From sequence record NC_048195.1: a stretch of 64,000 nt of DNA; one strand, written 5' to 3'. Positions 1 to 64,000 of this stretch are shown piece after piece. How positions within the stretch are numbered: position 1 is the first letter of the stretch; the number at the start of each line of letters is the position of its first letter. The notes below the pieces were generated by a model, which did no database searches, was not told the DNA's origin, and was given only the letters and a program-made list of their open reading frames with translations. The stretch comes from Escherichia phage vB_EcoM_WFC. The translations under genes were made by a program, and so were the position numbers.

Positions 1-68
1 ATTTTAAAAACATTTATATTAATTTTTTTCATATCCTCATACTTATGTTAATTTATATATTTAACGTA

Positions 69-131
69 TTATCCGTAAGATATAAGTAAAAACAAAGACT
101 TGCGGCAATACGGATGATACGTCATGATACG
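69..131. repeat. Iteron-like repeat units (TTATCCGTA; ACGGATGATACG-TCATGATACG) in AT-rich region
   Basis: Read directly: attatccgtaag at 69-80 and atacggatgatacgtcatgatacg at 108-131; same unit family recurs at 15969-16234. Confidence 0.5.
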
Positions 132-335
132 CTTCGACCAGCCAGCAGCGGCTAAGTCATTGATTTGCATAACAAGCGGCAAAAGGGATGGATTTCTTTT
201 ATACGTATCAAACAGTACACCACGCACCACGGTCCGCAATCCACGCAGCATTATGATTTGTGTACTTTTATAGCCATAATGAACATCAATCTGCACTTGA
301 ATATAATGTCCATCCATTGTATAATTCACACTATT

Positions 336-1543
336 AATTTGCACTATGGGATTTTGCACTATGAGTCAAGATTATGTAGCGATGCCTGAAGACTTTGAAG
401 ACCCGCGATTCGCAGAGCACAATCAGGCTTTATTCGATGAGTTCATTGACCTTGTTATTCAGGGCCATGACATGCGCGCAGCTTTTGCACTAGTATTTGG
501 AATGGAAGTTGCAACGGATAACTACACTGGCCAGCGAATCCTTTGCACGCAACGCAATCCATACTACAAGATGCGCTTCAAAAAGCGTATGGAAGAGATG
601 CCACTCAAGGATTTGTGGAGCGTAAAAGGTGCAATTCACAATTTGGTCAAGCTTGTGCGTGATCCAGAAGTCGCGGCGTCAGCCAAGCTTAATGCTATTC
701 GTGAACTGAATATCATCTACGGCATCACGATGATTGATGAAAACGGCAATAGTAAAATGGGCCGTTCCATGGACGATTTCTACAAGGATTTCGGAGAGGC
801 GGCCAAAGAAGGCGAGCAATTTTCCCGCCACTAGCCAATTTGCACTATAAAACGGCCCTAGAACACATTTTCTCCACTTCTAGGGCCATCGGTAATACGA
901 CGGGGAAGGTTGCAACCATAAACGCGTTAGAAAGTGTATTATTATAAGTCATCTTTTAGTCACTTTACGTAACAATTTACGACCTTCAACCGTCCAATCG
1001 AACGACTCCACCAGCAGATTCGCACTATAACCTAAGACGATGCGCCCTTTCTCGTTATCGACCCGCCAACAAGTCTCGAATAGCATTCGATTTGCACTAT
1101 TAACTATTGCCGCAACTCGCGTAGGATAAGCGCAATTTGCACTATGGTCGTAAAGGGATAAGGTGCGACCACTTCCGATGGACAACGTAGCGATGAGAAT
1201 AAGCGTATTCATAAGCCACCAATTTGCACTATGAAAAGCGACCCCGAAGGGCCGCCATTCGATTAGATAATCTGGAAGGTATAGGACTTGTTGCCGAACT
1301 CGAAGTTCAAGCGTCCAGCTTCTTTAAGCTTCATGCGGAAGCGAATGTGCTTGCTATCCGGTAAGCCCAGCGCGGCGAACGCTACGCGGACCGATTTGAA
1401 CTCGCCTACACCCTCGACCATAACGCCGTTACGGGTAAGACGCTTTTGCGCCACTTCCTTATTATCCCAACTTTTTGCAATGCCTTCGCTATTCGAACGG
1501 CGATGGGAAGGAGTTCCATTTTGCACTACGCAATTTGCACTAT
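336..1543. repeat. Dispersed 12-bp motif AATTTGCACTAT (about 9 copies incl. variants)
   Basis: Copies read at 336-347, 351-362, 837-848, 1018-1028 (ATTCGCACTAT), 1089-1100, 1134-1145, 1221-1232, 1518-1529 (..CACTAC), 1532-1543; two tandem pairs spaced about 14-15 bp. Confidence 0.6.
346..834 (+). CDS. Hypothetical protein (162 aa)
   Basis: Six-frame ORF; alternative in-frame ATG at 361; both starts sit directly after a GCACTAT motif copy. Confidence 0.5.
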   Translation: MGFCTMSQDYVAMPEDFEDPRFAEHNQALFDEFIDLVIQGHDMRAAFALVFGMEVATDNYTGQRILCTQRNPYYKMRFKKRMEEMPLKDLWSVKGAIHNLVKLVRDPEVAASAKLNAIRELNIIYGITMIDENGNSKMGRSMDDFYKDFGEAAKEGEQFSRH

Positions 1544-1889
1544 CGTTTAAACCGCTCTTAACGAAGGCTTCATACTCTTCGTCGGTCATCGCGTCGAGTT
1601 CTTCCTGCGTCGGCTCGGCCTTTTTAACGACCGCACGCGCCTTATGCGTTTTTACATCGCTGGACACTTCCTCGCGAGACTTCGCGTCGGGGATGGGCGA
1701 TTCGTTGGACGGCTCATCGAGCGCGTTTAAGGACTCGATTAACGCTATTACGCGAGTCTCGGCGGTCCGGCGGTCCGCAAATTTTTTAATCGGCTTCGAA
1801 CCGGAATTTGCATTATAAAATGCAACGAGGTCGGCGGTCTTAGTTGCGATAACGTCGCCGCTAGTCGAGAAACGATTTAAGCTAACCAT
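1263..1889 (-). CDS. Hypothetical protein (208 aa)
   Basis: Long ORF with protein-like composition; lies in CG-dinucleotide-rich island with distinct codon usage. Confidence 0.5.
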   Translation of the reverse strand: MVSLNRFSTSGDVIATKTADLVAFYNANSGSKPIKKFADRRTAETRVIALIESLNALDEPSNESPIPDAKSREEVSSDVKTHKARAVVKKAEPTQEELDAMTDEEYEAFVKSGLNDSANCVVQNGTPSHRRSNSEGIAKSWDNKEVAQKRLTRNGVMVEGVGEFKSVRVAFAALGLPDSKHIRFRMKLKEAGRLNFEFGNKSYTFQII

Positions 1890-1969
1890 AATGAACTCCT
1901 ATTTGTTAGGGCGCTAGGCGCGAAAGAATTTTATTAAAGCGCCGCGCACGACGCTCTAAAAATCCTCTC

Positions 1970-2284
1970 TTACTCTTCGTCATCTTCGATTAATTCGAGG
2001 GCGAAGGCGTAAGCTTTGCTATCGTAATTAACTAAAACGGCGAGTTCGAACTCGTTAATAAACGCCGTTTTACCGCATAAATTTAATTCCGCATCGACTT
2101 CGAAGAATCCGTTTTCGTCGCGCTCTAAGCGAGAAGCAGCGAGTTGCTCGATTACCGTCGCGTCGTTAATTTCTTCGCCTAAGCGAACGCCGGAGAATTT
2201 CGCGAGAATTTCGCCGTAAGTAAGCGTAACGCCCTGGACTTCGGCGGTTGCGTTTTCGAGGGTAAAGCGGGTAACGATAGCCAT
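1970..2284 (-). CDS. Hypothetical acidic protein (104 aa)
   Basis: ORF ending in acidic tail EDDEE; same island composition. Confidence 0.5.
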   Translation of the reverse strand: MAIVTRFTLENATAEVQGVTLTYGEILAKFSGVRLGEEINDATVIEQLAASRLERDENGFFEVDAELNLCGKTAFINEFELAVLVNYDSKAYAFALELIEDDEE

Positions 2285-2424
2285 AATAAACTCCTAGTTG
2301 GGAGAGGCGTTAACGACCTATTCGTTAACTCATCCCGTCCCGATATGAGTACATTATAATATAGTGTAGAAAAAAGTAAAGCACTTTTTCGATAAAAATG
2401 CGATAAATTATTTTATCTTTTTTC

Positions 2425-2452
2425 TTTACTTCTTCGTACACTCGCGTATACT
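2425..2452 (+). promoter_or_regulatory. sigma70-like promoter (TTTACT-N16-TATACT) with conserved leader
   Basis: -35 TTTACT 2425-2430, -10 TATACT 2447-2452; 19-bp block CTTTACTTCTTCGTACACT identical to copy at 2823-2841. Confidence 0.4.
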
Positions 2453-2508
2453 TGTTTATATCGAGACGGGCGATGGCCCTTTCTTCTACTAGCATCGGGA
2501 GCTTTATT

Positions 2509-2811
2509 ATGACTACTTTAATCTCTTCCATCCTTACTTACGACGAAGACCGCTTAACCGTTCGCTCTCTTATCGCCGCCGTTAACGCGGAACTAGAATC
2601 TAGCGCCATTAAGGTCCGCGCGGTCGCCTTCATCGGCCTTTCCTTCGACGATATGAAGTATGCCGAACGTAGCGCCATCCGCTTCGCGAAGACCGACGAC
2701 GAAGCCGTTACCCTTATCGAGACGGTTACGCCGCGCGGCGAAGCGTTAATTATCGTCGAGTATATCGACGTAGAAGGCGATAAATCTTATAAACATTTTA
2801 TCGCAGAATAA
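2509..2811 (+). CDS. Hypothetical protein (100 aa)
   Basis: ATG at 2509 preceded by GGGAG RBS; track ORF begins at an upstream TTG (2452). Confidence 0.55.
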   Translation: MTTLISSILTYDEDRLTVRSLIAAVNAELESSAIKVRAVAFIGLSFDDMKYAERSAIRFAKTDDEAVTLIETVTPRGEALIIVEYIDVEGDKSYKHFIAE

Positions 2812-2823
2812 CGAAAAAAGTGC

Positions 2824-2852
2824 TTTACTTCTTCGTACACTAAGACTATAAT
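2824..2852 (+). promoter_or_regulatory. sigma70-like promoter (TTTACT-N17-TATAAT) with conserved leader
   Basis: -35 TTTACT 2824-2829, -10 TATAAT 2847-2852; shares TTTATATCGAGA-GGG leader element with promoter at 2425. Confidence 0.45.
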
Positions 2853-2919
2853 GTTTTATATCGAGAGGGGATGAGGTAGCGAATAGGTCGCTACCCTCCC
2901 GACTAACTAGGAGAATATT

Positions 2920-3210
2920 ATGATTACTTTAGCCGCTATCCGTTCCGCTCGCGTCGAAACTTCCGAAAACTCTAACGTATTTGGCGAAAAACTTAAAAAC
3001 GTTTATCTTTTTAACGTAGATGCGACTATCGAGGAGCTTCATAGTCCTATCGATTTTAGCGAATTTACGGAACTCGAAGAGGAAGATATTTCTACCTTCC
3101 GCGTTACTATCGAAGGCAAGGTTTATTTTGCTACGGAGTTCGGCGGCGAATATCTCGCGGTATCCGAAGGCGAAGGCCGTTACTCTTTCTTTAAAATCGT
3201 TTCCTTATAA
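2920..3210 (+). CDS. Hypothetical protein (96 aa)
   Basis: ATG at 2920 preceded by AGGAGA RBS. Confidence 0.55.
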   Translation: MITLAAIRSARVETSENSNVFGEKLKNVYLFNVDATIEELHSPIDFSEFTELEEEDISTFRVTIEGKVYFATEFGGEYLAVSEGEGRYSFFKIVSL

Positions 3211-3229
3211 TACCCATCCGTTACTAATA

Positions 3230-3255
3230 GGCCGCGCTTAGTCGCGGCTTTTCTT
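3230..3255 (+). terminator. Rho-independent terminator
   Basis: GCCGCG stem / CGCGGC with 6-nt loop followed by TTTTCTT, directly after stop at 3210. Confidence 0.6.
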
Positions 3256-3375
3256 CGTCCCTATCTCGATGCGCTTCTCCGCGAAAACTCCTTTATCCTT
3301 CCCTTCGTCGTCGCATAATCTTCGTCGAGATGCGCCTTAGTTCGCATAACAGGTATTACGTTAAATGGAGAACAT

Positions 3376-3448
3376 CGCGTAAGTCGTTGTTTTATATAGA
3401 CACCTATATCGGACCGTTAGCGAGGGTCGCGTAAGTCGTTGTTTTATA
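3376..3448. repeat. 21-bp direct repeat CGCGTAAGTCGTTGTTTTATA x2
   Basis: Identical copies read at 3376-3396 and 3428-3448 in noncoding region. Confidence 0.6.
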
Positions 3449-3573
3449 AAGGCGCAAAACTTTCCCTTCGTTCCGAACTAAAACGAGGAATATGCCGACC
3501 CTTCGCCCGAAAATAGTACGCATGCGATATTACCGACATCTAGAATAATCCCTCCCGATATTATTACGCGCTC

Positions 3574-3636
3574 AATCATTAGCTTTCGAATCATTATGCT
3601 GCATACTATTATGCGCCAAATCATTAGCCTTCGAAT
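3574..3636. repeat. 18-bp direct repeat AATCATTAGC(T/C)TTCGAAT x2
   Basis: Copies at 3574-3591 and 3619-3636 (1 mismatch); TGTAACG also duplicated at 3637-3660. Confidence 0.55.
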
Positions 3637-3909
3637 TGTAACGCTGGAAACTGTAACGTCGATTGATTATTGCGTTCGTGTGGTTTTTAGGACATGGGTC
3701 TTTTGGTGCGTTTTGCTACTTGATGGAATTTGCAGTACACTAATCAAAATACGACACATTTGGTCCACTAACTTTTCAAAGAAAAAGTCCTAGACAGTAC
3801 CGTACTATTTTGTACCCACAGGAAATTTGCCGTACACTCCTGCGCGGCAGGCAAAATAAAGGGGCCGCACTAAGCGACCCACGATTCACGGTTAAATCAG
3901 CAACACCCA

Positions 3910-4290
3910 CTATTCACTCTTATGGGCATCACCAAAGCCATCAGCAATCTGGCTGATCAACGACTCAATGGACACGGTTTTACCAATTGATCGAGCGGTA
4001 ATAGCAAGCATATTATCAATCAAACCACGATTGACTTCACATGTTCCAGGCTTTGACTCATCTTTAGGACCACCAAAAAGCTGGTCGCGCAGACTTTCAA
4101 GAGAACGCTCAATATTTTCCAACTTCTCTTCTAAATCGGATTGGCGACGTAAAACCCACGTCAAGTCACGGTTGCCAACTTCCAATCCATCAGAATAGCA
4201 AGGTGGAGCGTCAATTTTGATGCTGGAACCAAAAGCAATGCCGCTGCCTTTAGTATATGTGTGGCTAATAGAATCATTTTTATTTGACAT
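3910..4290 (-). CDS. Hypothetical protein
   Basis: Start refined to ATG at 4290 (AAAGG RBS) inside track ORF 3910-4356. Confidence 0.45.
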   Translation of the reverse strand: MSNKNDSISHTYTKGSGIAFGSSIKIDAPPCYSDGLEVGNRDLTWVLRRQSDLEEKLENIERSLESLRDQLFGGPKDESKPGTCEVNRGLIDNMLAITARSIGKTVSIESLISQIADGFGDAHKSE

Positions 4291-4469
4291 ATCATTACCT
4301 TTAATATTTGGGTGATTAACAATAACTATAATAAAGCCGCATAGCGCGGCATTCAAATCGGTTTGTTAATTGTAACGATTGAATTTACTTATCCAACCAA
4401 TCAATAAGCGCAATCATGGCTACAACAAATACTGCACTTATTGCTAATATGATCAAAAACATCACGAAA

Positions 4470-4706
4470 TCAACGTTCATCAATCGATACCAATTGTGCA
4501 GGGTCGCCGGATACAGTTGCGCCGATGATACCCATCTGAGAGAAAAATTCTGAATAAACTTCCTTCCAGTACTTGCGCGCAGCTTTCTGGGCTTGACCTT
4601 TTCGCTTGTAGCTTTTACCTTGGAAGATGAAACGGTCGTTTGCCGCGTTATATTCCACCACACCTTCCAGCCATTGTAAGAATGCTACTGATTCATTTTG
4701 ATTCAT
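4470..4706 (-). CDS. Hypothetical protein (78 aa)
   Basis: ATG at 4706 preceded by GAGG RBS. Confidence 0.5.
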   Translation of the reverse strand: MNQNESVAFLQWLEGVVEYNAANDRFIFQGKSYKRKGQAQKAARKYWKEVYSEFFSQMGIIGATVSGDPAQLVSIDER

Positions 4707-4713
4707 GTTAACC

Positions 4714-5181
4714 TCAATATTTTAATAAGAAAGCACCCAACCAACTTTCCTCAATCTCGCGGCCAGTAGCCACACGGTCGGTCTTGGCTATGGGTCTGGA
4801 TTCGCCGCAGGGCAATCCGTCCTGTAGTTGTGTACTATTGCCAATTCTCACCAGAACCTTTCCATCAGGGTCGATATAAGCGCGACAACCCATGATTTCG
4901 AGTCGTTGTAGACACTGGCGAATCGTTTTCAGCTTCTCACCGGACCGGATAGAGCGCGGTCGCGACCGCTGACCGTTCTTATTCACTGTACGCTTGAAGA
5001 CCGGAATATCATTGGTGCGTTGCGGCTTGGGTCGGTAATAAGCCTCTTCGCCAGGAGTCGCACCTGGCGTCAATTCGCGCTTGAGCGCCTTTTCAATATC
5101 AATGATCATAATTATGCCGCAGCAGCGTGAATTATTGCGTAAACAATTCCTAACAGGGCGACAACGCAAATCGTGCCCCAA
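4714..5181 (-). CDS. Hypothetical basic protein
   Basis: Track ORF; real start may be internal ATG at 5109; start uncertain. Confidence 0.4.
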   Translation of the reverse strand: MGHDLRCRPVRNCLRNNSRCCGIIMIIDIEKALKRELTPGATPGEEAYYRPKPQRTNDIPVFKRTVNKNGQRSRPRSIRSGEKLKTIRQCLQRLEIMGCRAYIDPDGKVLVRIGNSTQLQDGLPCGESRPIAKTDRVATGREIEESWLGAFLLKY

Positions 5182-5214
5182 AATGCAAAGCGCCGTGCCT
5201 CTTTATCCATTTAT

Positions 5215-5490
5215 TTATCCCCCAACGTCCATGAAATTAAACACTAATTTTGCCATGTCATCTTGTGAAAAGACACTGTAGTGTTTAGGCAAATTGCTTT
5301 CTGACAATACCTTCTGGGCTTCTTCTGCTGTCTCAAATAAAGGAATGCACCAATTAACTGCATCGCCAGATTCATTGCTATCAACTTGCTTTAAGAAAAC
5401 CAAGCGGTTATCTTCAGGATCAATACCGCAGATGACATATTTAGGCAAGGCCTTTGCTTTCTGAGCTTTATCAATATCTTCAAATTTCAT
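5215..5490 (-). CDS. Hypothetical protein
   Basis: Start refined to ATG at 5490 with GAGGTG RBS. Confidence 0.5.
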   Translation of the reverse strand: MKFEDIDKAQKAKALPKYVICGIDPEDNRLVFLKQVDSNESGDAVNWCIPLFETAEEAQKVLSESNLPKHYSVFSQDDMAKLVFNFMDVGG

Positions 5491-5544
5491 AAAACACCTC
5501 ACTTGTTAACGTATAATGAGTATAACTTAATTGCGCATAAAGTA

Positions 5545-5564
5545 AAGGCGCTTTTCAGCGCCTT
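5545..5564 (-). terminator. Hairpin downstream of tail fiber gene (putative terminator)
   Basis: AAGGCGC/GCGCCTT stem with 6-nt loop; weak T-tract on minus strand. Confidence 0.35.
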
Positions 5565-5571
5565 GAGTGAA

Positions 5572-7929
5572 TTATTTCGCTGCTTTCAGCGCGACTATCT
5601 CTGCCTCTAGGGATTCAACTTTTTTCATCAACTCCTGCACCACGTGCATAGTATCCAAAAGCATAGGCGTTGTGTCAAGTTCCTTTTGTTCAACAATCTC
5701 TCCTGGATCACTGCCAACATATTTACGCGTCTTAACATATAAAGGCTCAACAACCTCTGCTTGCTGTGCAATCACGCCATGCCGAACTCGATTTTGTTCG
5801 TCATTGTCATAAATGAACTCTACAAATTCCAGACCTTGGATATTAGAGTATGACTTTTCAACGCCAACAGGAGCGATGCCGTGTTTTACACGTGAGTCAG
5901 AAGTTCCATTTTTCGTATAGCTGAAGTTTCCATAATCCGTTGATCCATATATTTGACCATCAATGTCAAAAAAGTAACGGCAGAATTTTCCATTGTCTCC
6001 ACCGATAACTACACAGGCTATGCCAAATGCGTCATTACCTGGAATATACATGTGATATCCAACCTTTGTTGGGTATCCATTAGGTCTGGTGCCGCCGATA
6101 GAATATCCGCGCACCAGAAGATCTGAGCCGCTCGAAATGGCCACCCTGTCCATTCCGTTAGTTGTCAAGGTTGATGGATTGGCGTCAGTTATTCCATTCC
6201 ATGTGCCTAAAGGCGTATACATGCGGAATGGGTTGGTCTTCCCTGACTGTCGGAAGTCAACTGTGCCATCCTCATAGAATTTATAAGCGTGTTTTGAAGC
6301 GCCTTCTGACTCTATGACGGCGGCGTTAGAAGAACCCCATAAAGAACTTGAGTACAGACGTGCAAATTGTGATAGTGATGGGTTGCTGTATTTTGACTCT
6401 ACTTTGCCGCCGATAACCACAGTATCTACTGCTGGCGCGCTTGAATCTGCGTTTATCACACTCCACTGCGTATTTGCGGCAACAAATCCACCCGATGCAC
6501 GAATCACCCAAACGCCAACGAAGTTACGGCCCATGATTTCATCTGTTGCCGCGCCATAGATTGGACTTGAGCGTGATGCATCAATGTTGATTGTATTTAA
6601 ACGTCCCTCTACTGCGCCACTTCCAACGGGGATTGTGTCTCCAGCGCCTTGAGGATACAAATCGTTGTTTGTGTAAAAAGCACCTCGGACGGCTGTGCCA
6701 AAGATTTGCGCATAAGTACCTGCCGATACGCCTGCAGCTGAACCTGTTATGTTTGGTGCAGCGGATTCAAATATTTGGCCGTTCGCAGTCGAGTTGCCGC
6801 CGTCGCCACGCCCGTACAGCGCCCGTACAGAACCTGTTTGCACACCGTTCAGGTCTGGTACACGGAAAGTGGTTGTGCCGTTGCCCAAAGAATACTTTGC
6901 ACGTTTGAACTTATCAGCAAGCCAATCAGCATCTGCGATGGGAGAAAGCATTTGTGCATATGCCCAAAGTTCAGGCCAATCGGCACGGTTTAATAGTTGA
7001 CCGTCTGCAACGACTTCATACGGCTGGATGTATGAGCGACTATTTCGAAGGTGAAAATCACCTACGCCATAGTTCATAACACCGTTCATGCTTGGGCCGA
7101 CAGTGCCAGTGTTGACTAAGTTTTCCACCCAACGCTTTGTTGCGGCATCATAATCATTTACTGGGTCACCAGCCAGCGGCGTTGAGCCTTGTGGTCGGAT
7201 GTTAAGCCACGCCTGAGCATTGTCAGCAGAGCCAGTACCGCCCATAGAAGTAGGGACAATATTTTGATCAGCAACCGTTCCGAATCCAAAAGCAGACTTC
7301 ATGCCCTGAATGGTTGTTTGGCCTGTGCCACCATTTGCCACTGGGATGGTGCTTTGCGTACTGTACATTTGCACCCAGTCCGACCATAATGATGATCCGG
7401 CATTATATAACCTTTGGTATATGGCATTAATCCAATAAGGGGTGTATCTTTGAACGCAACTTTCTCCTGCAACGCCAGTTTTATAAACTTCAAGAATCCC
7501 GGCTTGCGCAACTGGATAATTCAAGGCTGTCGATGCCCCAGCATTGGCTGATTGGTGATATTGCCCGAACCAACTTCCAGTAAGCGCATTGAGATTTATT
7601 CCGTTAGGAATTTCTCCAAAATTACGCACGGTGTTGGTCAAGGTTGCAGCAGTAGTTCGAATGGAAAGCATGTCGCCAGCCGCCCATGCGCGCGCTGCAG
7701 TTCCTTCCTGTGCACGCTGCACGGTAAGGACGTTTCCGACCACGGCTGTTACGGTGACGATTTCGAATTGTAAGCCTGTTGCAGCGTCGACGATTGTCGC
7801 CACTACGCGCTCGTTTGCGCCCAAGGTCGGAAAGCCCGACCCTGAACGAATTGTGATGGTGGTGTCTGAAGTCGTGGTTGGCTGAGCCAGTGCGACCTCA
7901 AAGTTGTTTTTGAATATTAGCCTTGGCAT
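5572..7929 (-). CDS. Tail fiber protein with tail-collar-like motif and C-terminal intramolecular chaperone-like domain
   Basis: 785 aa; motifs TFRVPDLNG, YDAATKRWVE; Gly/Thr/Asn-rich repeats; C-terminal coiled coil ...VESLEAEIVALKAAK typical of S74-type chaperone; GAGGA RBS. Confidence 0.7.
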   Translation of the reverse strand: MPRLIFKNNFEVALAQPTTTSDTTITIRSGSGFPTLGANERVVATIVDAATGLQFEIVTVTAVVGNVLTVQRAQEGTAARAWAAGDMLSIRTTAATLTNTVRNFGEIPNGINLNALTGSWFGQYHQSANAGASTALNYPVAQAGILEVYKTGVAGESCVQRYTPYWINAIYQRLYNAGSSLWSDWVQMYSTQSTIPVANGGTGQTTIQGMKSAFGFGTVADQNIVPTSMGGTGSADNAQAWLNIRPQGSTPLAGDPVNDYDAATKRWVENLVNTGTVGPSMNGVMNYGVGDFHLRNSRSYIQPYEVVADGQLLNRADWPELWAYAQMLSPIADADWLADKFKRAKYSLGNGTTTFRVPDLNGVQTGSVRALYGRGDGGNSTANGQIFESAAPNITGSAAGVSAGTYAQIFGTAVRGAFYTNNDLYPQGAGDTIPVGSGAVEGRLNTINIDASRSSPIYGAATDEIMGRNFVGVWVIRASGGFVAANTQWSVINADSSAPAVDTVVIGGKVESKYSNPSLSQFARLYSSSLWGSSNAAVIESEGASKHAYKFYEDGTVDFRQSGKTNPFRMYTPLGTWNGITDANPSTLTTNGMDRVAISSGSDLLVRGYSIGGTRPNGYPTKVGYHMYIPGNDAFGIACVVIGGDNGKFCRYFFDIDGQIYGSTDYGNFSYTKNGTSDSRVKHGIAPVGVEKSYSNIQGLEFVEFIYDNDEQNRVRHGVIAQQAEVVEPLYVKTRKYVGSDPGEIVEQKELDTTPMLLDTMHVVQELMKKVESLEAEIVALKAAK

Positions 7930-7967
7930 TTTACGGTCCTCGTTTTGTCGACAACCGTATTATAACC

Positions 7968-8309
7968 TTAATTTCTTTTGAGAGGAATATGACGATTGCT
8001 GCCATTATTTGGTTTAATAATGAGCATAAATATGATCAAAAAGATGATGGCTGATATACTTAATTCAATCAGCGCGGCCTGAGAAATGGATTGGTCTTCG
8101 TGATATTGCTTTTGCATTTCGGCCTTCTTTTGAGCGCAAACTTCAGGCGATATATAATCACCTTTTGAATTGCCATAATAGATTTCGCCGTTTTCTGAAA
8201 TAAGGCGTCCGCAAATATCTGTTTCGGCTTTTGCGCTGGACATCATAATTACAGTTCCAATGATTGCCGCGATGGTCCAGATTAGCAGTTGTGATAAGGT
8301 GTTATTCAT
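7968..8309 (-). CDS. Membrane protein (N-terminal signal/TM and C-terminal TM)
   Basis: 113 aa; hydrophobic segments at both ends. Confidence 0.5.
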   Translation of the reverse strand: MNNTLSQLLIWTIAAIIGTVIMMSSAKAETDICGRLISENGEIYYGNSKGDYISPEVCAQKKAEMQKQYHEDQSISQAALIELSISAIIFLIIFMLIIKPNNGSNRHIPLKRN

Positions 8310-8506
8310 AATAATCTCTCTTTTAAATCCCTTCCCATTTCGGGAAGGGTAATATTATTTAACGCGGTAAAACAGACGCGTTCCACACAGCGAGTCCCAA
8401 CGGCCTTCGCCATCCCATACCGACCCAACGCCAGCGGTAATTGGGCCAGCAGAATTGGCGGCATTGGCCCAGGCTAGACGTTTCAACTTCCAACTGCACC
8501 ATCGAT

Positions 8507-8740
8507 TCACAGTTCATCTCCAGATTGCAAAATAAGACCCGCATAGAGGATTGCCAAAGCCAAAGGTGCACCACCACCAGCCTCTCTATTCTCTTTGATT
8601 TGAAGAGTATCCTTAAGGAATTGCAACTGAACGTTGAATTCATTTTCAATTCCAAGAACTCCAGCCAATTCTTTTACAGAATCTGCATATGCCTTGTCTA
8701 GCAATTCTTTTGGTACTGTTAAAGTCAATTCATTTGCCAT
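8507..8740 (-). CDS. Hypothetical protein
   Basis: Start refined to ATG at 8740 inside track ORF 8507-8758. Confidence 0.4.
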   Translation of the reverse strand: MANELTLTVPKELLDKAYADSVKELAGVLGIENEFNVQLQFLKDTLQIKENREAGGGAPLALAILYAGLILQSGDEL

Positions 8741-8951
8741 TTTCTTTCCACTCCACAAATGTGCTGCCGCTTGTTTCTCTATTTAGCAGGTATCTGCCGC
8801 GCATTCCATGAAGGCTGAATTCAACCGTCGATGGATTAGATTTTGAAAGCCATATAGGTTGTCCGTCGAATGGACCGCCTATGCATGTGTATTTAGCTTT
8901 TGGCTCACTCCTTTTGGGCCGTTTTGCCCGCTCTTTGATTGATAGTCTCAT
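8730..8951 (-). CDS. Hypothetical protein (73 aa)
   Basis: ATG at 8951 with AAGGTGA RBS. Confidence 0.4.
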   Translation of the reverse strand: MRLSIKERAKRPKRSEPKAKYTCIGGPFDGQPIWLSKSNPSTVEFSLHGMRGRYLLNRETSGSTFVEWKENGK

Positions 8952-9166
8952 CAGTCTTCACCTTGAGATTCCAGACAAGTAAGGACAAGCCACGTCATCG
9001 GAAGAATCAAAACCAGAGAAATGAGGGACCAGATAGACCAGCACAAGATGACAGACTTGAATGTGTGAACGTCGCCAAACGCAGCAGTAAAACAGAATCC
9101 CATCACAAATGCAATAGCGGTGGAATGGTTGTCTATGGCTTTTATGGCACGGTCGATGAGTTTCAT
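8951..9166 (-). CDS. Small membrane protein with two TM segments (holin-like topology)
   Basis: 71 aa; two hydrophobic helices; function not established. Confidence 0.4.
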   Translation of the reverse strand: MKLIDRAIKAIDNHSTAIAFVMGFCFTAAFGDVHTFKSVILCWSIWSLISLVLILPMTWLVLTCLESQGED

Positions 9167-9343
9167 ATTACCTCCGGTTTTGAGTTAATATGATTATAAC
9201 GCAGAGTCTCAGAAAGGCAAACTTTTTGTGAATTTTAATCAAAAAAATGGCCAGAAAAAATCTGGCCGAAAGATCACCCTTTATCCACTACTAAGCTGGA
9301 ATCATAATTTTACTTGATATAGCTTGTACAAGCAAACTATAAT

Positions 9344-10804
9344 ATGAATAAAATATTAACACATAATTGGAAATTCATGTACCAGTTGAATCCTGCTTTA
9401 AAAGAAGTCTGGAAGACAAAAGCGCGATACAAAGTAATATACGGCGGTCGTGCATCTTCCAAATCGCATGATGCCGCTGGTTTTGCTATTTATTTGGCGG
9501 CAAACTTCAAATTAAAATTCCTTTGCGTTCGACAATTCCAGAACAAGATTTCTGAATCTGTATATACTCTATTAAAAGATAAAATAGAGATTTCTGATTT
9601 TAAAGATGAGTTCAATTTATTAAAGAACTCTATCGAGCATAAAAGAACTAAATCTGAATTTCTATTTTACGGTATCGCACGTAACGTTGATGAAATTAAA
9701 TCAACGGAAGGTGTTGATGTTCTTTGGCTGGAAGAAGCGCACGCACTTACTGAAGAACAGTGGGACATTATTGAGCCGACAATCCGTAAAGAAGGGTCAG
9801 AAATATGGATCATCTTTAACCCTGATGAAGAGGCCGATTTCGTCTACCAAAACTTTGTTATGCGACCGCCGAAGAATGCCATAGTTAAAAAGATAAACTG
9901 GCAAGACAACCCATTCTTGTCGCAAACAATGCTGGATGTTATCGCAGGCATGTACGAGCGCGACCCGAAAAAGGCAGAGCACGTTTATGGCGGCGTGCCG
10001 AAGACTGGCGGCGATAAATCTGTAATCAACCGTGCATTCGTTAAGGCCGCTCTTAATCTCCACAAACACCCTACGCTGGGCTGGAGTTTGTCAGGGTCTA
10101 ACCGTATAGGCTTTGACGTAGCGGACGATGGCGACGACCTTAACGCCACTGCATTCGTCACAGGAAACGTATTGCGCGGCATCAAGACGTGGGAAGGTCT
10201 GGAAGATGAATTGTTGAAATCGGCAAGCGGAGTTTGGAAAGATGCGCTTACATTTGGCGCTTCTATAACTTATGACGCCATCGGTGTCGGCGCTTTTGCT
10301 GGTTCAAAATTTGATGAACTAAACGAGTATGCAATACATGAAAATCCATCATTTCCAAGAATCGAATTTAATGCGTTCAACGCGCAAGGGTCTGTTGATG
10401 ATCCTGATGACGTTTTTCTTGAGCTACCACACGTTGAAATACTCAATAAAGACCATTTCGCAAACATAAAAGCGCAAAAGTGGACTGAAATTGCAGAGAG
10501 ATTCAGAAAGACATACGAATATGCAACTGGGCAAGCCGTATATCCGACTGATGAATTGATTTCAATCGACACCGATGGTATACCGGAACTTGGGATTCCA
10601 GCTTGGACTACTGAAGAGATTGAGACGTTTCTTTTTGAGATGTCAGCGCCGCGCAAAGATACGTCTGTTCTTGGCAAGTTCAAAGTTGAATCTAAAAAGG
10701 ATATGGCAAAGCGTGGAGTCAAATCACCTAACAAAGCGGACGCAGCAATCATGGCATTGATGAAACCAATCGTTGCAGCATCCGGCTTCTTCTCTAACCT
10801 TTAA
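9344..10804 (+). CDS. Terminase large subunit
   Basis: 486 aa; Walker A-like YGGRASSKS, LWLEEAH, IIFNPDEE nuclease-domain-like motifs; precedes portal. Confidence 0.85.
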   Translation: MNKILTHNWKFMYQLNPALKEVWKTKARYKVIYGGRASSKSHDAAGFAIYLAANFKLKFLCVRQFQNKISESVYTLLKDKIEISDFKDEFNLLKNSIEHKRTKSEFLFYGIARNVDEIKSTEGVDVLWLEEAHALTEEQWDIIEPTIRKEGSEIWIIFNPDEEADFVYQNFVMRPPKNAIVKKINWQDNPFLSQTMLDVIAGMYERDPKKAEHVYGGVPKTGGDKSVINRAFVKAALNLHKHPTLGWSLSGSNRIGFDVADDGDDLNATAFVTGNVLRGIKTWEGLEDELLKSASGVWKDALTFGASITYDAIGVGAFAGSKFDELNEYAIHENPSFPRIEFNAFNAQGSVDDPDDVFLELPHVEILNKDHFANIKAQKWTEIAERFRKTYEYATGQAVYPTDELISIDTDGIPELGIPAWTTEEIETFLFEMSAPRKDTSVLGKFKVESKKDMAKRGVKSPNKADAAIMALMKPIVAASGFFSNL

Positions 10805-10807
10805 CAA

Positions 10808-11047
10808 TTAAAGCATTCCGTGCTGAAGGTCTAGTTTTCTTGCAGCAAATGACCTGGCACGGAATCGCTTACCCGCTCTTACTGCCTGCCGAATCTTCTT
10901 TTGCATACACTTACGGTCAAAATCGTTGCGGTCAACGGCTTCGAGCAAATCCCGACGCAAAGCACCTAGTGTCGCCTTTTCGGATAATTCTACGCCCAGC
11001 GCGGCTGCAACGTCTTTCAAAACATCGAGTTCGGTTAACGTTCTCAT
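10808..11047 (-). CDS. Hypothetical small basic protein (79 aa)
   Basis: Antisense to packaging module; 4-nt overlap with upstream ORF. Confidence 0.45.
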   Translation of the reverse strand: MRTLTELDVLKDVAAALGVELSEKATLGALRRDLLEAVDRNDFDRKCMQKKIRQAVRAGKRFRARSFAARKLDLQHGML

Positions 11048-11460
11048 TTGATGATCCCCTTGATGTCTGATTCTGCCATAAAGATTGGAGTGCCGCCGCC
11101 AGGAACAATCGAGCGCGTTACTTTGTCGAACATATCGTTCTCTTCAACTTGAATACGATAAAATTTATTTTTGGATGAAGATGGGCACAATCCAATAAAT
11201 TTACCAATGCCGCGAACGCATTCATCTTCAAAGTATACTGTTTCACCTTGAATGGATTCGATGTTTTCAACCGGATACACCTTGCGACCTAAAAGCCATT
11301 CATCCATGGTCGCCTGCAACACGTTTCGCGCATCCAAAATCCAAGGGTCAACTGTGGCACCTTCATATCGCGCAGCAGTGGCTTTTGCCAGCTCTTCATA
11401 TTCGCATACGTTTACTACTTCGCCTTGATGAAGGACGACAAATACAATTGTTGTGCTCAT
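11044..11460 (-). CDS. Hypothetical protein (138 aa)
   Basis: Antisense ORF between terminase and portal; first gene of a two-gene minus-strand cassette. Confidence 0.5.
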   Translation of the reverse strand: MSTTIVFVVLHQGEVVNVCEYEELAKATAARYEGATVDPWILDARNVLQATMDEWLLGRKVYPVENIESIQGETVYFEDECVRGIGKFIGLCPSSSKNKFYRIQVEENDMFDKVTRSIVPGGGTPIFMAESDIKGIIK

Positions 11461-11555
11461 TTCAATCTCCTTTCGTTTGGTTAACTAAAATATAACTCAA
11501 AATGATACAAAAGCAAAATATTTTATGAACTATTTATGATTACTATACATATCAT

Positions 11556-11584
11556 TTGCTTACAAACACATGAATATTTATAAT
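11556..11584 (+). promoter_or_regulatory. sigma70-like promoter TTGCTT-N17-TATAAT upstream of portal
   Basis: -35 at 11556-11561, -10 at 11579-11584; AGGTGG RBS and ATG 11623 downstream. Confidence 0.4.
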
Positions 11585-11622
11585 ATAGATTGATTCCCTT
11601 TCACTGTCAGGTGGCGTTAACA

Positions 11623-13998
11623 ATGAAAATTCTTGGCATAAAACTCTGGGAGAAGACGCAACCAGAAGCCGAACCAGCGGAGATGCCGCCAGGCGACCCA
11701 TTGGCACCGTTTGAACGCCTGGAAAGGCGCGGCAGCGGTCAACGCTGGGATAAGACCGAAAGCAACCGCCCGACCTTTAAAACCGTTGATGACTTTCCTT
11801 TATATGAGCCTGATATCAACGGGGACGGTGTTGCAATCATCAAAGGTCGCTCAGTAGATTCAGCAACCGTATCCAAAAAAGTTATGGATAATGCTTTGAA
11901 GAACATCAGTTCAGAAGGGCAGGTTAATCCATACACAGTACCTATTCAGTTGCAAAACTGGTACTTATCGCAATCATTTATCGGATATCAAGCTTGCGCC
12001 ATCATCGCGCAGCACTGGCTGGTGAACAAGGCTTGTTCCATGGTAGGCCGCGATGCGGTCCGTAAAGGCTGGGAAGTCAAATCCAGTTCTGAGTCCGAAT
12101 TATCAGTGCAGGCCAGCGAACGCCTAAAGCAAATTGATAAAGAATTTAATATCAAAGAGCACTTAGTTGAAGCCGAACGATTCAAAAATATTTTTGGTAT
12201 CCGCGTCATCATATTTGATGTGCGTAGCGATGACCCAGAATACTACAGTAAACCTTTTAACATTGATGGTGTGACAAAGGGGTCTTATAAGGGGATCATT
12301 CAGGTTGACCCTTATTGGATGATGCCATTTCTGACGTCTGAAAACACCGCCGACCCTGCTTCACAGCACTTTTATGATCCAGAATACTGGGTGATCAGCG
12401 GACAACGTTATCATCGCAGCCACCTCATCATATTGCGCAACGATGAGCCAGCTGATATTCTTAAGCCGACTTACATCTACGGCGGCATTCCTCTAACTCA
12501 GCAGATTTATGAACGCATCTATGCCGCTGAACGTACCGCTAACGAAGCACCATTGTTGGCGATGTCTAAACGTACAACGACACTACGGACCGACGTTGAC
12601 AAGGCGATTGCCAATGAGCGGTCTTTTGCCGAACGCCTGATGATGTGGATTAAGTACCGCGACAACTATGCTGTTAAGGTACTTGGCCAAAAAGAAGAAA
12701 TGGACCAGTTCGACATCAACTTGTCAGACTTCGACAGCATCATCATGAACCAGTACCAGCTGGTGGCCGCAATCGCAAAAGTTCCGTCGACCAAACTGCT
12801 TGGGACTTCGCCAAAAGGCTTTAACGCCACTGGTGAATTTGAGATGGTCAGCTATCACGAAGAGTTGGAAACGTGCCAGCAGCATGACCTGACAAAAATT
12901 CTCGACCGCCATTACAAAATCCTTCTCAAATCAGAAGGGGTGGAAGTCGACGTTAAGGTTGCATGGGAACCAGTTGGCTCACTTACTGCTACTCAACTTG
13001 CAGAAATCAACGACAAGCGAGCTAACACTGGCAAAACTCTCATTGATGCTGGCGTCATTTCTCCTGATGAAGAGCGCGACCGCATCAAAGACGACAAAAA
13101 CAGCGGTTACAACCGTCTGCCGGAAGATGCAGCAGAAGAAACCCCAGGGATGTCTCCAGAGAATATGGCATTGCTTGGCAAGTCTGCTGGTGAAGTCCTG
13201 CAAGGTAAGGCTGATATTGAACAGGCAAAAGCTGATGTCGTTAAGATGGGCGGCCAGTTCTATAGCGAGACTGGTATTATGCCAGAAGGTGCCGCGCGTG
13301 GTGAGTTGGCGGAAAACCCTGACAGAGCACCTGTCGAAATTAACATGGACGATACCGATGATGAATCAAACCATCAGGTTGATGTCCTAACGCAGTTGAA
13401 AGAAGGTCTGGAGGGTATTGCGGATTACTACCTGAAAGAAGGTCAGGATGTGGATTTTGACCCTCAAAAAGATTCACGGTCGGTGCAGCCGTCTACCCTT
13501 CCAAGCGTCAAAGGTAATGTCGTAAACTTACGACACAACGTTGGCGAGATGGACGCAGCATCATTACCTAAGATGAAGTTGCACGGAATGATTCTTGGGA
13601 TTGAGAATCCTCGCAACAGCATCCGTAGAGGAAATAGCCTTGACGGTGAATGGGCAGTCAAGATGCCGCACCACTACGGATTCATCAAAGGCACCAAGGG
13701 CGCGGACGGCGATGAAGTCGACTGCTTTGTTGGCACAAATCTGAAGTCGCCGAAGGTCTTTATCGTGAACCAAAACGATAACTACTCTGGCGAGTTCGAT
13801 GAACACAAGTGCATGCTTGGATTCGATTCAGCAGAAGAAGCAAAAGAAGCTTATCAGGCATCATTTGGTAACGGTTGGAACGGATTCGACTCAATCCACG
13901 AATTAGATGTGAACTCATTCAAAGAGTGGTTGAAGGGTGATTGCTCTCAAGCATACGGAGCACTCAATAATCCTACTAATTCACCGAAGCAAGGTTGA
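11623..13998 (+). CDS. Portal protein with C-terminal extension carrying an inorganic-pyrophosphatase-like motif
   Basis: About 790 aa; position after terminase; C-terminus has HHYGFIKGTKGADGDEVDCFV matching the family I PPase pattern D-[SGDN]-D-[PE]-[LIVMF]-D-[LIVMGAC]. Confidence 0.7.
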   Translation: MKILGIKLWEKTQPEAEPAEMPPGDPLAPFERLERRGSGQRWDKTESNRPTFKTVDDFPLYEPDINGDGVAIIKGRSVDSATVSKKVMDNALKNISSEGQVNPYTVPIQLQNWYLSQSFIGYQACAIIAQHWLVNKACSMVGRDAVRKGWEVKSSSESELSVQASERLKQIDKEFNIKEHLVEAERFKNIFGIRVIIFDVRSDDPEYYSKPFNIDGVTKGSYKGIIQVDPYWMMPFLTSENTADPASQHFYDPEYWVISGQRYHRSHLIILRNDEPADILKPTYIYGGIPLTQQIYERIYAAERTANEAPLLAMSKRTTTLRTDVDKAIANERSFAERLMMWIKYRDNYAVKVLGQKEEMDQFDINLSDFDSIIMNQYQLVAAIAKVPSTKLLGTSPKGFNATGEFEMVSYHEELETCQQHDLTKILDRHYKILLKSEGVEVDVKVAWEPVGSLTATQLAEINDKRANTGKTLIDAGVISPDEERDRIKDDKNSGYNRLPEDAAEETPGMSPENMALLGKSAGEVLQGKADIEQAKADVVKMGGQFYSETGIMPEGAARGELAENPDRAPVEINMDDTDDESNHQVDVLTQLKEGLEGIADYYLKEGQDVDFDPQKDSRSVQPSTLPSVKGNVVNLRHNVGEMDAASLPKMKLHGMILGIENPRNSIRRGNSLDGEWAVKMPHHYGFIKGTKGADGDEVDCFVGTNLKSPKVFIVNQNDNYSGEFDEHKCMLGFDSAEEAKEAYQASFGNGWNGFDSIHELDVNSFKEWLKGDCSQAYGALNNPTNSPKQG

Positions 13999-13999
13999 T

Positions 14000-14851
14000 A
14001 TGGCTTTTAAAGCTTCGAAAAAACGTGAACGCCGCTCACCCGATAGAATCGGGCGCGGCAGTCCGATAATCCCATCAAACGCTATTGCGATGGCCTACCG
14101 TCGTGAGATGAAAGGTCTTTGCTATGCGATGATTGATGACTATCAGGCAGGCATTTCAGAATGGCTTGACAAGAAGCAGGTGCAGAAGTTTTTTGCGCAA
14201 GACTCTGCTGATTCGACATTCCAGACCCTTATGAAACGGCTGCAACTGAAATGGGCAAAGGCGTTTGCACGTGTTGGGTCGAAGATTGCCGCTGATTTTA
14301 TCAAATCGGTCGAAAAGGGTGCCACTTCTGCTACATTCGCAAGCCTTAAGTCCGCAGGCATAGAAGCGCCAAAGGCCACATATAACAAATTCGTTGAGAA
14401 CACTCTTAGAACAAGCGAGAAGTTTAACACGACTCTAGTGACTAAGGTCGGCGAGGATATTCACAACAGAGTGTACGAAGCAGTCATGCTTTCGCTGACT
14501 TCTCCCGACCCAGCCCAGCAAGGCACGTCAGGCATTCAGGCGGCATTGCGAAACGTAAAACACTTCTCTGCAAAGAGAGTCGACTTGATCGCTAAAGACC
14601 AGACAAGCAAATTGTATTGCGTTCTAAGCGATGAAAGGATGCGCCAGAATGGAGTCGAAGAATTTGAGTGGGCGCACTCAGGAGCAGGAAAGGAGCCGCG
14701 AATCTCTCATGAACACGTCGACGGAATGAGATTCAAACTTGATGACAAGCGCCTATGGGAAGTTGGCGGCGAATTGAAGTTCAAAAAGGGTGACATCGGT
14801 CCTCCTGGATGGGCAATACACTGCAAGTGCAGAAAAATACCAATCATTTGA
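14000..14851 (+). CDS. Minor head / head morphogenesis protein (Mu F / SPP1 gp7-like)
   Basis: Follows portal; C-terminal ...EWAHSGAGKEPRISHEHVDGMRF... resembles MuF-like domain; start overlaps portal stop. Confidence 0.6.
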   Translation: MAFKASKKRERRSPDRIGRGSPIIPSNAIAMAYRREMKGLCYAMIDDYQAGISEWLDKKQVQKFFAQDSADSTFQTLMKRLQLKWAKAFARVGSKIAADFIKSVEKGATSATFASLKSAGIEAPKATYNKFVENTLRTSEKFNTTLVTKVGEDIHNRVYEAVMLSLTSPDPAQQGTSGIQAALRNVKHFSAKRVDLIAKDQTSKLYCVLSDERMRQNGVEEFEWAHSGAGKEPRISHEHVDGMRFKLDDKRLWEVGGELKFKKGDIGPPGWAIHCKCRKIPII

Positions 14852-14858
14852 GGTCATT

Positions 14859-15779
14859 ATGACGATACCAATCAGCACGTTTCCTCTATCTGGACAAACG
14901 CCAGTATTGCCTGCTGTATATGCTAACGGTTTGGCGATTGTTTCAGAATTTACATCCGATAAAAACCTGATTGTTCCATTGAGTCCGCCATTGGCGTCTG
15001 GATACAATTCAGTTGGTCAATTCTTTATGATCGGTAATGATGGCGATTCTACCAGCAAGCCGAATCTGACACTTTCAGTTCCCAAAATGAACATAACAGA
15101 CGTGCAGACTGGTTTAACTGCATCTACAATCACCATCGCTTTTGGAGAAGCAGTGATTATAGGAATGGAGTCTGGAGGGTCAAAGAATGCTGTCGCCGTT
15201 AAAGTGGTCAAATCAAGCGGCAACCAATACACGTTACCAGCGGCAACGGCTTCTGTTCTCGGCGGCGTCAAAATAGGAAGCGGAATAAGCGTCGCAGGTG
15301 ACGGTACAATTAGCGTTACTCAATACTCATTGCCGATTGCGTCAGCATCTACTTTAGGCGGCGTAAAGGTCGGTACAACTCTATCAATTGATGGTTCCGG
15401 TGTGCTTAACGCAGCGGAAAGCACCGTCCAGAATGCCACGAACAGTGTTAGCAATCCTCCAACCACTTTGGTTAATCTGGCGACCTTAAACCTTCCTGCA
15501 GGAAAGTGGCTTGTGACGGCAAGTCAGTTGACTGTCGCGACAGCAGGAATTCAAGCGAATACCGGAATTACAGCCAAATTGTCAACAAGCGATTCAGATA
15601 TTACGGATGATGCATTTACGATGTCAGCTGGCATTCGGGCTGCAGGTCGTTTCGGCGGCAATATTCCAACAAAGATAATCACTCTTGCCGCGCCTGGCAA
15701 CGTGTATCTAAACTATCAATGCACAGAGGCGTTGACATCTACCGTTTACGGACAGATCACCGCAATCAAGCTGAACTAA
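14859..15779 (+). CDS. Fiber-repeat protein (possible head fiber/decoration)
   Basis: Internal repeats TASVLGGVKIGSG... and ASTLGGVKVGTT... resembling phage fiber repeats; GAGG RBS. Confidence 0.5.
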   Translation: MTIPISTFPLSGQTPVLPAVYANGLAIVSEFTSDKNLIVPLSPPLASGYNSVGQFFMIGNDGDSTSKPNLTLSVPKMNITDVQTGLTASTITIAFGEAVIIGMESGGSKNAVAVKVVKSSGNQYTLPAATASVLGGVKIGSGISVAGDGTISVTQYSLPIASASTLGGVKVGTTLSIDGSGVLNAAESTVQNATNSVSNPPTTLVNLATLNLPAGKWLVTASQLTVATAGIQANTGITAKLSTSDSDITDDAFTMSAGIRAAGRFGGNIPTKIITLAAPGNVYLNYQCTEALTSTVYGQITAIKLN

Positions 15780-15789
15780 AGAGGAAGTT

Positions 15790-15927
15790 ATGCAAAAGAT
15801 TATTCAGTCACGTTATGTTAAAGTGCGAAATATTAATTGCAACTCTTTGCTTTCTTGGAAATGGGCTGTTTATGACTCAATGCTGATTGGCGTTTTAGTT
15901 GCAGGAGTGCTATTTAATATCCACTGA
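15790..15927 (+). CDS. Small hydrophobic protein (45 aa), not in ORF track
   Basis: ATG 15790 after AGAGGAAG; encodes MQKIIQSRYVKVRNINCNSLLSWKWAVYDSMLIGVLVAGVLFNIH. Confidence 0.25.
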   Translation: MQKIIQSRYVKVRNINCNSLLSWKWAVYDSMLIGVLVAGVLFNIH

Positions 15928-15968
15928 ATTCATCGGCAAAGGATTGCCGCGAGTTTTATACGTATAAT

Positions 15969-16234
15969 GACGTATCATACGTATCAAGTAAGTTATTGTT
16001 TTCAAAAGAATCTTACGGATGATACGGATGATACGCGTTGCCGCCGTACTATATAGGAATTCAAATAAATTAATTTAAAATTATATATCTAATTTAATTT
16101 TATTTTTTTATAAACTCTTATATATGAAAAGTATCCGTATCATCCGTATCATCCGTAGCACACCAGTGATAGCGCGGCTTATACACCGATACGGATAAAA
16201 ATACGCCTCATTTTATCCGTATCATCCGTATCAC
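15969..16234. repeat. Inverted iteron cluster flanking about 100-bp AT-rich core (candidate origin/operator)
   Basis: TACGGATGATACGGATGATACG at 16014-16035; reverse complement at 16136-16157 and 16213-16233; variant at 15969-15985. Confidence 0.6.
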
Positions 16235-16342
16235 ACTAATAAAGGCGCGGCTATATCGGTTGTTATACATATTCAAACCATAATTATTGTTTGCCTAAGT
16301 TTTTTTCATTAGATATAATACACAATACTTATTTGAGGGTGG

Positions 16343-17761
16343 ATGCGAATGCAAACGGCACGCGAAATTGACAAAAATGGATTCTTGACGATTATGGGTT
16401 GTCCAATTTCGTCATTTGGCATTTTTGATTATTCTGCTGGTCAAGTTGGTCTTGATGGTGATCCGAATCGCATCGTAAAAGTCTATCGCCCTGAGTCAGC
16501 GGTGAAAGACCCCGAAGCGATAGATTCATTCAAAAATATCCCTTTCATCGACAATCACGAAATGCTTTCTGGATTTGAAGGTGATGAGGATAACACAGCA
16601 CCCGAAGAGTATGGAGTTGATGGCGTTCTGACTGGCAATGTTTATTATGACAAGCCATGGATGCGCGGCGACCTTAAAGTGTTTAGCCGTCGTCTGAAGA
16701 AGGCCATTGATTCTGGAAAGGTTGACTTGTCTTTGGGCTATGACTGTGAATTCATCATACAGTCTGGAGAGTTTGACGGGCAGCCGTATGAAGTGGTGCA
16801 GACAACTCTTCGCGGCAACCACATTGCTCTCGTGGACGTTGGTCGAGTACCAGGTGCACGGGTGCTGGATGGTCGTTGCTTTGACCATCTTTGTTTGACG
16901 ACTGTAACACCATCCAACGAGGATTTAGACATGCCAAAACCGTTAAAAGGTAAAGCGCGTGATAATGCTGTTGAACAGCTGAAATCACTGATCCCTGCGC
17001 TCGAACAATTTCTGAACGAAGAGAGTACTGAAGCTGCTCATCAGGATGAAGTTGAAGTGAAAGCAGAAGAGAAGGACTCAACCGAAAATCGTGAAGAAGT
17101 AATGGTTGATCCAGAAGTCAAGGCAGAAGCAGAAGAAACCCCAGAAGGTGAAGAGAAGTTTGAAGTTGAAACTGAATCTCACGCTGGCGGCGAACTTCCG
17201 CAATTGATCAGCCAAATCGAAGCACTTATTGCAAAACTGAAAGGTGGCGCGGTAGGTGATGAAGAAGAAGTTGAAGCCGAAGTCAAAGACGAAGAAGTTG
17301 AAGTCAAGGCTGAAGATGTATCACCTTGCGACAAAGCTGAAGATGTGGTTAGCGGCCTGCAAAACAGCAACGTAAAGGGGGCTTCGGTCGAAAAAGATGA
17401 CAAACCGACAAAAGCGGCGAAAGCGTCGCCAGGTCCAGCAAAAGGGGAACACTCAATGGCATCTGATTCAGCAGTTGCTGCTTTCTACGCTGATTCTGCT
17501 CGTAAGAATAGCCTCTACCAGCGCCTGTCTAAAGTTGTTGGTGCCTTTGATCATGCAACTATGGACTCCAAGTCCGTAGCGAAATATGGCGCTAAAAAGT
17601 TAGGCTTGAAGTGCGTTGATGGTGCTGAGTTTGACGTGGTGGATAATTATCTGCGCGGCGTTGAGCACGGTCAGAAACAGCGTGTAGTCGCAAAACAAAA
17701 GGCCGCTGCGGATTCTGCAGCAACTGACGAAGCATTTGAAGCTTGGTTGAAAGGGGAATAA
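16343..17761 (+). CDS. Prohead protease/scaffolding protein (putative)
   Basis: 472 aa; conserved N-terminal domain then highly acidic E/K-rich central region typical of scaffolds; directly upstream of capsid gene. Confidence 0.5.
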   Translation: MRMQTAREIDKNGFLTIMGCPISSFGIFDYSAGQVGLDGDPNRIVKVYRPESAVKDPEAIDSFKNIPFIDNHEMLSGFEGDEDNTAPEEYGVDGVLTGNVYYDKPWMRGDLKVFSRRLKKAIDSGKVDLSLGYDCEFIIQSGEFDGQPYEVVQTTLRGNHIALVDVGRVPGARVLDGRCFDHLCLTTVTPSNEDLDMPKPLKGKARDNAVEQLKSLIPALEQFLNEESTEAAHQDEVEVKAEEKDSTENREEVMVDPEVKAEAEETPEGEEKFEVETESHAGGELPQLISQIEALIAKLKGGAVGDEEEVEAEVKDEEVEVKAEDVSPCDKAEDVVSGLQNSNVKGASVEKDDKPTKAAKASPGPAKGEHSMASDSAVAAFYADSARKNSLYQRLSKVVGAFDHATMDSKSVAKYGAKKLGLKCVDGAEFDVVDNYLRGVEHGQKQRVVAKQKAAADSAATDEAFEAWLKGE

Positions 17762-17763
17762 AC

Positions 17764-18381
17764 ATGACTTTCCAAACTAGTGTAGGCCGTCAATATACAA
17801 CTGGCTTTCCTGGCGACATCGTTCGCGACGGCCCACAGCGTGGGAAGCCAGGCCGAATCGTTAGCGCCAACGACGGTGCAAACGTAAACGCCATCAGCCG
17901 TGTGTTTGGTTTTAAAGCCGACGTATCATTAATGGGTACTGGCCAAACCAAAACCTTGGGCGCGCAGGACTTTGAAGTTGAACTGGGCGGCACCAATTAC
18001 TATGGCATCCTTGGCAACAGCAAGCGTTACGCTCTGTATGGCAACTCTACTGGTCCTTTGGGTGCCAGCATGGTTCTGCCTCAATATAGCGAAGGCGAGT
18101 TCTATGATATGTGCACGGGCCTCGTAGTTGAAGTATTCAACCCAAGCACCAGTCCGCAGACGCTGAACTACGGCGACCTGCTCGCTTATGTACCTAAAGG
18201 CATTTCCAGCGGTAACAACCCGAACAACTTGCCTATCGGTGCAATTATCGCCTATACTGGCTCACTGCCAACTGGCATGGTTGCCATTCCAGGCGGTATC
18301 GTGATTGACCCGACTGCTATTGCCCTTTCCGGCCCAAGCGTCCAGTCTTCCACTTATACCATTGTACAATTGACTCGTTAA
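17764..18381 (+). CDS. Head protein (possible decoration protein)
   Basis: ATG 17764 overlapping upstream stop; between scaffold and capsid genes. Confidence 0.4.
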   Translation: MTFQTSVGRQYTTGFPGDIVRDGPQRGKPGRIVSANDGANVNAISRVFGFKADVSLMGTGQTKTLGAQDFEVELGGTNYYGILGNSKRYALYGNSTGPLGASMVLPQYSEGEFYDMCTGLVVEVFNPSTSPQTLNYGDLLAYVPKGISSGNNPNNLPIGAIIAYTGSLPTGMVAIPGGIVIDPTAIALSGPSVQSSTYTIVQLTR

Positions 18382-18395
18382 TAGGCAGGTGAATA

Positions 18396-19535
18396 ATGAC
18401 TCGCATTAGCCAAACACACTCTCGCCTCCCAGCGAGCAAGGTGCGCCCTTTTGATATGCAATCCGTTACTGACGCGGCTGTTTCCCAGCTTGCTCGTATC
18501 GGTATTGTGTTTGATTCCGCGATTGTGCGTGATCAGATTGAGCACTTAAACCGTGCAGGCGCTTTCCGCGTAGGTGACGCCGCGTTTACTGCGCCGCAGA
18601 CTACTCCGTCAATCCCGACCCCGTTGCAGTTCCTGCAGCAGTGGTTGCCTGGCTTCGTCAAAATCATGACCGCTGCTCGTAAAATCGACGAGCTGGTTGG
18701 TATTGATACCGTTGGTCAGTGGGAAGATGCAGAAATCGTTCAGGGCATCGTTGAACCAGCTGGCACCGCAGTTGAATATGGTGATTTCACCTCTATTCCT
18801 CTGGCAAGCTGGAACGTAAACTTTGAACGTCGTTCTATCGTTCGTGGCGAAATGGGCATGGCAGTTGGTATGCTGGAAGAAGGCCGCGCATCCGCTATGC
18901 GTCTGAACTCCGCAGAAACCAAGCGCCAGCAGGCTGCTGTATCTCTGGAAATCATGCGTAACGCAATCGGCTTCTATGGTTGGTACAACGGGAACAACCG
19001 CACATTCGGCTTCCTGAATGATCCAAACCTGCCAGCAGCGATGACTTCCAACACCACTTCCGGCTGGGCTACTGCGACTTTCCAACAGGTAACTGCAGAC
19101 ATCCGTTTGATGGTTCGTCAAATTCGTGTGAACTCTCAGGACCAGATTGATCCAGAGAAAGTTGACATGACTCTGGCGCTGCCGACTAACTCTATCGATT
19201 GGCTGTCCAACACCACTGACTTCGGTATTTCTGTACGTGACTGGATCACCCAGACTTATCCGAAGATGAAGATCAAATCTGCACCGGAACTCAACGGCGC
19301 ACTTGGCAGTGACCCGACTTTCTTGAACGTGGCATACCTGTACGCCGATCACATCGATTCCTCAATCGATGGTTCAAGCGATGATGGTTCCGTATTCAGT
19401 CAGCTGGTTCAAACCAAGTTCATGACTCTGGGCGTTGAAAAGCGTGCTAAGAGCTACGTTGAAGACTACGCAAACGCAACAGCAGGCGTTCTGCTCAAGC
19501 GTCCGTTCGCAGTCGTCCGTATGACTGGTATTTAA
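18396..19535 (+). CDS. Major capsid protein (putative)
   Basis: 379 aa; canonical position after scaffold; followed by strong hairpin. Confidence 0.6.
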
Positions 19536-19560
19536 TTGCTGTGATTACACAGTAAAACAC

Positions 19561-19590
19561 ATGGGGCGTGGTCGAAAGGCTTCGCCCCAT
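19561..19590 (+). terminator. Stem-loop after capsid gene (attenuator/terminator candidate)
   Basis: 8-bp stem ATGGGGCG/CGCCCCAT; no clear T-tract. Confidence 0.35.
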
Positions 19591-19650
19591 ATCAATAGAC
19601 CTCAAGGGCTGTAGGGGCTTATCTGAGGCTTATATAAATAGGACTACAAA

Positions 19651-20115
19651 ATGTCAAAATACATCGTTTCAACTATGTCTATGTCAGTTAACTACACTTT
19701 CTATACGGAAGTGAAAGAAAACCCGAATGCAAAAGCTGGTTCAGGCGCTCTTCCAAATATTCGCAAACAGATTCTAATCAAGGGCGGCGCTGGTCTTACT
19801 TCAGCAACTTCCGGCTTTGGTGAAATGGCAAAAGGCGCTGACGGTGCACCTTTGTGGACTCCTGAAGGAATCGTCACCGTTGTAAGCGATGCAGATTTTG
19901 AGCATCTGAAAGATCATCACGTGTTTAAGCAGCATCTTGAAAAAGGTTTGGTGAAAGTCGTAAATCACGACATTGTTGGCAACCACAAAGCCGTCGCTAA
20001 AGAAGTTCGCGGCATGTCAGACGACCCGTTTGCGCCTATGACGCGTGAAACTGCTGACAAGCGCATCAAGGTAAAATTGAGCGGCGACCAAGACGATGAT
20101 TTATTCCGCGTTTAA
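19651..20115 (+). CDS. Hypothetical structural protein (154 aa)
   Basis: ORF in head-tail joining region. Confidence 0.45.
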   Translation: MSKYIVSTMSMSVNYTFYTEVKENPNAKAGSGALPNIRKQILIKGGAGLTSATSGFGEMAKGADGAPLWTPEGIVTVVSDADFEHLKDHHVFKQHLEKGLVKVVNHDIVGNHKAVAKEVRGMSDDPFAPMTRETADKRIKVKLSGDQDDDLFRV

Positions 20116-20129
20116 ATAAGGTGAATGCC

Positions 20130-20585
20130 ATGTCATTAGATTACGAAAAGTTCAGAATTAAATTTCCACAGTTTGCTGATCAGGTTAAATTTCCTGACAC
20201 AACACTTCAAGTATTCTATGACATGGCATGTGAATTTATTGAATCACAAGACAGTCCTTGTCGTGTTTTAAATGGCAGTAAATTGGAGCTGGCATTGGAA
20301 TATATGACGGCTCATCTTTTATGCATAGCCGCAGACCAGCAAGTGTCTGTGTCTTCTGGTGACGGAGTTGAACAAGGCGGCTTCGTGACTGGCGCAACAA
20401 TTGGTGACATCACAGTGAACAAAGTTGCGCCGCCTGCGAGTGATGGCTGGGAATACTGGCTGTCAAGCACTCCTTATGGCATGGCGTTGTGGGCGCTTCT
20501 TCAAGCACTGGCCGTTGGCGGCTTGTCATTCGGTGGGCTTCCAGAGCGCGAAGGATTTCGTAAAATTGGTGGGGTATTCTGGTGA
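20130..20585 (+). CDS. Head-tail connector/adaptor protein (putative)
   Basis: ATG 20130 after AAGGTGA RBS (track begins at GTG 20121); position-based call. Confidence 0.45.
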   Translation: MSLDYEKFRIKFPQFADQVKFPDTTLQVFYDMACEFIESQDSPCRVLNGSKLELALEYMTAHLLCIAADQQVSVSSGDGVEQGGFVTGATIGDITVNKVAPPASDGWEYWLSSTPYGMALWALLQALAVGGLSFGGLPEREGFRKIGGVFW

Positions 20586-20968
20586 GGATTCCTGGCGTAA
20601 ACTTATATCGAGTTGCGACAAAGGTCATCGGTCGCCAACCGATTCAATATTACATGTACAAGGGGCGCACCCTTGATAAGATGCGCAACTATGTAACTAC
20701 ATATGAAGAACCAATCACCTTACTTGCTTCGGTGCAGGCTGTACTTCGAAACCAATACGTTGAGCTTGGTTTAGAGCTTCAAAAGAACTATGTCAAAATC
20801 TGGGTGGACAAAGACATTGTTGACCTTGACCGCGACGCTTCCGGCGACTATTTTGTGTTTGGTGGCAAAACGTACAAGATGGAAGATGAAACGACATGGT
20901 TTGACCAAGATGGTTGGACGTCTTGCCTTGCCGTGGAAGTAAAACAAAGCTTTCCAGTGTCTACTTGA
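20582..20968 (+). CDS. Head-tail joining protein (putative)
   Basis: GTG start overlapping upstream stop. Confidence 0.4.
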   Translation: MRIPGVNLYRVATKVIGRQPIQYYMYKGRTLDKMRNYVTTYEEPITLLASVQAVLRNQYVELGLELQKNYVKIWVDKDIVDLDRDASGDYFVFGGKTYKMEDETTWFDQDGWTSCLAVEVKQSFPVST

Positions 20969-20969
20969 G

Positions 20970-21551
20970 GTGTATATGACAGATGTCGACCTGATTGACA
21001 TGCTGGCAACGCGAATTGAAGAAGGTCTGGCGGCGTATAGTCGTGCAGACCTTTCTGCTGTTCCGGTCCAGAAAAAATACCAACCGACTCAACAGGGCAT
21101 TCCGACTGGTGATCAGATTTGGTTTAACCTTTTATTCTCAGTCCCATTCGGTTGGTCAATGAGAAAGAATGAATTTGTCAATGATGAATCTCAATTCGTT
21201 AATGGCAAATTTAAAGATATTGAAGATCAGATATACGCAACACGTTTTCAAATTAGCGGCTTATTTCCAGAAGTTCCTGGCAATCCAGAAAAGCCTACGG
21301 CTAATGACGTTTTGACTTATTTAGCAAGATTCATAACCCACAAGGCTAATTTGAGGGATTGGTTTAAAAGGCATCAAGCTTCAGTATATAGAGTCGACAT
21401 GAACAACAATGAAAAGTTCTATGACGACATGTCTCAGTTTGAATCGTTTCCTTCTTTTGATTTGGTAATCCTTCACAGAAACGCAATTTCAATTTACACG
21501 CCTGCTGTTGCAAGAGCTGTTAATAACGATTTAGGCGATATTCCGGTGTGA
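20970..21551 (+). CDS. Hypothetical structural protein (193 aa)
   Basis: ORF in head-tail module. Confidence 0.45.
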   Translation: MYMTDVDLIDMLATRIEEGLAAYSRADLSAVPVQKKYQPTQQGIPTGDQIWFNLLFSVPFGWSMRKNEFVNDESQFVNGKFKDIEDQIYATRFQISGLFPEVPGNPEKPTANDVLTYLARFITHKANLRDWFKRHQASVYRVDMNNNEKFYDDMSQFESFPSFDLVILHRNAISIYTPAVARAVNNDLGDIPV

Positions 21552-21552
21552 T

Positions 21553-22038
21553 ATGACAAAATCAAAAATGATAGAAAAACAGATAAAGGCGCTTCAATCG
21601 ATGAAGGGTCTTACTGTTGAAGCAGGATGGTTTGATTCTACCAGATACCCTTCAGAAACTGGTGGGGAAGGCATGTTGGTGTCAGAAGTCGCGCGGCTTA
21701 ATGAATTTGGTCACATAGCCGTTTTGAACTTTGGGCAAGGGCCAGTCAGGGTAGAAGTGCCACCCAGACCATTCATGAGATATGCCTATGAATTATTCGT
21801 TAGTGAGCGCAGTGAAATAGAGAATAAAATTGCTAAAAAGATTTTTTCCGGTAAAATAGACGCTAGACAGGCATTAGGTCAGATTGGGCTTGCGATGGAA
21901 GCAAAGATTGTCGAATCAATTAAAAACGGACCTTGGCAAAGAAACGCCAGATATACCGTGCGTGTGAAAGGATTCGACAAACCTTTAATTCACAGCAGCC
22001 TTATGTGGCAATCTGTCAACAGCCAAGTCATTAAATAA
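21553..22038 (+). CDS. Tail completion/neck protein (HK97 gp10-like, putative)
   Basis: 161 aa; immediately upstream of sheath-like gene. Confidence 0.4.
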   Translation: MTKSKMIEKQIKALQSMKGLTVEAGWFDSTRYPSETGGEGMLVSEVARLNEFGHIAVLNFGQGPVRVEVPPRPFMRYAYELFVSERSEIENKIAKKIFSGKIDARQALGQIGLAMEAKIVESIKNGPWQRNARYTVRVKGFDKPLIHSSLMWQSVNSQVIK

Positions 22039-22050
22039 GAGGACACCGAC

Positions 22051-23589
22051 GTGATCAGTCAATCTCGTTATATTAAAATTGTATCAGGGGTCGGAGCAGG
22101 CGCGGCTGTTGCAGTTCGCAAACTGTCGCTTCGCATCATGACTTCCAATACAGTTCTGCCGCCAGGCATTGTAGCAGAATTTTCAACTGCTGATGCCGTT
22201 GGATCATATTTCGGTTTTTCTTCCGAAGAATACAAGCGTGCAGCACTGTATTTCGGATTCATCAGCAAGCAAATCAACTCGCCTGATTCAATCAGCTTTT
22301 CTCGCGTTGTATCCACGGCGATTCCTGCAATGGTTATCGGCGACACTGAGCCTAAAACGCTTGCTACTTTCCAGGCATTCACTGGCGCTATCTTAAGCAT
22401 CACTTATGACGGCACAGACTACCTGACTGACGCCATCAACCTTTCAGCGGCAACAAGTCTTGCCAACGTAGCGGAACTTTTGGAAACGGCAATCAACACC
22501 AAGTTTGCAGCAGAAGGTGGCACGTCGGTGCCTGCACTTGCTGATGCGGAAGTGTATTGGAATGCCAACACCCAGCAGTTCACTTTGGAAGCCGCTCCGT
22601 CGACCGCTGGTGCTGGAAACCTTTCGATTAACGTCACAGGTCAACCGACAGACCCATCTCAGGCGCTTGGTTGGACGACTACTGGCACCGTTACGGTTGC
22701 TGGACAGGGTGTAGCAAGTCCGGTAGAAGCCATCGCGGCATCTGTGGAGATTTCCAACAACTTTGGCTCATTCCTTTTCGCTGGAGCAGACCGAACGCTG
22801 GAAGAAATCACAGCCGTTGCAGCTTGGACTCACTCGCAGAACAACATGTACATGTATCTGTTCTCGACTGCATTCGCCAACATCGGCTCATACTATACCG
22901 CGTTGAAAGGTTACTCAGGCGTTGGTATGATGATCCGTGCAACTAACCTCGCGAATGATTACATCGACCAGGCACCTGCTGAAATTCTTGCGGCGACAAA
23001 CTATAACACTGTAAATGCAACTCAAAACTATATGTATTATCAGTTTGAAACGCGAAATGTAACCGTATCGACTGATTCACGCGCAGATACTGCTGATCAA
23101 AACCGTGCAAACTATATCGGTGCGACTCAGCAAGCTGGTCAAACTCTCGCGTTCTTCCAGCGTGGTGTTCTGATGGGCGGGTCTACCGCAGCAGTTGACA
23201 TGAACACTTATGCCAACGAGATGTGGCTTAAATCTGCTATCACTTCTCAGCTGTTCAGCATGTTCTTGAATCTTGGTCGCGTGCCTGCAAACGAAGAAGG
23301 CAAAGCGACTGTCCAAGCCATGATTCAAGTTGCTGTTGACAATGCGAAGGTTAACGGCACCATCTCTGTCGGTAAGGCGCTGACGGAAATTCAGAAACAG
23401 TACATCACGCAAACCTCCGGTGACAACACTGCTTGGCGCCAGGTTGAGACTATCGGTTATTGGTTGACTGTCGATTTTGACACTGAAACCACTTCCGATA
23501 ACCGCACCGAATACTATGCAACATACACGCTAATCTACTCTAAAGATGATGCTGTGCGTCGCGTTGAAGGTCGTGACGTTCTTATTTAA
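22051..23589 (+). CDS. Tail sheath-like structural protein (putative)
   Basis: 512 aa; position upstream of tube paralogs; GTG start after AAGAGGA RBS. Confidence 0.5.
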   Translation: MISQSRYIKIVSGVGAGAAVAVRKLSLRIMTSNTVLPPGIVAEFSTADAVGSYFGFSSEEYKRAALYFGFISKQINSPDSISFSRVVSTAIPAMVIGDTEPKTLATFQAFTGAILSITYDGTDYLTDAINLSAATSLANVAELLETAINTKFAAEGGTSVPALADAEVYWNANTQQFTLEAAPSTAGAGNLSINVTGQPTDPSQALGWTTTGTVTVAGQGVASPVEAIAASVEISNNFGSFLFAGADRTLEEITAVAAWTHSQNNMYMYLFSTAFANIGSYYTALKGYSGVGMMIRATNLANDYIDQAPAEILAATNYNTVNATQNYMYYQFETRNVTVSTDSRADTADQNRANYIGATQQAGQTLAFFQRGVLMGGSTAAVDMNTYANEMWLKSAITSQLFSMFLNLGRVPANEEGKATVQAMIQVAVDNAKVNGTISVGKALTEIQKQYITQTSGDNTAWRQVETIGYWLTVDFDTETTSDNRTEYYATYTLIYSKDDAVRRVEGRDVLI

Positions 23590-23636
23590 ATAATTGCCGC
23601 CGTAAATGGCGGCCATCTCTCTGAGAGGAATCTGTA

Positions 23637-24104
23637 ATGATTAACGTTTCCGGTTTTGGCGCTTCGATTCGTTTGGTAGCATCAAACACTTTTCCGAATG
23701 GTGTGACTCTTTCTGATTTTGCAGATGATGCTGATCCGATTGACGCGCCGGACCTGCAAATTTCTGAGGCTGCAATGGGCCTTAACGGTGACTTAGTAGT
23801 ATGGAACCGTGCAAACCCGCTTGAAGTAGGTGTGAACATCATCCCTACTTCTGAAAGTGATGTCAACTTGGACGTTCTTGCAGCTGCAAACCGCGTAGGC
23901 AAGCGTAAGAACTCTGCAAAAGACGTGATCACACTTGTGCTGACTTATCCTTCTGGAATGGTTATCACGCTAAACAAAGGCACCTTGACAACTGGTTCAG
24001 TAATTCCTGGCATCCAGTCTCAAGGTCGTGTGAAAACACGTCAATATCGCTTCAAGTTTGAGAACGTAGTCAAAACTGGCGTGAGCAACCAAGAGATTTT
24101 ATAA
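23637..24104 (+). CDS. Tail tube protein (paralog 1)
   Basis: 155 aa; N-terminus MINVSGFGASIRLVA... paralogous to 25055-25552. Confidence 0.5.
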   Translation: MINVSGFGASIRLVASNTFPNGVTLSDFADDADPIDAPDLQISEAAMGLNGDLVVWNRANPLEVGVNIIPTSESDVNLDVLAAANRVGKRKNSAKDVITLVLTYPSGMVITLNKGTLTTGSVIPGIQSQGRVKTRQYRFKFENVVKTGVSNQEIL

Positions 24105-24433
24105 TGTATCAAATACCACTTGACAGCGTACCTAACCAGAATATCAGCTTTAACGTTGACGGTGCATATTGGCAGTTGCACATTTTTGCCGCTATCGAGC
24201 ACATGTGCGCCGACGTATACCGCAACGGTGAACTTTTGATTCAAGGGGTGCGCTGTTTTGGTGGTATCCCAATGGTGCCTTATAAGTATCTCATGATTGG
24301 GTACGGTAATTTCATTTTCGACAGCGTACCTGATTATGAAAGTTTTAACTCTGGCGGCTGTAATCTATATTACATGTCAGAATCTGAGTTGGCTGAATTC
24401 CAGGCCACTGCTGAAGCGGAGTTTGCAATTTGA
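24104..24433 (+). CDS. Hypothetical tail-associated protein
   Basis: ORF overlapping stop/start with neighbours. Confidence 0.4.
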   Translation: MYQIPLDSVPNQNISFNVDGAYWQLHIFAAIEHMCADVYRNGELLIQGVRCFGGIPMVPYKYLMIGYGNFIFDSVPDYESFNSGGCNLYYMSESELAEFQATAEAEFAI

Positions 24434-24786
24434 CAACTCTAACCATTGAAGTGAACGAAAATAATGACCTTTTTCTACCTGATGGAAGAAACTTAAATAT
24501 TCTTTCAGGAGAAAAAGCGATGGTGCAAGTAATCAAGGCCGCGCACCAGATGCGACTTGGCGAGGACTTGTACGATATAGAAAACGGTGTCGATTATTTG
24601 GGGACCGTTTTCAAGTCGCCCGTTGACGAAGACGGTGCGCGAAAGTCGATTGCAGATGCTATTCTGAAGAAAGCAGACGTTGCCGGAATCGACTCATTGA
24701 CTGTCACCATCCAAAACGGTATCCTTGGATTCACTGCAGAAGTGGTGACTATTTATGGCGAACGTATAAAGGTGAGTAATCAATAA
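24430..24786 (+). CDS. Hypothetical tail-associated protein
   Basis: ORF, 4-nt overlap with upstream gene. Confidence 0.4.
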   Translation: MTTLTIEVNENNDLFLPDGRNLNILSGEKAMVQVIKAAHQMRLGEDLYDIENGVDYLGTVFKSPVDEDGARKSIADAILKKADVAGIDSLTVTIQNGILGFTAEVVTIYGERIKVSNQ

Positions 24787-25052
24787 TGGCACAAGTAATT
24801 CATTTTGCAAATGGCGTCATGAAATTTGGCGAAAAATTTGAAGACGCATCAGAGCTGTTTAATAAGAAGGTTGAGCCTGTTGCAGAAATCAAAGAGCAGG
24901 TCGAAGAAAAATCCGTTGAACAAAAACTAGATTTTGATTCCATGAGCGTTTCAGAATTGAAGTCTTATGCTAAAGAAAATGGCATTGACATCAAGGGTCT
25001 TTCTTATAAGGATGAAATTCTTGCTGCAGTTAAATCTGCATCTGCGGAGTAA
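24786..25052 (+). CDS. Hypothetical protein (88 aa)
   Basis: ORF between tube paralogs. Confidence 0.4.
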   Translation: MAQVIHFANGVMKFGEKFEDASELFNKKVEPVAEIKEQVEEKSVEQKLDFDSMSVSELKSYAKENGIDIKGLSYKDEILAAVKSASAE

Positions 25053-25054
25053 AC

Positions 25055-25552
25055 ATGGTCAATATTAGTGGATTTGGCACAAGCATTAGAATTGTCGCTC
25101 TTCAATCTTTTCCTGTTGGGCTGAATATCAGTTCTTTGTCTGATGACCAGGATTCGCTAATTATTGAGGAAGTTGAATCAGTAGGTTATCAACTTACTTA
25201 CGACGGCGGCATTTGCATATACGACAAAGCCGCCGTCGTTCGCGTATCCATTGCGGTCATTCCAAACACTGAAGACGACATAAATCTTAAGCTTTTATTA
25301 TCTGCCCGTAAAGGTGGATTCAAGTGGTTGCCAATTCAGGATGTGACATCGATGCTCATTACATATCCTGACGGTGGAAGGGTGGCATTCTCTAACGGAA
25401 CGATAATCAGCGGTCCGCTTGGCGACTCCATAGAGCAATCAGGCCGTCGCAAGACAAACCGATACACATTTGTGTTTGCCAGCTACGGTGGCGCACAGAG
25501 CACGTCTCAAATTGCCAAGGGCGTGGTGCAGAGCATATTGGGGTCCATTTAA
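25055..25552 (+). CDS. Tail tube protein (paralog 2)
   Basis: 165 aa; MVNISGFGTSIRIVA... clearly related to 23637-24104. Confidence 0.5.
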   Translation: MVNISGFGTSIRIVALQSFPVGLNISSLSDDQDSLIIEEVESVGYQLTYDGGICIYDKAAVVRVSIAVIPNTEDDINLKLLLSARKGGFKWLPIQDVTSMLITYPDGGRVAFSNGTIISGPLGDSIEQSGRRKTNRYTFVFASYGGAQSTSQIAKGVVQSILGSI

Positions 25553-26085
25553 TGGCTATCGATTTACTGTCATATAGTCTATCAAACAGAAGCTTCACGA
25601 TAAAGAGCTTCAACCTTGGAGAAGTATCCACGCTTGGATGGGCCATAGTCAACGTCAAAATAAGACTCCAAGCGAAGATATTCAAAAACCAAAGGGAAGA
25701 CGGCAGCTATATTGTCGATGGCAGAGTAAAGATGCCGCGAATACTCACTGTCACCGTGATAGCTCAGACGAAAAGCGCATCAGATGCAATAGCTAAGATG
25801 TTGCAAAACAGGTCGACTATATACACAATTAATTCCCGTGGTCTAATATTCGAACGTATGGTGCTGCAAAATAACAACTTCAGCCAGGACGCTGACAATA
25901 TAACGTCTCAGCCCATACAATTGGTCTTCCATGAGATATTAACACAGCAGGATGTGTCTATTCAAACAGCGCAGGCAGGCGACTCAACAGTAATAGAGCG
26001 CGGCATTGCATACATAAAAGAAACTTCTGCCAGCGTCACTGGCGTCGCTACAAAGGTGATGAATGGTATCAAGGGGATGTTCTGA
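25552..26085 (+). CDS. Hypothetical tail protein
   Basis: ORF in tail module. Confidence 0.4.
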   Translation: MAIDLLSYSLSNRSFTIKSFNLGEVSTLGWAIVNVKIRLQAKIFKNQREDGSYIVDGRVKMPRILTVTVIAQTKSASDAIAKMLQNRSTIYTINSRGLIFERMVLQNNNFSQDADNITSQPIQLVFHEILTQQDVSIQTAQAGDSTVIERGIAYIKETSASVTGVATKVMNGIKGMF

Positions 26086-26645
26086 TGGACTTCGTTTCGA
26101 TTCTGCTTTCTGGTCAATCTTTGGCCATAACGAATGAGTCAACAGGTCTTCCTGTCTGGACAAGGCTTTCACCTGTTTCTGCAGAAATAACATCCCCAGC
26201 AGAAACAACTCAATTCCCTCTTGCTGGTACAGCCATGCAGGTTGTCGAAGTATCAAGCACGTCATCAGTAAGCAATTTACAGGCGGCAAAGGTTGTAATG
26301 CCAGCCCATATGGCGTTAAACGTAATTTGCAATGACCAGTCTACAATTGAAAATATCATAAATTCATTTGATGATGACGAAGTCACATTTTCAATAACTT
26401 CTCGAAGCATCATTGCCAGTAAAATGTCGATGTCCGACGTTGAAATAACCCAGTCAGAAGAAAACTTGAATGGAGTCTCAATAGTAATAACTTTCGAGCA
26501 AACGTCATTTAGCATTCAAGGAAGCTTCGACCCTAAACAATCTGCAGACGAATCATCAAATGGTGTTGCCATTAAAGAACCAGTCAGTTTGACTACAACT
26601 GTGAGTTCGTTATATAATAAAATAAAATCAACAGTAGGAATATAA
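26085..26645 (+). CDS. Hypothetical tail protein
   Basis: ORF in tail module. Confidence 0.4.
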   Translation: MDFVSILLSGQSLAITNESTGLPVWTRLSPVSAEITSPAETTQFPLAGTAMQVVEVSSTSSVSNLQAAKVVMPAHMALNVICNDQSTIENIINSFDDDEVTFSITSRSIIASKMSMSDVEITQSEENLNGVSIVITFEQTSFSIQGSFDPKQSADESSNGVAIKEPVSLTTTVSSLYNKIKSTVGI

Positions 26646-26646
26646 A

Positions 26647-27063
26647 ATGAAGATCACCAACAAACAAACTGGTCGTACAGTAGAAATTAAAATCAGCAAA
26701 ATGACTGCGATGGAAGGCTGGAATATTCAGCGTCGATTCGTAGAATTTGCAATGTCGAAAGACCCTGCTTTTCGTTCAGAGTATACGATGGAAGTGTTGA
26801 GCTTTGCAAAAGTCGAGCTTGACGTGGGACAAGAAATCCCATTAAGCACTGGTGCACTAATTGACAACCATCTTGGTGACTGGGAAAACCTTAAAGAAGT
26901 ATTTGAAGCAGTTCTCATGGAGAACGGTATAAACCCAGACACCCACGCCGAGCGTGAAGGCTACTGGGAACAAGCTGGCGGCGAAATGGCTGCAGCATTC
27001 ATCGGCGAATCGATGCGATTAATCGCGCCATTCCTCAGCGGCGAGACTCCAAACAAGGGGTAA
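26647..27063 (+). CDS. Tail assembly chaperone (putative)
   Basis: 138 aa immediately upstream of tape measure gene. Confidence 0.4.
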   Translation: MKITNKQTGRTVEIKISKMTAMEGWNIQRRFVEFAMSKDPAFRSEYTMEVLSFAKVELDVGQEIPLSTGALIDNHLGDWENLKEVFEAVLMENGINPDTHAEREGYWEQAGGEMAAAFIGESMRLIAPFLSGETPNKG

Positions 27064-27066
27064 ACT

Positions 27067-29247
27067 GTGTCTGACTCATTAGAAAAATTTGTGCTTCAAT
27101 ATACGGTGGACTTGAAAGAGTCCATCAATCGTCTTGAGCAATTGCAAGATAAGGTTGATCAGACAAACAAAAAGGCAAAATCCGCTGGCAAAGATTTCTC
27201 TGGAGCATTCAAAGATGTTTTTGGCGAGCTAAAGCCGCTTACTGGTGAGCTAGGGTCAATTGACGGAATACTTGCGCGACTGACATATCGTTTTGCCGCG
27301 CTCGTTCCTGTTGTCGCAGGATTGGCCGTCGTCGTCAAATCCATCGTTGATGTTCGAAAAGAATACGAAGCGCAAAGAAAGCTTGGTTTTGAAGCCGGAC
27401 TCTCTCCAATGGGTGTCGAGCAACTACAACGACAGTTGAATGAAAGTTCAGGCGGCATCCTTGGCGCACAGGGGTCGCGAGATTTAATCAGCAAAGCTTC
27501 TAATCTGGCATTCAATGCATACACCAACCCCGATGTGATGAACAAGGACAACTTGTTGTTGAACAAGATGGGGACAAGTCCTTTCAACAGTAACGGCGGC
27601 ATCAAAGACACGAATCAGCTGCTTGATGAAATTGGAACAAAGCTGAGAAGTGTTAATGAGCAAACCGCTCGTGCCATTGGTGCTCTGGCAGGTTTTACCG
27701 CCGATGAAGTCCGCGCCCTTCGCGAGCGCAACCAGTCTGTGAAAGAAAGCACACGCATAAGCGATGAGGAAACGGCAAAGCTGCAGCGCCAACAAGCTGC
27801 TCTTGAGACTATACGAAATAGTATGGGGCAAATTCAAGAAGATTGGCGACGTATTGAATTGGTCATCGGTGAAAACGTTATGCCTGCATTCTCGACGCTT
27901 GTCAGCAAAACCGCCGATACAGTCGAAGGATTCCAGATGATGTTCCAAAGAATGTCTGACGGATGGAGCGAATTTGTCGACAATTTCATTGCTGACTTGA
28001 AACACCCGTTTGATAAACAGGCGGCTGTTAACGAGCGTCACGAGCGTGCCGTTGATAGATGGATCACGCAGATGGCCGAAGGCGATGTGAAACGCCAGAG
28101 GAACCAGGAGCAAAACGCAGCTGAACAACGTTCTGCGCAAGCACTTTTCACTCGCGATATAAACCTGTTTTCAAGCGCCGTTTCAACATTTGCTGGCGTC
28201 ATTGATGAGCGACAAGCATGGGCTGCATGGGCTGGTGAAATAGGACGAAGCGCAGGTCAATCTGCCATGCCTGGAACACCAGCACTAAGTACTGGCGCGA
28301 CCGTAGGCAACAACTTGGGATCAGGCAATCCGACCGCTTACGACTCAATATATGAGGAAGCATCCAAGCGTTATGGAATCCCTGTTGCGATGATGAAGGC
28401 CGTAACAGAAGTCGAATCTGGATTCAACCCCAATGCCGTAAGCGGAGCAGGTGCGACCGGACTGATGCAAATCATGCCTTCCAACTTCAAGGGTCTTGGT
28501 ATCACAGACGGCAACGACCCTAGACAAAACATTATGGGCGGTGCTCAACTGTTGAAAGAGTATTTAAACGCTGCCAACGGCGATTGGAATCTTGCGCTGA
28601 CGATGTATCACGGCGGCTACGACCGCAGCGGCTGGGGCAAGAATACACGCGCTTATCCTGGAAAGGTCATGGCCGCTCTCGACCGACAATCCAATGGTGA
28701 GTATGCCACGGCAGCGCCGCAAGGTGCACCAGTTGCTCCAGTACTTAGCGGTAGCGGAGCGGAAGCACCAAAGGGCAGCTATGCACCAGTACAAGGCCAA
28801 TCGCGCCAAACGGTGCAATACAGGCAATTGCAAGAAGCCATTGCAGGATACCTGAACGTACCAGTTGAGCAGTTGATGCAGGGACAAGTAAACAAAGGTG
28901 ATATTGACTTTGCTCAAACTTACCTTAAGCTTGGAACGCAAAGGGATTATATTAAAAATATGCAGCTGGCTTCAACTCCAGGTGTAAGACCGAACATTCA
29001 AGCCGAAGCGATGAAAAACGCTCGTCTTGCTGCATTCCAACTTGAAGCATTCCAGAAATATGGCGGCGACCTTTCCGCGAATAGTCGACCTGGTGGGCGT
29101 GATATTACTATGGGTCAGAAAAACGTTGTCATCAACGTCAACGGCGCTCAAGACCCACGCAGCACGGCGTTCGAAACGAAACGGGTGCTTGAACAAGATG
29201 ATATCAACGACATAAACAACCTTACTGCTACACCTTTGAAGTGGTGA
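27067..29247 (+). CDS. Tail tape measure protein with lytic transglycosylase (SLT) domain
   Basis: 726 aa; coiled-coil N-terminus; SLT motifs TEVESGFNPNAVS...GLMQIMPSNF...MYHGG. Confidence 0.75.
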   Translation: MSDSLEKFVLQYTVDLKESINRLEQLQDKVDQTNKKAKSAGKDFSGAFKDVFGELKPLTGELGSIDGILARLTYRFAALVPVVAGLAVVVKSIVDVRKEYEAQRKLGFEAGLSPMGVEQLQRQLNESSGGILGAQGSRDLISKASNLAFNAYTNPDVMNKDNLLLNKMGTSPFNSNGGIKDTNQLLDEIGTKLRSVNEQTARAIGALAGFTADEVRALRERNQSVKESTRISDEETAKLQRQQAALETIRNSMGQIQEDWRRIELVIGENVMPAFSTLVSKTADTVEGFQMMFQRMSDGWSEFVDNFIADLKHPFDKQAAVNERHERAVDRWITQMAEGDVKRQRNQEQNAAEQRSAQALFTRDINLFSSAVSTFAGVIDERQAWAAWAGEIGRSAGQSAMPGTPALSTGATVGNNLGSGNPTAYDSIYEEASKRYGIPVAMMKAVTEVESGFNPNAVSGAGATGLMQIMPSNFKGLGITDGNDPRQNIMGGAQLLKEYLNAANGDWNLALTMYHGGYDRSGWGKNTRAYPGKVMAALDRQSNGEYATAAPQGAPVAPVLSGSGAEAPKGSYAPVQGQSRQTVQYRQLQEAIAGYLNVPVEQLMQGQVNKGDIDFAQTYLKLGTQRDYIKNMQLASTPGVRPNIQAEAMKNARLAAFQLEAFQKYGGDLSANSRPGGRDITMGQKNVVINVNGAQDPRSTAFETKRVLEQDDINDINNLTATPLKW

Positions 29248-29251
29248 TAAT

Positions 29252-30124
29252 TTGAAAAAGAGAATCCTTAAAGTCACCTTATCTATGCCGGATGGCACAA
29301 GCCAAGTGCTTGATGAAGGATTGATGCTTAGATGCCGAATCAAAAAGGCAGCACTTTCCGTGCAAAATAAGGCCACAATCGAAGTCGCAGGATTGACAGG
29401 GTACTTGAGAGAGTACCTGCTTTCCAACTTCACCGCATTCAACAAACGTCTGCGTGATCAAGGCCAATTGGCGGCGAATCACGTCAACGTAACAATTGAA
29501 GCTGGATATAGAGAAGGCAACGTTGTTAGCAGCAACTTAGTCTACAAGGGGCAAGTCACAACGGTCGAGATAACAGCGCCGCCGCCGAACATCGTCATAC
29601 GCATCACTTGCTACACCAACCAGATAAACAGGACTAAGTTCATCACTCAAGCTGCACCGTCAAACCCAACATTCAAAGAGTTTGTGGAGTGGTCGGCAAA
29701 GCAAATGGATATTGATACTGTTATATGCGATACTTCGATTAACAATCAGCGTCTTGTTAACCCAGGCCGCACAACATATGTTGCAGCCGCCTTGCTGCTT
29801 GAGATTCAGAACTATCAAAGGAACTCTATTGCGGCATATATCGATGATGATACGCTCATCGTCAAGGATAAAGACAAAATTCTGAATCCAGAACAGATAA
29901 CGGTGATTGAGGAATTTGTCGGAATACCGATGTGGAACGAGTGGGGTGCTGACTTCACTTGCATGTATAACGCGGATTTGAAGCTTGCCCAAGGTGTGAA
30001 ATTCAAATCAGTCTTAAACCCAAGCTTGAACGACACCACATTCGTCATCATGCAACTTGAATATGATTTAGCAAGTCGTGATGACATATTTACGGTGACG
30101 GGCGGCGTTGCACCATCGGCCTAA
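29252..30124 (+). CDS. Baseplate/distal tail protein (putative)
   Basis: 290 aa; TTG start; follows tape measure. Confidence 0.45.
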   Translation: MKKRILKVTLSMPDGTSQVLDEGLMLRCRIKKAALSVQNKATIEVAGLTGYLREYLLSNFTAFNKRLRDQGQLAANHVNVTIEAGYREGNVVSSNLVYKGQVTTVEITAPPPNIVIRITCYTNQINRTKFITQAAPSNPTFKEFVEWSAKQMDIDTVICDTSINNQRLVNPGRTTYVAAALLLEIQNYQRNSIAAYIDDDTLIVKDKDKILNPEQITVIEEFVGIPMWNEWGADFTCMYNADLKLAQGVKFKSVLNPSLNDTTFVIMQLEYDLASRDDIFTVTGGVAPSA

Positions 30125-30126
30125 AT

Positions 30127-30648
30127 ATGAGAAAGAATAAAGTAATTGAGTTGTTTGGAGTTACTTATGAAATACATCAATTCAGCGCAATAGATGCGTT
30201 TGAAATGGTTGATGCGATAAGCATATTAACTCCACTTGAATTATTAAGTGAATGTCATGTTATTAAATATGACGGAACTAAAGTCAGGCTGAATTCTGAG
30301 AAGGCCATCAGTGAAGAAGTGAAAAGTGTGCCAAATCACTTGCCGCCCAACCTTGTATTGAAAGTTCTAATGGAAGCGGTAAAGAAGCACAATTTTGGAT
30401 TCCTCAGTGATTGGAAAGGCACTAAGATTCCAAATAGATTCTTGGCTGACGTTCCGACCGTGGAGCCTAATTATCTTGAGCCGATGGTTGCAAGCCTAAT
30501 AAACAATGGTCTTGCTTCGTTAAAAGAATTGGAAGAATATTATTCATTGCGTGATGCATTCGCCATGTTTGATGGACTAATAGCAAAATCACTTAATGAA
30601 GCCTACTCAAACGAAGCTGCCATTAAAGAATCAAAGTCAAATCGCTAA
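30127..30648 (+). CDS. Hypothetical baseplate protein
   Basis: 173 aa ORF. Confidence 0.45.
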   Translation: MRKNKVIELFGVTYEIHQFSAIDAFEMVDAISILTPLELLSECHVIKYDGTKVRLNSEKAISEEVKSVPNHLPPNLVLKVLMEAVKKHNFGFLSDWKGTKIPNRFLADVPTVEPNYLEPMVASLINNGLASLKELEEYYSLRDAFAMFDGLIAKSLNEAYSNEAAIKESKSNR

Positions 30649-30660
30649 AATATTGCTTAT

Positions 30661-30705
30661 AGACTCCTTATAGATTATAATTTGTTGATCAGATATAAGG
30701 AGTCT
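30661..30705 (+). promoter_or_regulatory. Perfect 12-bp inverted repeat sequestering the RBS of the spike gene
   Basis: AGACTCCTTATA (30661-30672) and TATAAGGAGTCT (30694-30705) with 21-nt loop; AAGGAG RBS is inside the 3' arm. Confidence 0.5.
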
Positions 30706-31434
30706 ATGATGGCAGAAAAGTTAACCCAACTTACAAGCCCCAACCAAACTGACAAATCAAGTATGTTTGCCGCGCTGCAGGGAATGCTGGACCGTGGCAA
30801 GTATACCACTGACGGCATGATTCCTGCACAAGTAATATCTTATGACCGCAAACAGAATTTAGCAGTCATAAAGCCTGTTATTCATTTCGTAAGTCTTGAT
30901 GATAGACCAGTGGAGCGTCAACCACTGGTGTCAATTCCTGTATTGGCAATCGGCGGCGGCGGCTTCGTAATCAACTTTCCTCTGAAAGAGGGTGATTTGG
31001 GCTGGATATTCGCTGGCGACCGCGAGTTGTCGACATTCCTTGAAGAATTGAAGCCGACCGCGCCTACCAATGGCCGCGCGAAAACTTTCGCTGATGGACT
31101 GTTCATACCGGATGTATTTAGAAAATACACCATAAGCGGAGAGGATGCAGGCTCAATGGTAATCCAGTCACTCAGCGGCGCTGTCCGCATTGCATTAAGT
31201 GATGACTCGATAAACATAACTGCATCGGCTGGAGTAAATGTGAAAACACCAATAACCACTATCGACCAACAATTGATAGTTAATGGAAAGGCAACGTTCA
31301 ATGGTGGTATAGAAGGGAAAGAAGGAACGACGGCAACGCTTCCGACTGGCACAACAATCGGCGGCACAAATGTATCCACTCACGGTCACATAGGTAACGG
31401 ACCTGGAAACAGAACTGGGGATATGATAGAATGA
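30706..31434 (+). CDS. Baseplate central spike protein (gpV-like, putative)
   Basis: Gly-rich core; C-terminal STHGHIGNGPG His motif reminiscent of spike apex. Confidence 0.5.
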   Translation: MMAEKLTQLTSPNQTDKSSMFAALQGMLDRGKYTTDGMIPAQVISYDRKQNLAVIKPVIHFVSLDDRPVERQPLVSIPVLAIGGGGFVINFPLKEGDLGWIFAGDRELSTFLEELKPTAPTNGRAKTFADGLFIPDVFRKYTISGEDAGSMVIQSLSGAVRIALSDDSINITASAGVNVKTPITTIDQQLIVNGKATFNGGIEGKEGTTATLPTGTTIGGTNVSTHGHIGNGPGNRTGDMIE

Positions 31435-32702
31435 GTGCACAATATTCTTACATAGTAAGCACTGGTGTAATAACCATCGACACAGCCGATTTGCTGGCTG
31501 ACGTTCAAAGTGAATGGATTGAGTCATTAGGGGTCGGGCTTGACGTTGATGCCTCGACACCGCAAGGCACCCTAATCGCGACAGAGACTTTGGCAAGAAC
31601 TTCAGTCATGAAGAACAATGCCGAGCTGGGAAGTCTCATCAACCCTAATTATTCATATGGCGTATACCTTGATGCCATCGCGGCGTTGCTTGGTATTGAG
31701 CGAACGAAAAACATCAGCACGATGTTGAAAGGAATTACCGCAGAAGGAACGCCGCTGTTGGAAATTCCTGCTGGAAGTTTGCTGACGGATTCAAACGGTA
31801 CATACTGGTATGTTCTTGAAGACGTTCAAATCACTTCGACTGGCAAGACAGGCAATATGACTCTTGCATCAAAAGAGTATGGCTCATTTACTGTTGCGCC
31901 TGATGAAGAGTTTACCGTGGTGCAAGGATATGACGTCATCGGATGGTCAAGAACGTATTCAACATCAGCAACGACGACCGTACCAGGTACGCAATACATG
32001 GGCGACGGAGCGTTAAAGGCCGCTCGCGTTAAGCGCCTTTACCAGCAGGGAATTGCATCGCTTGGTGCTATTCGCGCTCGCGCCATGTCGGTCGACGGCG
32101 TGGAATCGGTGATGGTCGTGGAGAACGACACGGGATTGCCTGGAACGGTGCGCGGCATCACCTTTTCAACGCCTAACGGTGTCTGGGTGTGCGCAAGCGG
32201 AACGTTCGATAAGCAAGTTTTTGCTGAGACTATTTTCAAGGCAAAGATGGGTGGCCAGCCGTGGGACTTTGGTGCTACCAACCAGGGTGATCCAGTCAAC
32301 TCGCCTGATGGAATAGAAGTTGTCGACGAAGAATCGCAACTGTCTTATTTCGTAAAGTTCAACACTGCTGTCATATATGACTTGTATGTCGACATTACTG
32401 TTGTAAGAGGCACCGCAACCGCCGATGCCGAATCTATTATTGCCGCTGTGTTGAATTACGGTAATGGAAATTTTAACGGCGAGCAAGGATATGCAGTGGG
32501 CCAATCTCAATCTTCTTTTGAGATTGCTTCAGCAGTGTCTTGCGAGTATCCAGGTCTGTACATTAAAGATTGCAAAATTGCAGCAGTAAAAAGCGGACAG
32601 GCAGCGCCAAATTATCCATCCGATTACGGCAGCGAGTGGATTGCCAATCCTTGGGATAAGGCTAATACTATGCGCGGCTTCATCAACGTTAAATTTGTGT
32701 GA
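31431..32702 (+). CDS. Baseplate J-like protein
   Basis: 423 aa; position and size typical; 4-nt overlap with spike gene. Confidence 0.55.
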   Translation: MSAQYSYIVSTGVITIDTADLLADVQSEWIESLGVGLDVDASTPQGTLIATETLARTSVMKNNAELGSLINPNYSYGVYLDAIAALLGIERTKNISTMLKGITAEGTPLLEIPAGSLLTDSNGTYWYVLEDVQITSTGKTGNMTLASKEYGSFTVAPDEEFTVVQGYDVIGWSRTYSTSATTTVPGTQYMGDGALKAARVKRLYQQGIASLGAIRARAMSVDGVESVMVVENDTGLPGTVRGITFSTPNGVWVCASGTFDKQVFAETIFKAKMGGQPWDFGATNQGDPVNSPDGIEVVDEESQLSYFVKFNTAVIYDLYVDITVVRGTATADAESIIAAVLNYGNGNFNGEQGYAVGQSQSSFEIASAVSCEYPGLYIKDCKIAAVKSGQAAPNYPSDYGSEWIANPWDKANTMRGFINVKFV

Positions 32703-32708
32703 GGAACT

Positions 32709-32981
32709 ATGCAAAAGTTTGACACAAACCTGTTGCAAAACCTTAAGTGGATGCAGAACAATGCGCCAAACATCACATCTTTGGTGCAAAAGAAAAGTGA
32801 CTGGTATGAAAGATACCAAGATCAGTTTTGGACTGACTGGTACAATAACATTTTTAACATTGACACTTGTGATGCAATGGGCATTTATATTTGGTGCGAC
32901 ATTCTTTGCATACCAAGAGACTTTGTGGACTTAAGCAATTATGAGCACAACTGGGCGTTTGGACCGACGCGACAACTTTGA
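32709..32981 (+). CDS. Baseplate/tail fiber-associated protein, N-terminal segment (possibly frameshifted gene)
   Basis: 90-aa ORF overlapping next ORF in +1 frame. Confidence 0.35.
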   Translation: MQKFDTNLLQNLKWMQNNAPNITSLVQKKSDWYERYQDQFWTDWYNNIFNIDTCDAMGIYIWCDILCIPRDFVDLSNYEHNWAFGPTRQL

Positions 32982-33219
32982 AGGTGCGGACAACATCGGC
33001 GGCAACTTCTTTGGTGCTGGCGGGAAGGTTGTAAAGAATATCGAAGAAGCACGCATACTTCTTAAGCTTCGTTATCTGACGCTCACAAGTGATGGCCGCA
33101 TCGAAAGTATCAACCGCATGCTTAAGTGGATTTTCAACCGTGGAGAGGCTTGGGATTACTCTTCATCACGCTACGCATACGTGGACCGACAACACTCAAG
33201 GCGCAGTATCTTCATCTGA
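32941..33219 (+). CDS. Baseplate/tail fiber-associated protein, second segment (possibly frameshifted gene)
   Basis: 92-aa ORF overlapping both neighbours in different frames. Confidence 0.3.
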   Translation: MSTTGRLDRRDNFEGADNIGGNFFGAGGKVVKNIEEARILLKLRYLTLTSDGRIESINRMLKWIFNRGEAWDYSSSRYAYVDRQHSRRSIFI

Positions 33220-35446
33220 ATCAACAAATGGATCATTCCTTCTATACGACTGGCAGGGGTCAACTGAGATTCAGCACGATTATAAGCAGATACTTTTAAG
33301 CCATGGCAACAACGCCGGACTGACTATCAGCGGAGTGTCAGGCACCGTGTCACGGATGGCGCATCCAGATTGGTACTCATGGGGGAATGGTTCCGGCACA
33401 GGTCTTGTCGGCGGCGACACAAGACAGTATGGCGGCCCTGATTACTATGGGCAGTTGTGTGGCGATTACCCAGGTGAGGCAATAGAGAATTTTGCCAACG
33501 CAGTAAGGGTCGTCAAGACGGCTTCAAGCGGTGAGCCTGTGTATTCTTTGGCCAATAATCCAAGCGCACAGTCAATTGCCCTTCCTTCGCAGGCTGGCGT
33601 TAACGTTTGCTATAGCTTCTACATAAAGGTGCTTTCTGAAAACGTCGCTTCTGTTTCTGTTACAGAGAATAGTGATGCATCGAGTAATGGAAAGCTGTTT
33701 GACCCCGTCACTGGCCAGTTCAACTTGGACCCGTCATTGAGCTATTTCATCAAAGGTAAATTCGATGGAGTAAGAAGGGAATCAAACCGTGGTGGCATAA
33801 AAGCAATTGGCGGCGATTGGTATCGAATCTGGATTGTAGAGCAGACGGCAACCGCTGCTTCTGGAGTAAGTACCAGCTTTTCAATAGAGTTGAAGGCGAC
33901 TGCCGCTGGATCAACTCAAACTCGTGAATTGCCTGAAGGGTCTGATGCTCTTTTGTTTGGATACTCGATTTGCGTCTGCGACCCTGTTCAGAATCCAAAT
34001 GGACCTGAGCCTTATTTTTATGGAACGCAAAACCCTCCTTCTGACGGAACAGCAATCCTGTCTGTAACGGCGGGAACGCTCAATAACATCTCCTGTGCAA
34101 ACGGACCGCTGACGACAAGAAACGGTGTAGTTGGCGAGTCATTCATGCAACCTGGCTCATCACTTGCATACTCTGGCTCAATCGGTGGCTACCCGTACCC
34201 AGGGAACGCCACGCTGATTGCAGAGACTGATGGAATCAGACGCTCATGGAACGTTAGCAGGCTGGATGGAGTACCGCCGCCGCCGACCGCCGACTATTAC
34301 ATGGAATACGTCATCGGACCTTATTTCGCCAACAACCTGTCTGACAACTTTAAGACGCTAGTTGGCGACAGGAATGAAGGATTCTTGCCAGCAAATGCCG
34401 GAATACGCTGGCAGCTTTACCAAGAAGTCGCAGACTTATCTGATATCGATTTGACTGTCAACGACATAACAGACACGCGCGTAGGATTTGAAACGGAAGG
34501 TGTTGCGTGGATTAACACTGACGGTATCATTAGAGTTGGCGGCATCAACGAGTGGCCGCTGAACAACTTCAACGGTGTGATACGCCAGCTTGAATCTTTG
34601 AAAGGTGTAAACCAGGTCGTCGACGGCGCACTTGTCAACGACTATTCAATCTCAAAAGCATCAAGAGATGACTTTGGTCGTGAAATACCACGCGCGGCAA
34701 TCACTAACTATTGGCGCTACACACAGCCAAACGACGGTACATCTTTTGGCAATATCATTGAGGATGGCGCAAACACTGTCACAGCTACGCCAATCAGCGG
34801 TGTGCCCAACCAGTTCCCATCATTCAAGCTTTCCGCTACAATAGGGACTGTGCCAGCGTCCGGTTATGCACGCGCTGTACTTGCTACTAAATACACTGGC
34901 ACCCTGACTGGCCCTTTGTCATTTATCGCAATAGTCAAAAACAACACGGTTAACGGTCAAAAACTTTTTGTAACTGTACCGGATGGGATGGGTGGCTATA
35001 TCCCTAAATTCTACAACATAGGCGCAGGTGATTTGCAACGTATCGAAATTGACCTTGCCGCTGAGATTGTTGAAGGCGCTACCTGGGATGGATCAACAGG
35101 CGGCATCAGCATCGGTTTGATATCAGGGAAAGACTTGCCGACCGAAGTTGGTACGACTCTTGAACTTGATATTTTAAGCTTGATGCTTGTGTCTGGTAGT
35201 ACGATGAATGCGCTTGCAATTTCAACAAGCGAAGATTTCGCAAAGAAAACTGCGACTTCTATATACATCAAAAACCCAGGATCACTTGCCACTGGAGTTC
35301 AACTGATTGCTTCTAATGGTGATGTTGTAGCAACAGTAAACTTTCCGAGAAGTGCTGCTGGTGGTTATGTTTCAAGCATGAACATAACTGACTTAACTGG
35401 TGATTGGGCAACAACCCTTTTGTCAAAAATTAAATACATCGTGTAG
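33089..35446 (+). CDS. Tail fiber / baseplate wedge protein
   Basis: 785 aa, Gly/Ser/Thr/Asn-rich; tail-gene context; N-terminus overlaps upstream ORF by 130 nt. Confidence 0.5.
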   Translation: MMAASKVSTACLSGFSTVERLGITLHHATHTWTDNTQGAVSSSESTNGSFLLYDWQGSTEIQHDYKQILLSHGNNAGLTISGVSGTVSRMAHPDWYSWGNGSGTGLVGGDTRQYGGPDYYGQLCGDYPGEAIENFANAVRVVKTASSGEPVYSLANNPSAQSIALPSQAGVNVCYSFYIKVLSENVASVSVTENSDASSNGKLFDPVTGQFNLDPSLSYFIKGKFDGVRRESNRGGIKAIGGDWYRIWIVEQTATAASGVSTSFSIELKATAAGSTQTRELPEGSDALLFGYSICVCDPVQNPNGPEPYFYGTQNPPSDGTAILSVTAGTLNNISCANGPLTTRNGVVGESFMQPGSSLAYSGSIGGYPYPGNATLIAETDGIRRSWNVSRLDGVPPPPTADYYMEYVIGPYFANNLSDNFKTLVGDRNEGFLPANAGIRWQLYQEVADLSDIDLTVNDITDTRVGFETEGVAWINTDGIIRVGGINEWPLNNFNGVIRQLESLKGVNQVVDGALVNDYSISKASRDDFGREIPRAAITNYWRYTQPNDGTSFGNIIEDGANTVTATPISGVPNQFPSFKLSATIGTVPASGYARAVLATKYTGTLTGPLSFIAIVKNNTVNGQKLFVTVPDGMGGYIPKFYNIGAGDLQRIEIDLAAEIVEGATWDGSTGGISIGLISGKDLPTEVGTTLELDILSLMLVSGSTMNALAISTSEDFAKKTATSIYIKNPGSLATGVQLIASNGDVVATVNFPRSAAGGYVSSMNITDLTGDWATTLLSKIKYIV

Positions 35447-35456
35447 AGGAACGGCA

Positions 35457-37241
35457 ATGCCAACACTTATTAACAGACCTTTCGCGCAAAGCGGTGATGT
35501 ATCCGTGGTGCCGGATGCAAGTCCAAGCGGTTATGTGAACTTCCAGCGCGGCTACACCCCTGACTATGCACTTGCGCTGGAAGCCGGAAACGTCGCCGCG
35601 AAAGCAGTTGAACGTGAGTCGATGAACTGGTTGCTGAATCTGATCACCGACAACCTTATGTTCATCCAGGACCACGGCGCTCAACAGTATTTCTCGTCTG
35701 ACTTGAAGCCAGATGGATACCCGAAAAATGCCATCGTTGTCAGCAACTCCGGCACCCCTTCAGCGCCTGAATGGCGCATTTTCCAGAGTGTGGTAGACGG
35801 CAACACCAGCGCAGTCCCAGCTAACGGCGAAACGGAATCTTGGCAGGAATTGACGCTGCCTAGCGAAGCGCGAAAATATATTCCTATGCCTGCTGGCGGC
35901 GATGCGCAAAACCCGTATTTTGTTCGCGGACTGATTTCAAACTTTGTGGACTTTGATAATATCACGACTTCCACAACTATTGTTATTCAATCTGACGCAG
36001 TCGCCGCTCTCTGCTCTAACATCCCGAACGCGGTTGGTGCGACGAAGGTTGCAGGTCGTCTCCAGGTTTGCGCTTGGCAGGTTAATGCGCAGACTTTCGC
36101 CCTGCAACAATACACGTCAATGAACGGATATGTTTTCACCCGCTCTTATACTTCTGGTGCCTGGAGTGCCTGGATTCAAAATGCTACTGTTCAAGACGTG
36201 CAAATTGGAACGCCGAATCTTGCATCAGGTAAAGGCGCACAAGATATAATCCTTACCGTTCCAGCAGGTTATTCATGGCCTCCGTCAGCAGGTAGTCGCC
36301 TGACCATCATTAATGATGTCACGACCACCGGACCTGTCACCGTGACCATTGGTGCAAACAAAGTTGCAGTCCTTGGATTCGACGGCGGCGAGCTGCCAGC
36401 AGGGTCCATCGTCGGGCTTCTTCCTTTTACTATTATTTATGACGGCACCGTTTGGCGTCTTCTTCAAGCATTCGGCGCGGCGCAAATCGGTGTCGATGCT
36501 AGTGAGCCGCAACAGTTTGTTACAAAGCGCCAACTCGATGCTTTGGCCGCGAAGTTGATCACTATGGGTGATGTGTTCGAAGTCGGTGAGACTCGATTCT
36601 TGACTAATGGCACCAACCCAAATACTAAACTGGGCGCTTACGGTCAGGTATGGACCAGGTTGCCTGATAACATGGTCATCAGGACGTCTGGCACGGCAAG
36701 AAACGGTCTTGACACTGGAGGTGCAGACTCTGTTACTCTTACCGCCGCCATGCTTCCTCTCCACAATCACAGCGTGGACATCACTACGCGACAAAGTGGT
36801 CCATGGTCCAATACCACTGGAGACGCAGGCAACCATAACCACACAGGCGATACTAGTCAGAACGGTGCTCACGTGCACGGAATGGATGCCGCTGGTAATC
36901 ATTATCACGACAGTGGCTGGGGTGAGGCTTATGCAGACCAGGCTAGATACGGGGTATATGATGGCACGCACAATAACCTTGGAAGTGCAAGATCTGATTA
37001 TGACAACTATAAATACAACACCTCAACTAACGGCAACCACGTTCACAATATTCAATCTTCTGGGTCACACACTCATGGGTTGAATATAAATTACGCTGGC
37101 AATCACAGCCATGGATATACCCTCCCCGCTCACACTCACGATGTGGTCGGTAACACTGGCGATGCAGGGCAGTCCGTCCCAACGGCTGTTTCAACTCTGC
37201 CGCGATATGTCGTCTTGAACGGCTGGTACAGAAGCGCATAA
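35457..37241 (+). CDS. Tail fiber with His-x-His repeat tip (gp37-like metal-binding motifs)
   Basis: ATG 35457 with GAGGA RBS; C-terminal HNHTGD, HVHG, HYHD, HVHN, HTHG, HSHG, HTHD repeats. Confidence 0.65.
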   Translation: MPTLINRPFAQSGDVSVVPDASPSGYVNFQRGYTPDYALALEAGNVAAKAVERESMNWLLNLITDNLMFIQDHGAQQYFSSDLKPDGYPKNAIVVSNSGTPSAPEWRIFQSVVDGNTSAVPANGETESWQELTLPSEARKYIPMPAGGDAQNPYFVRGLISNFVDFDNITTSTTIVIQSDAVAALCSNIPNAVGATKVAGRLQVCAWQVNAQTFALQQYTSMNGYVFTRSYTSGAWSAWIQNATVQDVQIGTPNLASGKGAQDIILTVPAGYSWPPSAGSRLTIINDVTTTGPVTVTIGANKVAVLGFDGGELPAGSIVGLLPFTIIYDGTVWRLLQAFGAAQIGVDASEPQQFVTKRQLDALAAKLITMGDVFEVGETRFLTNGTNPNTKLGAYGQVWTRLPDNMVIRTSGTARNGLDTGGADSVTLTAAMLPLHNHSVDITTRQSGPWSNTTGDAGNHNHTGDTSQNGAHVHGMDAAGNHYHDSGWGEAYADQARYGVYDGTHNNLGSARSDYDNYKYNTSTNGNHVHNIQSSGSHTHGLNINYAGNHSHGYTLPAHTHDVVGNTGDAGQSVPTAVSTLPRYVVLNGWYRSA

Positions 37242-37249
37242 GGTGATTT

Positions 37250-37894
37250 ATGATTAATGCAAACGTAATATCTAAAGGGACCGGATGCAGCATGGATGTT
37301 GCTGAAAAATGGGTCGACCCCTTCAAGCAGGCTTGTGAGCACTACGGAATCAAAAGCAAGAATGCCATCGCGGCGCTGCTTGCAAACGTAGGAGTGGAAA
37401 CAGGCAGCCTGAAGACCTTTGTGGAAAACCTGAATTATTCCGCTCAAGGTCTTGCTAATACGTGGCCTAGCCGTTACAGCGCCAGCGGTCGTTTCGGTGG
37501 CGCACCAAACTCCTTGGCATTGTCGATTGCCCGTAAACCAATGGAAATCGCCAATAATACATATGCAAACCGAATGGGAAATGGTTCGGTAGCATCTGGC
37601 GACGGTTGGAAGTACCGTGGCCGTGGTGCCATTCAGCTGACTGGAAAGGCTAACTATGCAGAGTATTCAAAGCAATCAGGGTATGACGCATTGAATAACC
37701 CTGACATTTTGACTGAGCCGAAATACATCGCTGACAGCGCGGCGTGGTTCTTCAAGAACAGCGGTTGCATTCCACTTGCCGATGCGGGTGCATTTGATTC
37801 GACCGTGAAGCGGATTAACGGGGCCGCGCCGAATACGGCTAACCATGGGGATTTGCGACGGAAGCGTTACAAGGATGTACTAGCAGTCATGTAA
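37250..37894 (+). CDS. Endolysin, glycoside hydrolase family 19 (chitinase-like lysozyme)
   Basis: 214 aa; YRGRGAIQLTGKANY motif characteristic of GH19. Confidence 0.8.
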   Translation: MINANVISKGTGCSMDVAEKWVDPFKQACEHYGIKSKNAIAALLANVGVETGSLKTFVENLNYSAQGLANTWPSRYSASGRFGGAPNSLALSIARKPMEIANNTYANRMGNGSVASGDGWKYRGRGAIQLTGKANYAEYSKQSGYDALNNPDILTEPKYIADSAAWFFKNSGCIPLADAGAFDSTVKRINGAAPNTANHGDLRRKRYKDVLAVM

Positions 37895-37895
37895 G

Positions 37896-37926
37896 AAAAA
37901 GGCCCATATGGGCCTTTGTTTATTTT
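37896..37926. terminator. Bidirectional rho-independent terminator between convergent genes
   Basis: GGCCCA-TA-TGGGCC hairpin flanked by A-tract and T-tract. Confidence 0.6.
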
Positions 37927-38150
37927 ACGGCTTCAACCTGGACAGGCGGCGCGGAACTTGTATCAATGTCTGGCAAGTCGAAGTAATACCCCGCCATGCC
38001 AATCACGCCAACAATCGCGGCCCGTGCCACCTTGTTGCTAATTGACTCCCCAATAAGCTTTACCAACAGGGACAAGATTTGAGACGTCAAAGCCTTTTTC
38101 AGCCTTTTGTTTTCTTCCAAATCTTTCTGCATAACTACCACCCATGTCAA
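37920..38150 (-). CDS. Small membrane protein (1 TM)
   Basis: 76 aa; hydrophobic AAIVGVIGMAGYYF. Confidence 0.4.
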   Translation of the reverse strand: MTWVVVMQKDLEENKRLKKALTSQILSLLVKLIGESISNKVARAAIVGVIGMAGYYFDLPDIDTSSAPPVQVEAVK

Positions 38151-38689
38151 CGCACATCCTGTGTCTTAACATTACCTGAAGCATCTCTTAAGGGCAGTGG
38201 ATAGTAGGCCATTTGGTAGTCTGATACGCCTTCAACATGATAAAACACGATTACGTCTTTGCTGTTGATGAGCATGTTAACGACATCTGATTTATCTTCT
38301 GGAGTGAGTATGAGTGCGCCGCCTGTCCTGCTGTCTACTGCAACAGGGTATGTCTTGTCGACAAGGCCGCTGTCCAATGTATTATACCTGACAACGATTT
38401 CAGCGGCATCAACTTTTGCAATTGACATTCCGAACACAAACGAAACGACTTGGCGACCGCGATCATTCATTACGCACATCTTTTCCTTATCAAACCTTTT
38501 CTTTATCACATCATATTTGTTCCAGCAAAATTCGAACGATTGGCCGTTGTTAAAATATCTCGTTAACACTTTGGCATTACTATTTGGCGGCGTAAACATA
38601 CTTTCAGCCGCTGCACTTTTGGTGAAGAACAAGACTGTCAGCATAGCCATGATGGTGATCAAAACAATCTTTAAAGTTTTCGATTTCAT
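38147..38689 (-). CDS. Secreted/periplasmic protein with N-terminal signal peptide
   Basis: 180 aa; MKSKTLKIVLITIMAMLTVLFFTKSAAAE signal-like N-terminus. Confidence 0.5.
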   Translation of the reverse strand: MKSKTLKIVLITIMAMLTVLFFTKSAAAESMFTPPNSNAKVLTRYFNNGQSFEFCWNKYDVIKKRFDKEKMCVMNDRGRQVVSFVFGMSIAKVDAAEIVVRYNTLDSGLVDKTYPVAVDSRTGGALILTPEDKSDVVNMLINSKDVIVFYHVEGVSDYQMAYYPLPLRDASGNVKTQDVR

Positions 38690-38760
38690 TATAATTCACC
38701 TTTTGATTACGAATATTAATAGTATAGGCCGAAGGTTTTGAAAGTAAATAAGGCGAAAGG

Positions 38761-38793
38761 TAAATAAAAGAAAAGCCGGAGATTTCCGGCTTT
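38761..38793 (-). terminator. Rho-independent terminator (minus strand)
   Basis: AGCCGGA/TCCGGCT hairpin followed on minus strand by TTTTCTTTTATTT. Confidence 0.55.
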
Positions 38794-38865
38794 ATGTATA
38801 CACTGTATATTAAATTCTATAAAACGACGCGATAGATTATCCGCACCAATTATTTATCTAGTGTC

Positions 38866-39828
38866 TTAAAAATACTCCATATCGGTAATATCACGGAAGC
38901 ATTTATACAAAGCAGAGCGCGGCACGTCGACGATGCCAAAGTTAAAGAATTTATACGTTAGGTATTTATCGCGATAGTTCTCGCGATTCTCCCAAAGCAT
39001 TTTACGCTCTGCCATAGGCATTGAACCAGCGGAGACGCGGAAAGGAATCATTTCACCTTTCTCATCCACATATTTTGGATTGACGACTACGAATGAGCCA
39101 AGGTATCCTTTCGCAACTAAACCTTCAGCCTCTTTTGAACGCTTGGTGCGACCCAATTCGTCAATGAATGCTTCGTTGTTATTCTCCATCATCTCAACGA
39201 AGTCTATGATCAACCCTTCTTCATCGGTCCACGGCTTGTCCTTCCACACATCACGTGACTTCGGCGTCGCGCGCCCATGCTTATATTTGCCCGTCCAAGA
39301 CTTGCCATACAAGCCTTCATATCCAAGCTGGTCTGCTTCGATTTGCATCGCCGCGTACTGTTCCATATTTTCGATGTTTCGATATTCGAGAGCGCGAAGG
39401 AATGGGCGTCGACCATGGTTGATGAGATGTTGATTAACTTCAGCAACTCTAGCTCGATAGTTTGCATAACGCTTTTCAAAAGGCAGATCAGGGTCGCTGA
39501 AGTCATCAAACACCCACCATGTAAAGTTAGTGATTGCATCAGTATTCATGCATGCAGTATAGGCCTGTTGCATGACGTTCTTATCATTTGGATTGCCGTC
39601 GATTAGCTCTCCATCAAGTCCGTGAATTAGTTCACCCAAAAAGAGGAACTCTTTTTTGATTTGAACGTTGCGCAACGGCATGCCGGAAGTGCCCATTGGC
39701 AAGTTGTCATACGCCATTGCACGTATGCCATCGACCTTGAATGACAGTCCGCAAGGCAGCGGCACGTCCTCGCCGCGCTCGATAATCTGCTTACGTTGGC
39801 AACCCTTCATTGGTTTTAATGCTGTCAT
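38866..39828 (-). CDS. ATP-dependent DNA ligase (phage-type)
   Basis: 320 aa; nucleotidyltransferase motif I KVDGIR. Confidence 0.6.
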   Translation of the reverse strand: MTALKPMKGCQRKQIIERGEDVPLPCGLSFKVDGIRAMAYDNLPMGTSGMPLRNVQIKKEFLFLGELIHGLDGELIDGNPNDKNVMQQAYTACMNTDAITNFTWWVFDDFSDPDLPFEKRYANYRARVAEVNQHLINHGRRPFLRALEYRNIENMEQYAAMQIEADQLGYEGLYGKSWTGKYKHGRATPKSRDVWKDKPWTDEEGLIIDFVEMMENNNEAFIDELGRTKRSKEAEGLVAKGYLGSFVVVNPKYVDEKGEMIPFRVSAGSMPMAERKMLWENRENYRDKYLTYKFFNFGIVDVPRSALYKCFRDITDMEYF

Positions 39829-39830
39829 AA

Positions 39831-40454
39831 TTATTGTCCTGTAACTTCTCTGATCACACGGTCTTCAAGTTCCAGCTTCTTTACCATTTTGCAGGAGTGC
39901 TCATAAGCGGGATCAGTAGATTTGATGAACGTTCCGTTGTACATGACACCTTTGCGGTCCTTGATGTCTTCGTAGGCCGCTTGCGCACAGTCGGATAAGC
40001 GAAGGCCATAATCATGAGCTACGCCGGAAAGGTAATCGACTGCGGCCATGATGGTGACGTCAATATCCATGGTCTGATTCTTAGCAATAGCATCACCAAG
40101 CCGTCCAAGGGTCTTTGCCAGGCGAAGGATGAATGAATGAGGGTGAGCGCCTTTATCAGCGCAACCGCCGCCATTAATGTTTTCGATTTCAGTACCGTTT
40201 TGCGCCGCCAGGATGGTCAACACAACAAGACAATCGCCAATGTCGTCCTTGATTGCAGCTTGCAAGTCACAGATGGCCTGCTCTGTATATCCAATTTCAG
40301 GGTCGAAGAACACAAGGTCATGGAGTTGATCAACGTGGTCGGTTAACTCCCCAAACTCGCTGATAAGCTTCGGGTATTGGTCCTTAAGGTCGCAACCTTG
40401 GATGATGTTACGGTCAGAAGCCCACTGGCGAATGTTTGCATAAATCTGTTTCAT
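39831..40454 (-). CDS. MazG-like nucleotide pyrophosphohydrolase
   Basis: 207 aa; two MazG-like helical repeats with EFGELTDHV and DIGDCLVVL signatures. Confidence 0.6.
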   Translation of the reverse strand: MKQIYANIRQWASDRNIIQGCDLKDQYPKLISEFGELTDHVDQLHDLVFFDPEIGYTEQAICDLQAAIKDDIGDCLVVLTILAAQNGTEIENINGGGCADKGAHPHSFILRLAKTLGRLGDAIAKNQTMDIDVTIMAAVDYLSGVAHDYGLRLSDCAQAAYEDIKDRKGVMYNGTFIKSTDPAYEHSCKMVKKLELEDRVIREVTGQ

Positions 40455-40970
40455 CTATTTTTCCTTTGATGCATTGAATTGATCGATTTTTATTTTAGCC
40501 TGATTATAAGTATCAATCAAGCTATTAACTTTCTCTTTTAATCGATTTGTTTCTGCGGCGAACTGAACAAGAAATCTGACATCCTCTTCTGATAGTCCAC
40601 AGTTTCCTTCTGGGATAGAGAGGCGTCCAGTGGTCGCAGAGTCGGGCACACTCCTGAGTAACTCACGGGAGCAGCTGAGTTGCTCGCGCAACTTGACATT
40701 CCCAGACTTGTAACGAGCAATAGTGTCATCAGCAACCAGTTGCGCTTCCTGGCGACCCTTCTCATATGCCGATGCCGATTCAACCTGTAAAGTTGCAATT
40801 TGCTCTTCGAGTGCATTTATCTTGTCCTTACGCTCATTAAGCGATGTCAGATATTGATTATCCTTGGCCAGTGATGCGTTGGTTTGCTGCAGGTCTTCAA
40901 CGTATGATCCAGCGGCAAACGCGCCAACAAGGGCCAGAATCTTCAGGAGCGGTACAATTCTTTCTATCAT
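40455..40970 (-). CDS. i-spanin (Rz-like)
   Basis: 171 aa; N-terminal TM then coiled coil; embedded +1 frame lipoprotein ORF. Confidence 0.55.
   Translation of the reverse strand: MIERIVPLLKILALVGAFAAGSYVEDLQQTNASLAKDNQYLTSLNERKDKINALEEQIATLQVESASAYEKGRQEAQLVADDTIARYKSGNVKLREQLSCSRELLRSVPDSATTGRLSIPEGNCGLSEEDVRFLVQFAAETNRLKEKVNSLIDTYNQAKIKIDQFNASKEK
40538..40765 (-). CDS. o-spanin (Rz1-like) embedded in Rz frame
   Basis: Embedded ORF with signal-like MRRVARKRNWLLMTLLLVTSLGMSSC and near-lipobox Cys; start uncertain (40765 or 40729). Confidence 0.4.
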   Translation of the reverse strand: MRRVARKRNWLLMTLLLVTSLGMSSCASNSAAPVSYSGVCPTLRPLDASLSQKETVDYQKRMSDFLFSSPQKQID

Positions 40971-41027
40971 GATGCACCAGATAAATAAAAGGCCGCCAAA
41001 CGGCAGCCTTGTTGATTTGATTGTCGA

Positions 41028-41888
41028 TTAAAACTCTTCTGCGTCGGTCGGAGTTTCATTGACAGGACCAGCGGCACCGCTTGCTTCTTCCTGCTTGCTG
41101 CGGTCGATGTTAACGTTACCGCCAACTACGTCGTTGTGGAATGCCTTGGCGACTTCGTACAGGCCTTTGTCCTGCACCAGACCTTCCAGCTCAAACTTCA
41201 GAACAGACCAGGTGTTGCCGTCTTTGGACTGGGATGCAGTACCCATGCGAACGATGTTCATAAAGGTCGGCGGCGTTTTCAGACCCTGCGGAGTCTGAAC
41301 TTTCTTCTGCTGCAGAGCGGTCATCAGCATGCGAGACGGCTTGATCATGGAAGAAGTCAGAGACAGCATTGCGCTACCAAATTCACCAGTTTCTTCGTTC
41401 AACAGAATTACGAAGTGGTTGCGTGTATCTGCGTAGTAAGGAGATTTCTTCTCGTGCACCTTGCCGTTTTCGTCCGGCACGAATACCTTACCGTTGATCT
41501 CAACAGCGCGGCCTGCCGCGACTTCTGCATCAACGTGCTCTTTGGTGAATTCACCTTTAAAGCCTTTATCGTCGGACTCGCGACCGCCCCAAAGAATGAA
41601 GGTGCGTTTGAATGCGCAAGGGATGATTTGCACGCCTTTCTTGCCGTCATACAACTCACCAGTAACGGTGTTGTAAAGCATGCCAGCTTTTGCGCCAGGA
41701 ACGTGTTTTGGATCATCTTCGTCGACCATAGGAGACATCTTCTGCAGTACGACGATAAAAGGAATGGCATACGCATCGGCATCGGCACCTTCAAAACCAG
41801 CGCCAAAATCGGTCATGTCGACAAAATCAGCCATAGCGGACATCTGGGTGTTTTTCACTGCAACTTCGGTGGTTTCTTTCTTAGACAT
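41028..41888 (-). CDS. Hypothetical replication/recombination-associated protein
   Basis: 286 aa; function not recognisable (ssDNA-binding/annealing role is a guess). Confidence 0.35.
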   Translation of the reverse strand: MSKKETTEVAVKNTQMSAMADFVDMTDFGAGFEGADADAYAIPFIVVLQKMSPMVDEDDPKHVPGAKAGMLYNTVTGELYDGKKGVQIIPCAFKRTFILWGGRESDDKGFKGEFTKEHVDAEVAAGRAVEINGKVFVPDENGKVHEKKSPYYADTRNHFVILLNEETGEFGSAMLSLTSSMIKPSRMLMTALQQKKVQTPQGLKTPPTFMNIVRMGTASQSKDGNTWSVLKFELEGLVQDKGLYEVAKAFHNDVVGGNVNIDRSKQEEASGAAGPVNETPTDAEEF

Positions 41889-41947
41889 TTGATATTTTCC
41901 TATAGTATCAAGTTTCGTGGCAACCTGATTTCAAGATAAAGGTTAAA

Positions 41948-42505
41948 TTACTTTTTGCTTTTAGGCAAGGTTATTTTAGCTTCTTTGTATTCAAAAACGC
42001 TAATATCTTCACTAACTGGATTGCCCGCTTCCAGCTGTTCTTTTACAAACGACTTCAGTGTAGCAGAATGAACGCCTTGTTTCAACGTGGCTTCAACACC
42101 ATCTTCACGCAGCGCAGCAACAATCTCTTGCGCCTGTTCGATTTCTTCGCGACCGAACTCAGCCGTGACGCTGGACTTGATCAAGCCGCCGTAACCGTTG
42201 TTGACAAGCCAATCGAAAACTTTTAATTCGTTTTCTTTCTTGATTGAAGCGTTCACCCTGGACTCGACCTTGATTTTGGTCTTGTCCTCAAGCTTGATTT
42301 CGGACACGCCAAGCTCATCCATAACGCCAGGAAGCAGAACAGTTTTGATTTCACTGATGCGCTGCTTTTGCATATCAGCTTCATCTTCAAGCTCTGTCAA
42401 AGCTTCTTGTCGTTCTGCCAGTTCAGACACTAAGCGCGCAAGGCGCTCTTGAATGCTCTCAGGAGCAACCTGCGGCAAATCATCTTCCCAATTAATATTG
42501 CTCAT
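41948..42505 (-). CDS. Hypothetical acidic coiled-coil protein
   Basis: 185 aa ORF. Confidence 0.45.
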   Translation of the reverse strand: MSNINWEDDLPQVAPESIQERLARLVSELAERQEALTELEDEADMQKQRISEIKTVLLPGVMDELGVSEIKLEDKTKIKVESRVNASIKKENELKVFDWLVNNGYGGLIKSSVTAEFGREEIEQAQEIVAALREDGVEATLKQGVHSATLKSFVKEQLEAGNPVSEDISVFEYKEAKITLPKSKK

Positions 42506-42765
42506 ATTTTACCTTCTTGCATTAGCCCTTCAACACGGGTCATTTGATAACGTTCAGGTTTCCAAGCCGCCAAAGCCTTCTCAGCGCCTTTCAAGGTTTT
42601 ATATGCCTTGATGCCAGGCATAATAACGGTATTCACCCCAGCACCGTTGCCATAATCAAACTCTTTAACAACGCGGAACATCCCGTCAATTTCTTTGACC
42701 AAAAGACGTTTGAAAGCGATTGCGCCAGTAGCTTCATTTTTGTAACGTTCAAGGATGCGTACCAT
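42502..42765 (-). CDS. Hypothetical protein (87 aa)
   Basis: ORF with 4-nt overlap to downstream gene. Confidence 0.45.
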   Translation of the reverse strand: MVRILERYKNEATGAIAFKRLLVKEIDGMFRVVKEFDYGNGAGVNTVIMPGIKAYKTLKGAEKALAAWKPERYQMTRVEGLMQEGKI

Positions 42766-42839
42766 TTTGTGTTCCTCTGTTTCGTTTCGATGAAGTAATT
42801 ATGACTCATCTTCCATGACAAGTCAAATTATTTTTGATA

Positions 42840-44363
42840 TTAATTCATCTTTTTGCCGTCGAGGATGTGATCAGCAAGCATAGATTTCATGCTCAGTGAA
42901 CGCTGAATTTCTTCGTCGATGGTATCAACGCCAATAAAATCAACATACAACACGCTTGATTTGGTGCCGATGCGGTGATTTCGGTCTTCGGATTGCTTGC
43001 GCAACTCGTTGTCATAGTTGCAAGAATAATAGATTGCCAAGTCGGCGGCTGTAAGCGTGATTCCGATGCCTGCCGCTGCAGCGTGGCAAACCAAGACTTG
43101 TGTTCCACCGTTCTCGACTGTGTTTTTCTGGAAGTCATCAATCAAGAACTCTCGCTGCTCTTTTGACGTTTCACCGTTGTATACACCAGTGACCACGCCT
43201 TCAGACTCAAGCCAATCCTTAATCTGGTTCATCTCTTCCTTGAAGATGGCCCAAACAATGAATTTGCGCCCTGGGTCGTCTTCCAGCACCCCTTCCACAT
43301 AATCCTTAAAGGCCGTGAATCGTGGGTTGTCTTCCATGTAGACCATCTCATCATACACCTTAACAAAGCCTGATGTCACCTGCTTCATCTTAGTGCGAGA
43401 TGCGATCATCTCAAACTTAACGTTTTCTTCTTCGCCTTTGTACTCCATCAGATAGTTGTACTCATTCTTGAGTTCATCGTAGACATCGCGCTGCTTAGGC
43501 GACAACTCGAAGTCGATAAACTTGTACACCTTCTCTGGAAGGTCCGGCAAGTATTCCGCTTTTGTCGCGCGGAAATAGTGCGGCTCCATCAGCCGGATAA
43601 GCTTGTCAAGGTTTTTGTACATCGGTCGACCAAACTGGTCTTTGCGCGGCACTTGCGGAATGCCATAACCGTTGCCGCCGATTTTCTTGAGAATGGCCTG
43701 CATCTCTGGGTCGTGCGCTTCAAGTAGCACTGTGAATTCAGAGTTGAATGCACGGAACGATTTGGTGCCGAGCAATCCTGCTTCAAGGAAGTGGTATTGC
43801 ATGTAAATATCCGCAGGGGAGCGCGGCAACGGCGTGCCAGAAAGGATTCGACGGGCCTTGGCCAGCCGTCCCAATTCCACAACCTTGATGGAGCGTTTGG
43901 CTGTGTTATTCTTGATGCGCGTTGATTCGTCGATGATCATCAGGCAGCGGTACTTCTTCAAGACCGACTCGATGTGTTGATAACCTACTGGTGTGTTGAC
44001 GGTATCGATGTTGAATGAGAAGATGCGCGCAGGCACTTCACCTTCAGGGTAGTGATCAGCAAACATCTTCTCCCAAAGCGCCTTGCCCTTTTTAGTTTTC
44101 ATCTTATCGTTGCCGCGCCAGTAGTGCCCAATCCACTTGATGGAAAGGTGCTCTGGTGCTTCACGACGAATCCAGTTTGAGTGGACCCCGTTTGGAGCGA
44201 TAACGACCATGGCGTCGAACGCGCCAGCGGTGAAGTGCTTTTCAAACTCTGCCAAAGCGGTCCAAGTTTTACCAAGACCCTGTTCCATGAAATAGGCAAA
44301 GTATTTTCTGCGGCCTGCTTTATCAAGCGCCAGAAGCTGGTGGCGCATCCCTTGTGTTTTCAT
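42840..44363 (-). CDS. SNF2-family (DEAD/DEAH-like) helicase
   Basis: 507 aa; Walker A GLGKT, DEST box, C-terminal QSEDRNHRIG motif VI. Confidence 0.75.
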   Translation of the reverse strand: MKTQGMRHQLLALDKAGRRKYFAYFMEQGLGKTWTALAEFEKHFTAGAFDAMVVIAPNGVHSNWIRREAPEHLSIKWIGHYWRGNDKMKTKKGKALWEKMFADHYPEGEVPARIFSFNIDTVNTPVGYQHIESVLKKYRCLMIIDESTRIKNNTAKRSIKVVELGRLAKARRILSGTPLPRSPADIYMQYHFLEAGLLGTKSFRAFNSEFTVLLEAHDPEMQAILKKIGGNGYGIPQVPRKDQFGRPMYKNLDKLIRLMEPHYFRATKAEYLPDLPEKVYKFIDFELSPKQRDVYDELKNEYNYLMEYKGEEENVKFEMIASRTKMKQVTSGFVKVYDEMVYMEDNPRFTAFKDYVEGVLEDDPGRKFIVWAIFKEEMNQIKDWLESEGVVTGVYNGETSKEQREFLIDDFQKNTVENGGTQVLVCHAAAAGIGITLTAADLAIYYSCNYDNELRKQSEDRNHRIGTKSSVLYVDFIGVDTIDEEIQRSLSMKSMLADHILDGKKMN

Positions 44364-44782
44364 GACAATTCCTCTAAATACTTGATGATGTGGTGAATAG
44401 TTCCCTTCACGATTATCTCACGTTGAACGTCTGCAATATTATAACGCTTTAATTCAATCGAAGGGTGGACTAAATAAAACATCTTCTCAGAATCGACTTT
44501 AAGCAAAACAAATGATGGGTATTTCCAATCATTCCACGAAGAAAGAAAGCTGCACTGGCCTTTCTCAAATGCATTTCTGAAAGGTGCAGTGGTGGCCCTT
44601 GCAGGCCACGATTCAAAGAACTTCATTTCAAGCCAAAAGCCGCGACCTTTCCGGTTGGTGCCGATTACGTCCGGCACACCATCACCCGTCATGGATTCGA
44701 TTCTTTGAAGCTTCAATACTGATTCTGAATGCTTCTTCAGAGGCACAAAAATGTATTTTTGTTCACGGTTGTTTGTTGCCAT
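44360..44782 (-). CDS. PD-(D/E)xK nuclease (VRR-NUC/resolvase-like, putative)
   Basis: Start refined to ATG 44782 (AGGTG RBS); DGVPDVIG...FWLEMK motif pattern. Confidence 0.45.
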   Translation of the reverse strand: MATNNREQKYIFVPLKKHSESVLKLQRIESMTGDGVPDVIGTNRKGRGFWLEMKFFESWPARATTAPFRNAFEKGQCSFLSSWNDWKYPSFVLLKVDSEKMFYLVHPSIELKRYNIADVQREIIVKGTIHHIIKYLEELS

Positions 44783-47666
44783 CTGGATACACCTGTTTGA
44801 TAACGTCGACGATGAACATATCAATGCCTTCAAGCTTGCGGCCTTTCATCAGGAAGAATGCACCGTTCCCGACGTTCTCTGCGATGTACTTCCCGTATTT
44901 CTGGAACTTCTCTGGGCGAATCCTGAAGCGCATTGGCGAGTCGGTTGAGTCATCCTTGCACATAAGGTCGATGAACTGAGTCTCAAGCTTGTTTCCATAC
45001 TGGTCAAACTCTGCGTAGCGACCATCAGCTTGAAGACCCTTTTTAAGTTTGCCGTGCTTTGTGTAAATGCCGCGCTCAAGACGTTTACGGATGCGTGTTG
45101 CTTCGTTCTCGTCTGCCAGCACTTTCTTGGTCAGTTTGCCGATTACTATTGCACGCTCATCATCGCCTACTTCCTTCATCTGGCGTATTGAAGCGCCGGA
45201 AGTGACGCCAATAAGATATGGGTCATTATATGCCCAGCCGAACTTGGTGTGCATCTCTGTAAGGTCGCCGTATTTGACTTCAGCATTGGCCAATGCATCC
45301 TTCTGCTTTTGCGTTAAGGTTCCGGCTTCACGTGCTTCGATGTACTTCATCGCCTTCACCATTCCGTACCCTTTAGCGTTCATGATGCCGCCGATTAGCT
45401 TTCCGTTAGCGATGGTCCAGTTCATTGAAGAGTGATCAGGGTCGATTGGCACATAATCCACGCCTTCCTTCGCAAGTTCACGTAATATCGCAATCGTCTG
45501 GTCTTCGTCCTTAGCAGCGCGTAAGCAAGCAGCGGCAAATTCCAACGGGTAGTGTCGTTTAAGCCACAAGGTCCAGTAGGTCACGACCGCGTATGACACG
45601 GAGTGTGACTTGTTAAAGCCCCATGACCCGAACGTCGCCATCGCCTGCCAAAGCTTTCTTGCATCCGCTTCCGGTACGCCATTATTTATTGCGCCTGCAA
45701 CGAAGTCTTCGCCAAGCTTGTTAAAGTATTCCTCACCCTTACGGCCTGACATCGCCTTACGTACAGCGGATGTTTTCGCCCAGTCAAATGAACCAATCTC
45801 TTTAACCACGGCCATGATTTGCTCTTGGTAAAGAAACACGCCGTAAGTCTCTTTTAAGTACGGCTCAAGCTGCGGCACATCATACTCAATCGGTGCACGC
45901 CCTGCCGCGCGTTCGATGTATTTCTGGGCCATACCGGATGACAACGGGCCAGGTCGACCAAGTGCTGTCAGGTTATCGATTTTGTTAAAGTTATCAACGT
46001 GCACAAAGTTGGTTACTGAGCGTACAGCGTCACCTTCAAACTGGAAGATGCCTGACATTTTGTTTTCGTTAAGGATGTCAAGGACGCTTTGATCATCAAG
46101 CTTGATTCCGTACAGCGTTTCAGCATCTATCACGCCAGTATCAGAAATGATGCCGAGGGTACGAAGGCCCAACGCATCAAGCTTCAAAAGGTTAAGGTAT
46201 TCGCTGTCAGGCTTATCAATTTGCGCAATCCCTTCTGCAGTTACAGTACAGTAATCAGAGATTGGGTCATTACACACAATGATTCCCGCTGCGTGAACAC
46301 CTGTGTGAGACGGGTGAATCTCAAGGTCACCCATGCAACGCGCGGCGTCAGGATATTTCGCCACGAACTCTTGACCCGTGGTCGTTGTTGCAAAGGTATC
46401 CTCCAGGCCGTGACCATAACGGGCGTCACCGGATGAGTATTCAAGCAGTGCGTTTTTAATGTTGGCCGTTTCGTGGTATCCAATGTTGAACTTCTTACCA
46501 ACCTGCGCCATTACTGAGTTGGCCTTAAGCGTGTTGATGTTGCCAAGCTTTGCAACGTTCATTTCGCCGTATTTCTCTTTAAGATAATCAAACACCATAT
46601 AGCGTTTGGTATCTTCAAAGTCGATGTCGATGTCAGGAAGGTCGGCGCGGCTTACGTCGATGAATCGGGCAAACAGCAGCTTATACGGTATTGGGTCCAC
46701 TTCCGTGATGCCGAGGCAATAGCAAACAAGTGAACCAGCCGATGAGCCGCGTGCAGGACCGACAAGCATTTTTGTTTTTGCGAATCGTACAAGGTCGGCT
46801 ACTACCAGAAAGTATGAGTCGAAATCTTTCAGCTGAATCTGGTGAATTTCTTCGTTGAAGCGGTCCTCATATTCCTGAGTCCATTCTTTGATGTGACCTG
46901 CTTTTAGACGGTACTCCATCCCCTCGCGAGCAAGCTTTACCATGTCACCAGCAAGGTGAATAATCGGTGCCTTACGCAATTTCAAGTCAAGTCCGACTAT
47001 GCCGTTTGCTATGTCAACAGCATTGGCCGTTGCCTGATTGAGCTCATCTTCAGTCAAGATGCCTTTAAGCTGTTTGCGCAAGTCTTCCACGTCAACGATG
47101 CAATGCGGCTTCACAGTGTCGCGAACTTCCCAAGCATAAGCGAAGTCAACGTGCTCAGGAGAAGGCATGTGATTGTATCCGGTTAAAACCAGCGGCCTTC
47201 CACCGCTACGATGAGCCAATGCCTGGCGCTTTGCCAAAAGGAACGATGATGGGTTGACGTCTATATAGTCGTAGTCCTCTGGCCGCAGCAGCTCCACGGC
47301 ACCGCCACAGAATTTAACGACGCCATCGAGCGCCCCGAACTCTGCACGGGTAAGTCCACCGCGCTGCGTTGCAAGTGTTGTAGCGTTGTAAAAAGATTTT
47401 AAGTCAAGGGCCAATATCCAAGCCTTCGGTTTGAATCCCTTTTTCGGGTCCGCATCAGGGTCGATGATTGGAATCTCCATCCCAAACATAGGCTTAATAT
47501 CATTTTTCTGGCATTCCTTTTCCCAGCGAACGTGACCCCATGTATTGTTATCAACTAATGCCGCGACTTCGCAGCCCAACTCTTTGAGCCGTGCTATAAT
47601 TTCAGGATGCCGTCCATAAACTTCTTTGAACGTGTAACCGCTGCGAACTCTCAATTGTGGAAACAT
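44763..47666 (-). CDS. dnaE: DNA polymerase III alpha subunit-like replicative polymerase (PHP + Pol IIIa)
   Basis: 967 aa; conserved Pol III alpha core segments incl. GPARGSSAGSLVCYCLGITEVDP and PDIDIDFE. Confidence 0.85.
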   Translation of the reverse strand: MFPQLRVRSGYTFKEVYGRHPEIIARLKELGCEVAALVDNNTWGHVRWEKECQKNDIKPMFGMEIPIIDPDADPKKGFKPKAWILALDLKSFYNATTLATQRGGLTRAEFGALDGVVKFCGGAVELLRPEDYDYIDVNPSSFLLAKRQALAHRSGGRPLVLTGYNHMPSPEHVDFAYAWEVRDTVKPHCIVDVEDLRKQLKGILTEDELNQATANAVDIANGIVGLDLKLRKAPIIHLAGDMVKLAREGMEYRLKAGHIKEWTQEYEDRFNEEIHQIQLKDFDSYFLVVADLVRFAKTKMLVGPARGSSAGSLVCYCLGITEVDPIPYKLLFARFIDVSRADLPDIDIDFEDTKRYMVFDYLKEKYGEMNVAKLGNINTLKANSVMAQVGKKFNIGYHETANIKNALLEYSSGDARYGHGLEDTFATTTTGQEFVAKYPDAARCMGDLEIHPSHTGVHAAGIIVCNDPISDYCTVTAEGIAQIDKPDSEYLNLLKLDALGLRTLGIISDTGVIDAETLYGIKLDDQSVLDILNENKMSGIFQFEGDAVRSVTNFVHVDNFNKIDNLTALGRPGPLSSGMAQKYIERAAGRAPIEYDVPQLEPYLKETYGVFLYQEQIMAVVKEIGSFDWAKTSAVRKAMSGRKGEEYFNKLGEDFVAGAINNGVPEADARKLWQAMATFGSWGFNKSHSVSYAVVTYWTLWLKRHYPLEFAAACLRAAKDEDQTIAILRELAKEGVDYVPIDPDHSSMNWTIANGKLIGGIMNAKGYGMVKAMKYIEAREAGTLTQKQKDALANAEVKYGDLTEMHTKFGWAYNDPYLIGVTSGASIRQMKEVGDDERAIVIGKLTKKVLADENEATRIRKRLERGIYTKHGKLKKGLQADGRYAEFDQYGNKLETQFIDLMCKDDSTDSPMRFRIRPEKFQKYGKYIAENVGNGAFFLMKGRKLEGIDMFIVDVIKQVYPDGNKQP

Positions 47667-48208
47667 TATTTACTCCAGATGTCATATACGCCAATTTGTT
47701 GGCAGACTTTGTGCAGTAATATTACGTCGTCTAATGCACGGTGCTTCTGTTCATATTTTCCGAAATATAATTCATACAGCTCTTGAAGCTTAACTCTTCG
47801 GCCAAAAATAGGCAAGGTTTGCTCAACTGTACATATGTTTATTTCTGGAAAATTAACATCATCAAGCGTAAGTCCTTCGCGCTGTAGTGCATAATCAAGA
47901 ATGTTTTTATCGAACGCATGGTTGTGCGCGATAGTTGCATCAGTCTTCTTGAAGATTTCTTTTAGCTGCGGGACGAAATTGATGAACGGTGGATTGCACT
48001 CAAGATCTTCATTTGTTAATCCGGTAATCTTTGTGATAATTTCTTCAATCACGATTTCAGGATTAATTATGAATTCAAACGTTTCAAGAATCTCTTTGCC
48101 GTCTGTCAGCAAGCCTGCAAATTCAATAGGGCGCGGCTGCATCCCAAGCGGCGCTTTCGGGTGCACGGTCAATCCGGTTGTTTCGAAGTCATAAGGGAGA
48201 AATAACAC
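47666..48208 (-). CDS. DnaQ-like 3'-5' exonuclease (proofreading subunit)
   Basis: 180 aa; Exo I DFETTG, Exo II HNHAFD, Exo III H-x4-D. Confidence 0.8.
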   Translation of the reverse strand: MLFLPYDFETTGLTVHPKAPLGMQPRPIEFAGLLTDGKEILETFEFIINPEIVIEEIITKITGLTNEDLECNPPFINFVPQLKEIFKKTDATIAHNHAFDKNILDYALQREGLTLDDVNFPEINICTVEQTLPIFGRRVKLQELYELYFGKYEQKHRALDDVILLHKVCQQIGVYDIWSK

Positions 48209-48219
48209 ATTAGCCTCCT

Positions 48220-48246
48220 ACAAAAAGGCCGCCCATTAGGACGGCC
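48220..48246 (-). terminator. Rho-independent terminator (minus strand)
   Basis: GGCCG/CGGCC hairpin followed on minus strand by TTTTTG. Confidence 0.5.
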
Positions 48247-48262
48247 ACAGATTCACGATTCG

Positions 48263-48814
48263 TTATACAGTGTACGGAGTACCGTCTTGATTCAAGCGCA
48301 CGATAAACTTCAAATCAACGCCGATGATTTCACGCGTATCAAAGATCACATAGTTGTAACGACGTTGACCAGCAATGTTTGGGTTGGTGTGAGAGTCGGT
48401 CACAACTTCCTGCGCAACCTGAATGCCTTCTTCTTTAAAGAACTTGCGCCATTCAGCAAGTTCAGCGGCAGTCACGTGCATACCAAGATGGCTAACCTGA
48501 TTGTCGTGCGCATCGATGTATTCGATGTTTTCGTGAATCCAGTTGCAACCTTTTGTATAGTCAAGAATTTCAAGCTCAAGAGGCTTACCAGCGCCGCCAT
48601 CGGTGCCGTTGCCAGCCTGATAGTTGAAGCGCAAGTCAGCTTCGTTGGTGCAATCGCCGCGCTGACCCTTAAAGACATCAGCTTCAAATACGCGACCAGT
48701 AGCAACAACGTGATCATGGAACCATTCTGTCAGGCCGATTTTAGCCAGGAAATTCTGTGCGCGCTGAGCACCTGGAATTGACAGGGCGATTTGTTCAATT
48801 TTAAAATGTGGCAT
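48263..48814 (-). CDS. Hypothetical enzyme-like protein (possible VOC/glyoxalase fold)
   Basis: 183 aa; fold assignment weak. Confidence 0.4.
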   Translation of the reverse strand: MPHFKIEQIALSIPGAQRAQNFLAKIGLTEWFHDHVVATGRVFEADVFKGQRGDCTNEADLRFNYQAGNGTDGGAGKPLELEILDYTKGCNWIHENIEYIDAHDNQVSHLGMHVTAAELAEWRKFFKEEGIQVAQEVVTDSHTNPNIAGQRRYNYVIFDTREIIGVDLKFIVRLNQDGTPYTV

Positions 48815-48910
48815 TTTGTTTCCTTAATTAAATATTATTGATTAATTACTGTGTTGTCTTCGTCCTGTTTCTTTTCAGGAGCGGGTGTGACAACTTCAAA
48901 TGTTCGTGAT

Positions 48911-49594
48911 TTATTTACCAAATGGAATATCAGTGCCAGACATAAAGCGCCATGCGCCCGTAATTAAGATATGGCGAATGAAGTCAGCAATTACTTGCGG
49001 CTCAGTCTCCAATCCATTCATCAATGCCTTTTTCTGGTATTCAGCGGCGTATTCAGGAGTCCAGCCGCGAGTCGCGCAAACGGCATCTTCAATCTGTTTA
49101 GACATGCCAGTGCCGCGCAACTTGTTAGGACTAATAGAGAATACCGTGATGCCGTACTTAGGCGTAAGTTCGTGAGCCATCTGCTTGCTGATCATAAGCG
49201 CAGCAGCCTTGGATGCATTATAACATAAGCTGGACGTCATAGGAATATGCGCAGCGTTGGAAACGATGTTGATCACAAAGCCTTTGTTGTCGATAAGACT
49301 TTTCAGCGCAGCCTGAGTCGTGTTAACGAAAGAGAATGCGTTGGTGTGCATAACGCGGTTAAACTCTTCATAGTTTACATCTTCAAACCAATTGTTAGAG
49401 TTGACACCAGCACAGTTGATCAAGCCTTCAACATCATATGGGCTTAAAATTTCTTTCATCTGTTTAGCATCGCGGACGTCATATCCGTATGCTGAATCGA
49501 TGCCAAGCACGTTATGACCGTAAGCGCCAAGGGTGTCAAAAATAGATTTACCAAGACCGGAATTGGAACCTGTTACAACAATTACTTTTTTCAT
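48911..49594 (-). CDS. Short-chain dehydrogenase/reductase (SDR) family oxidoreductase
   Basis: 227 aa; N-terminal TGSNSGLG (TGxxxGxG) and catalytic YNASK (YxxxK). Confidence 0.75.
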   Translation of the reverse strand: MKKVIVVTGSNSGLGKSIFDTLGAYGHNVLGIDSAYGYDVRDAKQMKEILSPYDVEGLINCAGVNSNNWFEDVNYEEFNRVMHTNAFSFVNTTQAALKSLIDNKGFVINIVSNAAHIPMTSSLCYNASKAAALMISKQMAHELTPKYGITVFSISPNKLRGTGMSKQIEDAVCATRGWTPEYAAEYQKKALMNGLETEPQVIADFIRHILITGAWRFMSGTDIPFGK

Positions 49595-49660
49595 TTATTT
49601 ATCCTTTTTTGGACTTCGTTTCGATGAGGTAAATATAACTCATCGAAACGCACAAGTAAA

Positions 49661-50536
49661 CTATTTATTGAAATTAATATTATGGGTGTTGACAAGACGT
49701 TCACACATGGCGCTATAAACACCATCATCGTGTATCGAGTCTTCATGCTTCAGGCCGCTGATTGCGAAGCGTGTAAGCTTGACAATCTTAAGCTCGAACA
49801 GGTGCCACATGTGGTAGTCTTCCGGTGTCTTCAACGTTACGCCATTAGGGAACAACACCTGCATAACCTGACCTACCATCACAGCGTTATCGCCATAAAC
49901 GGCATTGCGCTCACGGAAGGTCGCGGCCATCGCATCAAGAATATCAGCAGCGGTTGCTGGGGCTTGTTGTTCAACTTCAACAAGTTTAGTCTCTTCTTTC
50001 CCTGTTGCACTTGGATCAACTGCTAATTGTTGCACCACTTCACCTGCCTTGCAAAGATTAAATGTAAAGGCGATTTTATTTTGCGCCATGGAATTATAAT
50101 GCAAAGCTTCTTCTTGCATCCGCGCGAGTACGTCTTGTCTATCTTCAAATACGTTGATTATTCGATAATCGCCGTGTCGCAATACATACGATAACCATGC
50201 AGATTTCATAACAGTTGATGGACGCTTGTCGCCATGTTCTCTCATCTTGATTGTGAATTCATCAAAAGGGAAAACGTTGTCCAGACGTTCAAAAGTGACT
50301 TGTCTGTATTTTTCTGGTCTTGCAGTCCAATATTCAACCGCCTCACCGCGAAGTGATGCCGTCTCTACTGCTGACGCAATGTTAGGATAGAACTGATCAT
50401 AACCAATGCCGCTGTGGTAATCATCATAGTCGGACAACGGGCCTGCCACCCTGATACGGTCTAAGCGCCAACGGTCATCAAACAGAGTTCCGTCAAGGTC
50501 GAATACGTTTAAGATTTGGTTATTTTTGATACTCAT
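49661..50536 (-). CDS. HAD-superfamily phosphatase fused to C-terminal domain of unknown function
   Basis: 291 aa; HAD motif I FDLDGTLFDD; about 150-aa C-terminal extra domain. Confidence 0.55.
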   Translation of the reverse strand: MSIKNNQILNVFDLDGTLFDDRWRLDRIRVAGPLSDYDDYHSGIGYDQFYPNIASAVETASLRGEAVEYWTARPEKYRQVTFERLDNVFPFDEFTIKMREHGDKRPSTVMKSAWLSYVLRHGDYRIINVFEDRQDVLARMQEEALHYNSMAQNKIAFTFNLCKAGEVVQQLAVDPSATGKEETKLVEVEQQAPATAADILDAMAATFRERNAVYGDNAVMVGQVMQVLFPNGVTLKTPEDYHMWHLFELKIVKLTRFAISGLKHEDSIHDDGVYSAMCERLVNTHNINFNK

Positions 50537-51336
50537 CCTTTTGATACTCCATCTTTGGCAACTGGATTATTGGTGATTGGCATCGCATCCCAAAACTGGA
50601 TGCGCAACTCTTCTTGCTGTGCAGTGGTATCCATCCAATCACGATACCATGGGCAATGGGCCTTACCGTGACGAGGAAATGCGCACTTACCCATACCGAT
50701 GCACTGCGGCTGTAGTAAAGGATTGGCCCACGGGTGCACCTTAAGGACTTCCGCAACCATTGCACGGAATACTTCTTGATACTCGCCTTGAGTACGCGTG
50801 CACAAGCGGTTAGAGGCCATTTGTTGTAGAGTGCGCAAGTTGAACTTTGCCATGATATGCGTTTGCATATTAGAAGGCAACACGGCACGTGCATCTTGAA
50901 TCTCTGCGCCAGCCGCGCGAAGTTCTTGGTATAGGGCGTCAATGGTTGCCATTGCATCATCCCATTTCTCTGCCAGTTCAGCAGCCTTCTCGTCATGACG
51001 AGTCCATCCCTTTGGATCATCCTCTGGGTAAGTAAATTTGGCAGGACGAATCGCATCAAACGCTGATGACTCTTGAGCGCGGCTTGTGCGTTCTTGATAT
51101 GCACCTGTTCGTGTGCGCACCATCTGATGAGTCATATTCTTTGATACATCAGTGATGTCAAAGATATAGTCAACAAAGTCGAAAGGTGACTTGATGGTGT
51201 CAAGCATGTAGCGCCAGTGCTCTTGCTTCTCTGATTCTGTCATCTCAGAGACGGGCTTGCCAGTCATGCGCGTGTTCTTTGTTTCCAGCAAAAGGTCAAG
51301 TGCATCTTGGGTGTATCGAATTAATTCAACTTTCAT
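50533..51336 (-). CDS. thyX: Flavin-dependent thymidylate synthase ThyX
   Basis: 267 aa; THQMVRTRTGAYQERTSR aligns to ThyX core RHR...Y.E.S.R; second block ARAVLPSNMQTHIMAKFNLRTL; 4-nt overlap with HAD gene. Confidence 0.7.
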   Translation of the reverse strand: MKVELIRYTQDALDLLLETKNTRMTGKPVSEMTESEKQEHWRYMLDTIKSPFDFVDYIFDITDVSKNMTHQMVRTRTGAYQERTSRAQESSAFDAIRPAKFTYPEDDPKGWTRHDEKAAELAEKWDDAMATIDALYQELRAAGAEIQDARAVLPSNMQTHIMAKFNLRTLQQMASNRLCTRTQGEYQEVFRAMVAEVLKVHPWANPLLQPQCIGMGKCAFPRHGKAHCPWYRDWMDTTAQQEELRIQFWDAMPITNNPVAKDGVSKG

Positions 51337-51349
51337 TTTAATTATCCTA

Positions 51350-51796
51350 TTAACGGTAGTTAACTAGTTGCTGATCACCAGAGAAGGTGCAATGATAAAC
51401 GAATTGTGCGTTATAAAGCAACTGAAAACTTTTCTTTGGTTCATTATTAGAACTCATTGATGTAAAGATTTCTGCACCAGAACGGTTTTCACCAATAAGG
51501 TTGATAAAGCCGCCAGTTGAACGAGGTTGGACGAAAGTGAAACGTTGCATCCACGGAGTGCGGTTGGCACCTTTCCCTGTGAATCCCTGAATCTGAATAT
51601 TCAGACCTTCTTGCTCGTTCACACCGATGTAAGTGGTAATTGTTGCGCCAGTCGTCGCTGCAGTCTTGCCGTCCATCGCTTCGCAATCGTAAACAGCGAT
51701 TGAATCGGAAGTACGGACAGCGGCTTCAGTCGCTTCCATATACATGGTTCCGAGAATAGCAGTTGCGGCAAGCGCGATTCCAGTGATGCGTTTCAT
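51350..51796 (-). CDS. Small secreted protein with signal peptide (function unknown)
   Basis: 148 aa; MKRITGIALAATAILG... signal-like N-terminus; two Cys. Confidence 0.5.
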   Translation of the reverse strand: MKRITGIALAATAILGTMYMEATEAAVRTSDSIAVYDCEAMDGKTAATTGATITTYIGVNEQEGLNIQIQGFTGKGANRTPWMQRFTFVQPRSTGGFINLIGENRSGAEIFTSMSSNNEPKKSFQLLYNAQFVYHCTFSGDQQLVNYR

Positions 51797-51861
51797 TTTC
51801 GTTTCCTCTATGAGTTCTGCTTCAATGATTAAAGTATACGCCCATTGAAGCAGAAAGCAAA

Positions 51862-52857
51862 TTATTTATTAGCAATATAAGCAAATTTTTGATAGTTATT
51901 TGCTTTGATGAGTTTTTCAACTTCAGCAAGGTCATGGGCGACGTCATCAAGCAAAATGTTTCGCCAAGTAGCGAATCGACCGACACTAAATACGTTCAAA
52001 TCCATGGTCAGTTGCAGGAGTAGGGCGTGTCGTAAGTCTTTCGGAATGTCGACAATCTTGCCATACTTCTGGTCAACCTTTTCAACTTCTTCAAGAGCGA
52101 TGTCACTCCATGAGAGGCCAAAAGCCGTCAATACTTCGTCAACTTCTGCACGCAACTTAATGTCACGGTAACGAGTAATGCCGCCAGCGGCTTCAACTGC
52201 GGCTTCACTTACGCTAACCAAAGGAATTGTTTCAATGATCAGCGTGTCACCAGTGATTGATGCGCGGTAAGTTCTGACGGAGTAGTCAGGAAAGTAAATG
52301 GTTTGATACAGTTCACACTTGCGTTTAATCTTAAAGCGGTAAACACGAATGTTTGCCTTATCGAATGAGAAATCAATCTTTTGATCAATCCCAGCAAGCT
52401 TCATCATGACTGGCAGCGGCGATGTGTTGATGATTGGCGTCTCGCTATAGCCGCAAAGCGTGTCGACCGGAGTATTAAAGAATATACGGTCACCCAGTTT
52501 ATCGACAAGCTGATCATAAAAGTCATCAGGCGCAATATAACGCGTTGCAGTTTTAAGCTTCATGATTGAACGGCTGCCAAACTGATTGGTGACCTTCATG
52601 GAATACATATTGGCAAGGTTGATTGGGCAATGGTCGTGATAGTAGTTACCGCGAAAATACACAGCCTTGTCAACTGTCACGGCCTTAAAAGGGATTCCGG
52701 TAATACGGCTTACTTCTTCGCCGCGAAAGCGTAGCAGTGCCTTGTGCTGTGGCGCTCGCTCCCCTGCTTCGTACACAATAGAGTTCGGGAAGTGACACGC
52801 GGTAATAAGTCCTGCCAAACCGCCGCCGATAATCATTACAGGTTGTTTCATGTTCAT
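51862..52857 (-). CDS. FAD/NAD(P)-binding oxidoreductase
   Basis: 331 aa; N-terminal Rossmann dinucleotide motif VMIIGGGLAGL. Confidence 0.6.
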   Translation of the reverse strand: MNMKQPVMIIGGGLAGLITACHFPNSIVYEAGERAPQHKALLRFRGEEVSRITGIPFKAVTVDKAVYFRGNYYHDHCPINLANMYSMKVTNQFGSRSIMKLKTATRYIAPDDFYDQLVDKLGDRIFFNTPVDTLCGYSETPIINTSPLPVMMKLAGIDQKIDFSFDKANIRVYRFKIKRKCELYQTIYFPDYSVRTYRASITGDTLIIETIPLVSVSEAAVEAAGGITRYRDIKLRAEVDEVLTAFGLSWSDIALEEVEKVDQKYGKIVDIPKDLRHALLLQLTMDLNVFSVGRFATWRNILLDDVAHDLAEVEKLIKANNYQKFAYIANK

Positions 52858-52930
52858 TTGTCCTTTGTGGGTGATATGAGAAGTATAATAGCTAAATTAT
52901 TTTACAGCAACAAGTCATTTCTATTTAGTA

Positions 52931-52963
52931 CAGACGAAAAAAGACCCACAACAAGTGTGGGTC
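52931..52963 (-). terminator. Rho-independent terminator (minus strand)
   Basis: GACCCACA/TGTGGGTC hairpin followed on minus strand by TTTTTTCG. Confidence 0.55.
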
Positions 52964-52991
52964 AATTACCGCTATATAACCGTCCTACAGG

Positions 52992-53837
52992 TTATTCCGC
53001 TTGATCACCGTCTTCAGCATCGTCGTTGGATTCAACATCGACAAACTCGATGTGGCCCATCTCTTCCAGCTTGCTCAGGTAGGAGCGAACGGAAGCGCCA
53101 AACAGTTGATCTTTAACTTTTTCGCCCAGCTCATCGATAGACTGTGCCACACCAACTTCGCCTTCTTTGATCGCCGCCAGAACGCGTCCACGGGTGGAAT
53201 GCTCTTGCGGCTGGCTCAGGCCATTGCCAGTGTAGATGAAGTGAGTGGCTTTTGCACGACGCTGACCGTTTGCCTTTTTAGCAGCCTTACGTTCTGCGAT
53301 GGCTTTGCGACGTTCTTCAGCTTCTTTCTTACGCTGTTCTTTCTGCTGTTCTGCAGCTTCTTTCGCCGCAATCTTAGCAGCTTCACGCTCTGCCTTGCGT
53401 TTCGCTTTAGCTTCTTCTTTGGCCTTCTCTTTTTCGGCCTTCGCTGCAGCACGGGCTTGATCACGCTCTGCTTTCTTGGCCGCAGCCTGCTCAGCTTTCA
53501 GGCGCTTGGCTTCTTCTTTAGCCTTTGCCTTTTCGATTTCTTTTGCTGCTTTAGCGGCTTCACGCTCTGCTTTCTTAGCAGCAGCCTTTTCTGCACGCTC
53601 TTTAGCTTTCTTAGCTGCTTCTTCAGCACGCTTCTGAGCCTTCTCATCAGCAGCCTGCTTGCGTTTCAGCGCAGCTTCTTCACGCTTGGCTTGTTTTTCC
53701 TGCTCACGCTTCTGGCGTTTTTCTTCGGCTTCTTTCTTTTTAGCCAGGCGTTTTTCTTCAGCCACGCGACGACGTTCTGCTGCGGCTGCTTGTTTTTCTT
53801 CTTTAGATAATACTTTGATTGCTTCGGCCATATTCAC
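52992..53837 (-). CDS. Lys/Ala/Glu-rich low-complexity coiled-coil protein with globular C-terminal domain
   Basis: 281 aa; about 200 aa of KAEEKR-type charged repeats then about 80-aa non-repetitive C-terminus. Confidence 0.55.
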   Translation of the reverse strand: MNMAEAIKVLSKEEKQAAAAERRRVAEEKRLAKKKEAEEKRQKREQEKQAKREEAALKRKQAADEKAQKRAEEAAKKAKERAEKAAAKKAEREAAKAAKEIEKAKAKEEAKRLKAEQAAAKKAERDQARAAAKAEKEKAKEEAKAKRKAEREAAKIAAKEAAEQQKEQRKKEAEERRKAIAERKAAKKANGQRRAKATHFIYTGNGLSQPQEHSTRGRVLAAIKEGEVGVAQSIDELGEKVKDQLFGASVRSYLSKLEEMGHIEFVDVESNDDAEDGDQAE

Positions 53838-53990
53838 AGTCCTTAAATAAATTAGTTTATTTTATATTCCCCGTTTGGGATAACTTAATTATGCCTTCAG
53901 TCGCCGCCAGTAGCAACTAAAAACTATGGCGGCAATGCCACTTTAATTAAACTGATTTTCAGTTTTATTTTTCGTAAATTTACGTCAACA

Positions 53991-55175
53991 TTAACGCGCT
54001 TTCAAATCACGGTACACGGTCAGATTCTTCTTAGCGCGGGTGATTGCGGTGTACATCATCTTGGAGTACGGGACGCCGCGCAAGATTTCTTCCAGCACGC
54101 ACACATTATCCCACTCGCTGCCTTGCGATTTGTGCACCGTGATTACATAGCCATAGTCCATCCCGCCAACAGCGCGTTGCGCTTCTTTGCGCACTTCCTG
54201 ATCAGTAGAGAAGGAAAGAGGATTGATCTTCACCTTTATATCTTTACCATCAGTTAATGAACGCAAGTTGACATACATTATTTCATTCGACTCGTCTTCA
54301 TCCCTTTCAAAGTCCGGCACTGGTTCATAGCTAATAACAATCCCTTGCTCGCCATTACAGAATCCTGGCCCGTGCTGGTTGAAGGTGCAAATAACTTTCT
54401 CGCCGATTCCTGGCATTGGCGTTATACGTCCGCTCACTTGCCGTAATAATGAATTCCATTTATCTTTGGTGCTATTATAGGAGCAAATAATTTGATCATC
54501 TTCGCCCATGAATTTCTTCAATGCAGTAACGCGCGGCGATTCTGCCAATACTTTGACGTCATCGTATTCACGCGGAGGAAGGCGGTTGCCTTGGCGCACG
54601 AAGAAGGAGGCGCGGATTATATTGGACTCTTTCCCTTGCCGCATGATTTCGGTTAACAGCACGTCAACGGCATCTTCAGTAAAGTAGGCGGCGGCTTTTA
54701 CCGGAGGGACTTGTCCAATGTCGCCTAATGCCAGGACAGGGATGCGGTGATCAAGAAGGCGCTCTGTGTCCCACTCGCCAACCATCGACGCTTCATCGAG
54801 TACAACAAGGTGCGGCCTTTCATCCAGCTTTGACTTTCTCGAAAAGATTGGCTCATTGTCGTCATTTACGCCGCGCACGTTATAGATGAACTGGTGAAGG
54901 GTCTTAGCGCCACGACAGCCTTTTTGCTTTAATCGGCTTGCAGCCTTTCCGGTCGGCGCAATATAGATAGCGCCGTACTCACCGACACAGCGGCGCACAA
55001 TCTCACGAGCAATAGAGGTTTTACCAGTCCCTGCATAGCCAGCAATGAAAAACACACGCTTCGTCGTTTTACCGTCCTGCAATCGCTTGTACCATGCAAC
55101 GGCCTTCTCGATGGCATCGATTTGTTGCGCGTTAAACTGAATAACTGGCTCATCATTAAATTCTGGAATGTTCAT
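53991..55175 (-). CDS. Dda/RecD-like superfamily 1 DNA helicase
   Basis: 394 aa; Walker A GYAGTGKT, Walker B VVLDEASM, C-terminal VHKSQGSEWD. Confidence 0.8.
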   Translation of the reverse strand: MNIPEFNDEPVIQFNAQQIDAIEKAVAWYKRLQDGKTTKRVFFIAGYAGTGKTSIAREIVRRCVGEYGAIYIAPTGKAASRLKQKGCRGAKTLHQFIYNVRGVNDDNEPIFSRKSKLDERPHLVVLDEASMVGEWDTERLLDHRIPVLALGDIGQVPPVKAAAYFTEDAVDVLLTEIMRQGKESNIIRASFFVRQGNRLPPREYDDVKVLAESPRVTALKKFMGEDDQIICSYNSTKDKWNSLLRQVSGRITPMPGIGEKVICTFNQHGPGFCNGEQGIVISYEPVPDFERDEDESNEIMYVNLRSLTDGKDIKVKINPLSFSTDQEVRKEAQRAVGGMDYGYVITVHKSQGSEWDNVCVLEEILRGVPYSKMMYTAITRAKKNLTVYRDLKAR

Positions 55176-55501
55176 TATAACTCCACTACGCTGTCAAGGT
55201 CCAGATATACTGGAATAAAATGGCAATCTTCTTTTCGTTCAAACATCTCACCATCAACATGGCTGAAGAAAACAGTTGTGTTTGGTATCTTCCATCCTTT
55301 CTCGTCGCGCACTAAGTACGCCATGGATTCAACAGGGATGTACAGCGATACCGGATTTGCGGCAAAAATAAATTTGATTCTGTCTGGTTGACCCAGGAAT
55401 CGCATGATTGTTAGGCTTGAATTCAATCTTGTATTAAGGAAGGACTCAACGATTCCGACGTGTGTTGCACGTTCGCGTTGCTTCGTCTCTTTTTCGTTCA
55501 T
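55175..55501 (-). CDS. Hypothetical protein (108 aa)
   Basis: ORF at end of minus-strand operon. Confidence 0.45.
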   Translation of the reverse strand: MNEKETKQRERATHVGIVESFLNTRLNSSLTIMRFLGQPDRIKFIFAANPVSLYIPVESMAYLVRDEKGWKIPNTTVFFSHVDGEMFERKEDCHFIPVYLDLDSVVEL

Positions 55502-55604
55502 TTCAGGCGACCTTTGTTAGTGCGGAAATATTTTTTGATAGTATAATTGCAGATATAGTATAAAGCAAAGTAAATCGAAATTGTGAACTAAATGGTAAAT
55601 ATTG

Positions 55605-55632
55605 TTGACTTTGTATCACTCAATATTATACT
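55605..55632 (+). promoter_or_regulatory. sigma70-like promoter TTGACT-N16-TATACT for early operon
   Basis: -35 at 55605-55610, -10 at 55627-55632 in divergent intergenic region; ATG 55662 downstream. Confidence 0.45.
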
Positions 55633-55661
55633 GCAGGTATTGATCACCGAAGGAAAGAAAG

Positions 55662-56744
55662 ATGGCTAGTTTAAGAGAAGAAGCAAAAATAATTGAAGAG
55701 TTTTTAACAGAACTCCAAAGAGGCATTCCAGAAGATGAGCGCGTCATGACGGTGTTTGCTCCTGAAGCAACGGTACAGACCGACGAGCGCGGCAAGAAGA
55801 TTAACAGCAGCTTCTGGCCTAAGCCTTGGAAGTTGGGCAAGCCGCTCATGCAGCACCAAAACGGCTATGCTTGCATCAGTTCAATGCGTAAGTCTCCCAA
55901 CCCAAAGACGGGTGAGATGCGATACTGGCGTACAGAGTCTGCCTTTGGTCACGGCATGGCGATGATGGTTGATGACATCGGTCACGGTAAAGGGTCCAAA
56001 GGTGATTTAGATTTGGAATTCTTTTTCGAGCGACTGAAGCCGACTGTCATCGTCGAGACTTCACCGAACAACCACCAGCTTTGGTACTTCTTTAAAGAAC
56101 CGATTGACCATCTTATTCAGTTCAAAGCGTTCCTTGGGTCTTTCGTTAACATGGTACTCAAGAAGGGCGGCGACAACACGATTAAAGACGTAACGCGCGT
56201 GGGTCGTGTTCCTGGGTGCATCAATAACAAGCGTGTGACTCACGACGGCCCCTATAAATATGTCGATGAGAACGGCGACCCGTTCCGCTGCCGACTTGTC
56301 CATGCAGACTACTCCTTGCGCTACACCATCGAAGACATTTGTCAGGCATTTGGCTTTCACGTCGTCATGCCGCAAAAGCGTGAGATTCAAATTGACGTCG
56401 ATGAATACAAGTATGATGCTGTTTGGTATAAAATAGCCCAGCAGATTCTAGCGCGCAACAAGATGGGTGAAGGGTCTGATGGCGACGTCATCGAGAATAT
56501 GTCAGGCAAGTGTCGCATAATCTGTCCTTGGGGTGAAGAGCACACCAACGGCGACCCGTATGGCGCTTACTTTCGCGGCCCTATCCCTGGTGCAGAACAT
56601 GAATTTGTGTTCGGTTGCGCCCACGACTGCCACCGGAAAGGGGAAGGCAAGAAAGGTTGGACTGCTTTTGTTGAAGCAATCGTCATGCCTTATATTGAGA
56701 ATCAACTTGACATGATAAATCGTCGTGCAGGTGGCATAAAATAG
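55662..56744 (+). CDS. Primase-polymerase (archaeo-eukaryotic primase superfamily) with C-terminal Cys/His cluster
   Basis: 360 aa; AEP-like motifs MMVDDIG, TSPNNHQLWYFF, RVGRVPGCINNK; CPWGEEH...CAHDCH. Confidence 0.6.
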   Translation: MASLREEAKIIEEFLTELQRGIPEDERVMTVFAPEATVQTDERGKKINSSFWPKPWKLGKPLMQHQNGYACISSMRKSPNPKTGEMRYWRTESAFGHGMAMMVDDIGHGKGSKGDLDLEFFFERLKPTVIVETSPNNHQLWYFFKEPIDHLIQFKAFLGSFVNMVLKKGGDNTIKDVTRVGRVPGCINNKRVTHDGPYKYVDENGDPFRCRLVHADYSLRYTIEDICQAFGFHVVMPQKREIQIDVDEYKYDAVWYKIAQQILARNKMGEGSDGDVIENMSGKCRIICPWGEEHTNGDPYGAYFRGPIPGAEHEFVFGCAHDCHRKGEGKKGWTAFVEAIVMPYIENQLDMINRRAGGIK

Positions 56745-56802
56745 TTTGCTTTTATTTTCATAGCAACTATAATCATTTTATGAACTGAAGCAGAGGTGAT
56801 TC

Positions 56803-56949
56803 ATGCAAAGCGAAGAATTGAACATCGAGGTTGAATGTCTGTTAAAGTCGTTAGAACCTAAACCAGCAGAGCTTCCGACCCTTCAAGGAGTCATGGCTCA
56901 CCATCAAGCGGCTGCGGCCAAACACTACTCTGAATTTGTTAAGGAATAA
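56803..56949 (+). CDS. Small protein (48 aa), not in ORF track
   Basis: ATG 56803 after AGAGGTGA RBS. Confidence 0.3.
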   Translation: MQSEELNIEVECLLKSLEPKPAELPTLQGVMAHHQAAAAKHYSEFVKE

Positions 56950-56951
56950 AA

Positions 56952-57242
56952 ATGAACGAACCAAAAATGATGACCGTTGAAGAAGCACAAAAGCTTCGTG
57001 TTGAAAACGAGCTTAAGCTTGTCAACCAGATTCTCCCCTTGTTTGCAGGCTACGCAGTGGAGGAAGTTGTTGGGGCAATCCTTAACGTATCCACGCATGT
57101 CGCTATGAATCTTCAGGCAGAGCGATTCAACACGCTGCTGACTATTAAAGACCTTACAGTCAGTGCAACGTTCACCGTTGAGCCAGTCAATTTTGACGAA
57201 GCTTCAGCCGCGATTCAACAGCAAAGAGATCAAGAGGTGTAG
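56952..57242 (+). CDS. Hypothetical protein (96 aa)
   Basis: ORF in early block. Confidence 0.45.
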   Translation: MNEPKMMTVEEAQKLRVENELKLVNQILPLFAGYAVEEVVGAILNVSTHVAMNLQAERFNTLLTIKDLTVSATFTVEPVNFDEASAAIQQQRDQEV

Positions 57243-57243
57243 C

Positions 57244-57507
57244 ATGGGCGCTTTCCGTAACGAGTTCACCTGGAACGTTACCAGCAATCTCTCGACTTGT
57301 CCTAACTGTGCAAGCGATGTTATCAAGGTGCGGCAGCATCGCAACGCGGAGGAAGGTGCCTGGGAAGATGGCGACCTTGTAGAGTGCCAGTGCTGTTCTC
57401 ATGAAGGTGTTGTTGAGCTTCAAGCTGGCGAAGGTTGTCCACCAGCAGAACGTACAGCACGCGTTGAATGGGATGCAACAGACTCCATTGGTGATCCTCA
57501 ACAGTAA
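57244..57507 (+). CDS. Zinc-ribbon-like small protein
   Basis: ATG 57244 after AGAGGTG; CPNC...CQCC cysteine pairs. Confidence 0.45.
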   Translation: MGAFRNEFTWNVTSNLSTCPNCASDVIKVRQHRNAEEGAWEDGDLVECQCCSHEGVVELQAGEGCPPAERTARVEWDATDSIGDPQQ

Positions 57508-57626
57508 ATTTAGGTATAGATACTTATGAAAGCCGTAAAGAAATACACATTAATCATTTCCCTTGTCATCATCCTGGGGCTATTATATGTATTGGATATG
57601 GCATATTATTTGGCAGGGGTGAGTGG

Positions 57627-57917
57627 ATGAATATTGTAATTCTTTATGGTGAAAATATCAGCGATGACGACATCGAAGTTGCCGTTGATGTTTACGGTAT
57701 CGATGAGGTGAAACGTGTTGAAGAAATTAGTGGCGCAAATCTCAATGAGATTGTCAAAGAAGCTGGCTGCCCTTCGGAAGAGATTCTGGTGGTTACTAAC
57801 GATGACCTGTCTTCTATGGATCATTTGCGCCGCATCTTCACCGATTGCCAATACCTTCATGCTGTTCAATCAGTAAACAAATTGAGAAAGGCATACGCCA
57901 ACCAATTTCCTTGCTGA
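57627..57917 (+). CDS. Hypothetical protein (96 aa)
   Basis: ORF; preceded by possible 34-aa TM micro-ORF at 57526-57630. Confidence 0.45.
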   Translation: MNIVILYGENISDDDIEVAVDVYGIDEVKRVEEISGANLNEIVKEAGCPSEEILVVTNDDLSSMDHLRRIFTDCQYLHAVQSVNKLRKAYANQFPC

Positions 57918-58053
57918 TAGTTCACCAGTTATATTGCTTTAAATTGAGTTTTACTATATTAATATACAACGCCAGATTTCTGGCGTTTATTTACCGCACC
58001 CTGAAAGGATATATCCATGCAACAATATAACAAAGCCGTATCAGGAGGATTAA

Positions 58054-59724
58054 ATGTCAATTAATAATGACAATCTTCCAGAGGATACAGGTGATGAATT
58101 TGGTGCAATCTTTGACGAAATTCAAGATGCAGGCGTTTCGGAAGAAATGCAGGCAGCAGAGCAGCAAGGCACCAGAGCTAAAATCAGCCTTCAACATAAA
58201 GCTGTTGAAAAAGATTCAGAGCGCATGGAATGCTACGGTGAAGAAGACTTGGTTGAAAGAGCACGCTTGCTCGCCTCACTTCAGGTAATCAAGTTCCCTC
58301 ACTACAAGCCTACCAAAGATGACTTCGTTCTACAGGCAGACCGGACGAGTGACATGAACCGTTATGCGGTTTTCGACGCGTTGTTTGATAAGGGAAGTGG
58401 CGTTGTTCCATTCCCTCACAAAGATACTTTTCGTGGGCGCTTAGTCGACCATCGCGGCGAAACATTCACTGACCGTACCTTGGAAGTCACAGAGATAGTT
58501 GCCGCTGTCGACGCAGCAGGGTTGTCCAACCCAAACTCACGTCAGGTCGCTCAATCCTATAAGGAATGGGCCATGCGTTATCAGCGCGACGACCTGATGG
58601 ACTTCTTCTACAAGAAGCTGCCTGAATGGGACGGTACTGCGCGCATCGAGAAATACCTTATCGAGCTATTCCGACCGTTCGATACAGAGTTAAACCGACA
58701 AATCGGTGTGTATTTTTGGCTATCGCTCTACAACCGCCTGACCAACCCTGGCTGTCAAGCGCCAATCTCCATCGCGCTCATCGGCGGCCAGAACGCAGGG
58801 AAGAGTTATTTTAGCAAGCTGCTTTGCGAAGCTATTATGAACGACCGCCACGCAACACCGATTCCGTTGAACTTAGCCGCGCAAAACTTCAACCCGTTCT
58901 TGCGAGCTATCACGGGTCGCTCGATTATCGCGAACGTCGGCGAGATGACAGGCTTTAAAAAGGCCGACATCGAAAACATGAAAGCATTCCTGACTAAGAC
59001 GGAAGATGACCTGGACTTCAAATTTGAAGATACGCAGGTTAAACCACGCCAGTGGATTGCTATCATGGACGGCAACGAATACGCAGGCATGCAGCGTGAT
59101 GACACGGGCAACCGTCGTGTGTATCCTATCTTTGTTGGCCAACTCGCTGACAAGGACGGGCAACCGAACTGGTCGAAAGACTTCCAAGCTGACCTTTCCA
59201 CTTTGAAAGAAGACGTTTGGCAGCTTATGGCTGAGTGCGCTGCGTGGATGGAGAAGCACGGCGAAGCAGGCTATAACGCGTTTGTTGGTGAAACATCTCG
59301 CATGCTTACTGAGTTCAGTAAAAACGAAATGGAACGCGCTCGCGGCGTTATCCGTGATGAGATGGTTGATAACGACCTTGTTGAAGTCGTCATCACCGCG
59401 CCTTATGACCGACATCACAGCGGACGCTGGCACATCACCAGTGGTGCTATTGCTATGGGATTCAGAGCGAAGTGCGGCAAGTCGCCTTTCTCTCGTACCC
59501 TTGCGCCACACATGTCGAAGCTTGGTTTTGAGCCTGCGACCTATCGCAACCAGCGCGGTTACTTTACGCCGCTGATTAAGAATGAAGCAGGGGAATACAT
59601 TTCTGATTTGATGACCATCTTAGCGTATCTTATCCGCGATGAGTCTGACCCTGAAGATATTGAATTCTTGAAGAAGGTTATTGAGCGTAAACGTTCTTTG
59701 GGAAGAGATAAGGATGAATTCTGA
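58054..59724 (+). CDS. Primase-associated P-loop NTPase/helicase (VirE/D5-like)
   Basis: 556 aa; Walker A GGQNAGKS; VirE-like region. Confidence 0.55.
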   Translation: MSINNDNLPEDTGDEFGAIFDEIQDAGVSEEMQAAEQQGTRAKISLQHKAVEKDSERMECYGEEDLVERARLLASLQVIKFPHYKPTKDDFVLQADRTSDMNRYAVFDALFDKGSGVVPFPHKDTFRGRLVDHRGETFTDRTLEVTEIVAAVDAAGLSNPNSRQVAQSYKEWAMRYQRDDLMDFFYKKLPEWDGTARIEKYLIELFRPFDTELNRQIGVYFWLSLYNRLTNPGCQAPISIALIGGQNAGKSYFSKLLCEAIMNDRHATPIPLNLAAQNFNPFLRAITGRSIIANVGEMTGFKKADIENMKAFLTKTEDDLDFKFEDTQVKPRQWIAIMDGNEYAGMQRDDTGNRRVYPIFVGQLADKDGQPNWSKDFQADLSTLKEDVWQLMAECAAWMEKHGEAGYNAFVGETSRMLTEFSKNEMERARGVIRDEMVDNDLVEVVITAPYDRHHSGRWHITSGAIAMGFRAKCGKSPFSRTLAPHMSKLGFEPATYRNQRGYFTPLIKNEAGEYISDLMTILAYLIRDESDPEDIEFLKKVIERKRSLGRDKDEF

Positions 59725-60371
59725 TGAATAAAGCAATCAACATCGCTAAATTCTTTCAACATCTTGGTGAACTGAACAAAGAGAGTGACGTTCACGGAGA
59801 AGAAATGAACCGGATGATTTCAACCGTGTTGCGTGGCTTTGGTTATGATAAGGACTCCATCACTTGCAAGCGCACAAAGCTTGTCGATGAGTCTTATCTT
59901 TACTACGTAGAGCTGCGCATTGGTAAAGATGTAATGATCATTGACCCTAAACTGGAAGGTGCGCACTGTTTTGGCGCTCATCCTCGTGCGAGTGAATTCA
60001 AGGGTCGCGGTCGCAACCGAATCCAGAAACTTGATGACGCAGGCGACTTGAACATTGCCATGTTCCTTAAAGAGTTCCTTGCGCTACCGAAGGTTGCATC
60101 ATCCACTGGTCGTGATGACCCTTGCAAGATTGGATTCCGAACTAAAGATTTGCGCAATGCGCTACGCAAGAAGGGATTTGTGCCTTCTTATGACAATGTC
60201 GCCGCGCTGATGGCTTCAATGGAGGAAGCTGAAGCGATGGACAAGGTGCGCGGCTATTTCCTGAATACAGGCTTCACCATGTATGAATGGCACACGAAGG
60301 GATTGACTGTCGCCGACTTCATCTATTCATTAGAGCAGAAGTATGTACGCAATATGCAGGCCACAGGATAA
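59724..60371 (+). CDS. Hypothetical protein (215 aa)
   Basis: ORF with start overlapping upstream stop. Confidence 0.45.
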   Translation: MNKAINIAKFFQHLGELNKESDVHGEEMNRMISTVLRGFGYDKDSITCKRTKLVDESYLYYVELRIGKDVMIIDPKLEGAHCFGAHPRASEFKGRGRNRIQKLDDAGDLNIAMFLKEFLALPKVASSTGRDDPCKIGFRTKDLRNALRKKGFVPSYDNVAALMASMEEAEAMDKVRGYFLNTGFTMYEWHTKGLTVADFIYSLEQKYVRNMQATG

Positions 60372-60410
60372 TTATCATCAAAATATTTGCTTTTCTGACG
60401 AGGTGATATT

Positions 60411-60635
60411 ATGATTAATTTAGACAGGATTGAGTTAGCACTTAGTACCTTAATCAAATATTACCAGTTTGCGTTTAAGGCTAGTTTGTTTGGCTTGTTC
60501 AATCCTCATCAAGCAGCAAAGGCGAGAAGCAATGCCAACCGCCTGCGCTGTACTGGTATAGTTATCCATGACCGGATATTGACAGAGGGTAGATTCAGCC
60601 ATGAATACACAGGGGAGAATAACAAATCAACGTAG
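60411..60635 (+). CDS. Hypothetical protein (74 aa)
   Basis: ATG after GAGGTGA RBS. Confidence 0.4.
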   Translation: MINLDRIELALSTLIKYYQFAFKASLFGLFNPHQAAKARSNANRLRCTGIVIHDRILTEGRFSHEYTGENNKST

Positions 60636-60806
60636 GGCTTTACAAGTCCTCATCCACTACCTGTCACGCCTTTATCCAACGGCGCACGAGCAGAATCCAG
60701 CAACTGGTCATCTGTTTAAGCGCCGTAACCTTTCGCTAAAAACATTCGCTTTAATCCAATATGACCGCTACCTGGACGGGCGCTACTGCGGCCCGAAGGA
60801 TTCTCT

Positions 60807-61085
60807 ATGATTAATACATACAAAGTATTCTTTGTCAAGTGCACATCATCTATTGATGACCAATTTACTGCTGGCAAGAATTATCCCGTGATTTCTGAGT
60901 CAAGGCTAGATATAATCTTGAATGATCATGAAATCTATGAGCCGATGCCAGCGACTGCGTTTGATGTTATCGGTCACGTTCGGATTAAGACTAATGTTGA
61001 TACGATGCATGATCCGTTGTTCAAGAAGCAAATCAAGAATGCCATGCAAGACTTTTGCGCGGCTATGTTTAAATATTATAAGTGA
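60807..61085 (+). CDS. Hypothetical protein (92 aa)
   Basis: ORF. Confidence 0.4.
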   Translation: MINTYKVFFVKCTSSIDDQFTAGKNYPVISESRLDIILNDHEIYEPMPATAFDVIGHVRIKTNVDTMHDPLFKKQIKNAMQDFCAAMFKYYK

Positions 61086-61092
61086 GTTGAAG

Positions 61093-61314
61093 ATGAGCAA
61101 GAAAACCCTTAAGGCTGGCGACCGTATCCGTTGGATGTCAGGACAGAATATGCGCGCAGGCACCATCCTTGAGCTGGATGAATACCTTACCGATTCGCGC
61201 GGTCGCAATCATTACCGTGTCAGAATCGATACAGTAAAAGAAGATGACAAGTCACTTGTTGGTGAAGTGGTCATCGTTACTCCACGTCAAATCAAGGCGG
61301 CTTGTGAAGCATGA
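61093..61314 (+). CDS. Small protein (73 aa)
   Basis: ATG 61093 inside track ORF 60922-61314; in-frame start after upstream gene stop. Confidence 0.4.
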   Translation: MSKKTLKAGDRIRWMSGQNMRAGTILELDEYLTDSRGRNHYRVRIDTVKEDDKSLVGEVVIVTPRQIKAACEA

Positions 61315-61468
61315 ATAAATTTCAGTTCAACGATAACAAGATCAGTAAAGCAGACGCAATCAAGCAGCTTCGTCGCGTACTTGAAGCCAGTGGCCATACG
61401 AAAGAGCGTGCACGCGTCTTGGCCAAAGAACATTATAAACGTTTTGTGTCACAAATCAGAGGTTAATT

Positions 61469-61963
61469 ATGATCATCCATCGCCCTTTAATGTTAAAGAA
61501 AGAAGAGTGTGAAGAAATCTTACACGCATTGAGACGTGCAGAAGCAGATGTTAACCTTCGAATAAAGGTAAGAGACTTCATTATGAAGCAGTTCGAAAAT
61601 GATGATGTTGACTATGCCATTGATGAATTGCTGAATCGCAACGTCAAAGGCGCAACAAGACCCATTTGCCATCAATCACGTTGCGCAAGAGTCCCTATTC
61701 AAAATTATGTTCATAAAAAGCCGCGCCTTAAACCTGTTCCGGCTGATAAAATAGAAGTCGGTGATGTTATCGTCTGCGTCTATTACGGCAGTCAGATTTT
61801 CAATGCCGTTGTGGTAAGGCGATACAGCATAAACGGTTGCCAATACATGGAAGTGACAAACGCAAAGAAAGAACCTGGCAGCTTGAACGTGGCTTACGCA
61901 TTAAGGGAATTCAGCAGTCCTTCTTGCATTCTTTATAAGGTACTCGACCATGGCTCATGTTAA
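61469..61963 (+). CDS. Hypothetical protein (164 aa)
   Basis: ORF; C-terminal half has VGDVIV... pattern shared with neighbours. Confidence 0.45.
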   Translation: MIIHRPLMLKKEECEEILHALRRAEADVNLRIKVRDFIMKQFENDDVDYAIDELLNRNVKGATRPICHQSRCARVPIQNYVHKKPRLKPVPADKIEVGDVIVCVYYGSQIFNAVVVRRYSINGCQYMEVTNAKKEPGSLNVAYALREFSSPSCILYKVLDHGSC

Positions 61964-62297
61964 AGACGAAGTGCTGTTTGGCGCAGAGATTAAGAAACGT
62001 GTCAGAGAAATGGCAGGAGAAGAAAGAATGAAGCCGTTGCGAAAAGGTTTTGATCACATCAATGGCGTATCCGGCACGAAGGAGATGGGCGTGTTGGTGA
62101 AAGACATCCGCGTTGGCGATGTCATGGTCATCGACCGACAAGCGCGAGTCGTTATCCAGGTGCAACCTAACGATGATGAAGGATGTGTCCTATTGAAGCT
62201 GAAGAAGCTTTCATCCAGCCCAGCGAAAGCAGTCATCAAGAAGGTGTGGCCTGAAGGATTACGCAAACTCATCCGTCGACCCGTGGAGAATGCATGA
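61950..62297 (+). CDS. Hypothetical protein (115 aa)
   Basis: ORF overlapping upstream gene end. Confidence 0.45.
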   Translation: MAHVKDEVLFGAEIKKRVREMAGEERMKPLRKGFDHINGVSGTKEMGVLVKDIRVGDVMVIDRQARVVIQVQPNDDEGCVLLKLKKLSSSPAKAVIKKVWPEGLRKLIRRPVENA

Positions 62298-62533
62298 TGG
62301 AAGATTATATTAACGCGATGTATATGGCATTCTATGTCGTGCAACTTCCCAATGGCGCGGTATTTTATGGCGAGTATACCTTTGACGTTCAATACGACGT
62401 TTCAGAGCGTACAGTGTTGACAAGGGAGTTGATTGCGGACCTTAAGGACGACATCAAACGCGTCGCGCGGCAGCAGTTCAATTTGGATGACACAGTCATC
62501 GTTCGAATTACCGGAATAACAGAGGTGCAGTGA
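62294..62533 (+). CDS. Hypothetical protein (79 aa)
   Basis: ORF, 4-nt overlap. Confidence 0.4.
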   Translation: MMEDYINAMYMAFYVVQLPNGAVFYGEYTFDVQYDVSERTVLTRELIADLKDDIKRVARQQFNLDDTVIVRITGITEVQ

Positions 62534-62862
62534 TGACCCGTGATCAGATACTCGCCGCGCATGAGCGTGAGAAGGTGAAAGAGATTTGTAAAAGGCACAA
62601 ATCATTTGCTGACTCTTATGTGTTCTTAAAGTCTTGCATCAAACAAAACGCAAGGATGGATAACACTGTATTGACATTCAACCTTTTGTCTAACGGAGCA
62701 AAGCTTGATGCGATATGCGGGTGCAGAATTGCCAGCATGACGTTTGAACGAGGTGCTCACAAAGACTCTTTCTTCTATCAATTCTCCCATCGGACGGGTG
62801 ATACAAAGATAACAAGGACGCGGCACGAGATAGAGATTGACCTGCTCCACTATGTAAAATGA
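62530..62862 (+). CDS. Hypothetical protein (110 aa)
   Basis: ORF, 4-nt overlap. Confidence 0.45.
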   Translation: MMTRDQILAAHEREKVKEICKRHKSFADSYVFLKSCIKQNARMDNTVLTFNLLSNGAKLDAICGCRIASMTFERGAHKDSFFYQFSHRTGDTKITRTRHEIEIDLLHYVK

Positions 62863-62877
62863 ATATCAAAAAGGTGA
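62857..62877. repeat. 21-bp direct repeat AAATGAATATCAAAAAGGTGA (copy 1)
   Basis: Identical to 63070-63090; contains upstream gene stop TGA and AAGGTGA RBS. Confidence 0.65.
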
Positions 62878-62880
62878 TTT

Positions 62881-63075
62881 ATGAGTGTTAAACTAGACAT
62901 ACAGAAAACCCTTGACAAAGCTGCTGCAATAAAGAACTTCATGGATTGTTACGCCAGTTGCACGCTTTATGGAAGCGTTCCAAACGGTGATGTGAGACCG
63001 GAAAGCATGCTTGAGTGGCTTGTTGAGCACCGTTACATAATCGACATAGTTGATGAATACATAAAGCAGAAATGA
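62881..63075 (+). CDS. Hypothetical small protein (64 aa) flanked by 21-bp direct repeats
   Basis: ORF bounded on both sides by the identical 21-mer. Confidence 0.4.
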   Translation: MSVKLDIQKTLDKAAAIKNFMDCYASCTLYGSVPNGDVRPESMLEWLVEHRYIIDIVDEYIKQK

Positions 63076-63090
63076 ATATCAAAAAGGTGA
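63070..63090. repeat. 21-bp direct repeat AAATGAATATCAAAAAGGTGA (copy 2)
   Basis: Identical to 62857-62877. Confidence 0.65.
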
Positions 63091-63160
63091 GCTAAATGCT
63101 TGCCTTTTCTTTTATCAATACTTATACTCTTTTCATCAAGACGAACAAGTGAGGTGAATT

Positions 63161-63478
63161 ATGATTTACTTAGGAATGGACGAAGATGCGCACAAAGACC
63201 TTTCAAGGGTGCCAAACGTTAAGTTAGACACAGCTGTACACATCAAGCCTTGGCCAATCGCCCACCCTGACGTAGTTGTACCAGTCGCGCCTGGCACGCG
63301 TTACGTGGCCATTGATGACGACGGAGTAATTCACTGTTATTCGGAAAAACCAAAGTATATAAAGCAATATCACGGTTGGTTTTTGGACGAGCGTGCAATG
63401 GCGCGTTACTGCGGCGAAGTCGGTCTGGAAGGTTGGAGCTTCAAGGCTAGTGAATCGTGTGTCGAGGTGCAATTATGA
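63161..63478 (+). CDS. Hypothetical protein (105 aa)
   Basis: ORF after GGTGA RBS. Confidence 0.45.
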   Translation: MIYLGMDEDAHKDLSRVPNVKLDTAVHIKPWPIAHPDVVVPVAPGTRYVAIDDDGVIHCYSEKPKYIKQYHGWFLDERAMARYCGEVGLEGWSFKASESCVEVQL

Positions 63479-63693
63479 ATGCCGCGCTGGGTAAGTTGTC
63501 TTTCAATAAACGCAACGAGCTGCGCATGGTGTCGCGCTTTCAACAAACGTATTCATCACTAATAAAGATTACAAATAAGGCCGACTCTAGAGCTTGCCCT
63601 AAAGAAGAATGGGAAGCATTGAACGAGCGTCGTAAACAATTACAACATGCTGCATTCAAGCTGCAGCAATATGCTATGGAGTATGCAAAATGA
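63457..63693 (+). CDS. Hypothetical protein (78 aa)
   Basis: ORF overlapping neighbours. Confidence 0.4.
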   Translation: MCRGAIMNAALGKLSFNKRNELRMVSRFQQTYSSLIKITNKADSRACPKEEWEALNERRKQLQHAAFKLQQYAMEYAK

Positions 63694-63974
63694 AGATGCA
63701 AAGATGTCCCCATTGCTTGTCCACGATGCGGCTTACTGCTGAAGAATATTTACATCACGTTAACGTTTGTGAGGCTAATCCTGAAAACTCGACGCGTTAC
63801 TATTATCATTATCACGCAGAAGCGGAAGATGGATCAGGCGCAACAGGCATCGTCACCACTAAAGAAATGGTGATAACTAAAAAGGCATATGAAAGCTTGC
63901 TGGAGACGATTAAAGAAGTTTCTGGCAAAGAAATCACCTGTATTAAATCTTTATCTTTCTTGCACGAGGTATAA
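63690..63974 (+). CDS. Small Cys-containing protein (MKMQRCPHC...), paralog of truncated ORF at 63977
   Basis: 94 aa; next ORF at window end begins MRMKRCPY. Confidence 0.45.
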   Translation: MKMQRCPHCLSTMRLTAEEYLHHVNVCEANPENSTRYYYHYHAEAEDGSGATGIVTTKEMVITKKAYESLLETIKEVSGKEITCIKSLSFLHEV

Positions 63975-64000
63975 AATGAGAATGAAGCGTTGCCCTTACT

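Follow-up and report, generated by a model that had tools for sequence, protein, structure and literature searches.

Escherichia phage vB_EcoM_WFC, a Wifcevirus, carries ten good copies of a 12-bp word, all in the same orientation, in the left part of its direct terminal repeat (DTR). Since a distantly related genus has retained the word, the copies almost certainly serve as a docking array for some DNA-binding or DNA-tracking protein, and not as promoter elements. They form a true family of sites under DNA-level selection, very likely with a single sequence-specific reader, and judging from the sequence data the docking protein is most likely the packaging enzyme. The sequence-only reading of this DNA had suggested one regulator or polymerase family; the single reader of the 12-mer survives from this suggestion, the polymerase promoter does not. 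In a more specific form we propose, tentatively and as something clearly short of probable, that the copies constitute a polar recognition array for terminase in genera which package DNA with exact DTR ends.

The window, i.e. the whole stretch of 64,000 nucleotides analysed here, is the leftmost 64 kb of the genome, and its position 1 is the physical left terminus. The 4.7 kb of the genome beyond the window contains, judged from the relatives, small genes only. The DTR is approximately 3.7 kb long (1-3703, no strand); its right boundary is at about 3703 according to the records of phages WFH, SP13 and Mansfield, and at 3784 according to WFC's own record. Exact DTRs of 3.6-3.8 kb are found in Wifcevirus and in Kylevirus-like genomes. 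The gene of the small terminase subunit (terS) occupies positions 361-834 of the plus strand; its product matches PDB 7UXE, the solved TerS of Pseudomonas phage E217, with E = 7.2e-34, and the counterpart in phage Mansfield is annotated as TerS. Consensus scanning placed a sigma-70-type promoter (TTGAAT-17-TATAAT, plus strand, 297-325) before terS, with a second, overlapping match at 280-307. Downstream of terS, on the minus strand, are the gene of an 87-aa protein with a signal-peptide-like N-terminus (949-1212) and a conserved early gene coding for 208 aa (1263-1889). A canonical Chi site (GCTGGTGG), also on the minus strand (1008-1015), is present in 11 of the 11 Wifcevirus loci scanned, and is oriented as active for RecBCD entering from the left genome end. 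Rfam covariance models had no match at E <= 1 in positions 1-4500 of either strand.

The consensus A[A/T]TT[T/C]GCACTA[T/C] has ten matches within 336-1543, every copy on the plus strand. A search with AATTTGCACTAT allowing at most one mismatch yielded eight matches, all plus (336, 351, 837, 1089, 1134, 1221, 1532 and 1805), compared with 0.70 expected and a maximum of 3 in shuffled sequences. The core TTTGCACTA was found nine times on the plus strand, always inside 338-1543, and not once on the minus strand. When both strands were scanned with a weight matrix made from the 12-mer copies (threshold at least 13 bits), there were eleven matches, all plus and all inside 334-1818, and the remaining 62 kb of the window gave none on either strand. 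The cluster of roughly nine copies in 1.2 kb noticed in the sequence-only reading, its two tandem pairs with 14-15 bp distance, and the impression that the word does not occur elsewhere in the window are thus all borne out by the scans. According to the information profile conservation is confined to the 12 bp, and the spacing is irregular (14 to 355 bp). Two further copies, at 288 and 323, are weak. In WFC the positions show a 14.8-bp periodicity (R = 0.89, P about 0.005), which was not reproduced in Pantoea phage PA1 or in the Kylevirus-like IMG/VR genome L018; helical or ring phasing is unconfirmed, and the periodicity is partly an effect of codon multiples.

The array surrounds and enters terS, and continues in the two opposite-strand genes. 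Copy 1 (336-347, AATTTGCACTAT) is invariant in 11 Wifcevirus genomes, lies 4-15 nt 3' of the predicted terS transcription start, and forms a tandem pair with copy 2 (351-362, ATTTTGCACTAT), 15 bp apart, which overlaps the terS start codon ATG 361-363. Copy 3 (482-493, CTTTTGCACTAG) is within terS and encodes A-F-A-L, whereas copy 4 (837-848) is located 3 nt past the terS stop codon and abuts a hairpin (854-887). The 87-aa gene has three in-frame copies, copy 5 (1017-1028, GATTCGCACTAT, Y-S-A-N), which immediately follows the Chi complement at 1008-1015, copy 6 (1089-1100, N-S-A-N) and copy 7 (1134-1145, H-S-A-N); the latter two have homologous copies in PA1, in the case of copy 6 in an ORF at L008 4099-4383. 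Copy 8 (1221-1232) is intergenic and separates the start of the 87-aa gene from a terminator hairpin of the minus strand (1238-1255). The second tandem pair, copies 9 (1518-1529, ATTTTGCACTAC) and 10 (1532-1543), 14 bp apart, is in the 208-aa gene, in which the array ends; the two copies are in different frames (V-V-Q-N and D-S-A-N, respectively) and are missing from the same two divergent Wifcevirus genomes. A degenerate plus-strand copy further right (1805-1816, AATTTGCATTAT) is poorly conserved among the relatives and is a doubtful member of the family. Six of the ten good copies are in coding sequence, five of them antisense to their gene. Several copies had been described as ending at an ATG. 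Although four of the ten are followed by G (giving CACTATG), only ATG 361 is an annotated start codon (ATG 346 is an in-frame alternative), thus the association with ATG is mostly a weak preference for G or A at +1.

Comparison with related phages showed that the array is kept in Kylevirus-like genomes as the same word, in the same polarity and in the same zone, with 12-15 copies, although the TerS proteins of these phages are only 42-43% identical to that of WFC. In PA1 15 of 15 copies are on the plus strand, in L018 12 of 12, located 575-1486 from the left end. No array was found in the Pbunavirus genomes scanned, and no 12-mer in the Serratia relatives (Myosmarvirus), though the records of the latter also start near terS. 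The TerS of PA1 (42% identity to WFC TerS) is no closer than that of PB1 (38-41%), thus conservation of the 12-mer does not track overall TerS similarity. The 12-mers occupy intergenic DNA, terS, and two opposite-strand genes in two reading frames. The 87-aa protein and its PA1 homolog are only 33% identical (E = 6e-12), yet three 12-mers stand at homologous codons, which always read AGT-GCA-AAT after an NAT codon (H/N/Y/D); selection on the 12-mers thus acts at the DNA level. It must be noted that within Wifcevirus the motif columns were not significantly less variable than the flanks (22/132 vs. 194/1468 variable columns, P = 0.29), the genus being too uniform for this test.

Among the matches listed in a pattern scan of IMG/VR there was no unrelated phage with such an array; these matches were chance occurrences or coding repeats (N-S-A peptides, AT-rich phages), the multi-copy ones being coding repeats. 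When 24 relatives were searched de novo for oriented words specific to a lineage in the neighbourhood of terS, the only ones to stand out were Chi-like words of Serratia phages and, in one contig (L046), a 16-bp tandem repeat. The motif string, looked up in the literature in either orientation, gave matches to unrelated primers and oligonucleotides only. The binding sites of DnaA and IHF, scanned directly, did not fit the 12-mer, nor did the sigma-54 -12 element, the MarA box, the NtrC half-site or the T4 MotA box.

Two other classes of sites, which had been grouped with the 12-mer, seem to be only weakly related to it. The 15-mer AATTTGCAGTACACT (3727-3741) and the related AATTTGCCGTACACT (3824-3838) are both present, as described, and are conserved in relatives. 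The former is contained in GGAATTTGCAGTACACTAATCAAAAT (3725-3750, plus strand), a separate conserved element of approximately 24 bp, which begins 21 nt outside the right boundary of the DTR and stands at equal distance in L018 and in PA1. The latter, a second plus-strand copy of AATTTGCNGTACACT 97 bp further right, is conserved within Wifcevirus, and none was seen in Kylevirus. The boundary element and the 12-mer share only the halves AATTTG and CACTA, which are split by 5-6 bp in the element. The GTACACT sites at 2424-2442 and 2823-2841 are of sigma-70 type by score (TTTACT-16/17-TATA(C/A)T, the GTACACT lying in the spacer), and their architecture is conserved in PA1; they are ordinary sigma-70 early promoters. 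Besides the terS promoter, the sigma-70 consensus scan flagged 2425-2452, 2824-2852 and 2380-2353.

If the 12-mers are indeed terminase sites, they would act in cis as a polar array of candidate binding sites in the left part of the DTR, and terminase would read them through its small subunit, TerS, whose gene the array surrounds. Copies facing the same direction from about +340 to about +1540 from the left terminus would mark the molecule as phage DNA and give the packaging machinery its polarity, which would lead to a cut at the exact terminus and to packaging of a genome with exact ends and a terminal repeat. Since the pair at 336-362 overlaps both the transcript start and the start codon of terS, the same binding might in addition keep TerS production in check. 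We infer both TerS as the reader and packaging as the process served. The neighbourhood of terS is the classical place of pac and cos sites: lambda cosB is next to Nu1, and pac is inside terS in P22, SPP1 and Sf6. The WFC array is likewise in and next to terS, 336 bp from the physical left end, and consists of repeated elements specific to lineage and packaging mode: it is present in the two genera with exact DTRs and absent from Pbunavirus, which is reported to be of headful type and whose genome was described as circularly permuted (PMC10913387). Pbunavirus phage E217, whose TerS did not bind DNA appreciably (PMC9611059), fits this correlation. The single polarity of the copies and their confinement to one zone, also in PA1 and L018, the selection on the DNA, and the recurrence of the halves AATTTG and CACTA in the element outside the other DTR boundary, in both genera, are taken as further support. 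As a possible precedent for a directional reader of polar sites we mention phage HK97, whose ring-shaped TerS slides on DNA and reads an asymmetric sequence (PMC11331095). Several observations argue against terminase. TerS of the Pbunavirus phage E217, the nearest solved homolog, had no appreciable DNA binding in vitro (PMC9611059). Ten to fifteen sites over 1.2 kb are far more, and spread wider, than the characterised pac and cos regions, and the copy nearest to the cut is 336 bp away from it. The Serratia relatives lack the word, its conservation does not follow overall TerS similarity, and the clustering and common orientation of the array with Chi point to some other process at the DNA end.

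This last observation leads to the view, rather unlikely in our opinion, that the 12-mers are a polar signal of Chi type, meant for an enzyme that tracks along DNA from the exposed left end. The reader would then be a helicase-nuclease or other translocase of host or phage origin, which enters at the left terminus; the 12-mers, together with canonical Chi, would stop degradation inside the redundant DTR, and the end would then serve for recombination, or for replication dependent on it, with the other copy of the DTR. That the 12-mer is a second, phage-borne Chi-type signal leading to such a protected recombination or replication substrate, and has largely replaced Chi in Wifcevirus (ten copies vs. 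one), seems improbable. The 12-mer is an asymmetric word of one polarity, located within 1.6 kb of the left end and co-oriented with true Chi. In PA1 the two octamers found most often in the zone are those of the 12-mer and of Chi, and of the eight Chi sites seven fall within 1.6 kb at terS, all with one polarity. In L018 there are nine exact Chi sites in the first 2 kb (a tenth is near 4.5 kb) and 12 near-Chi words vs. none on the opposite strand, and the Serratia phages carry 4 exact and 13 near-Chi words. The polarity of the cluster is, by the rule for RecBCD entry stated in PMC12315714, the active one from the left end, and the one conserved Chi kept by WFC, at 1008, abuts a 12-mer. Many irregularly placed copies of one polarity, set in genes via codon choice, are what one would expect of signals that a moving enzyme reads with less than 100% efficiency, and that the word is maintained between genera with proteins of 33-50% identity would agree with a conserved reader of host origin. 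On the other hand, the minus-strand reading of the word, ATAGTGCAAAT, has no similarity to the Chi read by RecBCD in Enterobacterales, and string searches of the literature found no enzyme reported to read the 12-mer. Moreover, the right genome end would stay unprotected, Chi alone suffices for the Serratia relatives, and no unrelated phage among the IMG/VR matches listed has such an array.

The 12-mers could also be operators, through which a phage protein represses terS at 336-362 and forms a roadblock in the zone of convergent transcription. The tandem pair at +4 to +30 of the good sigma-70 promoter (297-325) covers the start codon of terS, excess TerS was reported to lower the infectivity of E217 (PMC9611059), and two 12-mers flank terminator hairpins of the leftward operon. 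We consider this unlikely, as most copies are in coding sequence distant from any promoter, none is at the three early promoters, and Kylevirus has no full copy upstream of terS, thus position relative to a promoter is not the conserved feature. Pfam and PHROG searches with the DTR proteins detected, beyond the TerS homology, no helix-turn-helix or other DNA-binding family. The ORFs common to WFC and PA1 and absent from PB1 and Hera, which were screened as candidate binders (180, 215, 108, 96 and 95 aa), belong to no Pfam or PHROG family. The 215-aa ORF, which only Wifcevirus and Kylevirus possess, adjoins the primase-helicase gene, which in the circular map of the relatives is just upstream of terS, and this arrangement would suit iterons of a replication origin that bind a phage initiator near the AT-rich genome end, as would the direct repeats of one polarity and the 80% A+T content of the first 110 bp of the window. 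However, the elements are 12 bp long and spaced by 14-355 bp, unlike regularly phased repeats of 17-22 bp, most lie in genes at a distance of over 200 bp from the AT-rich stretch, a scan of positions 1-4000 revealed no DnaA box, and the 215-aa protein has no recognisable family or PDB relative and an unreliable AlphaFold2 model (mean pLDDT 52), so we regard an origin as quite unlikely. The earlier suggestion that the 12-mers serve a phage-specific RNA polymerase or sigma factor as promoters is hardly tenable. CACTAT does resemble positions -5 to -1 of T7/SP6-type promoters, and G or A and a hairpin follow some of the copies, but no single-subunit RNA polymerase gene was found in the 64-kb window. 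Three of the five ORFs of at least 700 aa were scanned and matched a DNA polymerase, a portal/minor head protein and a lytic tail protein; of the other two, both of 785 aa, the one at 5572-7929 has a counterpart annotated as a tail fiber gene in phage Mansfield, and the one at 33089-35446 probably codes for a tail protein, judging from its position among tail genes. The word is also missing from the 62 kb which hold nearly all genes, transcripts from half of the copies would run antisense into convergent genes, the element measures 12 bp instead of the approximately 23 bp (-17 to +6) of T7/SP6-type promoters, and the sigma-70 scan (-35/-10 hexamers, 16-18 bp spacing) flagged none of the copies.

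To our knowledge, it is poorly understood how phages with long exact DTRs recognize their own DNA and make both boundaries of the repeat; we know of no cis site defined for the E217/PB1-type small terminases, the sole studied member of which showed no DNA binding. The present work offers three concrete cis elements that can be mutated, namely the array of oriented 12-mers, the conserved element approximately 21 bp outside the right boundary and the conserved left cut site. The phage that carries them now grows on K-12 derivatives (BASEL Bas98-101), and the question is thereby open to direct tests. Should the array belong with the Chi cluster instead, it would represent a novel type of signal for end protection.

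It is instructive to compare the array with known systems. The recognition of phage DNA by terminase depends, in several phages, on short repeated words in or next to the small-terminase gene and near the packaging cut, such as the R1-R3 elements of lambda cosB, bound by gpNu1, pacL and pacR of SPP1, the pac hexamers of P1, and the pac sites of P22 and Sf6. These words act in cis and direct packaging, and the 12-mers may be likened to them. However, WFC-type arrays contain 10-15 copies over 1.2 kb, whereas cosB and pac have 1-7 copies within at most 200 bp, and the WFC array has strictly one orientation, irregular spacing and many copies in neighbouring genes of the opposite strand. WFC has long exact DTRs, in contrast to the cohesive or headful ends of the cosB/pac phages. 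With iterons (lambda ori in gene O, P4 type I) the array shares direct repeats of one polarity, which can be inside a gene; the usual length of 17-22 bp, the regular phasing and the adjoining unwinding element of iterons are all missing from it. T7, another phage with exact ends and a DTR, reportedly has short imperfect direct repeats (SRL and SRR of Dunn and Studier) adjoining its terminal repeat; unlike the 12-mers, they are said to be approximately 7 bp long, tightly packed, non-coding and outside the terminal repeat, and their sequence is unrelated. The HK97 system, in which a ring-shaped TerS threads or slides on DNA and reads an asymmetric sequence (PMC11331095), provides a mechanistic reason for polar sites, but it has one minimal site at cos, and the sequence of its TerS shows no relationship to the E217/WFC family. 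Lambdoid phages such as LLS have terminally clustered, oriented Chi sites, that is, many short asymmetric words of one polarity near one genome end (PMC12315714). The 12-mer is not Chi, although true Chi is interleaved with it in WFC's phage family, and whereas the LLS cluster is located at the genome end opposite the terminase genes, the array of WFC is at the terS end.

The clustering of the 12-bp word, which the sequence-only reading put at roughly nine copies, is real. With at most one mismatch AATTTGCACTAT has eight matches, all on the plus strand, against an expectation of 0.70 and a maximum of 3 in 100 shuffles, and the core TTTGCACTA occurs nine times on the plus strand and never on the minus strand. 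When both strands of the window were scanned with a weight matrix made from the copies (threshold at least 13 bits), all 11 matches were on the plus strand inside 334-1818, and there was none on either strand of the other 62 kb, in agreement with the earlier impression that the word is not found elsewhere in the window. Ten copies are good (336, 351, 482, 837, 1017, 1089, 1134, 1221, 1518 and 1532), that at 1805 is degenerate and unconserved, and weak copies at 288 and 323 overlap the terS promoter. The word carries about 14 bits of information over A-T-T-Y-Y-G-C-A-C-T-A-Y, with GCACTA almost invariant. The GCACTA anchors between 341 and 1537 show a 14.8-bp phasing in WFC (Rayleigh R = 0.89, P ~0.005), which was not seen in Pantoea phage PA1 (Kylevirus; L008) and in L018, a Kylevirus-like IMG/VR genome.

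The array surrounds the small terminase gene terS (361-834, plus strand), whose product matches the decameric TerS structure of Pseudomonas phage E217 (PDB 7UXE; E = 7e-34, residues 3-147), and whose equivalent in phage Mansfield is annotated as TerS. A good sigma-70-type promoter (TTGAAT-17-TATAAT, 297-325, plus strand) lies directly upstream, thus the pair 336/351 spans approximately +4 to +30 of the transcript and also the start codon of terS. Three minus-strand genes lie further right, coding for 87 aa (949-1212), for 208 aa (1263-1889) and a third one at 1970-2284, as well as minus-strand terminator hairpins at 854-887, following terS, and at 1238-1255. Five copies are antisense within the 87-aa and 208-aa genes, one is within terS and four are intergenic. 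The hairpin at 854-887 is composed of GGCCCTAGAA/TTCTAGGGCC; Pbunavirus PB1 has TTCTAGG three times at the equivalent place after terS (L009 ~4070-4150), and GGCC(C)AAGGACGG is common to PA1 and Serratia phage Hera immediately past the terS stop codons. The N-terminus of the 87-aa protein, MNTLILIATLSIGSG, resembles a signal peptide.

The copies embedded in genes show that the word is a DNA-level element, because the tandem pair within the 208-aa gene is read in two frames (V-V-Q-N and D-S-A-N), and because three copies in the 87-aa gene and in its PA1 homologue (33% protein identity, E = 6e-12) occupy homologous positions with codons that are invariably AGT-GCA-AAT, preceded by a NAT codon. 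The residue in front is always one of H, N, Y and D, the complete set of amino acids with NAT codons, and the embedded DNA word determines the three [H/N/Y/D]-S-A-N tetrapeptides of the 87-aa protein. Judged from these sequences, the protein changes at the embedded copies where the DNA permits, and the DNA stays fixed. The minus-strand frame that would give TAG is used by no copy.

Comparison with related phages, which the sequence-only reading had proposed, showed the same word, polarity and zone in Kylevirus and Kylevirus-like phages. Homologues of TerS were found in 357 phage records, most of them Pbunavirus. In PA1 (TerS 42% identical) 15 of 15 matches are on the plus strand, and the array begins in the middle of terS and ends at the stop codon of the 208-aa homologue; in the genome L018/L019 (TerS 43% identical), which has an exact direct terminal repeat (DTR) of 3,603 bp, 12 of 12 matches are on the plus strand, 575-1486 from the left end. 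All 11 Wifcevirus genomes compared have the eight copies at 336-1232, with sporadic single changes only, and the 1518/1532 pair is absent in two divergent genomes of the 11. The array was not found in Pbunavirus PB1, Xylella phage MATE2, Serratia phage Hera and about 25 further IMG/VR relatives. The genome of Pbunavirus JG024 was reported to be circularly permuted (PMC10913387). Overall, the array tracks the genera with exact long DTRs. A distant TerS relative, L046 (39% identity), has tandem CTTCAAATATTCAAAT-type 16-bp repeats in a single orientation downstream of terS (4527-4690 and 6270-6390). WFC also shares with PA1, and not with PB1 or Hera, ORFs at 59724-60371 (plus), 38147-38689 (minus), 57627-57917 (plus) and 55175-55501 (minus), none of which belongs to a recognisable family; the 215-aa ORF among them adjoins the primase-helicase gene (58054-59724), and a low-confidence model predicts for it a C-terminal helix-helix-helix-strand-strand pattern.

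The first 4 kb of the window are matched by 27 Wifcevirus genomes (91-97% identity), and the window as a whole is identical to the left end of IMG/VR contig 2974651032 (72,472 bp). Four independent records (WFC, WFH, SP13 and Mansfield) share their first base, which makes position 1 the physical left terminus of a genome with a DTR. The WFH, SP13 and Mansfield records (PhageTerm) place the right DTR boundary at ~3703; WFC's own record gives 3784, i.e. a 3,784-bp DTR, and possibly makes the repeat some 80 bp too long. The array therefore lies within the DTR, 336 bp from the end of the genome, and each virion genome carries it twice. Two further direct repeats occur in non-coding DNA in the right part of the DTR, CGCGTAAGTCGTTGTTTTATA (3376-3396 and 3428-3448) and AATCATTAGC(T/C)TTCGAAT (3574-3591 and 3619-3636); the Kylevirus-like genome has the latter once, close to its DTR boundary.

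An element of ~24 bp, GGAATTTGCAGTACACTAATCAAAAT (3725-3750), begins 21 nt beyond the right boundary of the DTR, and its L018 counterpart CCAATTTCACAGTACACTAATCAGAAT (region 3603-3660) begins 21 nt beyond the DTR boundary there, likewise on the right; PA1 has this arrangement too (L008 ~7130-7190). The form AATTTGCAGTACACTAATCAAAAT, preceded by a conserved GGTACTTG, is common to Wifcevirus and Kylevirus-like genomes, and the left cut sites are similar (TAACTCC|ATTTTAAAAA in WFC, TAAATTC|ACTTAAAAAA in L018). The boundary element, the preceding GGTACTTG and the cut-site sequences are probably signals for terminus formation. The element can be read as 12-mer halves, AATTTG and CACTA, 5-6 bp apart, a resemblance that is suggestive only.

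The sequence-only reading had joined the 12-mers with GTACACT-type sites into one regulator or polymerase family, a kinship that is weak, as these sites belong to two other element classes. The first of the related 15-mers (3727-3741) is part of the boundary element. The GTACACT 'promoters' are early promoters of the sigma-70 type (TTTACT-16/17-TATA(A/C)T) at 2425-2452 and 2824-2852 on the plus strand; a third, on the minus strand (2380-2353), has CTACACT instead of GTACACT. The three are paralogous, GTGCTTTACTTCTTCGTACACT-N5-TATAAT-GTTTTATATCGAG. PA1 (L008 ~6170-6215) keeps this architecture, with GTACACT in the spacer and GTTTATATCGA downstream, and the conservation of spacer and initial transcribed sequence even there suggests that an additional factor, or a role at the RNA level, is involved at these promoters. 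That the 12-mers themselves are promoters is extremely improbable: none has a sigma-70 layout, the 62 kb holding nearly all genes lack the word, comparison with Rfam matched no family, and no single-subunit RNA polymerase gene was found among the three of five ORFs of at least 700 aa that were scanned (DNA polymerase, portal/minor head protein and lytic tail protein). One of the other two corresponds to a gene annotated as tail fiber in Mansfield, and the fifth, from its position, is inferred to be a tail protein as well.

The reverse complement of Chi (CCACCAGC on the plus strand, GCTGGTGG on the minus strand) clusters in the array zone with the same polarity. Seven of the eight genomic Chi sites of PA1 are inside 1.6 kb at terS (L008 3361-4940), L018 has nine exact sites in its first 2 kb (255-1972) and a tenth near 4.5 kb, and all four sites of Hera fall in 1.1 kb at terS (L011 3237-4340). 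Near-Chi words are distributed 12 vs. 0 between the strands of L018, and 13 vs. 1 in the Serratia-type L037. WFC has one genus-wide conserved Chi (1008-1015, minus strand) adjoining copy 1017. The Pseudomonas Chi (GCTGGCGC) forms no cluster in PB1. By the orientation rule restated in PMC12315714, the polarity seen here is the one in which Chi acts on RecBCD that enters from the left, and terminal clusters of oriented Chi sites are known from lambdoid phages (PMC12315714). Upstream of terS in PB1 (L009 2590-3460) and Hera (L011 2710-3330) the plus strand is G/T-rich before and C/A-rich after an AT-rich centre, the pattern to be expected of Chi-like words facing outward on either side of a terminus or junction.

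With its many copies, irregular spacing, single polarity and embedding in genes via codon choice, the array shares the architecture of a signal read by a moving enzyme. We tentatively favor a putative polar terminase (TerS) recognition region, which would mark the DNA as phage DNA and give packaging its orientation in genera whose packaged genomes have exact DTRs; in addition, the copies at the start of terS may keep TerS synthesis down. This reading draws on where the array lies (in and around terS, close to the terminus), on its correlation with packaging mode, on the resemblance of its half-sites to the element at the opposite DTR boundary, and on the precedent of the HK97 TerS ring, which slides and reads sequence (PMC11331095). 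Against it count the lack of appreciable DNA binding by E217 TerS in vitro (PMC9611059), the unprecedented number and spread of sites, the 336 bp between the cut and the nearest copy, the Serratia relatives without array, and a WFC TerS no nearer to that of PA1 than to that of PB1. A Chi-like polar signal, serving end protection or recombination, is unlikely, operators of a phage regulator are improbable, and origin iterons, which irregular spacing and the lack of DnaA boxes speak against, are quite improbable. The remaining probability goes to an explanation outside those listed.

Very probably the array is a conserved, oriented set of protein-recognition sites linked to the left DTR end, and does not signal transcription starts. 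Through it, long-DTR packaging becomes accessible to study in an E. coli phage, and there is a slight chance that it is a polar signal of a new kind. We found no description of the 12-mer word in the literature. Repeated cis recognition sites at phage genome ends are known; what is unusual here is the polarity, the copy number and the association with Chi.

Follow-up and report, generated by a model that had tools for sequence, protein, structure and literature searches.

Blocks of early genes placed in terminal repeats are already known from phages T5 and SPO1 and, in part, from T7. T5 withstands EcoRI in vivo, and no EcoRI sites occur in its FST DNA. The SPO1 host-takeover module and the LTR genes of Twort-like phages comprise many small genes of unknown function that lie in the terminal redundancy, equipped with strong ribosome-binding sites and promoters of the host type; to our knowledge, no dinucleotide exclusion has been reported in these modules. 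In T7, the A1 promoter adjoins the short terminal repeat. A sequence can also escape an enzyme by lacking its short target, as in the avoidance of restriction sites or in ACA-less mRNAs that evade MazF. Literature searches found no precedent for an early block that is nearly without one dinucleotide. The locus described here comes from a Wifcevirus, a PB1-like E. coli myophage, and from its sequence it is most likely the gene block that the host RNA polymerase transcribes first, carried in the direct terminal repeat (DTR) and probably kept almost free of TG/CA by selection.

The window analysed is a 64,000-nt stretch of Escherichia phage vB_EcoM_WFC. It is colinear with the WFH and Mansfield records starting from base 1/12, and their repeats place the DTR at approximately 1–3700. 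In WFH, 12–3701 recurs at 67594–71283 with 100% identity, a repeat of ∼3.7 kb, and the Mansfield DTR was set by PhageTerm at 1–3673. The island (about 1263–3540) lies inside this repeat, and is therefore present once at each genome end. The DTR has no EcoRI, EcoRV, EcoKI or EcoBI sites and five EcoP1I sites, although the absence of the first four from 3.7 kb is not significant alone, with about 2.3 sites expected in total. Wifcevirus phages are resistant to almost all restriction systems tested, without a known protection mechanism (PMC11990801). The paper on the synthesis of vB_Eco4M-7 makes no mention of repeats or modification.

The initial annotation had described CpG-rich genes forming a compositional island, and both descriptions held. 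The observed/expected (o/e) ratio of CpG is 1.99–2.27 over 1501–3500, against a window mean of 1.12 (SD 0.25, 500-bp windows); the eight 500-bp windows richest in CpG in the 64 kb all fall within 1251–3750, and CpG in the island is at about 2.0–2.5. The deviation is extreme, with a Karlin delta* of 0.25 between the island and the rest, where same-size windows average 0.057 (SD 0.036). GC content is ordinary in sliding windows (0.42–0.52 in the island, about 0.46 elsewhere). The main anomaly, which had been overlooked, is that CA/TG is depleted 3- to 7-fold. The CA/TG o/e is 0.36 in the island and 1.18 in the rest of the window, the corresponding values for TA being 1.16 and 0.67. When calculated in 300-bp windows, CA/TG o/e is 0.16–0.51 in the island against a window mean of 1.16 (SD 0.20), and the 19 lowest values in the 64 kb all lie within 1501–3301. 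Over 1263–3560, 103 CA/TG are observed and 285 expected. The limits first proposed, 1263–3350, do enclose depleted DNA, but the right edge was set too early, as the depletion runs on to about 3540; leftward, it weakens gradually across the gene at 1263–1889. It is strand-symmetric and affects coding and non-coding DNA, with 16 CA/TG observed and 43 expected over 3211–3560. Two CpG-rich patches considered as further islands, at about 15.9–16.3 kb and 38.6–39.0 kb, proved to be intergenic repeats or promoter regions of an ordinary kind.

The distinct codon preference noted earlier was also evident. TTA makes up 41% of leucine codons in the island and 9% elsewhere, ATC 71% and 47% of isoleucine codons, CGC 79% and 38% of arginine codons, and GGC 87% and 42% of glycine codons, and the codons CTG, TTG, GTG, TCA, ACA and CCA are not used in the island at all. 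The exclusion overrides amino-acid choice, leaving hardly any His, Gln, Cys, Trp or internal Met. A cause at the level of tRNAs or codons is ruled out, since codon junctions and non-coding DNA are depleted to the same degree. We infer that the CpG richness and the unusual codons are by-products: CpG and TpA rise, TTA, ATC, CGC and GGC are favoured and CTG, GTG and TCA disappear because the TG/CA step is nearly excluded. General avoidance of restriction sites does not describe the island either, as TCGA, CGCG and CTAG are enriched and most type II palindromes have not been removed; TAGG is enriched too.

Three promoter–leader cassettes, plus one possible decayed cassette, share a common plan: TTTACT-N16/17-TATAAT, a T7 A1-type initial transcribed sequence (ITS), a covarying 5′ hairpin, a strong ribosome-binding site and a small gene. 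A promoter scan matched the three sites to the sigma70 hexamers at 9–10 of 12 positions, with spacers of 16/17 and a −10 of TATAAT or TATACT. The repeated unit recognized in the initial annotation is real, although its two copies, both on the + strand, match at 41/53 positions and are not almost identical, and a third copy, 43/55 identical to the one at 2824, lies on the − strand upstream of the gene at 2284..1970. The promoter of this leftward unit, P(−) (2353–2380, − strand, TTTACT-16-TATAAT, 10/12 in the scan), precedes a leader at 2300–2344 (− strand) with a putative start at 2344 (ATCGGGACGGG) and, from sequence and folding, the hairpin GTTAACG-AATAGGT-CGTTAAC. Rightward, P(+)1 (2425–2452, + strand, TTTACT-16-TATACT) has a putative start near 2460 (ATCGAGACGGG), and P(+)2 (2824–2852, + strand, TTTACT-17-TATAAT, 10/12) is followed at 2860–2919 (+ strand) by a leader containing ATCGAGAGGG and the Shine–Dalgarno sequence TAGGAG. 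The 5′ hairpin of this last leader, GGTAGCG-AATAGGT-CGCTACC at 2864–2904, has a fold energy of −21.3 kcal/mol (z = −2.3), and between copies of the leader hairpin there are compensatory changes in 4 of 12 pairs. Positions 2860–2869 are identical to T7 498–507, which are +1 to +10 of T7 A1, and the gap from −10 to +1 is 7 nt in both.

The leftward early unit ends at an intrinsic terminator at 1238–1255 (− strand; GCGGCCCTTCGGGGTCGC then TTTTC), which is annotated at the same coordinates in WFH and was not listed by a consensus terminator scan. The terminator of the rightward units, previously noted at 3230, was placed by the scan at 3229–3250 (+ strand; an 8-bp stem with six GC pairs and a T-run), and the WFH and Mansfield annotations have a terminator at the corresponding place. 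Beyond it, 3251–3589 (− strand) is TG/CA-poor and non-coding in the WFH annotation, while the matching Mansfield stretch is annotated with a 39-aa ORF. With a promoter-like site at 3589–3560 and the ITS-like ATCGGGAGGG at 3559, this stretch is possibly a decayed fourth leftward cassette. A search of Rfam found no known RNA family in 1–4500. At the level of sequence, the predicted promoters, conserved leaders, strong ribosome-binding sites and flanking terminators support the proposal of a separately controlled early module. Taken together, the position in the DTR, the promoter consensus and the T7 A1-type promoters suggest that the island is expressed immediate-early.

The cassettes and their terminators enclose four genes, p1 to p4. 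The first, p1 (1263–1889, − strand, 208 aa), belongs to the PB1 gp80 family (phrog_4730, E 6e-89). By tblastn it has homologs in 354 phage records, of which 295 come from Pseudomonas phages, and in the Pbunavirus records examined its position corresponds to that in the window. It is 37% identical to PB1 gp80, and is partly depleted (45 CA/TG observed, 78 expected). The C-terminal half is possibly winged-helix-like, on a fold match that is not significant, and p1, which is conserved family-wide, may bind DNA. The remaining genes encode small acidic proteins: p2 (1970–2284, − strand, 104 aa, net charge −15), an ORF annotated in WFH; p3 (2509–2811, + strand, 100 aa, net charge −7), an ORF with 9 CA/TG observed and 38 expected; and p4 (2920–3210, + strand, 96 aa, net charge −10), which is hypervariable among relatives. 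Cassette content differs between isolates. In Mansfield and F13, p2 is replaced by a 94-aa p4 paralog; in other cases it is lost, or there is an additional gene, either an ORF of 50 aa or a ‘regulator’ of 69 aa. For p2–p4, neither Pfam nor PHROG yielded a family, and fold matches were likewise not found. For the island proteins generally, Pfam gave nothing at or near the curated cut-offs (weak matches only, E about 0.1–0.2), the only strong PHROG matches were phrog_4730 and phrog_4783, both families of unknown function, and a PDB profile search for function by homology returned no match. Being small, very acidic and fast-evolving, p2–p4 would suit roles in host takeover or anti-defence.

The initial annotation took the block for a horizontally acquired moron, imported and still bearing the dinucleotide signature of its donor. 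Its extreme compositional distance, its own promoters and terminator and its variable cassette content would all be expected of such a block, and TG/CA-poor genomes do exist, since some IMG/VR contigs have a genome-wide CA/TG o/e of 0.53–0.7 with CpG at 1.5. However, these contigs are far less extreme than the island (0.03–0.35). An IMG/VR pattern scan for TTTATATCGANANGGG gave mostly chance matches, though moderately TG/CA-depleted contigs turned up. No donor lineage for p3 or p4 was found by tblastn of the phage collection, by cluster search or by HMM search; in the phage collection p3 matched only Wifcevirus-type records, and no homologs of p3 or p4 outside the clade were found among 5.8 billion protein clusters or 1.8 billion representatives, including an exhaustive HMM search. 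Nor is presence sporadic, as p1 is family-wide and both p3 and p4 are present in 27/27 matching Wifcevirus-type records.

Moreover, TG/CA-poor early islands with the same promoter family are found in sister genera: in Serratia Myosmarvirus (KKP 3709 and MyoSmar, with the island within the PhageTerm DTR), in Pantoea Kylevirus (phage Kyle, near the left end of the record) and in the uncultured contig L151. In Myosmarvirus and Kyle the proteins are only 33–44% identical, and depletion and promoter family are still shared. Two p1 paralogs are present in KKP 3709, of which the copy outside the island (44% identical to p1 of the window) has normal composition and the island copy is depleted; the constraint therefore follows position and not protein. 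Import from a donor is thus improbable. A link between the island and a possible DNA-modification cluster was also examined through one putative nucleotide/sugar-metabolism gene, the Glf-like oxidoreductase, which shows no correlation, being carried also by Pbunavirus, without an island.

A regional bias in mutation or repair, through biased correction of heteroduplexes arising as the terminal repeats anneal or recombine, or through transcription-associated mutagenesis in a block transcribed at very high levels, could push TG/CA to CG and TA in both strands and in non-coding DNA, as observed, and it is suggestive that the DTR would have to pair with its twin in every cycle. Yet the depletion is not DTR-wide. 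The outer DTR of the window (1–700) has a CA/TG o/e of 1.2–1.5, and in MyoSmar, where the DTR (1–3559) includes the island, the part from 2100 to 3559 has 1.3–1.7, which rules out the simple form of a DTR-wide repair bias. Deamination linked to transcription would leave an asymmetry between the strands. CTAG and TAGG would become rarer under VSP repair, the opposite of their enrichment in the island, and we know of no E. coli repair pathway that turns TG/CA into both CG and TA. The edges of the depletion in L151, which fall at the terminator and at the putative start of transcription, also argue against this bias, which we regard as unlikely. In this contig, the 103-aa and 125-aa genes contain one CA/TG each, that of the start ATG, where 37 and 46 would be expected. 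CA/TG density is 0.008 per bp over the stretch between putative start and terminator, and 0.055 per bp between the divergent promoters, the background of the 64-kb window being about 0.147.

Such edges are what a constraint on RNA would produce, if early mRNAs had to lack UG and CA, for example to resist a ribonuclease acting as infection begins, or to avoid the alternative starts AUG, GUG and UUG. The L151 depletion spans the inferred transcript, leaving TG/CA in the DNA between the promoters, and the promoter flanks of the window also contain TG/CA (GTGCTTTACT, TATAATGT). Promoter DNA in the window is only about twice as dense in TG/CA as transcribed DNA, and the leaders hold a few. Avoidance of UG and CA is about equal on the sense strand for genes of either strand, as a double-stranded DNA step would naturally give, whereas at the RNA level two separate specificities would be required; we know of no RNase with specificity for UG and CA. 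The −35 hexamers, TTTACT, also lack the TG and CA of the consensus TTGACA. Start-codon avoidance in particular is ruled out, because ATG/CAT is the least depleted class. Overall, a constraint acting on RNA seems rather unlikely.

Variation among relatives bears on whether the exclusion is maintained. Between two p4 alleles, 85 of 291 nt (29%) are different, yet these alleles contain only 6 and 8 CA/TG, where random substitution would give 17–26 (P < 0.003). The depletion has thus survived deep allele divergence, against the expectation for a donor signature. Among minor alleles, 49% of those creating TG/CA are singletons, compared with 33–36% in other classes (Fisher p = 0.007), although biased conversion would also yield this low-frequency skew. 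The proportion of recent polymorphisms that create TG/CA is close to neutral for transitions (0.37, with 0.415 expected) and reduced only among transversions (0.15, with 0.25 expected), and in the island core 95 alleles create TG/CA and 27 destroy it, a ratio resembling the amelioration of imported DNA. Any selection acting today must then be weak at each site, or else the island of Wifcevirus is in slow decay. The bias looks selectively maintained, and we conclude that it is kept by selection on the early transcription units and not by inheritance from a donor.

Four Enterobacterales phage lineages keep the depletion, and something important must therefore read TG/CA during the opening minutes of an infection. 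Tentatively, the early units would have to lack the 2–3-nt target of a TG/CA-directed activity at that stage, for which a nuclease is one candidate and a modification carried by the injected DNA, impeding the host RNA polymerase, another, and the island products or later phage functions would then shield the rest of the genome. A somewhat stronger possibility, though still short of an expectation, is the general one that the exclusion is a hitherto undescribed, sequence-encoded immunity, the first DNA or RNA being written in a reduced alphabet that a 2–3-nt-specific activity could not touch. The part could be played by an unknown host defence, by a host-shutoff nuclease of the phage itself or by a virion-DNA modification, the last of which, if true, would also explain the broad restriction resistance of Wifcevirus. 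Identifying the reader of TG/CA could reveal a new principle of defence or counter-defence, a new DNA modification or a new mechanism of host shutoff, and could account for that resistance as well. In practical terms, the cassettes offer compact expression units of the T7 A1 type, and the TG/CA-free signature is an easily computed marker with which to find immediate-early genes in phages that are related.

With T7 A1 (start 498), the cassettes have in common the sigma70-type hexamers, the start 7 nt past the −10, the first ten transcribed nucleotides, the GCGAATAG loop motif and a similar design of 5′-terminal hairpin, and both lie at what would be the entering genome end, upstream of a small acidic first gene, which in T7 is ocr. 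They differ in the −35 (TTGACT in T7) and in being present here as three copies, two of them divergent, inside a 3.7-kb repeat; the T7 early region has a normal CA/TG of 1.0–1.35, and the downstream genes are not homologous. DNA mimics of the Ocr and ArdA type are small, strongly acidic and expressed first; p2–p4 have net charges of −15, −7 and −10 in 96–104 aa and are predicted to be early, and no likeness to Ocr or ArdA was found in their sequence or fold. The likeness to the T5 pre-early region is in early genes within a long DTR that would enter first and be transcribed by the host polymerase; the T5 annotation proposes for its genes that they counteract host functions while the remaining genome is still unexposed; the EcoRI-free FST is paralleled here by a site-free DTR and a restriction-resistance phenotype. 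Two-step DNA transfer belongs to T5, the island here being known from sequence, and the compositional bias of the T5 repeat is mild (CA/TG 0.73–1.15, CpG 1.0–1.8); homologs of T5 A1, A2 and dmp were not found among the island proteins in Pfam and PHROG. The small-gene clusters in the terminal redundancy of SPO1 and Twort-like phages are alike in arrangement, in different hosts. Morons share the autonomous promoter–gene–terminator unit with atypical composition, but the island is not inserted between conserved genes, includes the family-wide conserved p1, and occurs in all matching relatives as well as in sister genera. Lastly, target-motif avoidance elsewhere differs in that here a single dinucleotide step is avoided, in one 2-kb block only and with palindromic type II-like sites enriched; the principle is the same, at a strength sufficient to restrict the amino-acid alphabet.

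The initial annotation had described a CpG-rich island of small genes with unusual codons. The CpG richness is real (observed/expected ratio, o/e, of 1.99-2.27 in 500-bp windows across 1501-3500, against a 64-kb mean of 1.12, SD 0.25), and the GC content of the island is unremarkable. A deeper signal than CpG is the depletion of the TG/CA dinucleotide step, which has an o/e of 0.36 in the island compared with 1.18 in the rest of the window. In 300-bp windows the island gives values of 0.16-0.51 against a mean of 1.16 (SD 0.20), the lowest 19 such windows in the 64 kb all lie within 1501-3301, and 103 TG/CA steps are observed in 1263-3560 where 285 are expected. CTGA, GTGA, ACTG and GATC are absent from the island. 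Pyrimidine-purine steps as a whole keep nearly the same frequency (0.235 versus 0.253), with CG and TA taking the place of TG/CA: from the rest of the window to the island, the o/e of TA goes from 0.67 to 1.16 and that of CG from 1.09 to 2.03. TG and CA are equally depleted on the sense strand, for genes of either strand, and the non-coding stretch 3211-3560 is depleted too (16 TG/CA steps, 43 expected). General avoidance of restriction sites does not account for the exclusion, since TCGA, CGCG and CTAG are enriched.

The codon preferences are likewise real in the island genes p2-p4 (TTA makes up 41% of Leu codons, compared with 9% elsewhere, CGC 79% of Arg and GGC 87% of Gly) and follow from the depletion of the TG/CA step. 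The codons CTG, TTG, GTG, TCA, ACA and CCA do not occur in these genes, His, Gln, Cys, Trp and internal Met together account for 2.0% of codons versus 10.2% elsewhere, and junctions between a codon ending in C and one starting with G stand at 28% versus 10%. Two further patches of high CpG, at about 16 kb and 38.7 kb, proved to be ordinary intergenic DNA. A long, AT-rich intergenic stretch ahead of the head genes carries arrays of the repeats GATACGGATGATAC / ATCCGTATCATCCGTATC on both strands (15950-16240), with a related copy at the genome end (100-130); it might serve as an origin or bind a regulator. Moderately TG/CA-poor genomes do exist, as unrelated IMG/VR viral contigs (L113, L130, L031, L044, L102 and others; one at 35% GC, a group at 55-57% GC) have a genome-wide CA/TG o/e of 0.53-0.72 and a CpG o/e of about 1.5.

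The first 8 kb of the window are matched by 44 records in all, including the Wifcevirus phages WFH, CWP003, Bas98-101, Mansfield, ECML-117, FEC19 and others, with the best matches mostly 90-95% identical. Wifcevirus phages are ~68-kb myophages of E. coli and Shigella, distantly related to the Pseudomonas PB1-like phages (PMC11990801). The direct terminal repeat (DTR) of Mansfield was placed at 1-3673 by PhageTerm, positions 12-3701 of the WFH record recur with 100% identity at its other end, and the window begins at the left genome end, so that the island lies wholly within the DTR. EcoRI, EcoRV, EcoKI and EcoBI sites number 19, 6, 5 and 11 in the window versus none in the DTR (1-3700), which holds five EcoP1I sites; with about 2.3 expected, the missing sites are not statistically significant alone and are only suggestive. 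This pattern, with only EcoP1I sites kept among those counted, parallels the published Wifcevirus phenotype of resistance to the tested restriction systems except EcoP1_I (PMC11990801).

Other features of the DTR and its surroundings were also noted. A 157-aa protein encoded at 361-834 (+) within the repeat (phrog_4783; annotated in Mansfield, by HHpred, as small terminase subunit) adjoins an array of ATTTGCACTAT. With up to one mismatch, nine copies of this motif lie in 337-1816, in the left part of the repeat, all on the + strand, and the remainder of the 64 kb has none; about two would be expected, and nine were reached in 0 of 100 shuffles. The copies overlap - strand genes, two of them falling inside p1, and may serve in packaging or be bound by terminase or a regulator. 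Towards the right end of the repeat, 3375-3451 and 3558-3647 hold TCGCGTAAGTCGTTGTTTTATA twice, together with a 45-bp tandem pair with CATTAGC...TTCGAAT, and a similar ATTAGC repeat field is found at 7230-7600 of L151, an uncultured contig, after its island. Further away, Mansfield 48355-53083 (L009 40556-45284), colinear with the window near 48-53 kb, is an enzyme gene cluster annotated with a glyoxalase-family protein, a short-chain dehydrogenase, a HAD phosphatase, ThyX and a UDP-galactopyranose-mutase-like oxidoreductase. These genes may make up a pathway that modifies DNA or nucleotides; the last-named protein is kept family-wide, Pbunavirus included.

The island was also said to contain two near-identical promoter-leader units. 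The repeated unit exists, and there are three copies of it, with promoters at 2425-2452 (+, TTTACT-16-TATACT), 2824-2852 (+, TTTACT-17-TATAAT) and 2380-2353 (-, TTTACT-16-TATAAT); over about 53 nt they match pairwise at 41/53, 43/55 and 36/54 positions. Because 2282-2346 and 2858-2922 form long inverted repeats, the leaders are common to the units up to the start codon. Seven nucleotides past the -10 element lies ATCGAGAGGG, ATCGAGACGGG or ATCGGGACGGG, depending on the unit; ATCGAGAGGG is identical to positions +1 to +10 of T7 A1 (start at 498 of the T7 record). Fold prediction gives a comparable 5'-terminal hairpin in two island leaders and in the T7 A1 leader, with a conserved loop region, GCGAATAGGTCGC, and varying stems (GGTAGCG/CGCTACC, GTTAACG/CGTTAAC and GGAAGCG/CGCCTTCC; GGGCG/CGCCC in a Serratia phage). 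Compensatory changes occur at 4 of 12 pairs in the leader alignment, and an Rfam search of 1-4500 gave no match. The four genes have a common start context, TAGGAG/GGGAG-N5-7-ATG. The word GTACACT in the spacer of two of the promoters (CTACACT in the third) is among the few CA-containing words conserved within the island, and it recurs just beyond the DTR in two copies of GGAA(A)TTTGC(A/C)GTACACT (3725-3741 and 3823-3838).

The terminator reported at the right end of the island is present at 3229-3250 (+), and the WFH annotation and the sequence place another at the left end, at 1238-1255 (-). Further right, a decayed fourth unit is suggested by a promoter-like sequence at 3589-3560 (-) followed by ATCGGGAGGG at 3559; it would run leftward over the TG/CA-poor stretch 3251-3553.

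The genes themselves are p1 (1263-1889, -, 208 aa), p2 (1970-2284, -, 104 aa), p3 (2509-2811, +, 100 aa) and p4 (2920-3210, +, 96 aa). The proposal that they form a horizontally acquired moron island fails on both distribution and donor. p1 is a member of phrog_4730, and its homologs are spread over 354 phage records (295 from Pseudomonas phages); as these are family-wide and occupy the matching position in the Pbunavirus records examined (PB1 gp80; Ab27 ORF02), p1 is ancestral rather than imported. Some TG/CA remains in p1 because of invariant Trp and His residues, and winged-helix-like matches to its C-terminal domain were all non-significant. p2, p3 and p4 belong to no Pfam or PHROG family and are strongly acidic (net charges -15, -7 and -10). 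Both p3 and p4 occur in 27/27 matching Wifcevirus-type records and in no others of the phage collection, and nothing beyond a 94-aa paralog and a single 103-aa homolog was added by a search of 5.8 billion clusters and an exhaustive profile search. The p4 sequences are hypervariable, with amino-acid identities of 58-100%, though the first 8 kb of the genomes are mostly 90-95% identical among best matches. In some isolates p2 is lost or replaced by a p4 paralog, others have an extra 50-aa ORF or a 69-aa 'regulator', and F13 (L005 3892-4310) carries a tandem duplication of a promoter-leader unit and a 3' fragment of p3, bounded by promoter-leader units. From this variation in cassette content, the repeated units appear to be recombination points for cassette shuffling.

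TG/CA-poor islands recur in other lineages. In Serratia phage KKP 3709, an island of 1.6 kb (CA/TG o/e 0.14-0.28, CpG 1.8-2.3) has the same promoter-leader (GCTTTACT...TATAAT...TTTATATCGAAACGGG), the AATAGGT hairpin, two acidic proteins and a terminator. This phage also provides a natural control: of its two p1 paralogs, the island copy is TG/CA-depleted and the copy outside is normal, so that the constraint tracks location and not protein. The MyoSmar island (300-1800) lies within a PhageTerm DTR (1-3559) whose remainder has a CA/TG o/e of 1.3-1.7. The island of Pantoea phage Kyle, close to the left end, has the same promoter family (CA/TG o/e 0.13-0.57) and encodes a 94-aa protein of net charge -18 without His, Gln, Cys, Trp or internal Met. 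In L151, the source of the 103-aa p4 homolog, gene order is as in the window, and the island reaches a CA/TG o/e of 0.03-0.13 (CpG 2.5-2.8); its 103-aa and 125-aa genes have no TG/CA beyond the start ATG, where 37 and 46 are expected. TG/CA density in L151 is 0.008 per bp from inferred start to terminator versus 0.055 per bp in the DNA that separates the divergent promoters, and TG/CA returns within the T-tract of the terminator. Pbunavirus DNA flanking the p1 homolog has normal CA/TG, and there is no depletion around the p1 homologs of an Aeromonas and a Salmonella relative.

A simple DTR-wide repair bias is ruled out, as the outer parts of the DTR are not depleted. Minor alleles in the island were analysed across 16-18 Wifcevirus sequences. 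Transitions create TG/CA in roughly the proportion expected of random mutation (0.37 versus 0.415), transversions do so less often (0.15 versus 0.25, p = 0.0014), and the island core holds 95 creating versus 27 destroying alleles. Taken alone, the near-random proportion and the excess of creating alleles would fit the slow decay of an imported signature. However, TG/CA-creating alleles are skewed to singletons (49% versus 33-36%; Fisher p = 0.007), two p4 allele classes differing at 85/291 nt carry only 6 and 8 CA/TG where random substitution gives 17-26 (P < 0.003), and the signature survives across lineages with only 33-44% identity between shared proteins. For these reasons, the most economical reading is a selective filter, weak per site and persistent, like selection on codon usage. 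Divergence inside a hypothetical TG/CA-poor gene pool, and then repeated import, is a less likely alternative.

The exclusion of TG/CA from the island is extreme, conserved and strand-symmetric. This symmetry, together with the TG/CA-free -35 hexamers, favours a reader of TG/CA that acts at the DNA level. The match of the depletion to the L151 transcription units, and the tolerance of TG/CA in promoter flanks, suggest that the critical point is the passage of RNA polymerase, or keeping the transcribed DNA or RNA intact. The block consists of modular, DTR-borne sigma70/T7-A1-type cassettes with terminators on both sides and acidic, fast-evolving products. At the level of sequence, the early module with its own transcriptional control proposed in the initial annotation is supported. 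Host RNA polymerase would transcribe the block once either genome end enters, its products would act on host functions or defences, and the block itself would have to lack a very short TG/CA-containing target.

No account of dinucleotide exclusion in the early genes of phages turned up in a literature search, and this exclusion is the part that deserves follow-up. The published context fits a T5/T7-like scheme. The island would act in the manner of the T7 A1 early promoters and of the pre-early region in the T5 terminal repeat (T5 annotation), and can be likened to the SPO1 pre-early region, also in a terminal repeat, in each case without shared protein homology. The long terminal repeat of T5 (L153; first-step-transfer DNA, 1-10219) has a CpG o/e of 1.0-1.8 and the unique DNA beside it (10220-14000) 0.46-0.87, a milder compositional step than that of the island, at a like boundary. 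Unlike the island, the T7 early region has a normal CA/TG composition, and the CpG excess of the T5 repeat is only mild.

Follow-up and report, generated by a model that had tools for sequence, protein, structure and literature searches.

The 64,000-nucleotide stretch of Escherichia phage vB_EcoM_WFC DNA analysed here (the window; sequence record NC_048195.1) contains, between two converging transcription units, an untranslated block that holds pairs of short direct repeats and, in all probability, an end of the phage genome (Table 1). On the left, the block is preceded by the plus-strand gene 2920-3210, which belongs to the direct terminal repeat (DTR), and on the right it is followed by a minus-strand set of genes running from the tail fibre gene 7929-5572 down to gene 4290-3910. 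The terminators on the two sides of the region are real; the left one had been noted in a preliminary description of the sequence, and the minus-strand one is also annotated in the WFH record (3880-3862). That description, in which the DTR was not recognised, had offered a regulatory switch between divergent transcription units as one reading of the region. The units on the two sides (2920-3210, plus strand, and 4290-3910, minus strand) converge and therefore do not share a control region. Additionally, no good sigma-70-like promoter was found within the block, the two 9/12 matches both being on the minus strand; strong promoters of the form TTTACT-N16/17-TATAAT are present within the DTR.

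Table 1. Features of the block, the terminal repeat and the terminase genes, in window positions.
Feature	Position	Strand	Remarks
Left DTR copy	1..3703		end placed by homology to four related genomes
TerS, small terminase subunit	346..834	+	PDB 7UXE, E=6e-34; within the DTR
Intrinsic terminator	3229..3250	+	closes DTR gene 2920-3210; 100% identical in 17 genomes
Conserved non-coding block	3251..3861		between convergent terminators; all repeats and the DTR boundary inside
25-mer, copy 1	3375..3399	+	TCGCGTAAGTCGTTGTTTTATATAG
25-mer, copy 2	3427..3451	+	52 nt start-to-start from copy 1, about 5 helical turns
45-nt tandem duplication	3558..3647	+	units 3558-3602 and 3603-3647, 78% identical, head-to-tail
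TGTAACG x2	3637..3658	+	45-66 nt before the boundary; invariant in 17 genomes
DTR inner boundary, right physical genome end	3696..3710		GGGTCTTT|TGGTGCG, predicted cut 3703|3704
15-mer, copy 1	3727..3741	+	AATTTGCAGTACACT; just outside the DTR
Alternative right end, WFC's own record	3778..3790		...CAAAGAAA|AAGTCC, between 3784 and 3785
15-mer, copy 2	3824..3838	+	AATTTGCCGTACACT
Intrinsic terminator	3862..3880	-	closes the minus-strand block, gene 4290-3910 and the upstream tail-fibre genes
TerL, large terminase subunit	9344..10804	+	Pfam Terminase_3, E=3e-37; presumed nuclease and motor

Genome ends and the inner boundary of the terminal repeat

Positions 1 to 3784 of the window are identical to positions 68689 to 72472 of the 72,472-bp source record (0 mismatches), and the genome is therefore deposited with a DTR at both ends. 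Position 1 of the window is the physical left genome end: records of related phages that were opened at the terminus begin with homologous sequence, and the first 60 nt are identical between the SP13 record and the WFC window. For Wifcevirus, a direct terminal repeat of about 3.7 kb has been described, together with abrupt read ends in both WFH and WFC (PMC6563267).

The right end was placed by comparison with four related genomes. In WFH, Ro157lw and SP13, the records with a DTR at both ends, the sequence finishes at ...GGGCATGGGTCTTT|TGGTGCG, and the repeat predicted by PhageTerm for Mansfield (1-3673) stops at the same junction, which is the homologue of 3703|3704 in WFC. Measured up to this shared junction, the DTR is 3701 bp long in WFH, 3533 bp in Ro157lw, 3899 bp in SP13 and 3673 bp in Mansfield. 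The placement of the boundary draws on reads from three laboratories (WFH, Ro157lw and Mansfield) and on the record layout of SP13; the ends of Ro157lw, which was classed as having a 'T5-like long DTR' (PMC6454146), and those of Mansfield (PMC6753283) were both obtained with PhageTerm. The sole exception among the five genomes is the WFC record itself, with a DTR of 3,784 bp that reaches 81 bp past 3703, and its end at 3784 either was deposited imprecisely or is a genuine second end. Both candidate ends (3703 and 3784) fall within the repeat region of 3240-3900, and it is very probable that the DTR boundary is located there.

The right ends coincide in four of the five genomes despite a spread of 366 bp in DTR length and of 1,189 bp in the length of the virion DNA, and no trade-off was seen between unit length and DTR length (r=0.06). 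Therefore, the position of the right end is set by sequence, and headful size was rejected as its cause. With the boundary at 3703|3704, the 25-mers, the 45-nt units and the TGTAACG pair make up the last 45-330 bp of the DTR and are consequently found at both ends of the virion DNA, adjoining the right physical end. The 15-mers lie 24-135 bp outside 3703|3704, in the unique DNA directly beyond the left DTR copy.

At the left concatemer junction, a tandem of ACGGATGATACG is located just upstream (two full copies in Bas101 and about one and a half in WFC), followed by an AT-rich spacer of about 90 nt holding the AACTCC|ATTTT end and then by an inverted copy of the motif, CGTATTATCCGTA; a further direct copy lies about 110 nt inside the DTR. 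A collinear paralogue of this junction, about 230 bp long, is found at 15985-16240, ahead of the capsid-assembly operon; in this paralogue a 22-nt perfect inverted repeat surrounds a 100-nt AT-rich spacer, and it is the most origin-like element in the window. Since the other copy precedes TerS, the most ordinary reading of the two elements is that of a shared late-gene regulatory module.

Repeat pairs and conservation of the block

The direct repeats on which the preliminary description was based were all recovered, in part with wider limits. Its 21-mer pair (3376-3448) is part of a 25-mer, TCGCGTAAGTCGTTGTTTTATAWAG, whose two copies are identical at 24 of 25 positions. A 22-nt version of this repeat has exactly two sites in the 64 kb at up to 3 mismatches, compared with 0 matches in 100 shuffles, and the pair is kept at 21-24 of 25 identical positions in 17/17 genomes. 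The left arm of an imperfect inverted repeat (3423-3446/3479-3502) coincides in part with the second copy; as a DNA hairpin, this inverted repeat is only marginal (z=-1.7, with 12 of 200 shuffles equally good). The 18-mer pair reported at 3574-3636 is likewise present, at 3574-3591 and 3619-3636 with 17 of 18 positions identical, and constitutes the cores (AATCATTMGCYTTCGAAT) of the 45-nt tandem duplication. In most relatives the core reads ATTCG-CTTT-CGAAT and has dyad symmetry. The two cores are 16-18/18 alike within every genome, while the rest of the tandem drifts to 29-35 of 45 positions, and Bas100 is without exactly one 45-nt unit. The third repeat of the preliminary description, TGTAACG, does occur twice (3637-3643 and 3652-3658); two copies of a 7-mer at such a distance are near the chance expectation, so this pair is no evidence on its own.

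A further pair, the 15-mer AATTTGCMGTACACT, had been missed and is kept in all 17 genomes. Taken together, the three repeat families (25-, 18- and 15-mer) are kept as pairs in 16-17 of the 17 genomes and, with two to three mismatches allowed, are confined to this locus in the 64 kb, at or beyond the shuffle level. Because they are found nowhere else in the window, the repeats are not dispersed promoter or operator motifs. An unbiased k-mer test additionally returned CCCTTCG three times (at 3301, 3464 and 3499; Bonferroni 7e-4) and AATCATTA three times in the block, and an enrichment of GTAC just outside the DTR was lost after multiple-test correction. Near the block, a micro-expansion was noted in Mansfield, with six copies of ACCCACG. 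An inverted repeat of 24 nt approximately centred on the junction (3649-3672/3738-3761) was considered as evidence and rejected, because its 7-bp perfect core is expected by chance and no stable hairpin is formed.

Matches to the region, with identities of 89-98%, come from 27 phage records, each that of a Wifcevirus, a myovirus infecting E. coli or Shigella; the genus is placed in the family Lindbergviridae with the Pseudomonas Pbunaviruses. A search for more divergent relatives by distant blastn returned the same 27 Wifcevirus records only, all at least 89% identical, and when IMG/VR was scanned with TerS, the only matches were WFC, two contigs and one metagenome contig. The comparison with homologous regions of related phages that had been proposed as a check was made on two alignments, one of 17 genomes (2900-4320) and one of 16 (1-5560), and the block is conserved: its mean pairwise identity is 0.945, with 0.87-0.91 in the flanking genes, and reaches 0.964 when segment 3534-3647 is left out. 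In seven nearby genes, the corresponding values are 0.868 for third codon positions and 0.964 for first and second positions, the block being far more conserved than third codon positions (Mann-Whitney p=4e-20). The most conserved parts are the plus-strand terminator (1.00), the 56 nt before the junction (3648-3703; 0.979) and the 25-mer pair (0.973); the least conserved is the 45-nt tandem (0.81-0.88), whose divergence is close to neutral. High identity extends beyond the block, to the DTR as a whole (about 0.95) and to TerS (0.960). Overall, these identities show the non-coding block to be under purifying selection, at a level of constraint that matches an essential gene but does not set the block apart from the rest of the DTR.

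Coding, structural and replication signals

The statement that the region contains no convincing ORF was upheld, as the frames are broken in relatives or are without codon phase. ORFs 3478-3624 (minus), 3596-3793 (plus), 3776-3910 (minus) and 3810-3956 (plus) are broken in 7-15 of 17 relatives, and four ORFs of 31-39 aa are open in 15-16 of 17 genomes, two of them losing the start codon in some. No excess of third-position substitutions was seen in the ORFs that are still open (p=0.37-0.78), and no coding periodicity was detected in the block (3251-3861). At 95% DNA identity open frames are expected by default. Tiny ORFs are annotated within the block in Mansfield (2) and kaset (4), and none by the BASEL curators, in WFH or by most other annotators; those called by some pipelines are almost certainly spurious. 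The block is non-coding, and its repeats are unique in the 64-kb window.

The suggestion of a structured ncRNA locus was not supported. A scan of 2500-4800 against Rfam at E<=10 gave no match within 3251-3861, the only hits (3193-3250 and 4422-4480) being far below the gathering score, and RNA folding of the whole block was less stable than that of shuffled sequences on both strands (z=+1.61 and +1.03); the lack of a promoter points the same way. Variation across the relatives is too low for a covariation test of RNA structure. A scan for tRNA and tmRNA genes found none. When the junction and the individual repeat groups were folded as DNA, nothing significant emerged, and neither a hairpin nor a cruciform was predicted at the junction. 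The DnaA box TTATNCACA (up to 1 mismatch) is absent between 2795 and 4260, the IHF consensus WATCAANNNNTTR has no match in 3251-3861, and the genome-wide counts of both are at chance. In composition, the block has a GC content of 0.39-0.46, with no AT-rich unwinding element and no inflection in GC skew. Two further candidates were discarded: a mini-CRISPR array (25-nt repeats with a 27-nt spacer) gave no Rfam CRISPR-DR hit and no E. coli match, and mimicry of host sequence was rejected on comparison of the whole block with 5,426 complete E. coli genomes, in which no match was found.

A proposed role in end processing and packaging, and the alternatives

Because the end of the DTR falls inside conserved, non-coding, repeat-rich DNA, the block is most likely the signal for the right-end cut, and a probability of about one half is given to its acting in cis in end processing and packaging at the inner (right) DTR boundary. 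The preliminary description had also named a site recognised by packaging or replication proteins; the evidence favours the packaging part of this proposal, as the boundary lies inside the block and the DNA around it is under purifying selection, and a replication origin was not borne out. In the proposed mechanism, replication is assumed to yield concatemers in which unit genomes are separated by one DTR copy; the terminase (TerS and TerL) or a partner nuclease would make a cut at a defined nucleotide to the left and to the right of this copy, which would also be duplicated for each virion chromosome. The right-hand cut would fall at 3703|3704. The repeats would be the recognised elements, with the 25-mer pair, the 18-mer cores and the two TGTAACG copies inside the DTR and the 15-mer pair outside it as candidate protein sites that position the cut and perhaps also start packaging at the boundary, with the motor moving leftward from the cut, or stop it there. 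The convergent terminators would shield the block from RNA polymerase. The TerS gene, about 350 bp from the left genome end, is a candidate trans-acting partner; the Mansfield annotation agrees with its identification.

A number of observations count against an end-processing and packaging role. The TerS of WFC matches PDB 7UXE, the TerS decamer of phage E217, and this homologous protein had no appreciable DNA binding in vitro (PMC9611059). The motif family of the left boundary (ACGGATGATACG) is absent near 3703 and no motif is common to both boundaries; since the left boundary motif family differs, a single recogniser for both ends is not evident. One 45-nt unit is dispensable, as seen in Bas100, and the tandem evolves near neutrality. 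The 25-mers are 250-330 bp from the cut, farther than lambda cosB is from cosN. Additionally, the WFC record ends at 3784, no IHF site was found and the junction has no hairpin.

Comparable arrangements are found in other phages. In T7 and T3, pac elements and arrays of short repeats lie beside a terminal repeat of 160 bp, and these phages are like WFC in having fixed, sequence-defined ends, a DTR, and cis elements with short repeats by the boundary. However, the WFC repeat exceeds theirs 23-fold in length, the WFC terminase is of another family (a Terminase_3 TerL and an E217-type TerS) and there is no sequence similarity. Lambda cosB and SPP1 pac are arrays of TerS-binding repeats beside the terminase cut, and WFC resembles them in having short repeats within a few hundred bp of the cut in non-coding or poorly coding DNA; in contrast, it lacks an IHF site, carries pairs rather than triplets, and has a long DTR rather than cohesive ends or headful packaging. 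The Pbunaviruses (PB1, E217 and Banzai) belong to the same family and have a homologous TerS, and in WFC the TerS gene is far from TerL, as in E217. For Pbunaviruses, headful packaging, circular permutation and the absence of a DTR were reported (PMC12390725), whereas the Wifceviruses have fixed ends and a DTR of 3.5-3.9 kb. It is possible, but doubtful, that the paired sites direct a headful-type, Pbunavirus-like terminase to an additional, sequence-specific cut at a distance of 3.7 kb from the first one, which would convert a permuted genome to one with fixed ends and a long DTR; such sites may also pause entry.

The main rival to the packaging reading is a T5-like injection stop, in which the DTR with its small early genes would enter first and the repeat block would stall entry until early proteins had been made, and to which a small probability is assigned. 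Repeat Region 3 of T5 (9194-10409) is untranslated, straddles the end of the LTR at 10139 and is considered an injection stop signal; among relatives it varies less than the DTR ORFs next to it, and the left repeat is 10.1 kb long (10.1101/866236). In both phages, a long DTR ends within an untranslated block of direct and inverted repeats, this block is better conserved than the ORFs around it, and the WFC layout of a DTR of small genes followed by this conserved block is T5-like. The strong TTTACT-N16/17-TATAAT promoters in the DTR also speak for this rival. Stalling of entry would also be compatible with a packaging role; the T5 block itself contains the repeat end. The WFC block is, however, about 0.6 kb long compared with 1.2 kb, has far fewer repeat types and shows no sequence similarity to that of T5. 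T5 has ordered DnaA-box pairs in large inverted repeats, which Davison tied to the T5 iss, whereas in WFC DnaA boxes are absent (2795-4260, up to 1 mismatch) and the best inverted repeat is one of 24 nt at 71%. WFC is moreover a myovirus of the Lindbergviridae without recognisable A1/A2 genes: Pfam and PHROGs gave no named function on ten neighbouring proteins and name none for the scanned DTR proteins other than TerS, so that no A1/A2-like protein can be identified from these two databases. With published latent periods of 3-5 min (quoted in PMC11990801), entry in two steps would have little time, and the polarity of entry cannot be inferred because the DTR is at both ends.

The remaining explanations do without a role at the genome end. 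Binding sites for regulators (operators or nucleoid-protein sites) or an insulator, with the boundary falling there by coincidence, are unlikely although not negligible: the dyad symmetry of the majority 18-mer core is that of sites for dimeric helix-turn-helix proteins, the 25-mers are spaced by about five helical turns and the terminators are perfectly conserved, but the block has no credible promoter, its motifs occur nowhere else in the 64 kb and the flanking units converge. That the block has no specific function, its repeats being slippage or duplication debris and its conservation a product of recent shared ancestry or recombination sweeps, is improbable. The near-neutral 45-nt tandem with its copy-number change in Bas100, the six ACCCACG copies in Mansfield and the roughly 95% conservation of the whole DTR would fit such an origin; outside 3534-3647, however, identity in the block is equal to that at codon positions one and two and greatly exceeds that at position three in the genes on both sides, a sweep would need to stop exactly at gene borders, and the 25-mer and 15-mer pairs are kept in 17/17 genomes. 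A replication origin with iterons is considered very unlikely: direct repeats in a transcriptionally quiet intergenic block would fit one, but they occur as pairs rather than arrays and are without an AT-rich element, a skew change or DnaA boxes, and the element at 15985-16240 is far more origin-like. Least probable is a gene for a small RNA or small protein: the tiny ORFs annotated in Mansfield and kaset and the four short frames open in 15-16 of 17 genomes are set against the lack of codon phase, the lost start codons, the silence of most annotators, the absence of an Rfam hit, the positive folding z-scores and the missing promoter.

Long DTRs are common in virulent phages, among them T5, SPO1 and many therapeutic candidates, and to our knowledge the recognition of the two boundaries of a long DTR and the duplication of the repeat are not understood. 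PMC6454146, citing Casjens & Gilcrease 2009, describes the mechanism by which long terminal repeats are duplicated as unknown. The DTR of Wifcevirus has been published and annotated; no description of the motifs at its boundary, or of selection acting on them, is given in PMC11990801, PMC6563267, PMC6454146 or PMC6753283. The block is of a known kind, that of cis elements at a DTR boundary, which has not been dissected in this phage group. This study places the right DTR boundary in a 610-bp non-coding block, and as this block is under selection and contains few paired motifs, the candidate cis elements for mutation are narrowed to a small number. Additionally, Wifcevirus records labelled 'circular' hide a genome with fixed ends, and the deposited right end of WFC may be 81 bp off. 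Because Wifceviruses grow on an E. coli K-12 derivative (PMC11990801), such experiments are feasible. If the paired sites do direct a second, sequence-specific cut, the BASEL phages Bas98-101 and E. coli K-12 derivatives would offer the first genetically tractable handle on how long DTRs are generated.

Right end of the terminal repeat and repeat copy number

The terminal repeat of the WFC record itself spans 3,784 bp, ending at 3784|3785, and is thus 81 bp longer at its inner end than a repeat ending at the junction 3703|3704 that is common to WFH, Ro157lw, SP13 and Mansfield. Either the WFC end was deposited imprecisely, or there is truly a second right end or one that varies in position. 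In the 17-genome alignment, the tandem duplication of Bas100 is shorter by precisely one 45-nt unit (at 3574-3618); copy number is therefore variable and one unit is sufficient. Micro-expansions were also seen at the minus-strand terminator (3870-3890; about 3840-3880 in L001, a stretch of a relative's DNA), with approximately six copies of ACCCACG in Mansfield and an additional GCGACCCA in SP13 and Bas99; this segment is slippage-prone.

Left boundary and its paralogue

Over about 230 bp, the intergenic sequence at 15985-16240, upstream of the capsid-assembly operon, is a collinear paralogue of the left-boundary concatemer junction of the direct terminal repeat (DTR), as compared with two stretches of relatives' DNA (L021:5560-5800 and L010:665-905). 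In the 16-kb copy, tandem ACGGATGATACG copies are followed by an AT-rich spacer (100 nt) and then by inverted copies; the spacer of the junction copy contains the physical end, AACTCC|ATTTT. The element could be a shared late-promoter/activator module, a reading prompted by the junction copy preceding the small terminase subunit gene (TerS), or it could be an origin or a nuclease site.

Features in and beyond the terminal repeat
Feature	Coordinates	Strand	Remark
TerS	346-834	+	
Gene in variable cassette	1970-2284	-	
Promoter	2353-2380	-	strong, sigma-70-type
Promoter	2425-2452	+	strong, sigma-70-type
Promoter	2824-2852	+	strong, sigma-70-type
Gene in variable cassette	5215-5502	-	
TerL	9344-10804	+	
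Portal protein	11590-13998	+	802 aa; Phage_portal_3, E=5e-88
Inverted repeat	16014-16035/16136-16157		22 nt, perfect; among inverted copies of 16-kb element
Capsid-assembly operon	from 16343		DUF2213/cement/major capsid

Gene content of the repeat and end type in the family

The small DTR genes are predicted to be driven by three sigma-70-type promoters, in all of which the -35 hexamer is TTTACT, combined with TATAAT or TATACT (9-10/12). Together with conserved surroundings (97-99% in 2300-2500), these promoters fit a host-RNA-polymerase early module within the terminal repeat. Three short cassettes (1900-2300, 4400-4500 and 5200-5500) are absent or replaced in many relatives, with mean pairwise identities of 0.28-0.58, whereas the surrounding DNA is 90-98% identical; they resemble hypervariable slots for accessory genes. 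In ECML-117-type phages, an extra 210-nt ORF lies between the gene at 2920-3210 and its terminator.

TerS is encoded within the terminal repeat, so that each virion DNA holds two copies, and lies 8.5 kb from the large subunit gene (TerL), with the minus-strand tail-fibre block intervening. The portal protein carries an inorganic pyrophosphatase-like domain in its C-terminal part (PF18823 InPase, E=8e-46). Pbunavirus relatives, whose TerS is homologous, have been described as packaging by the headful mechanism with no DTR (PMC12390725), which suggests that the end type switched within one virus family.
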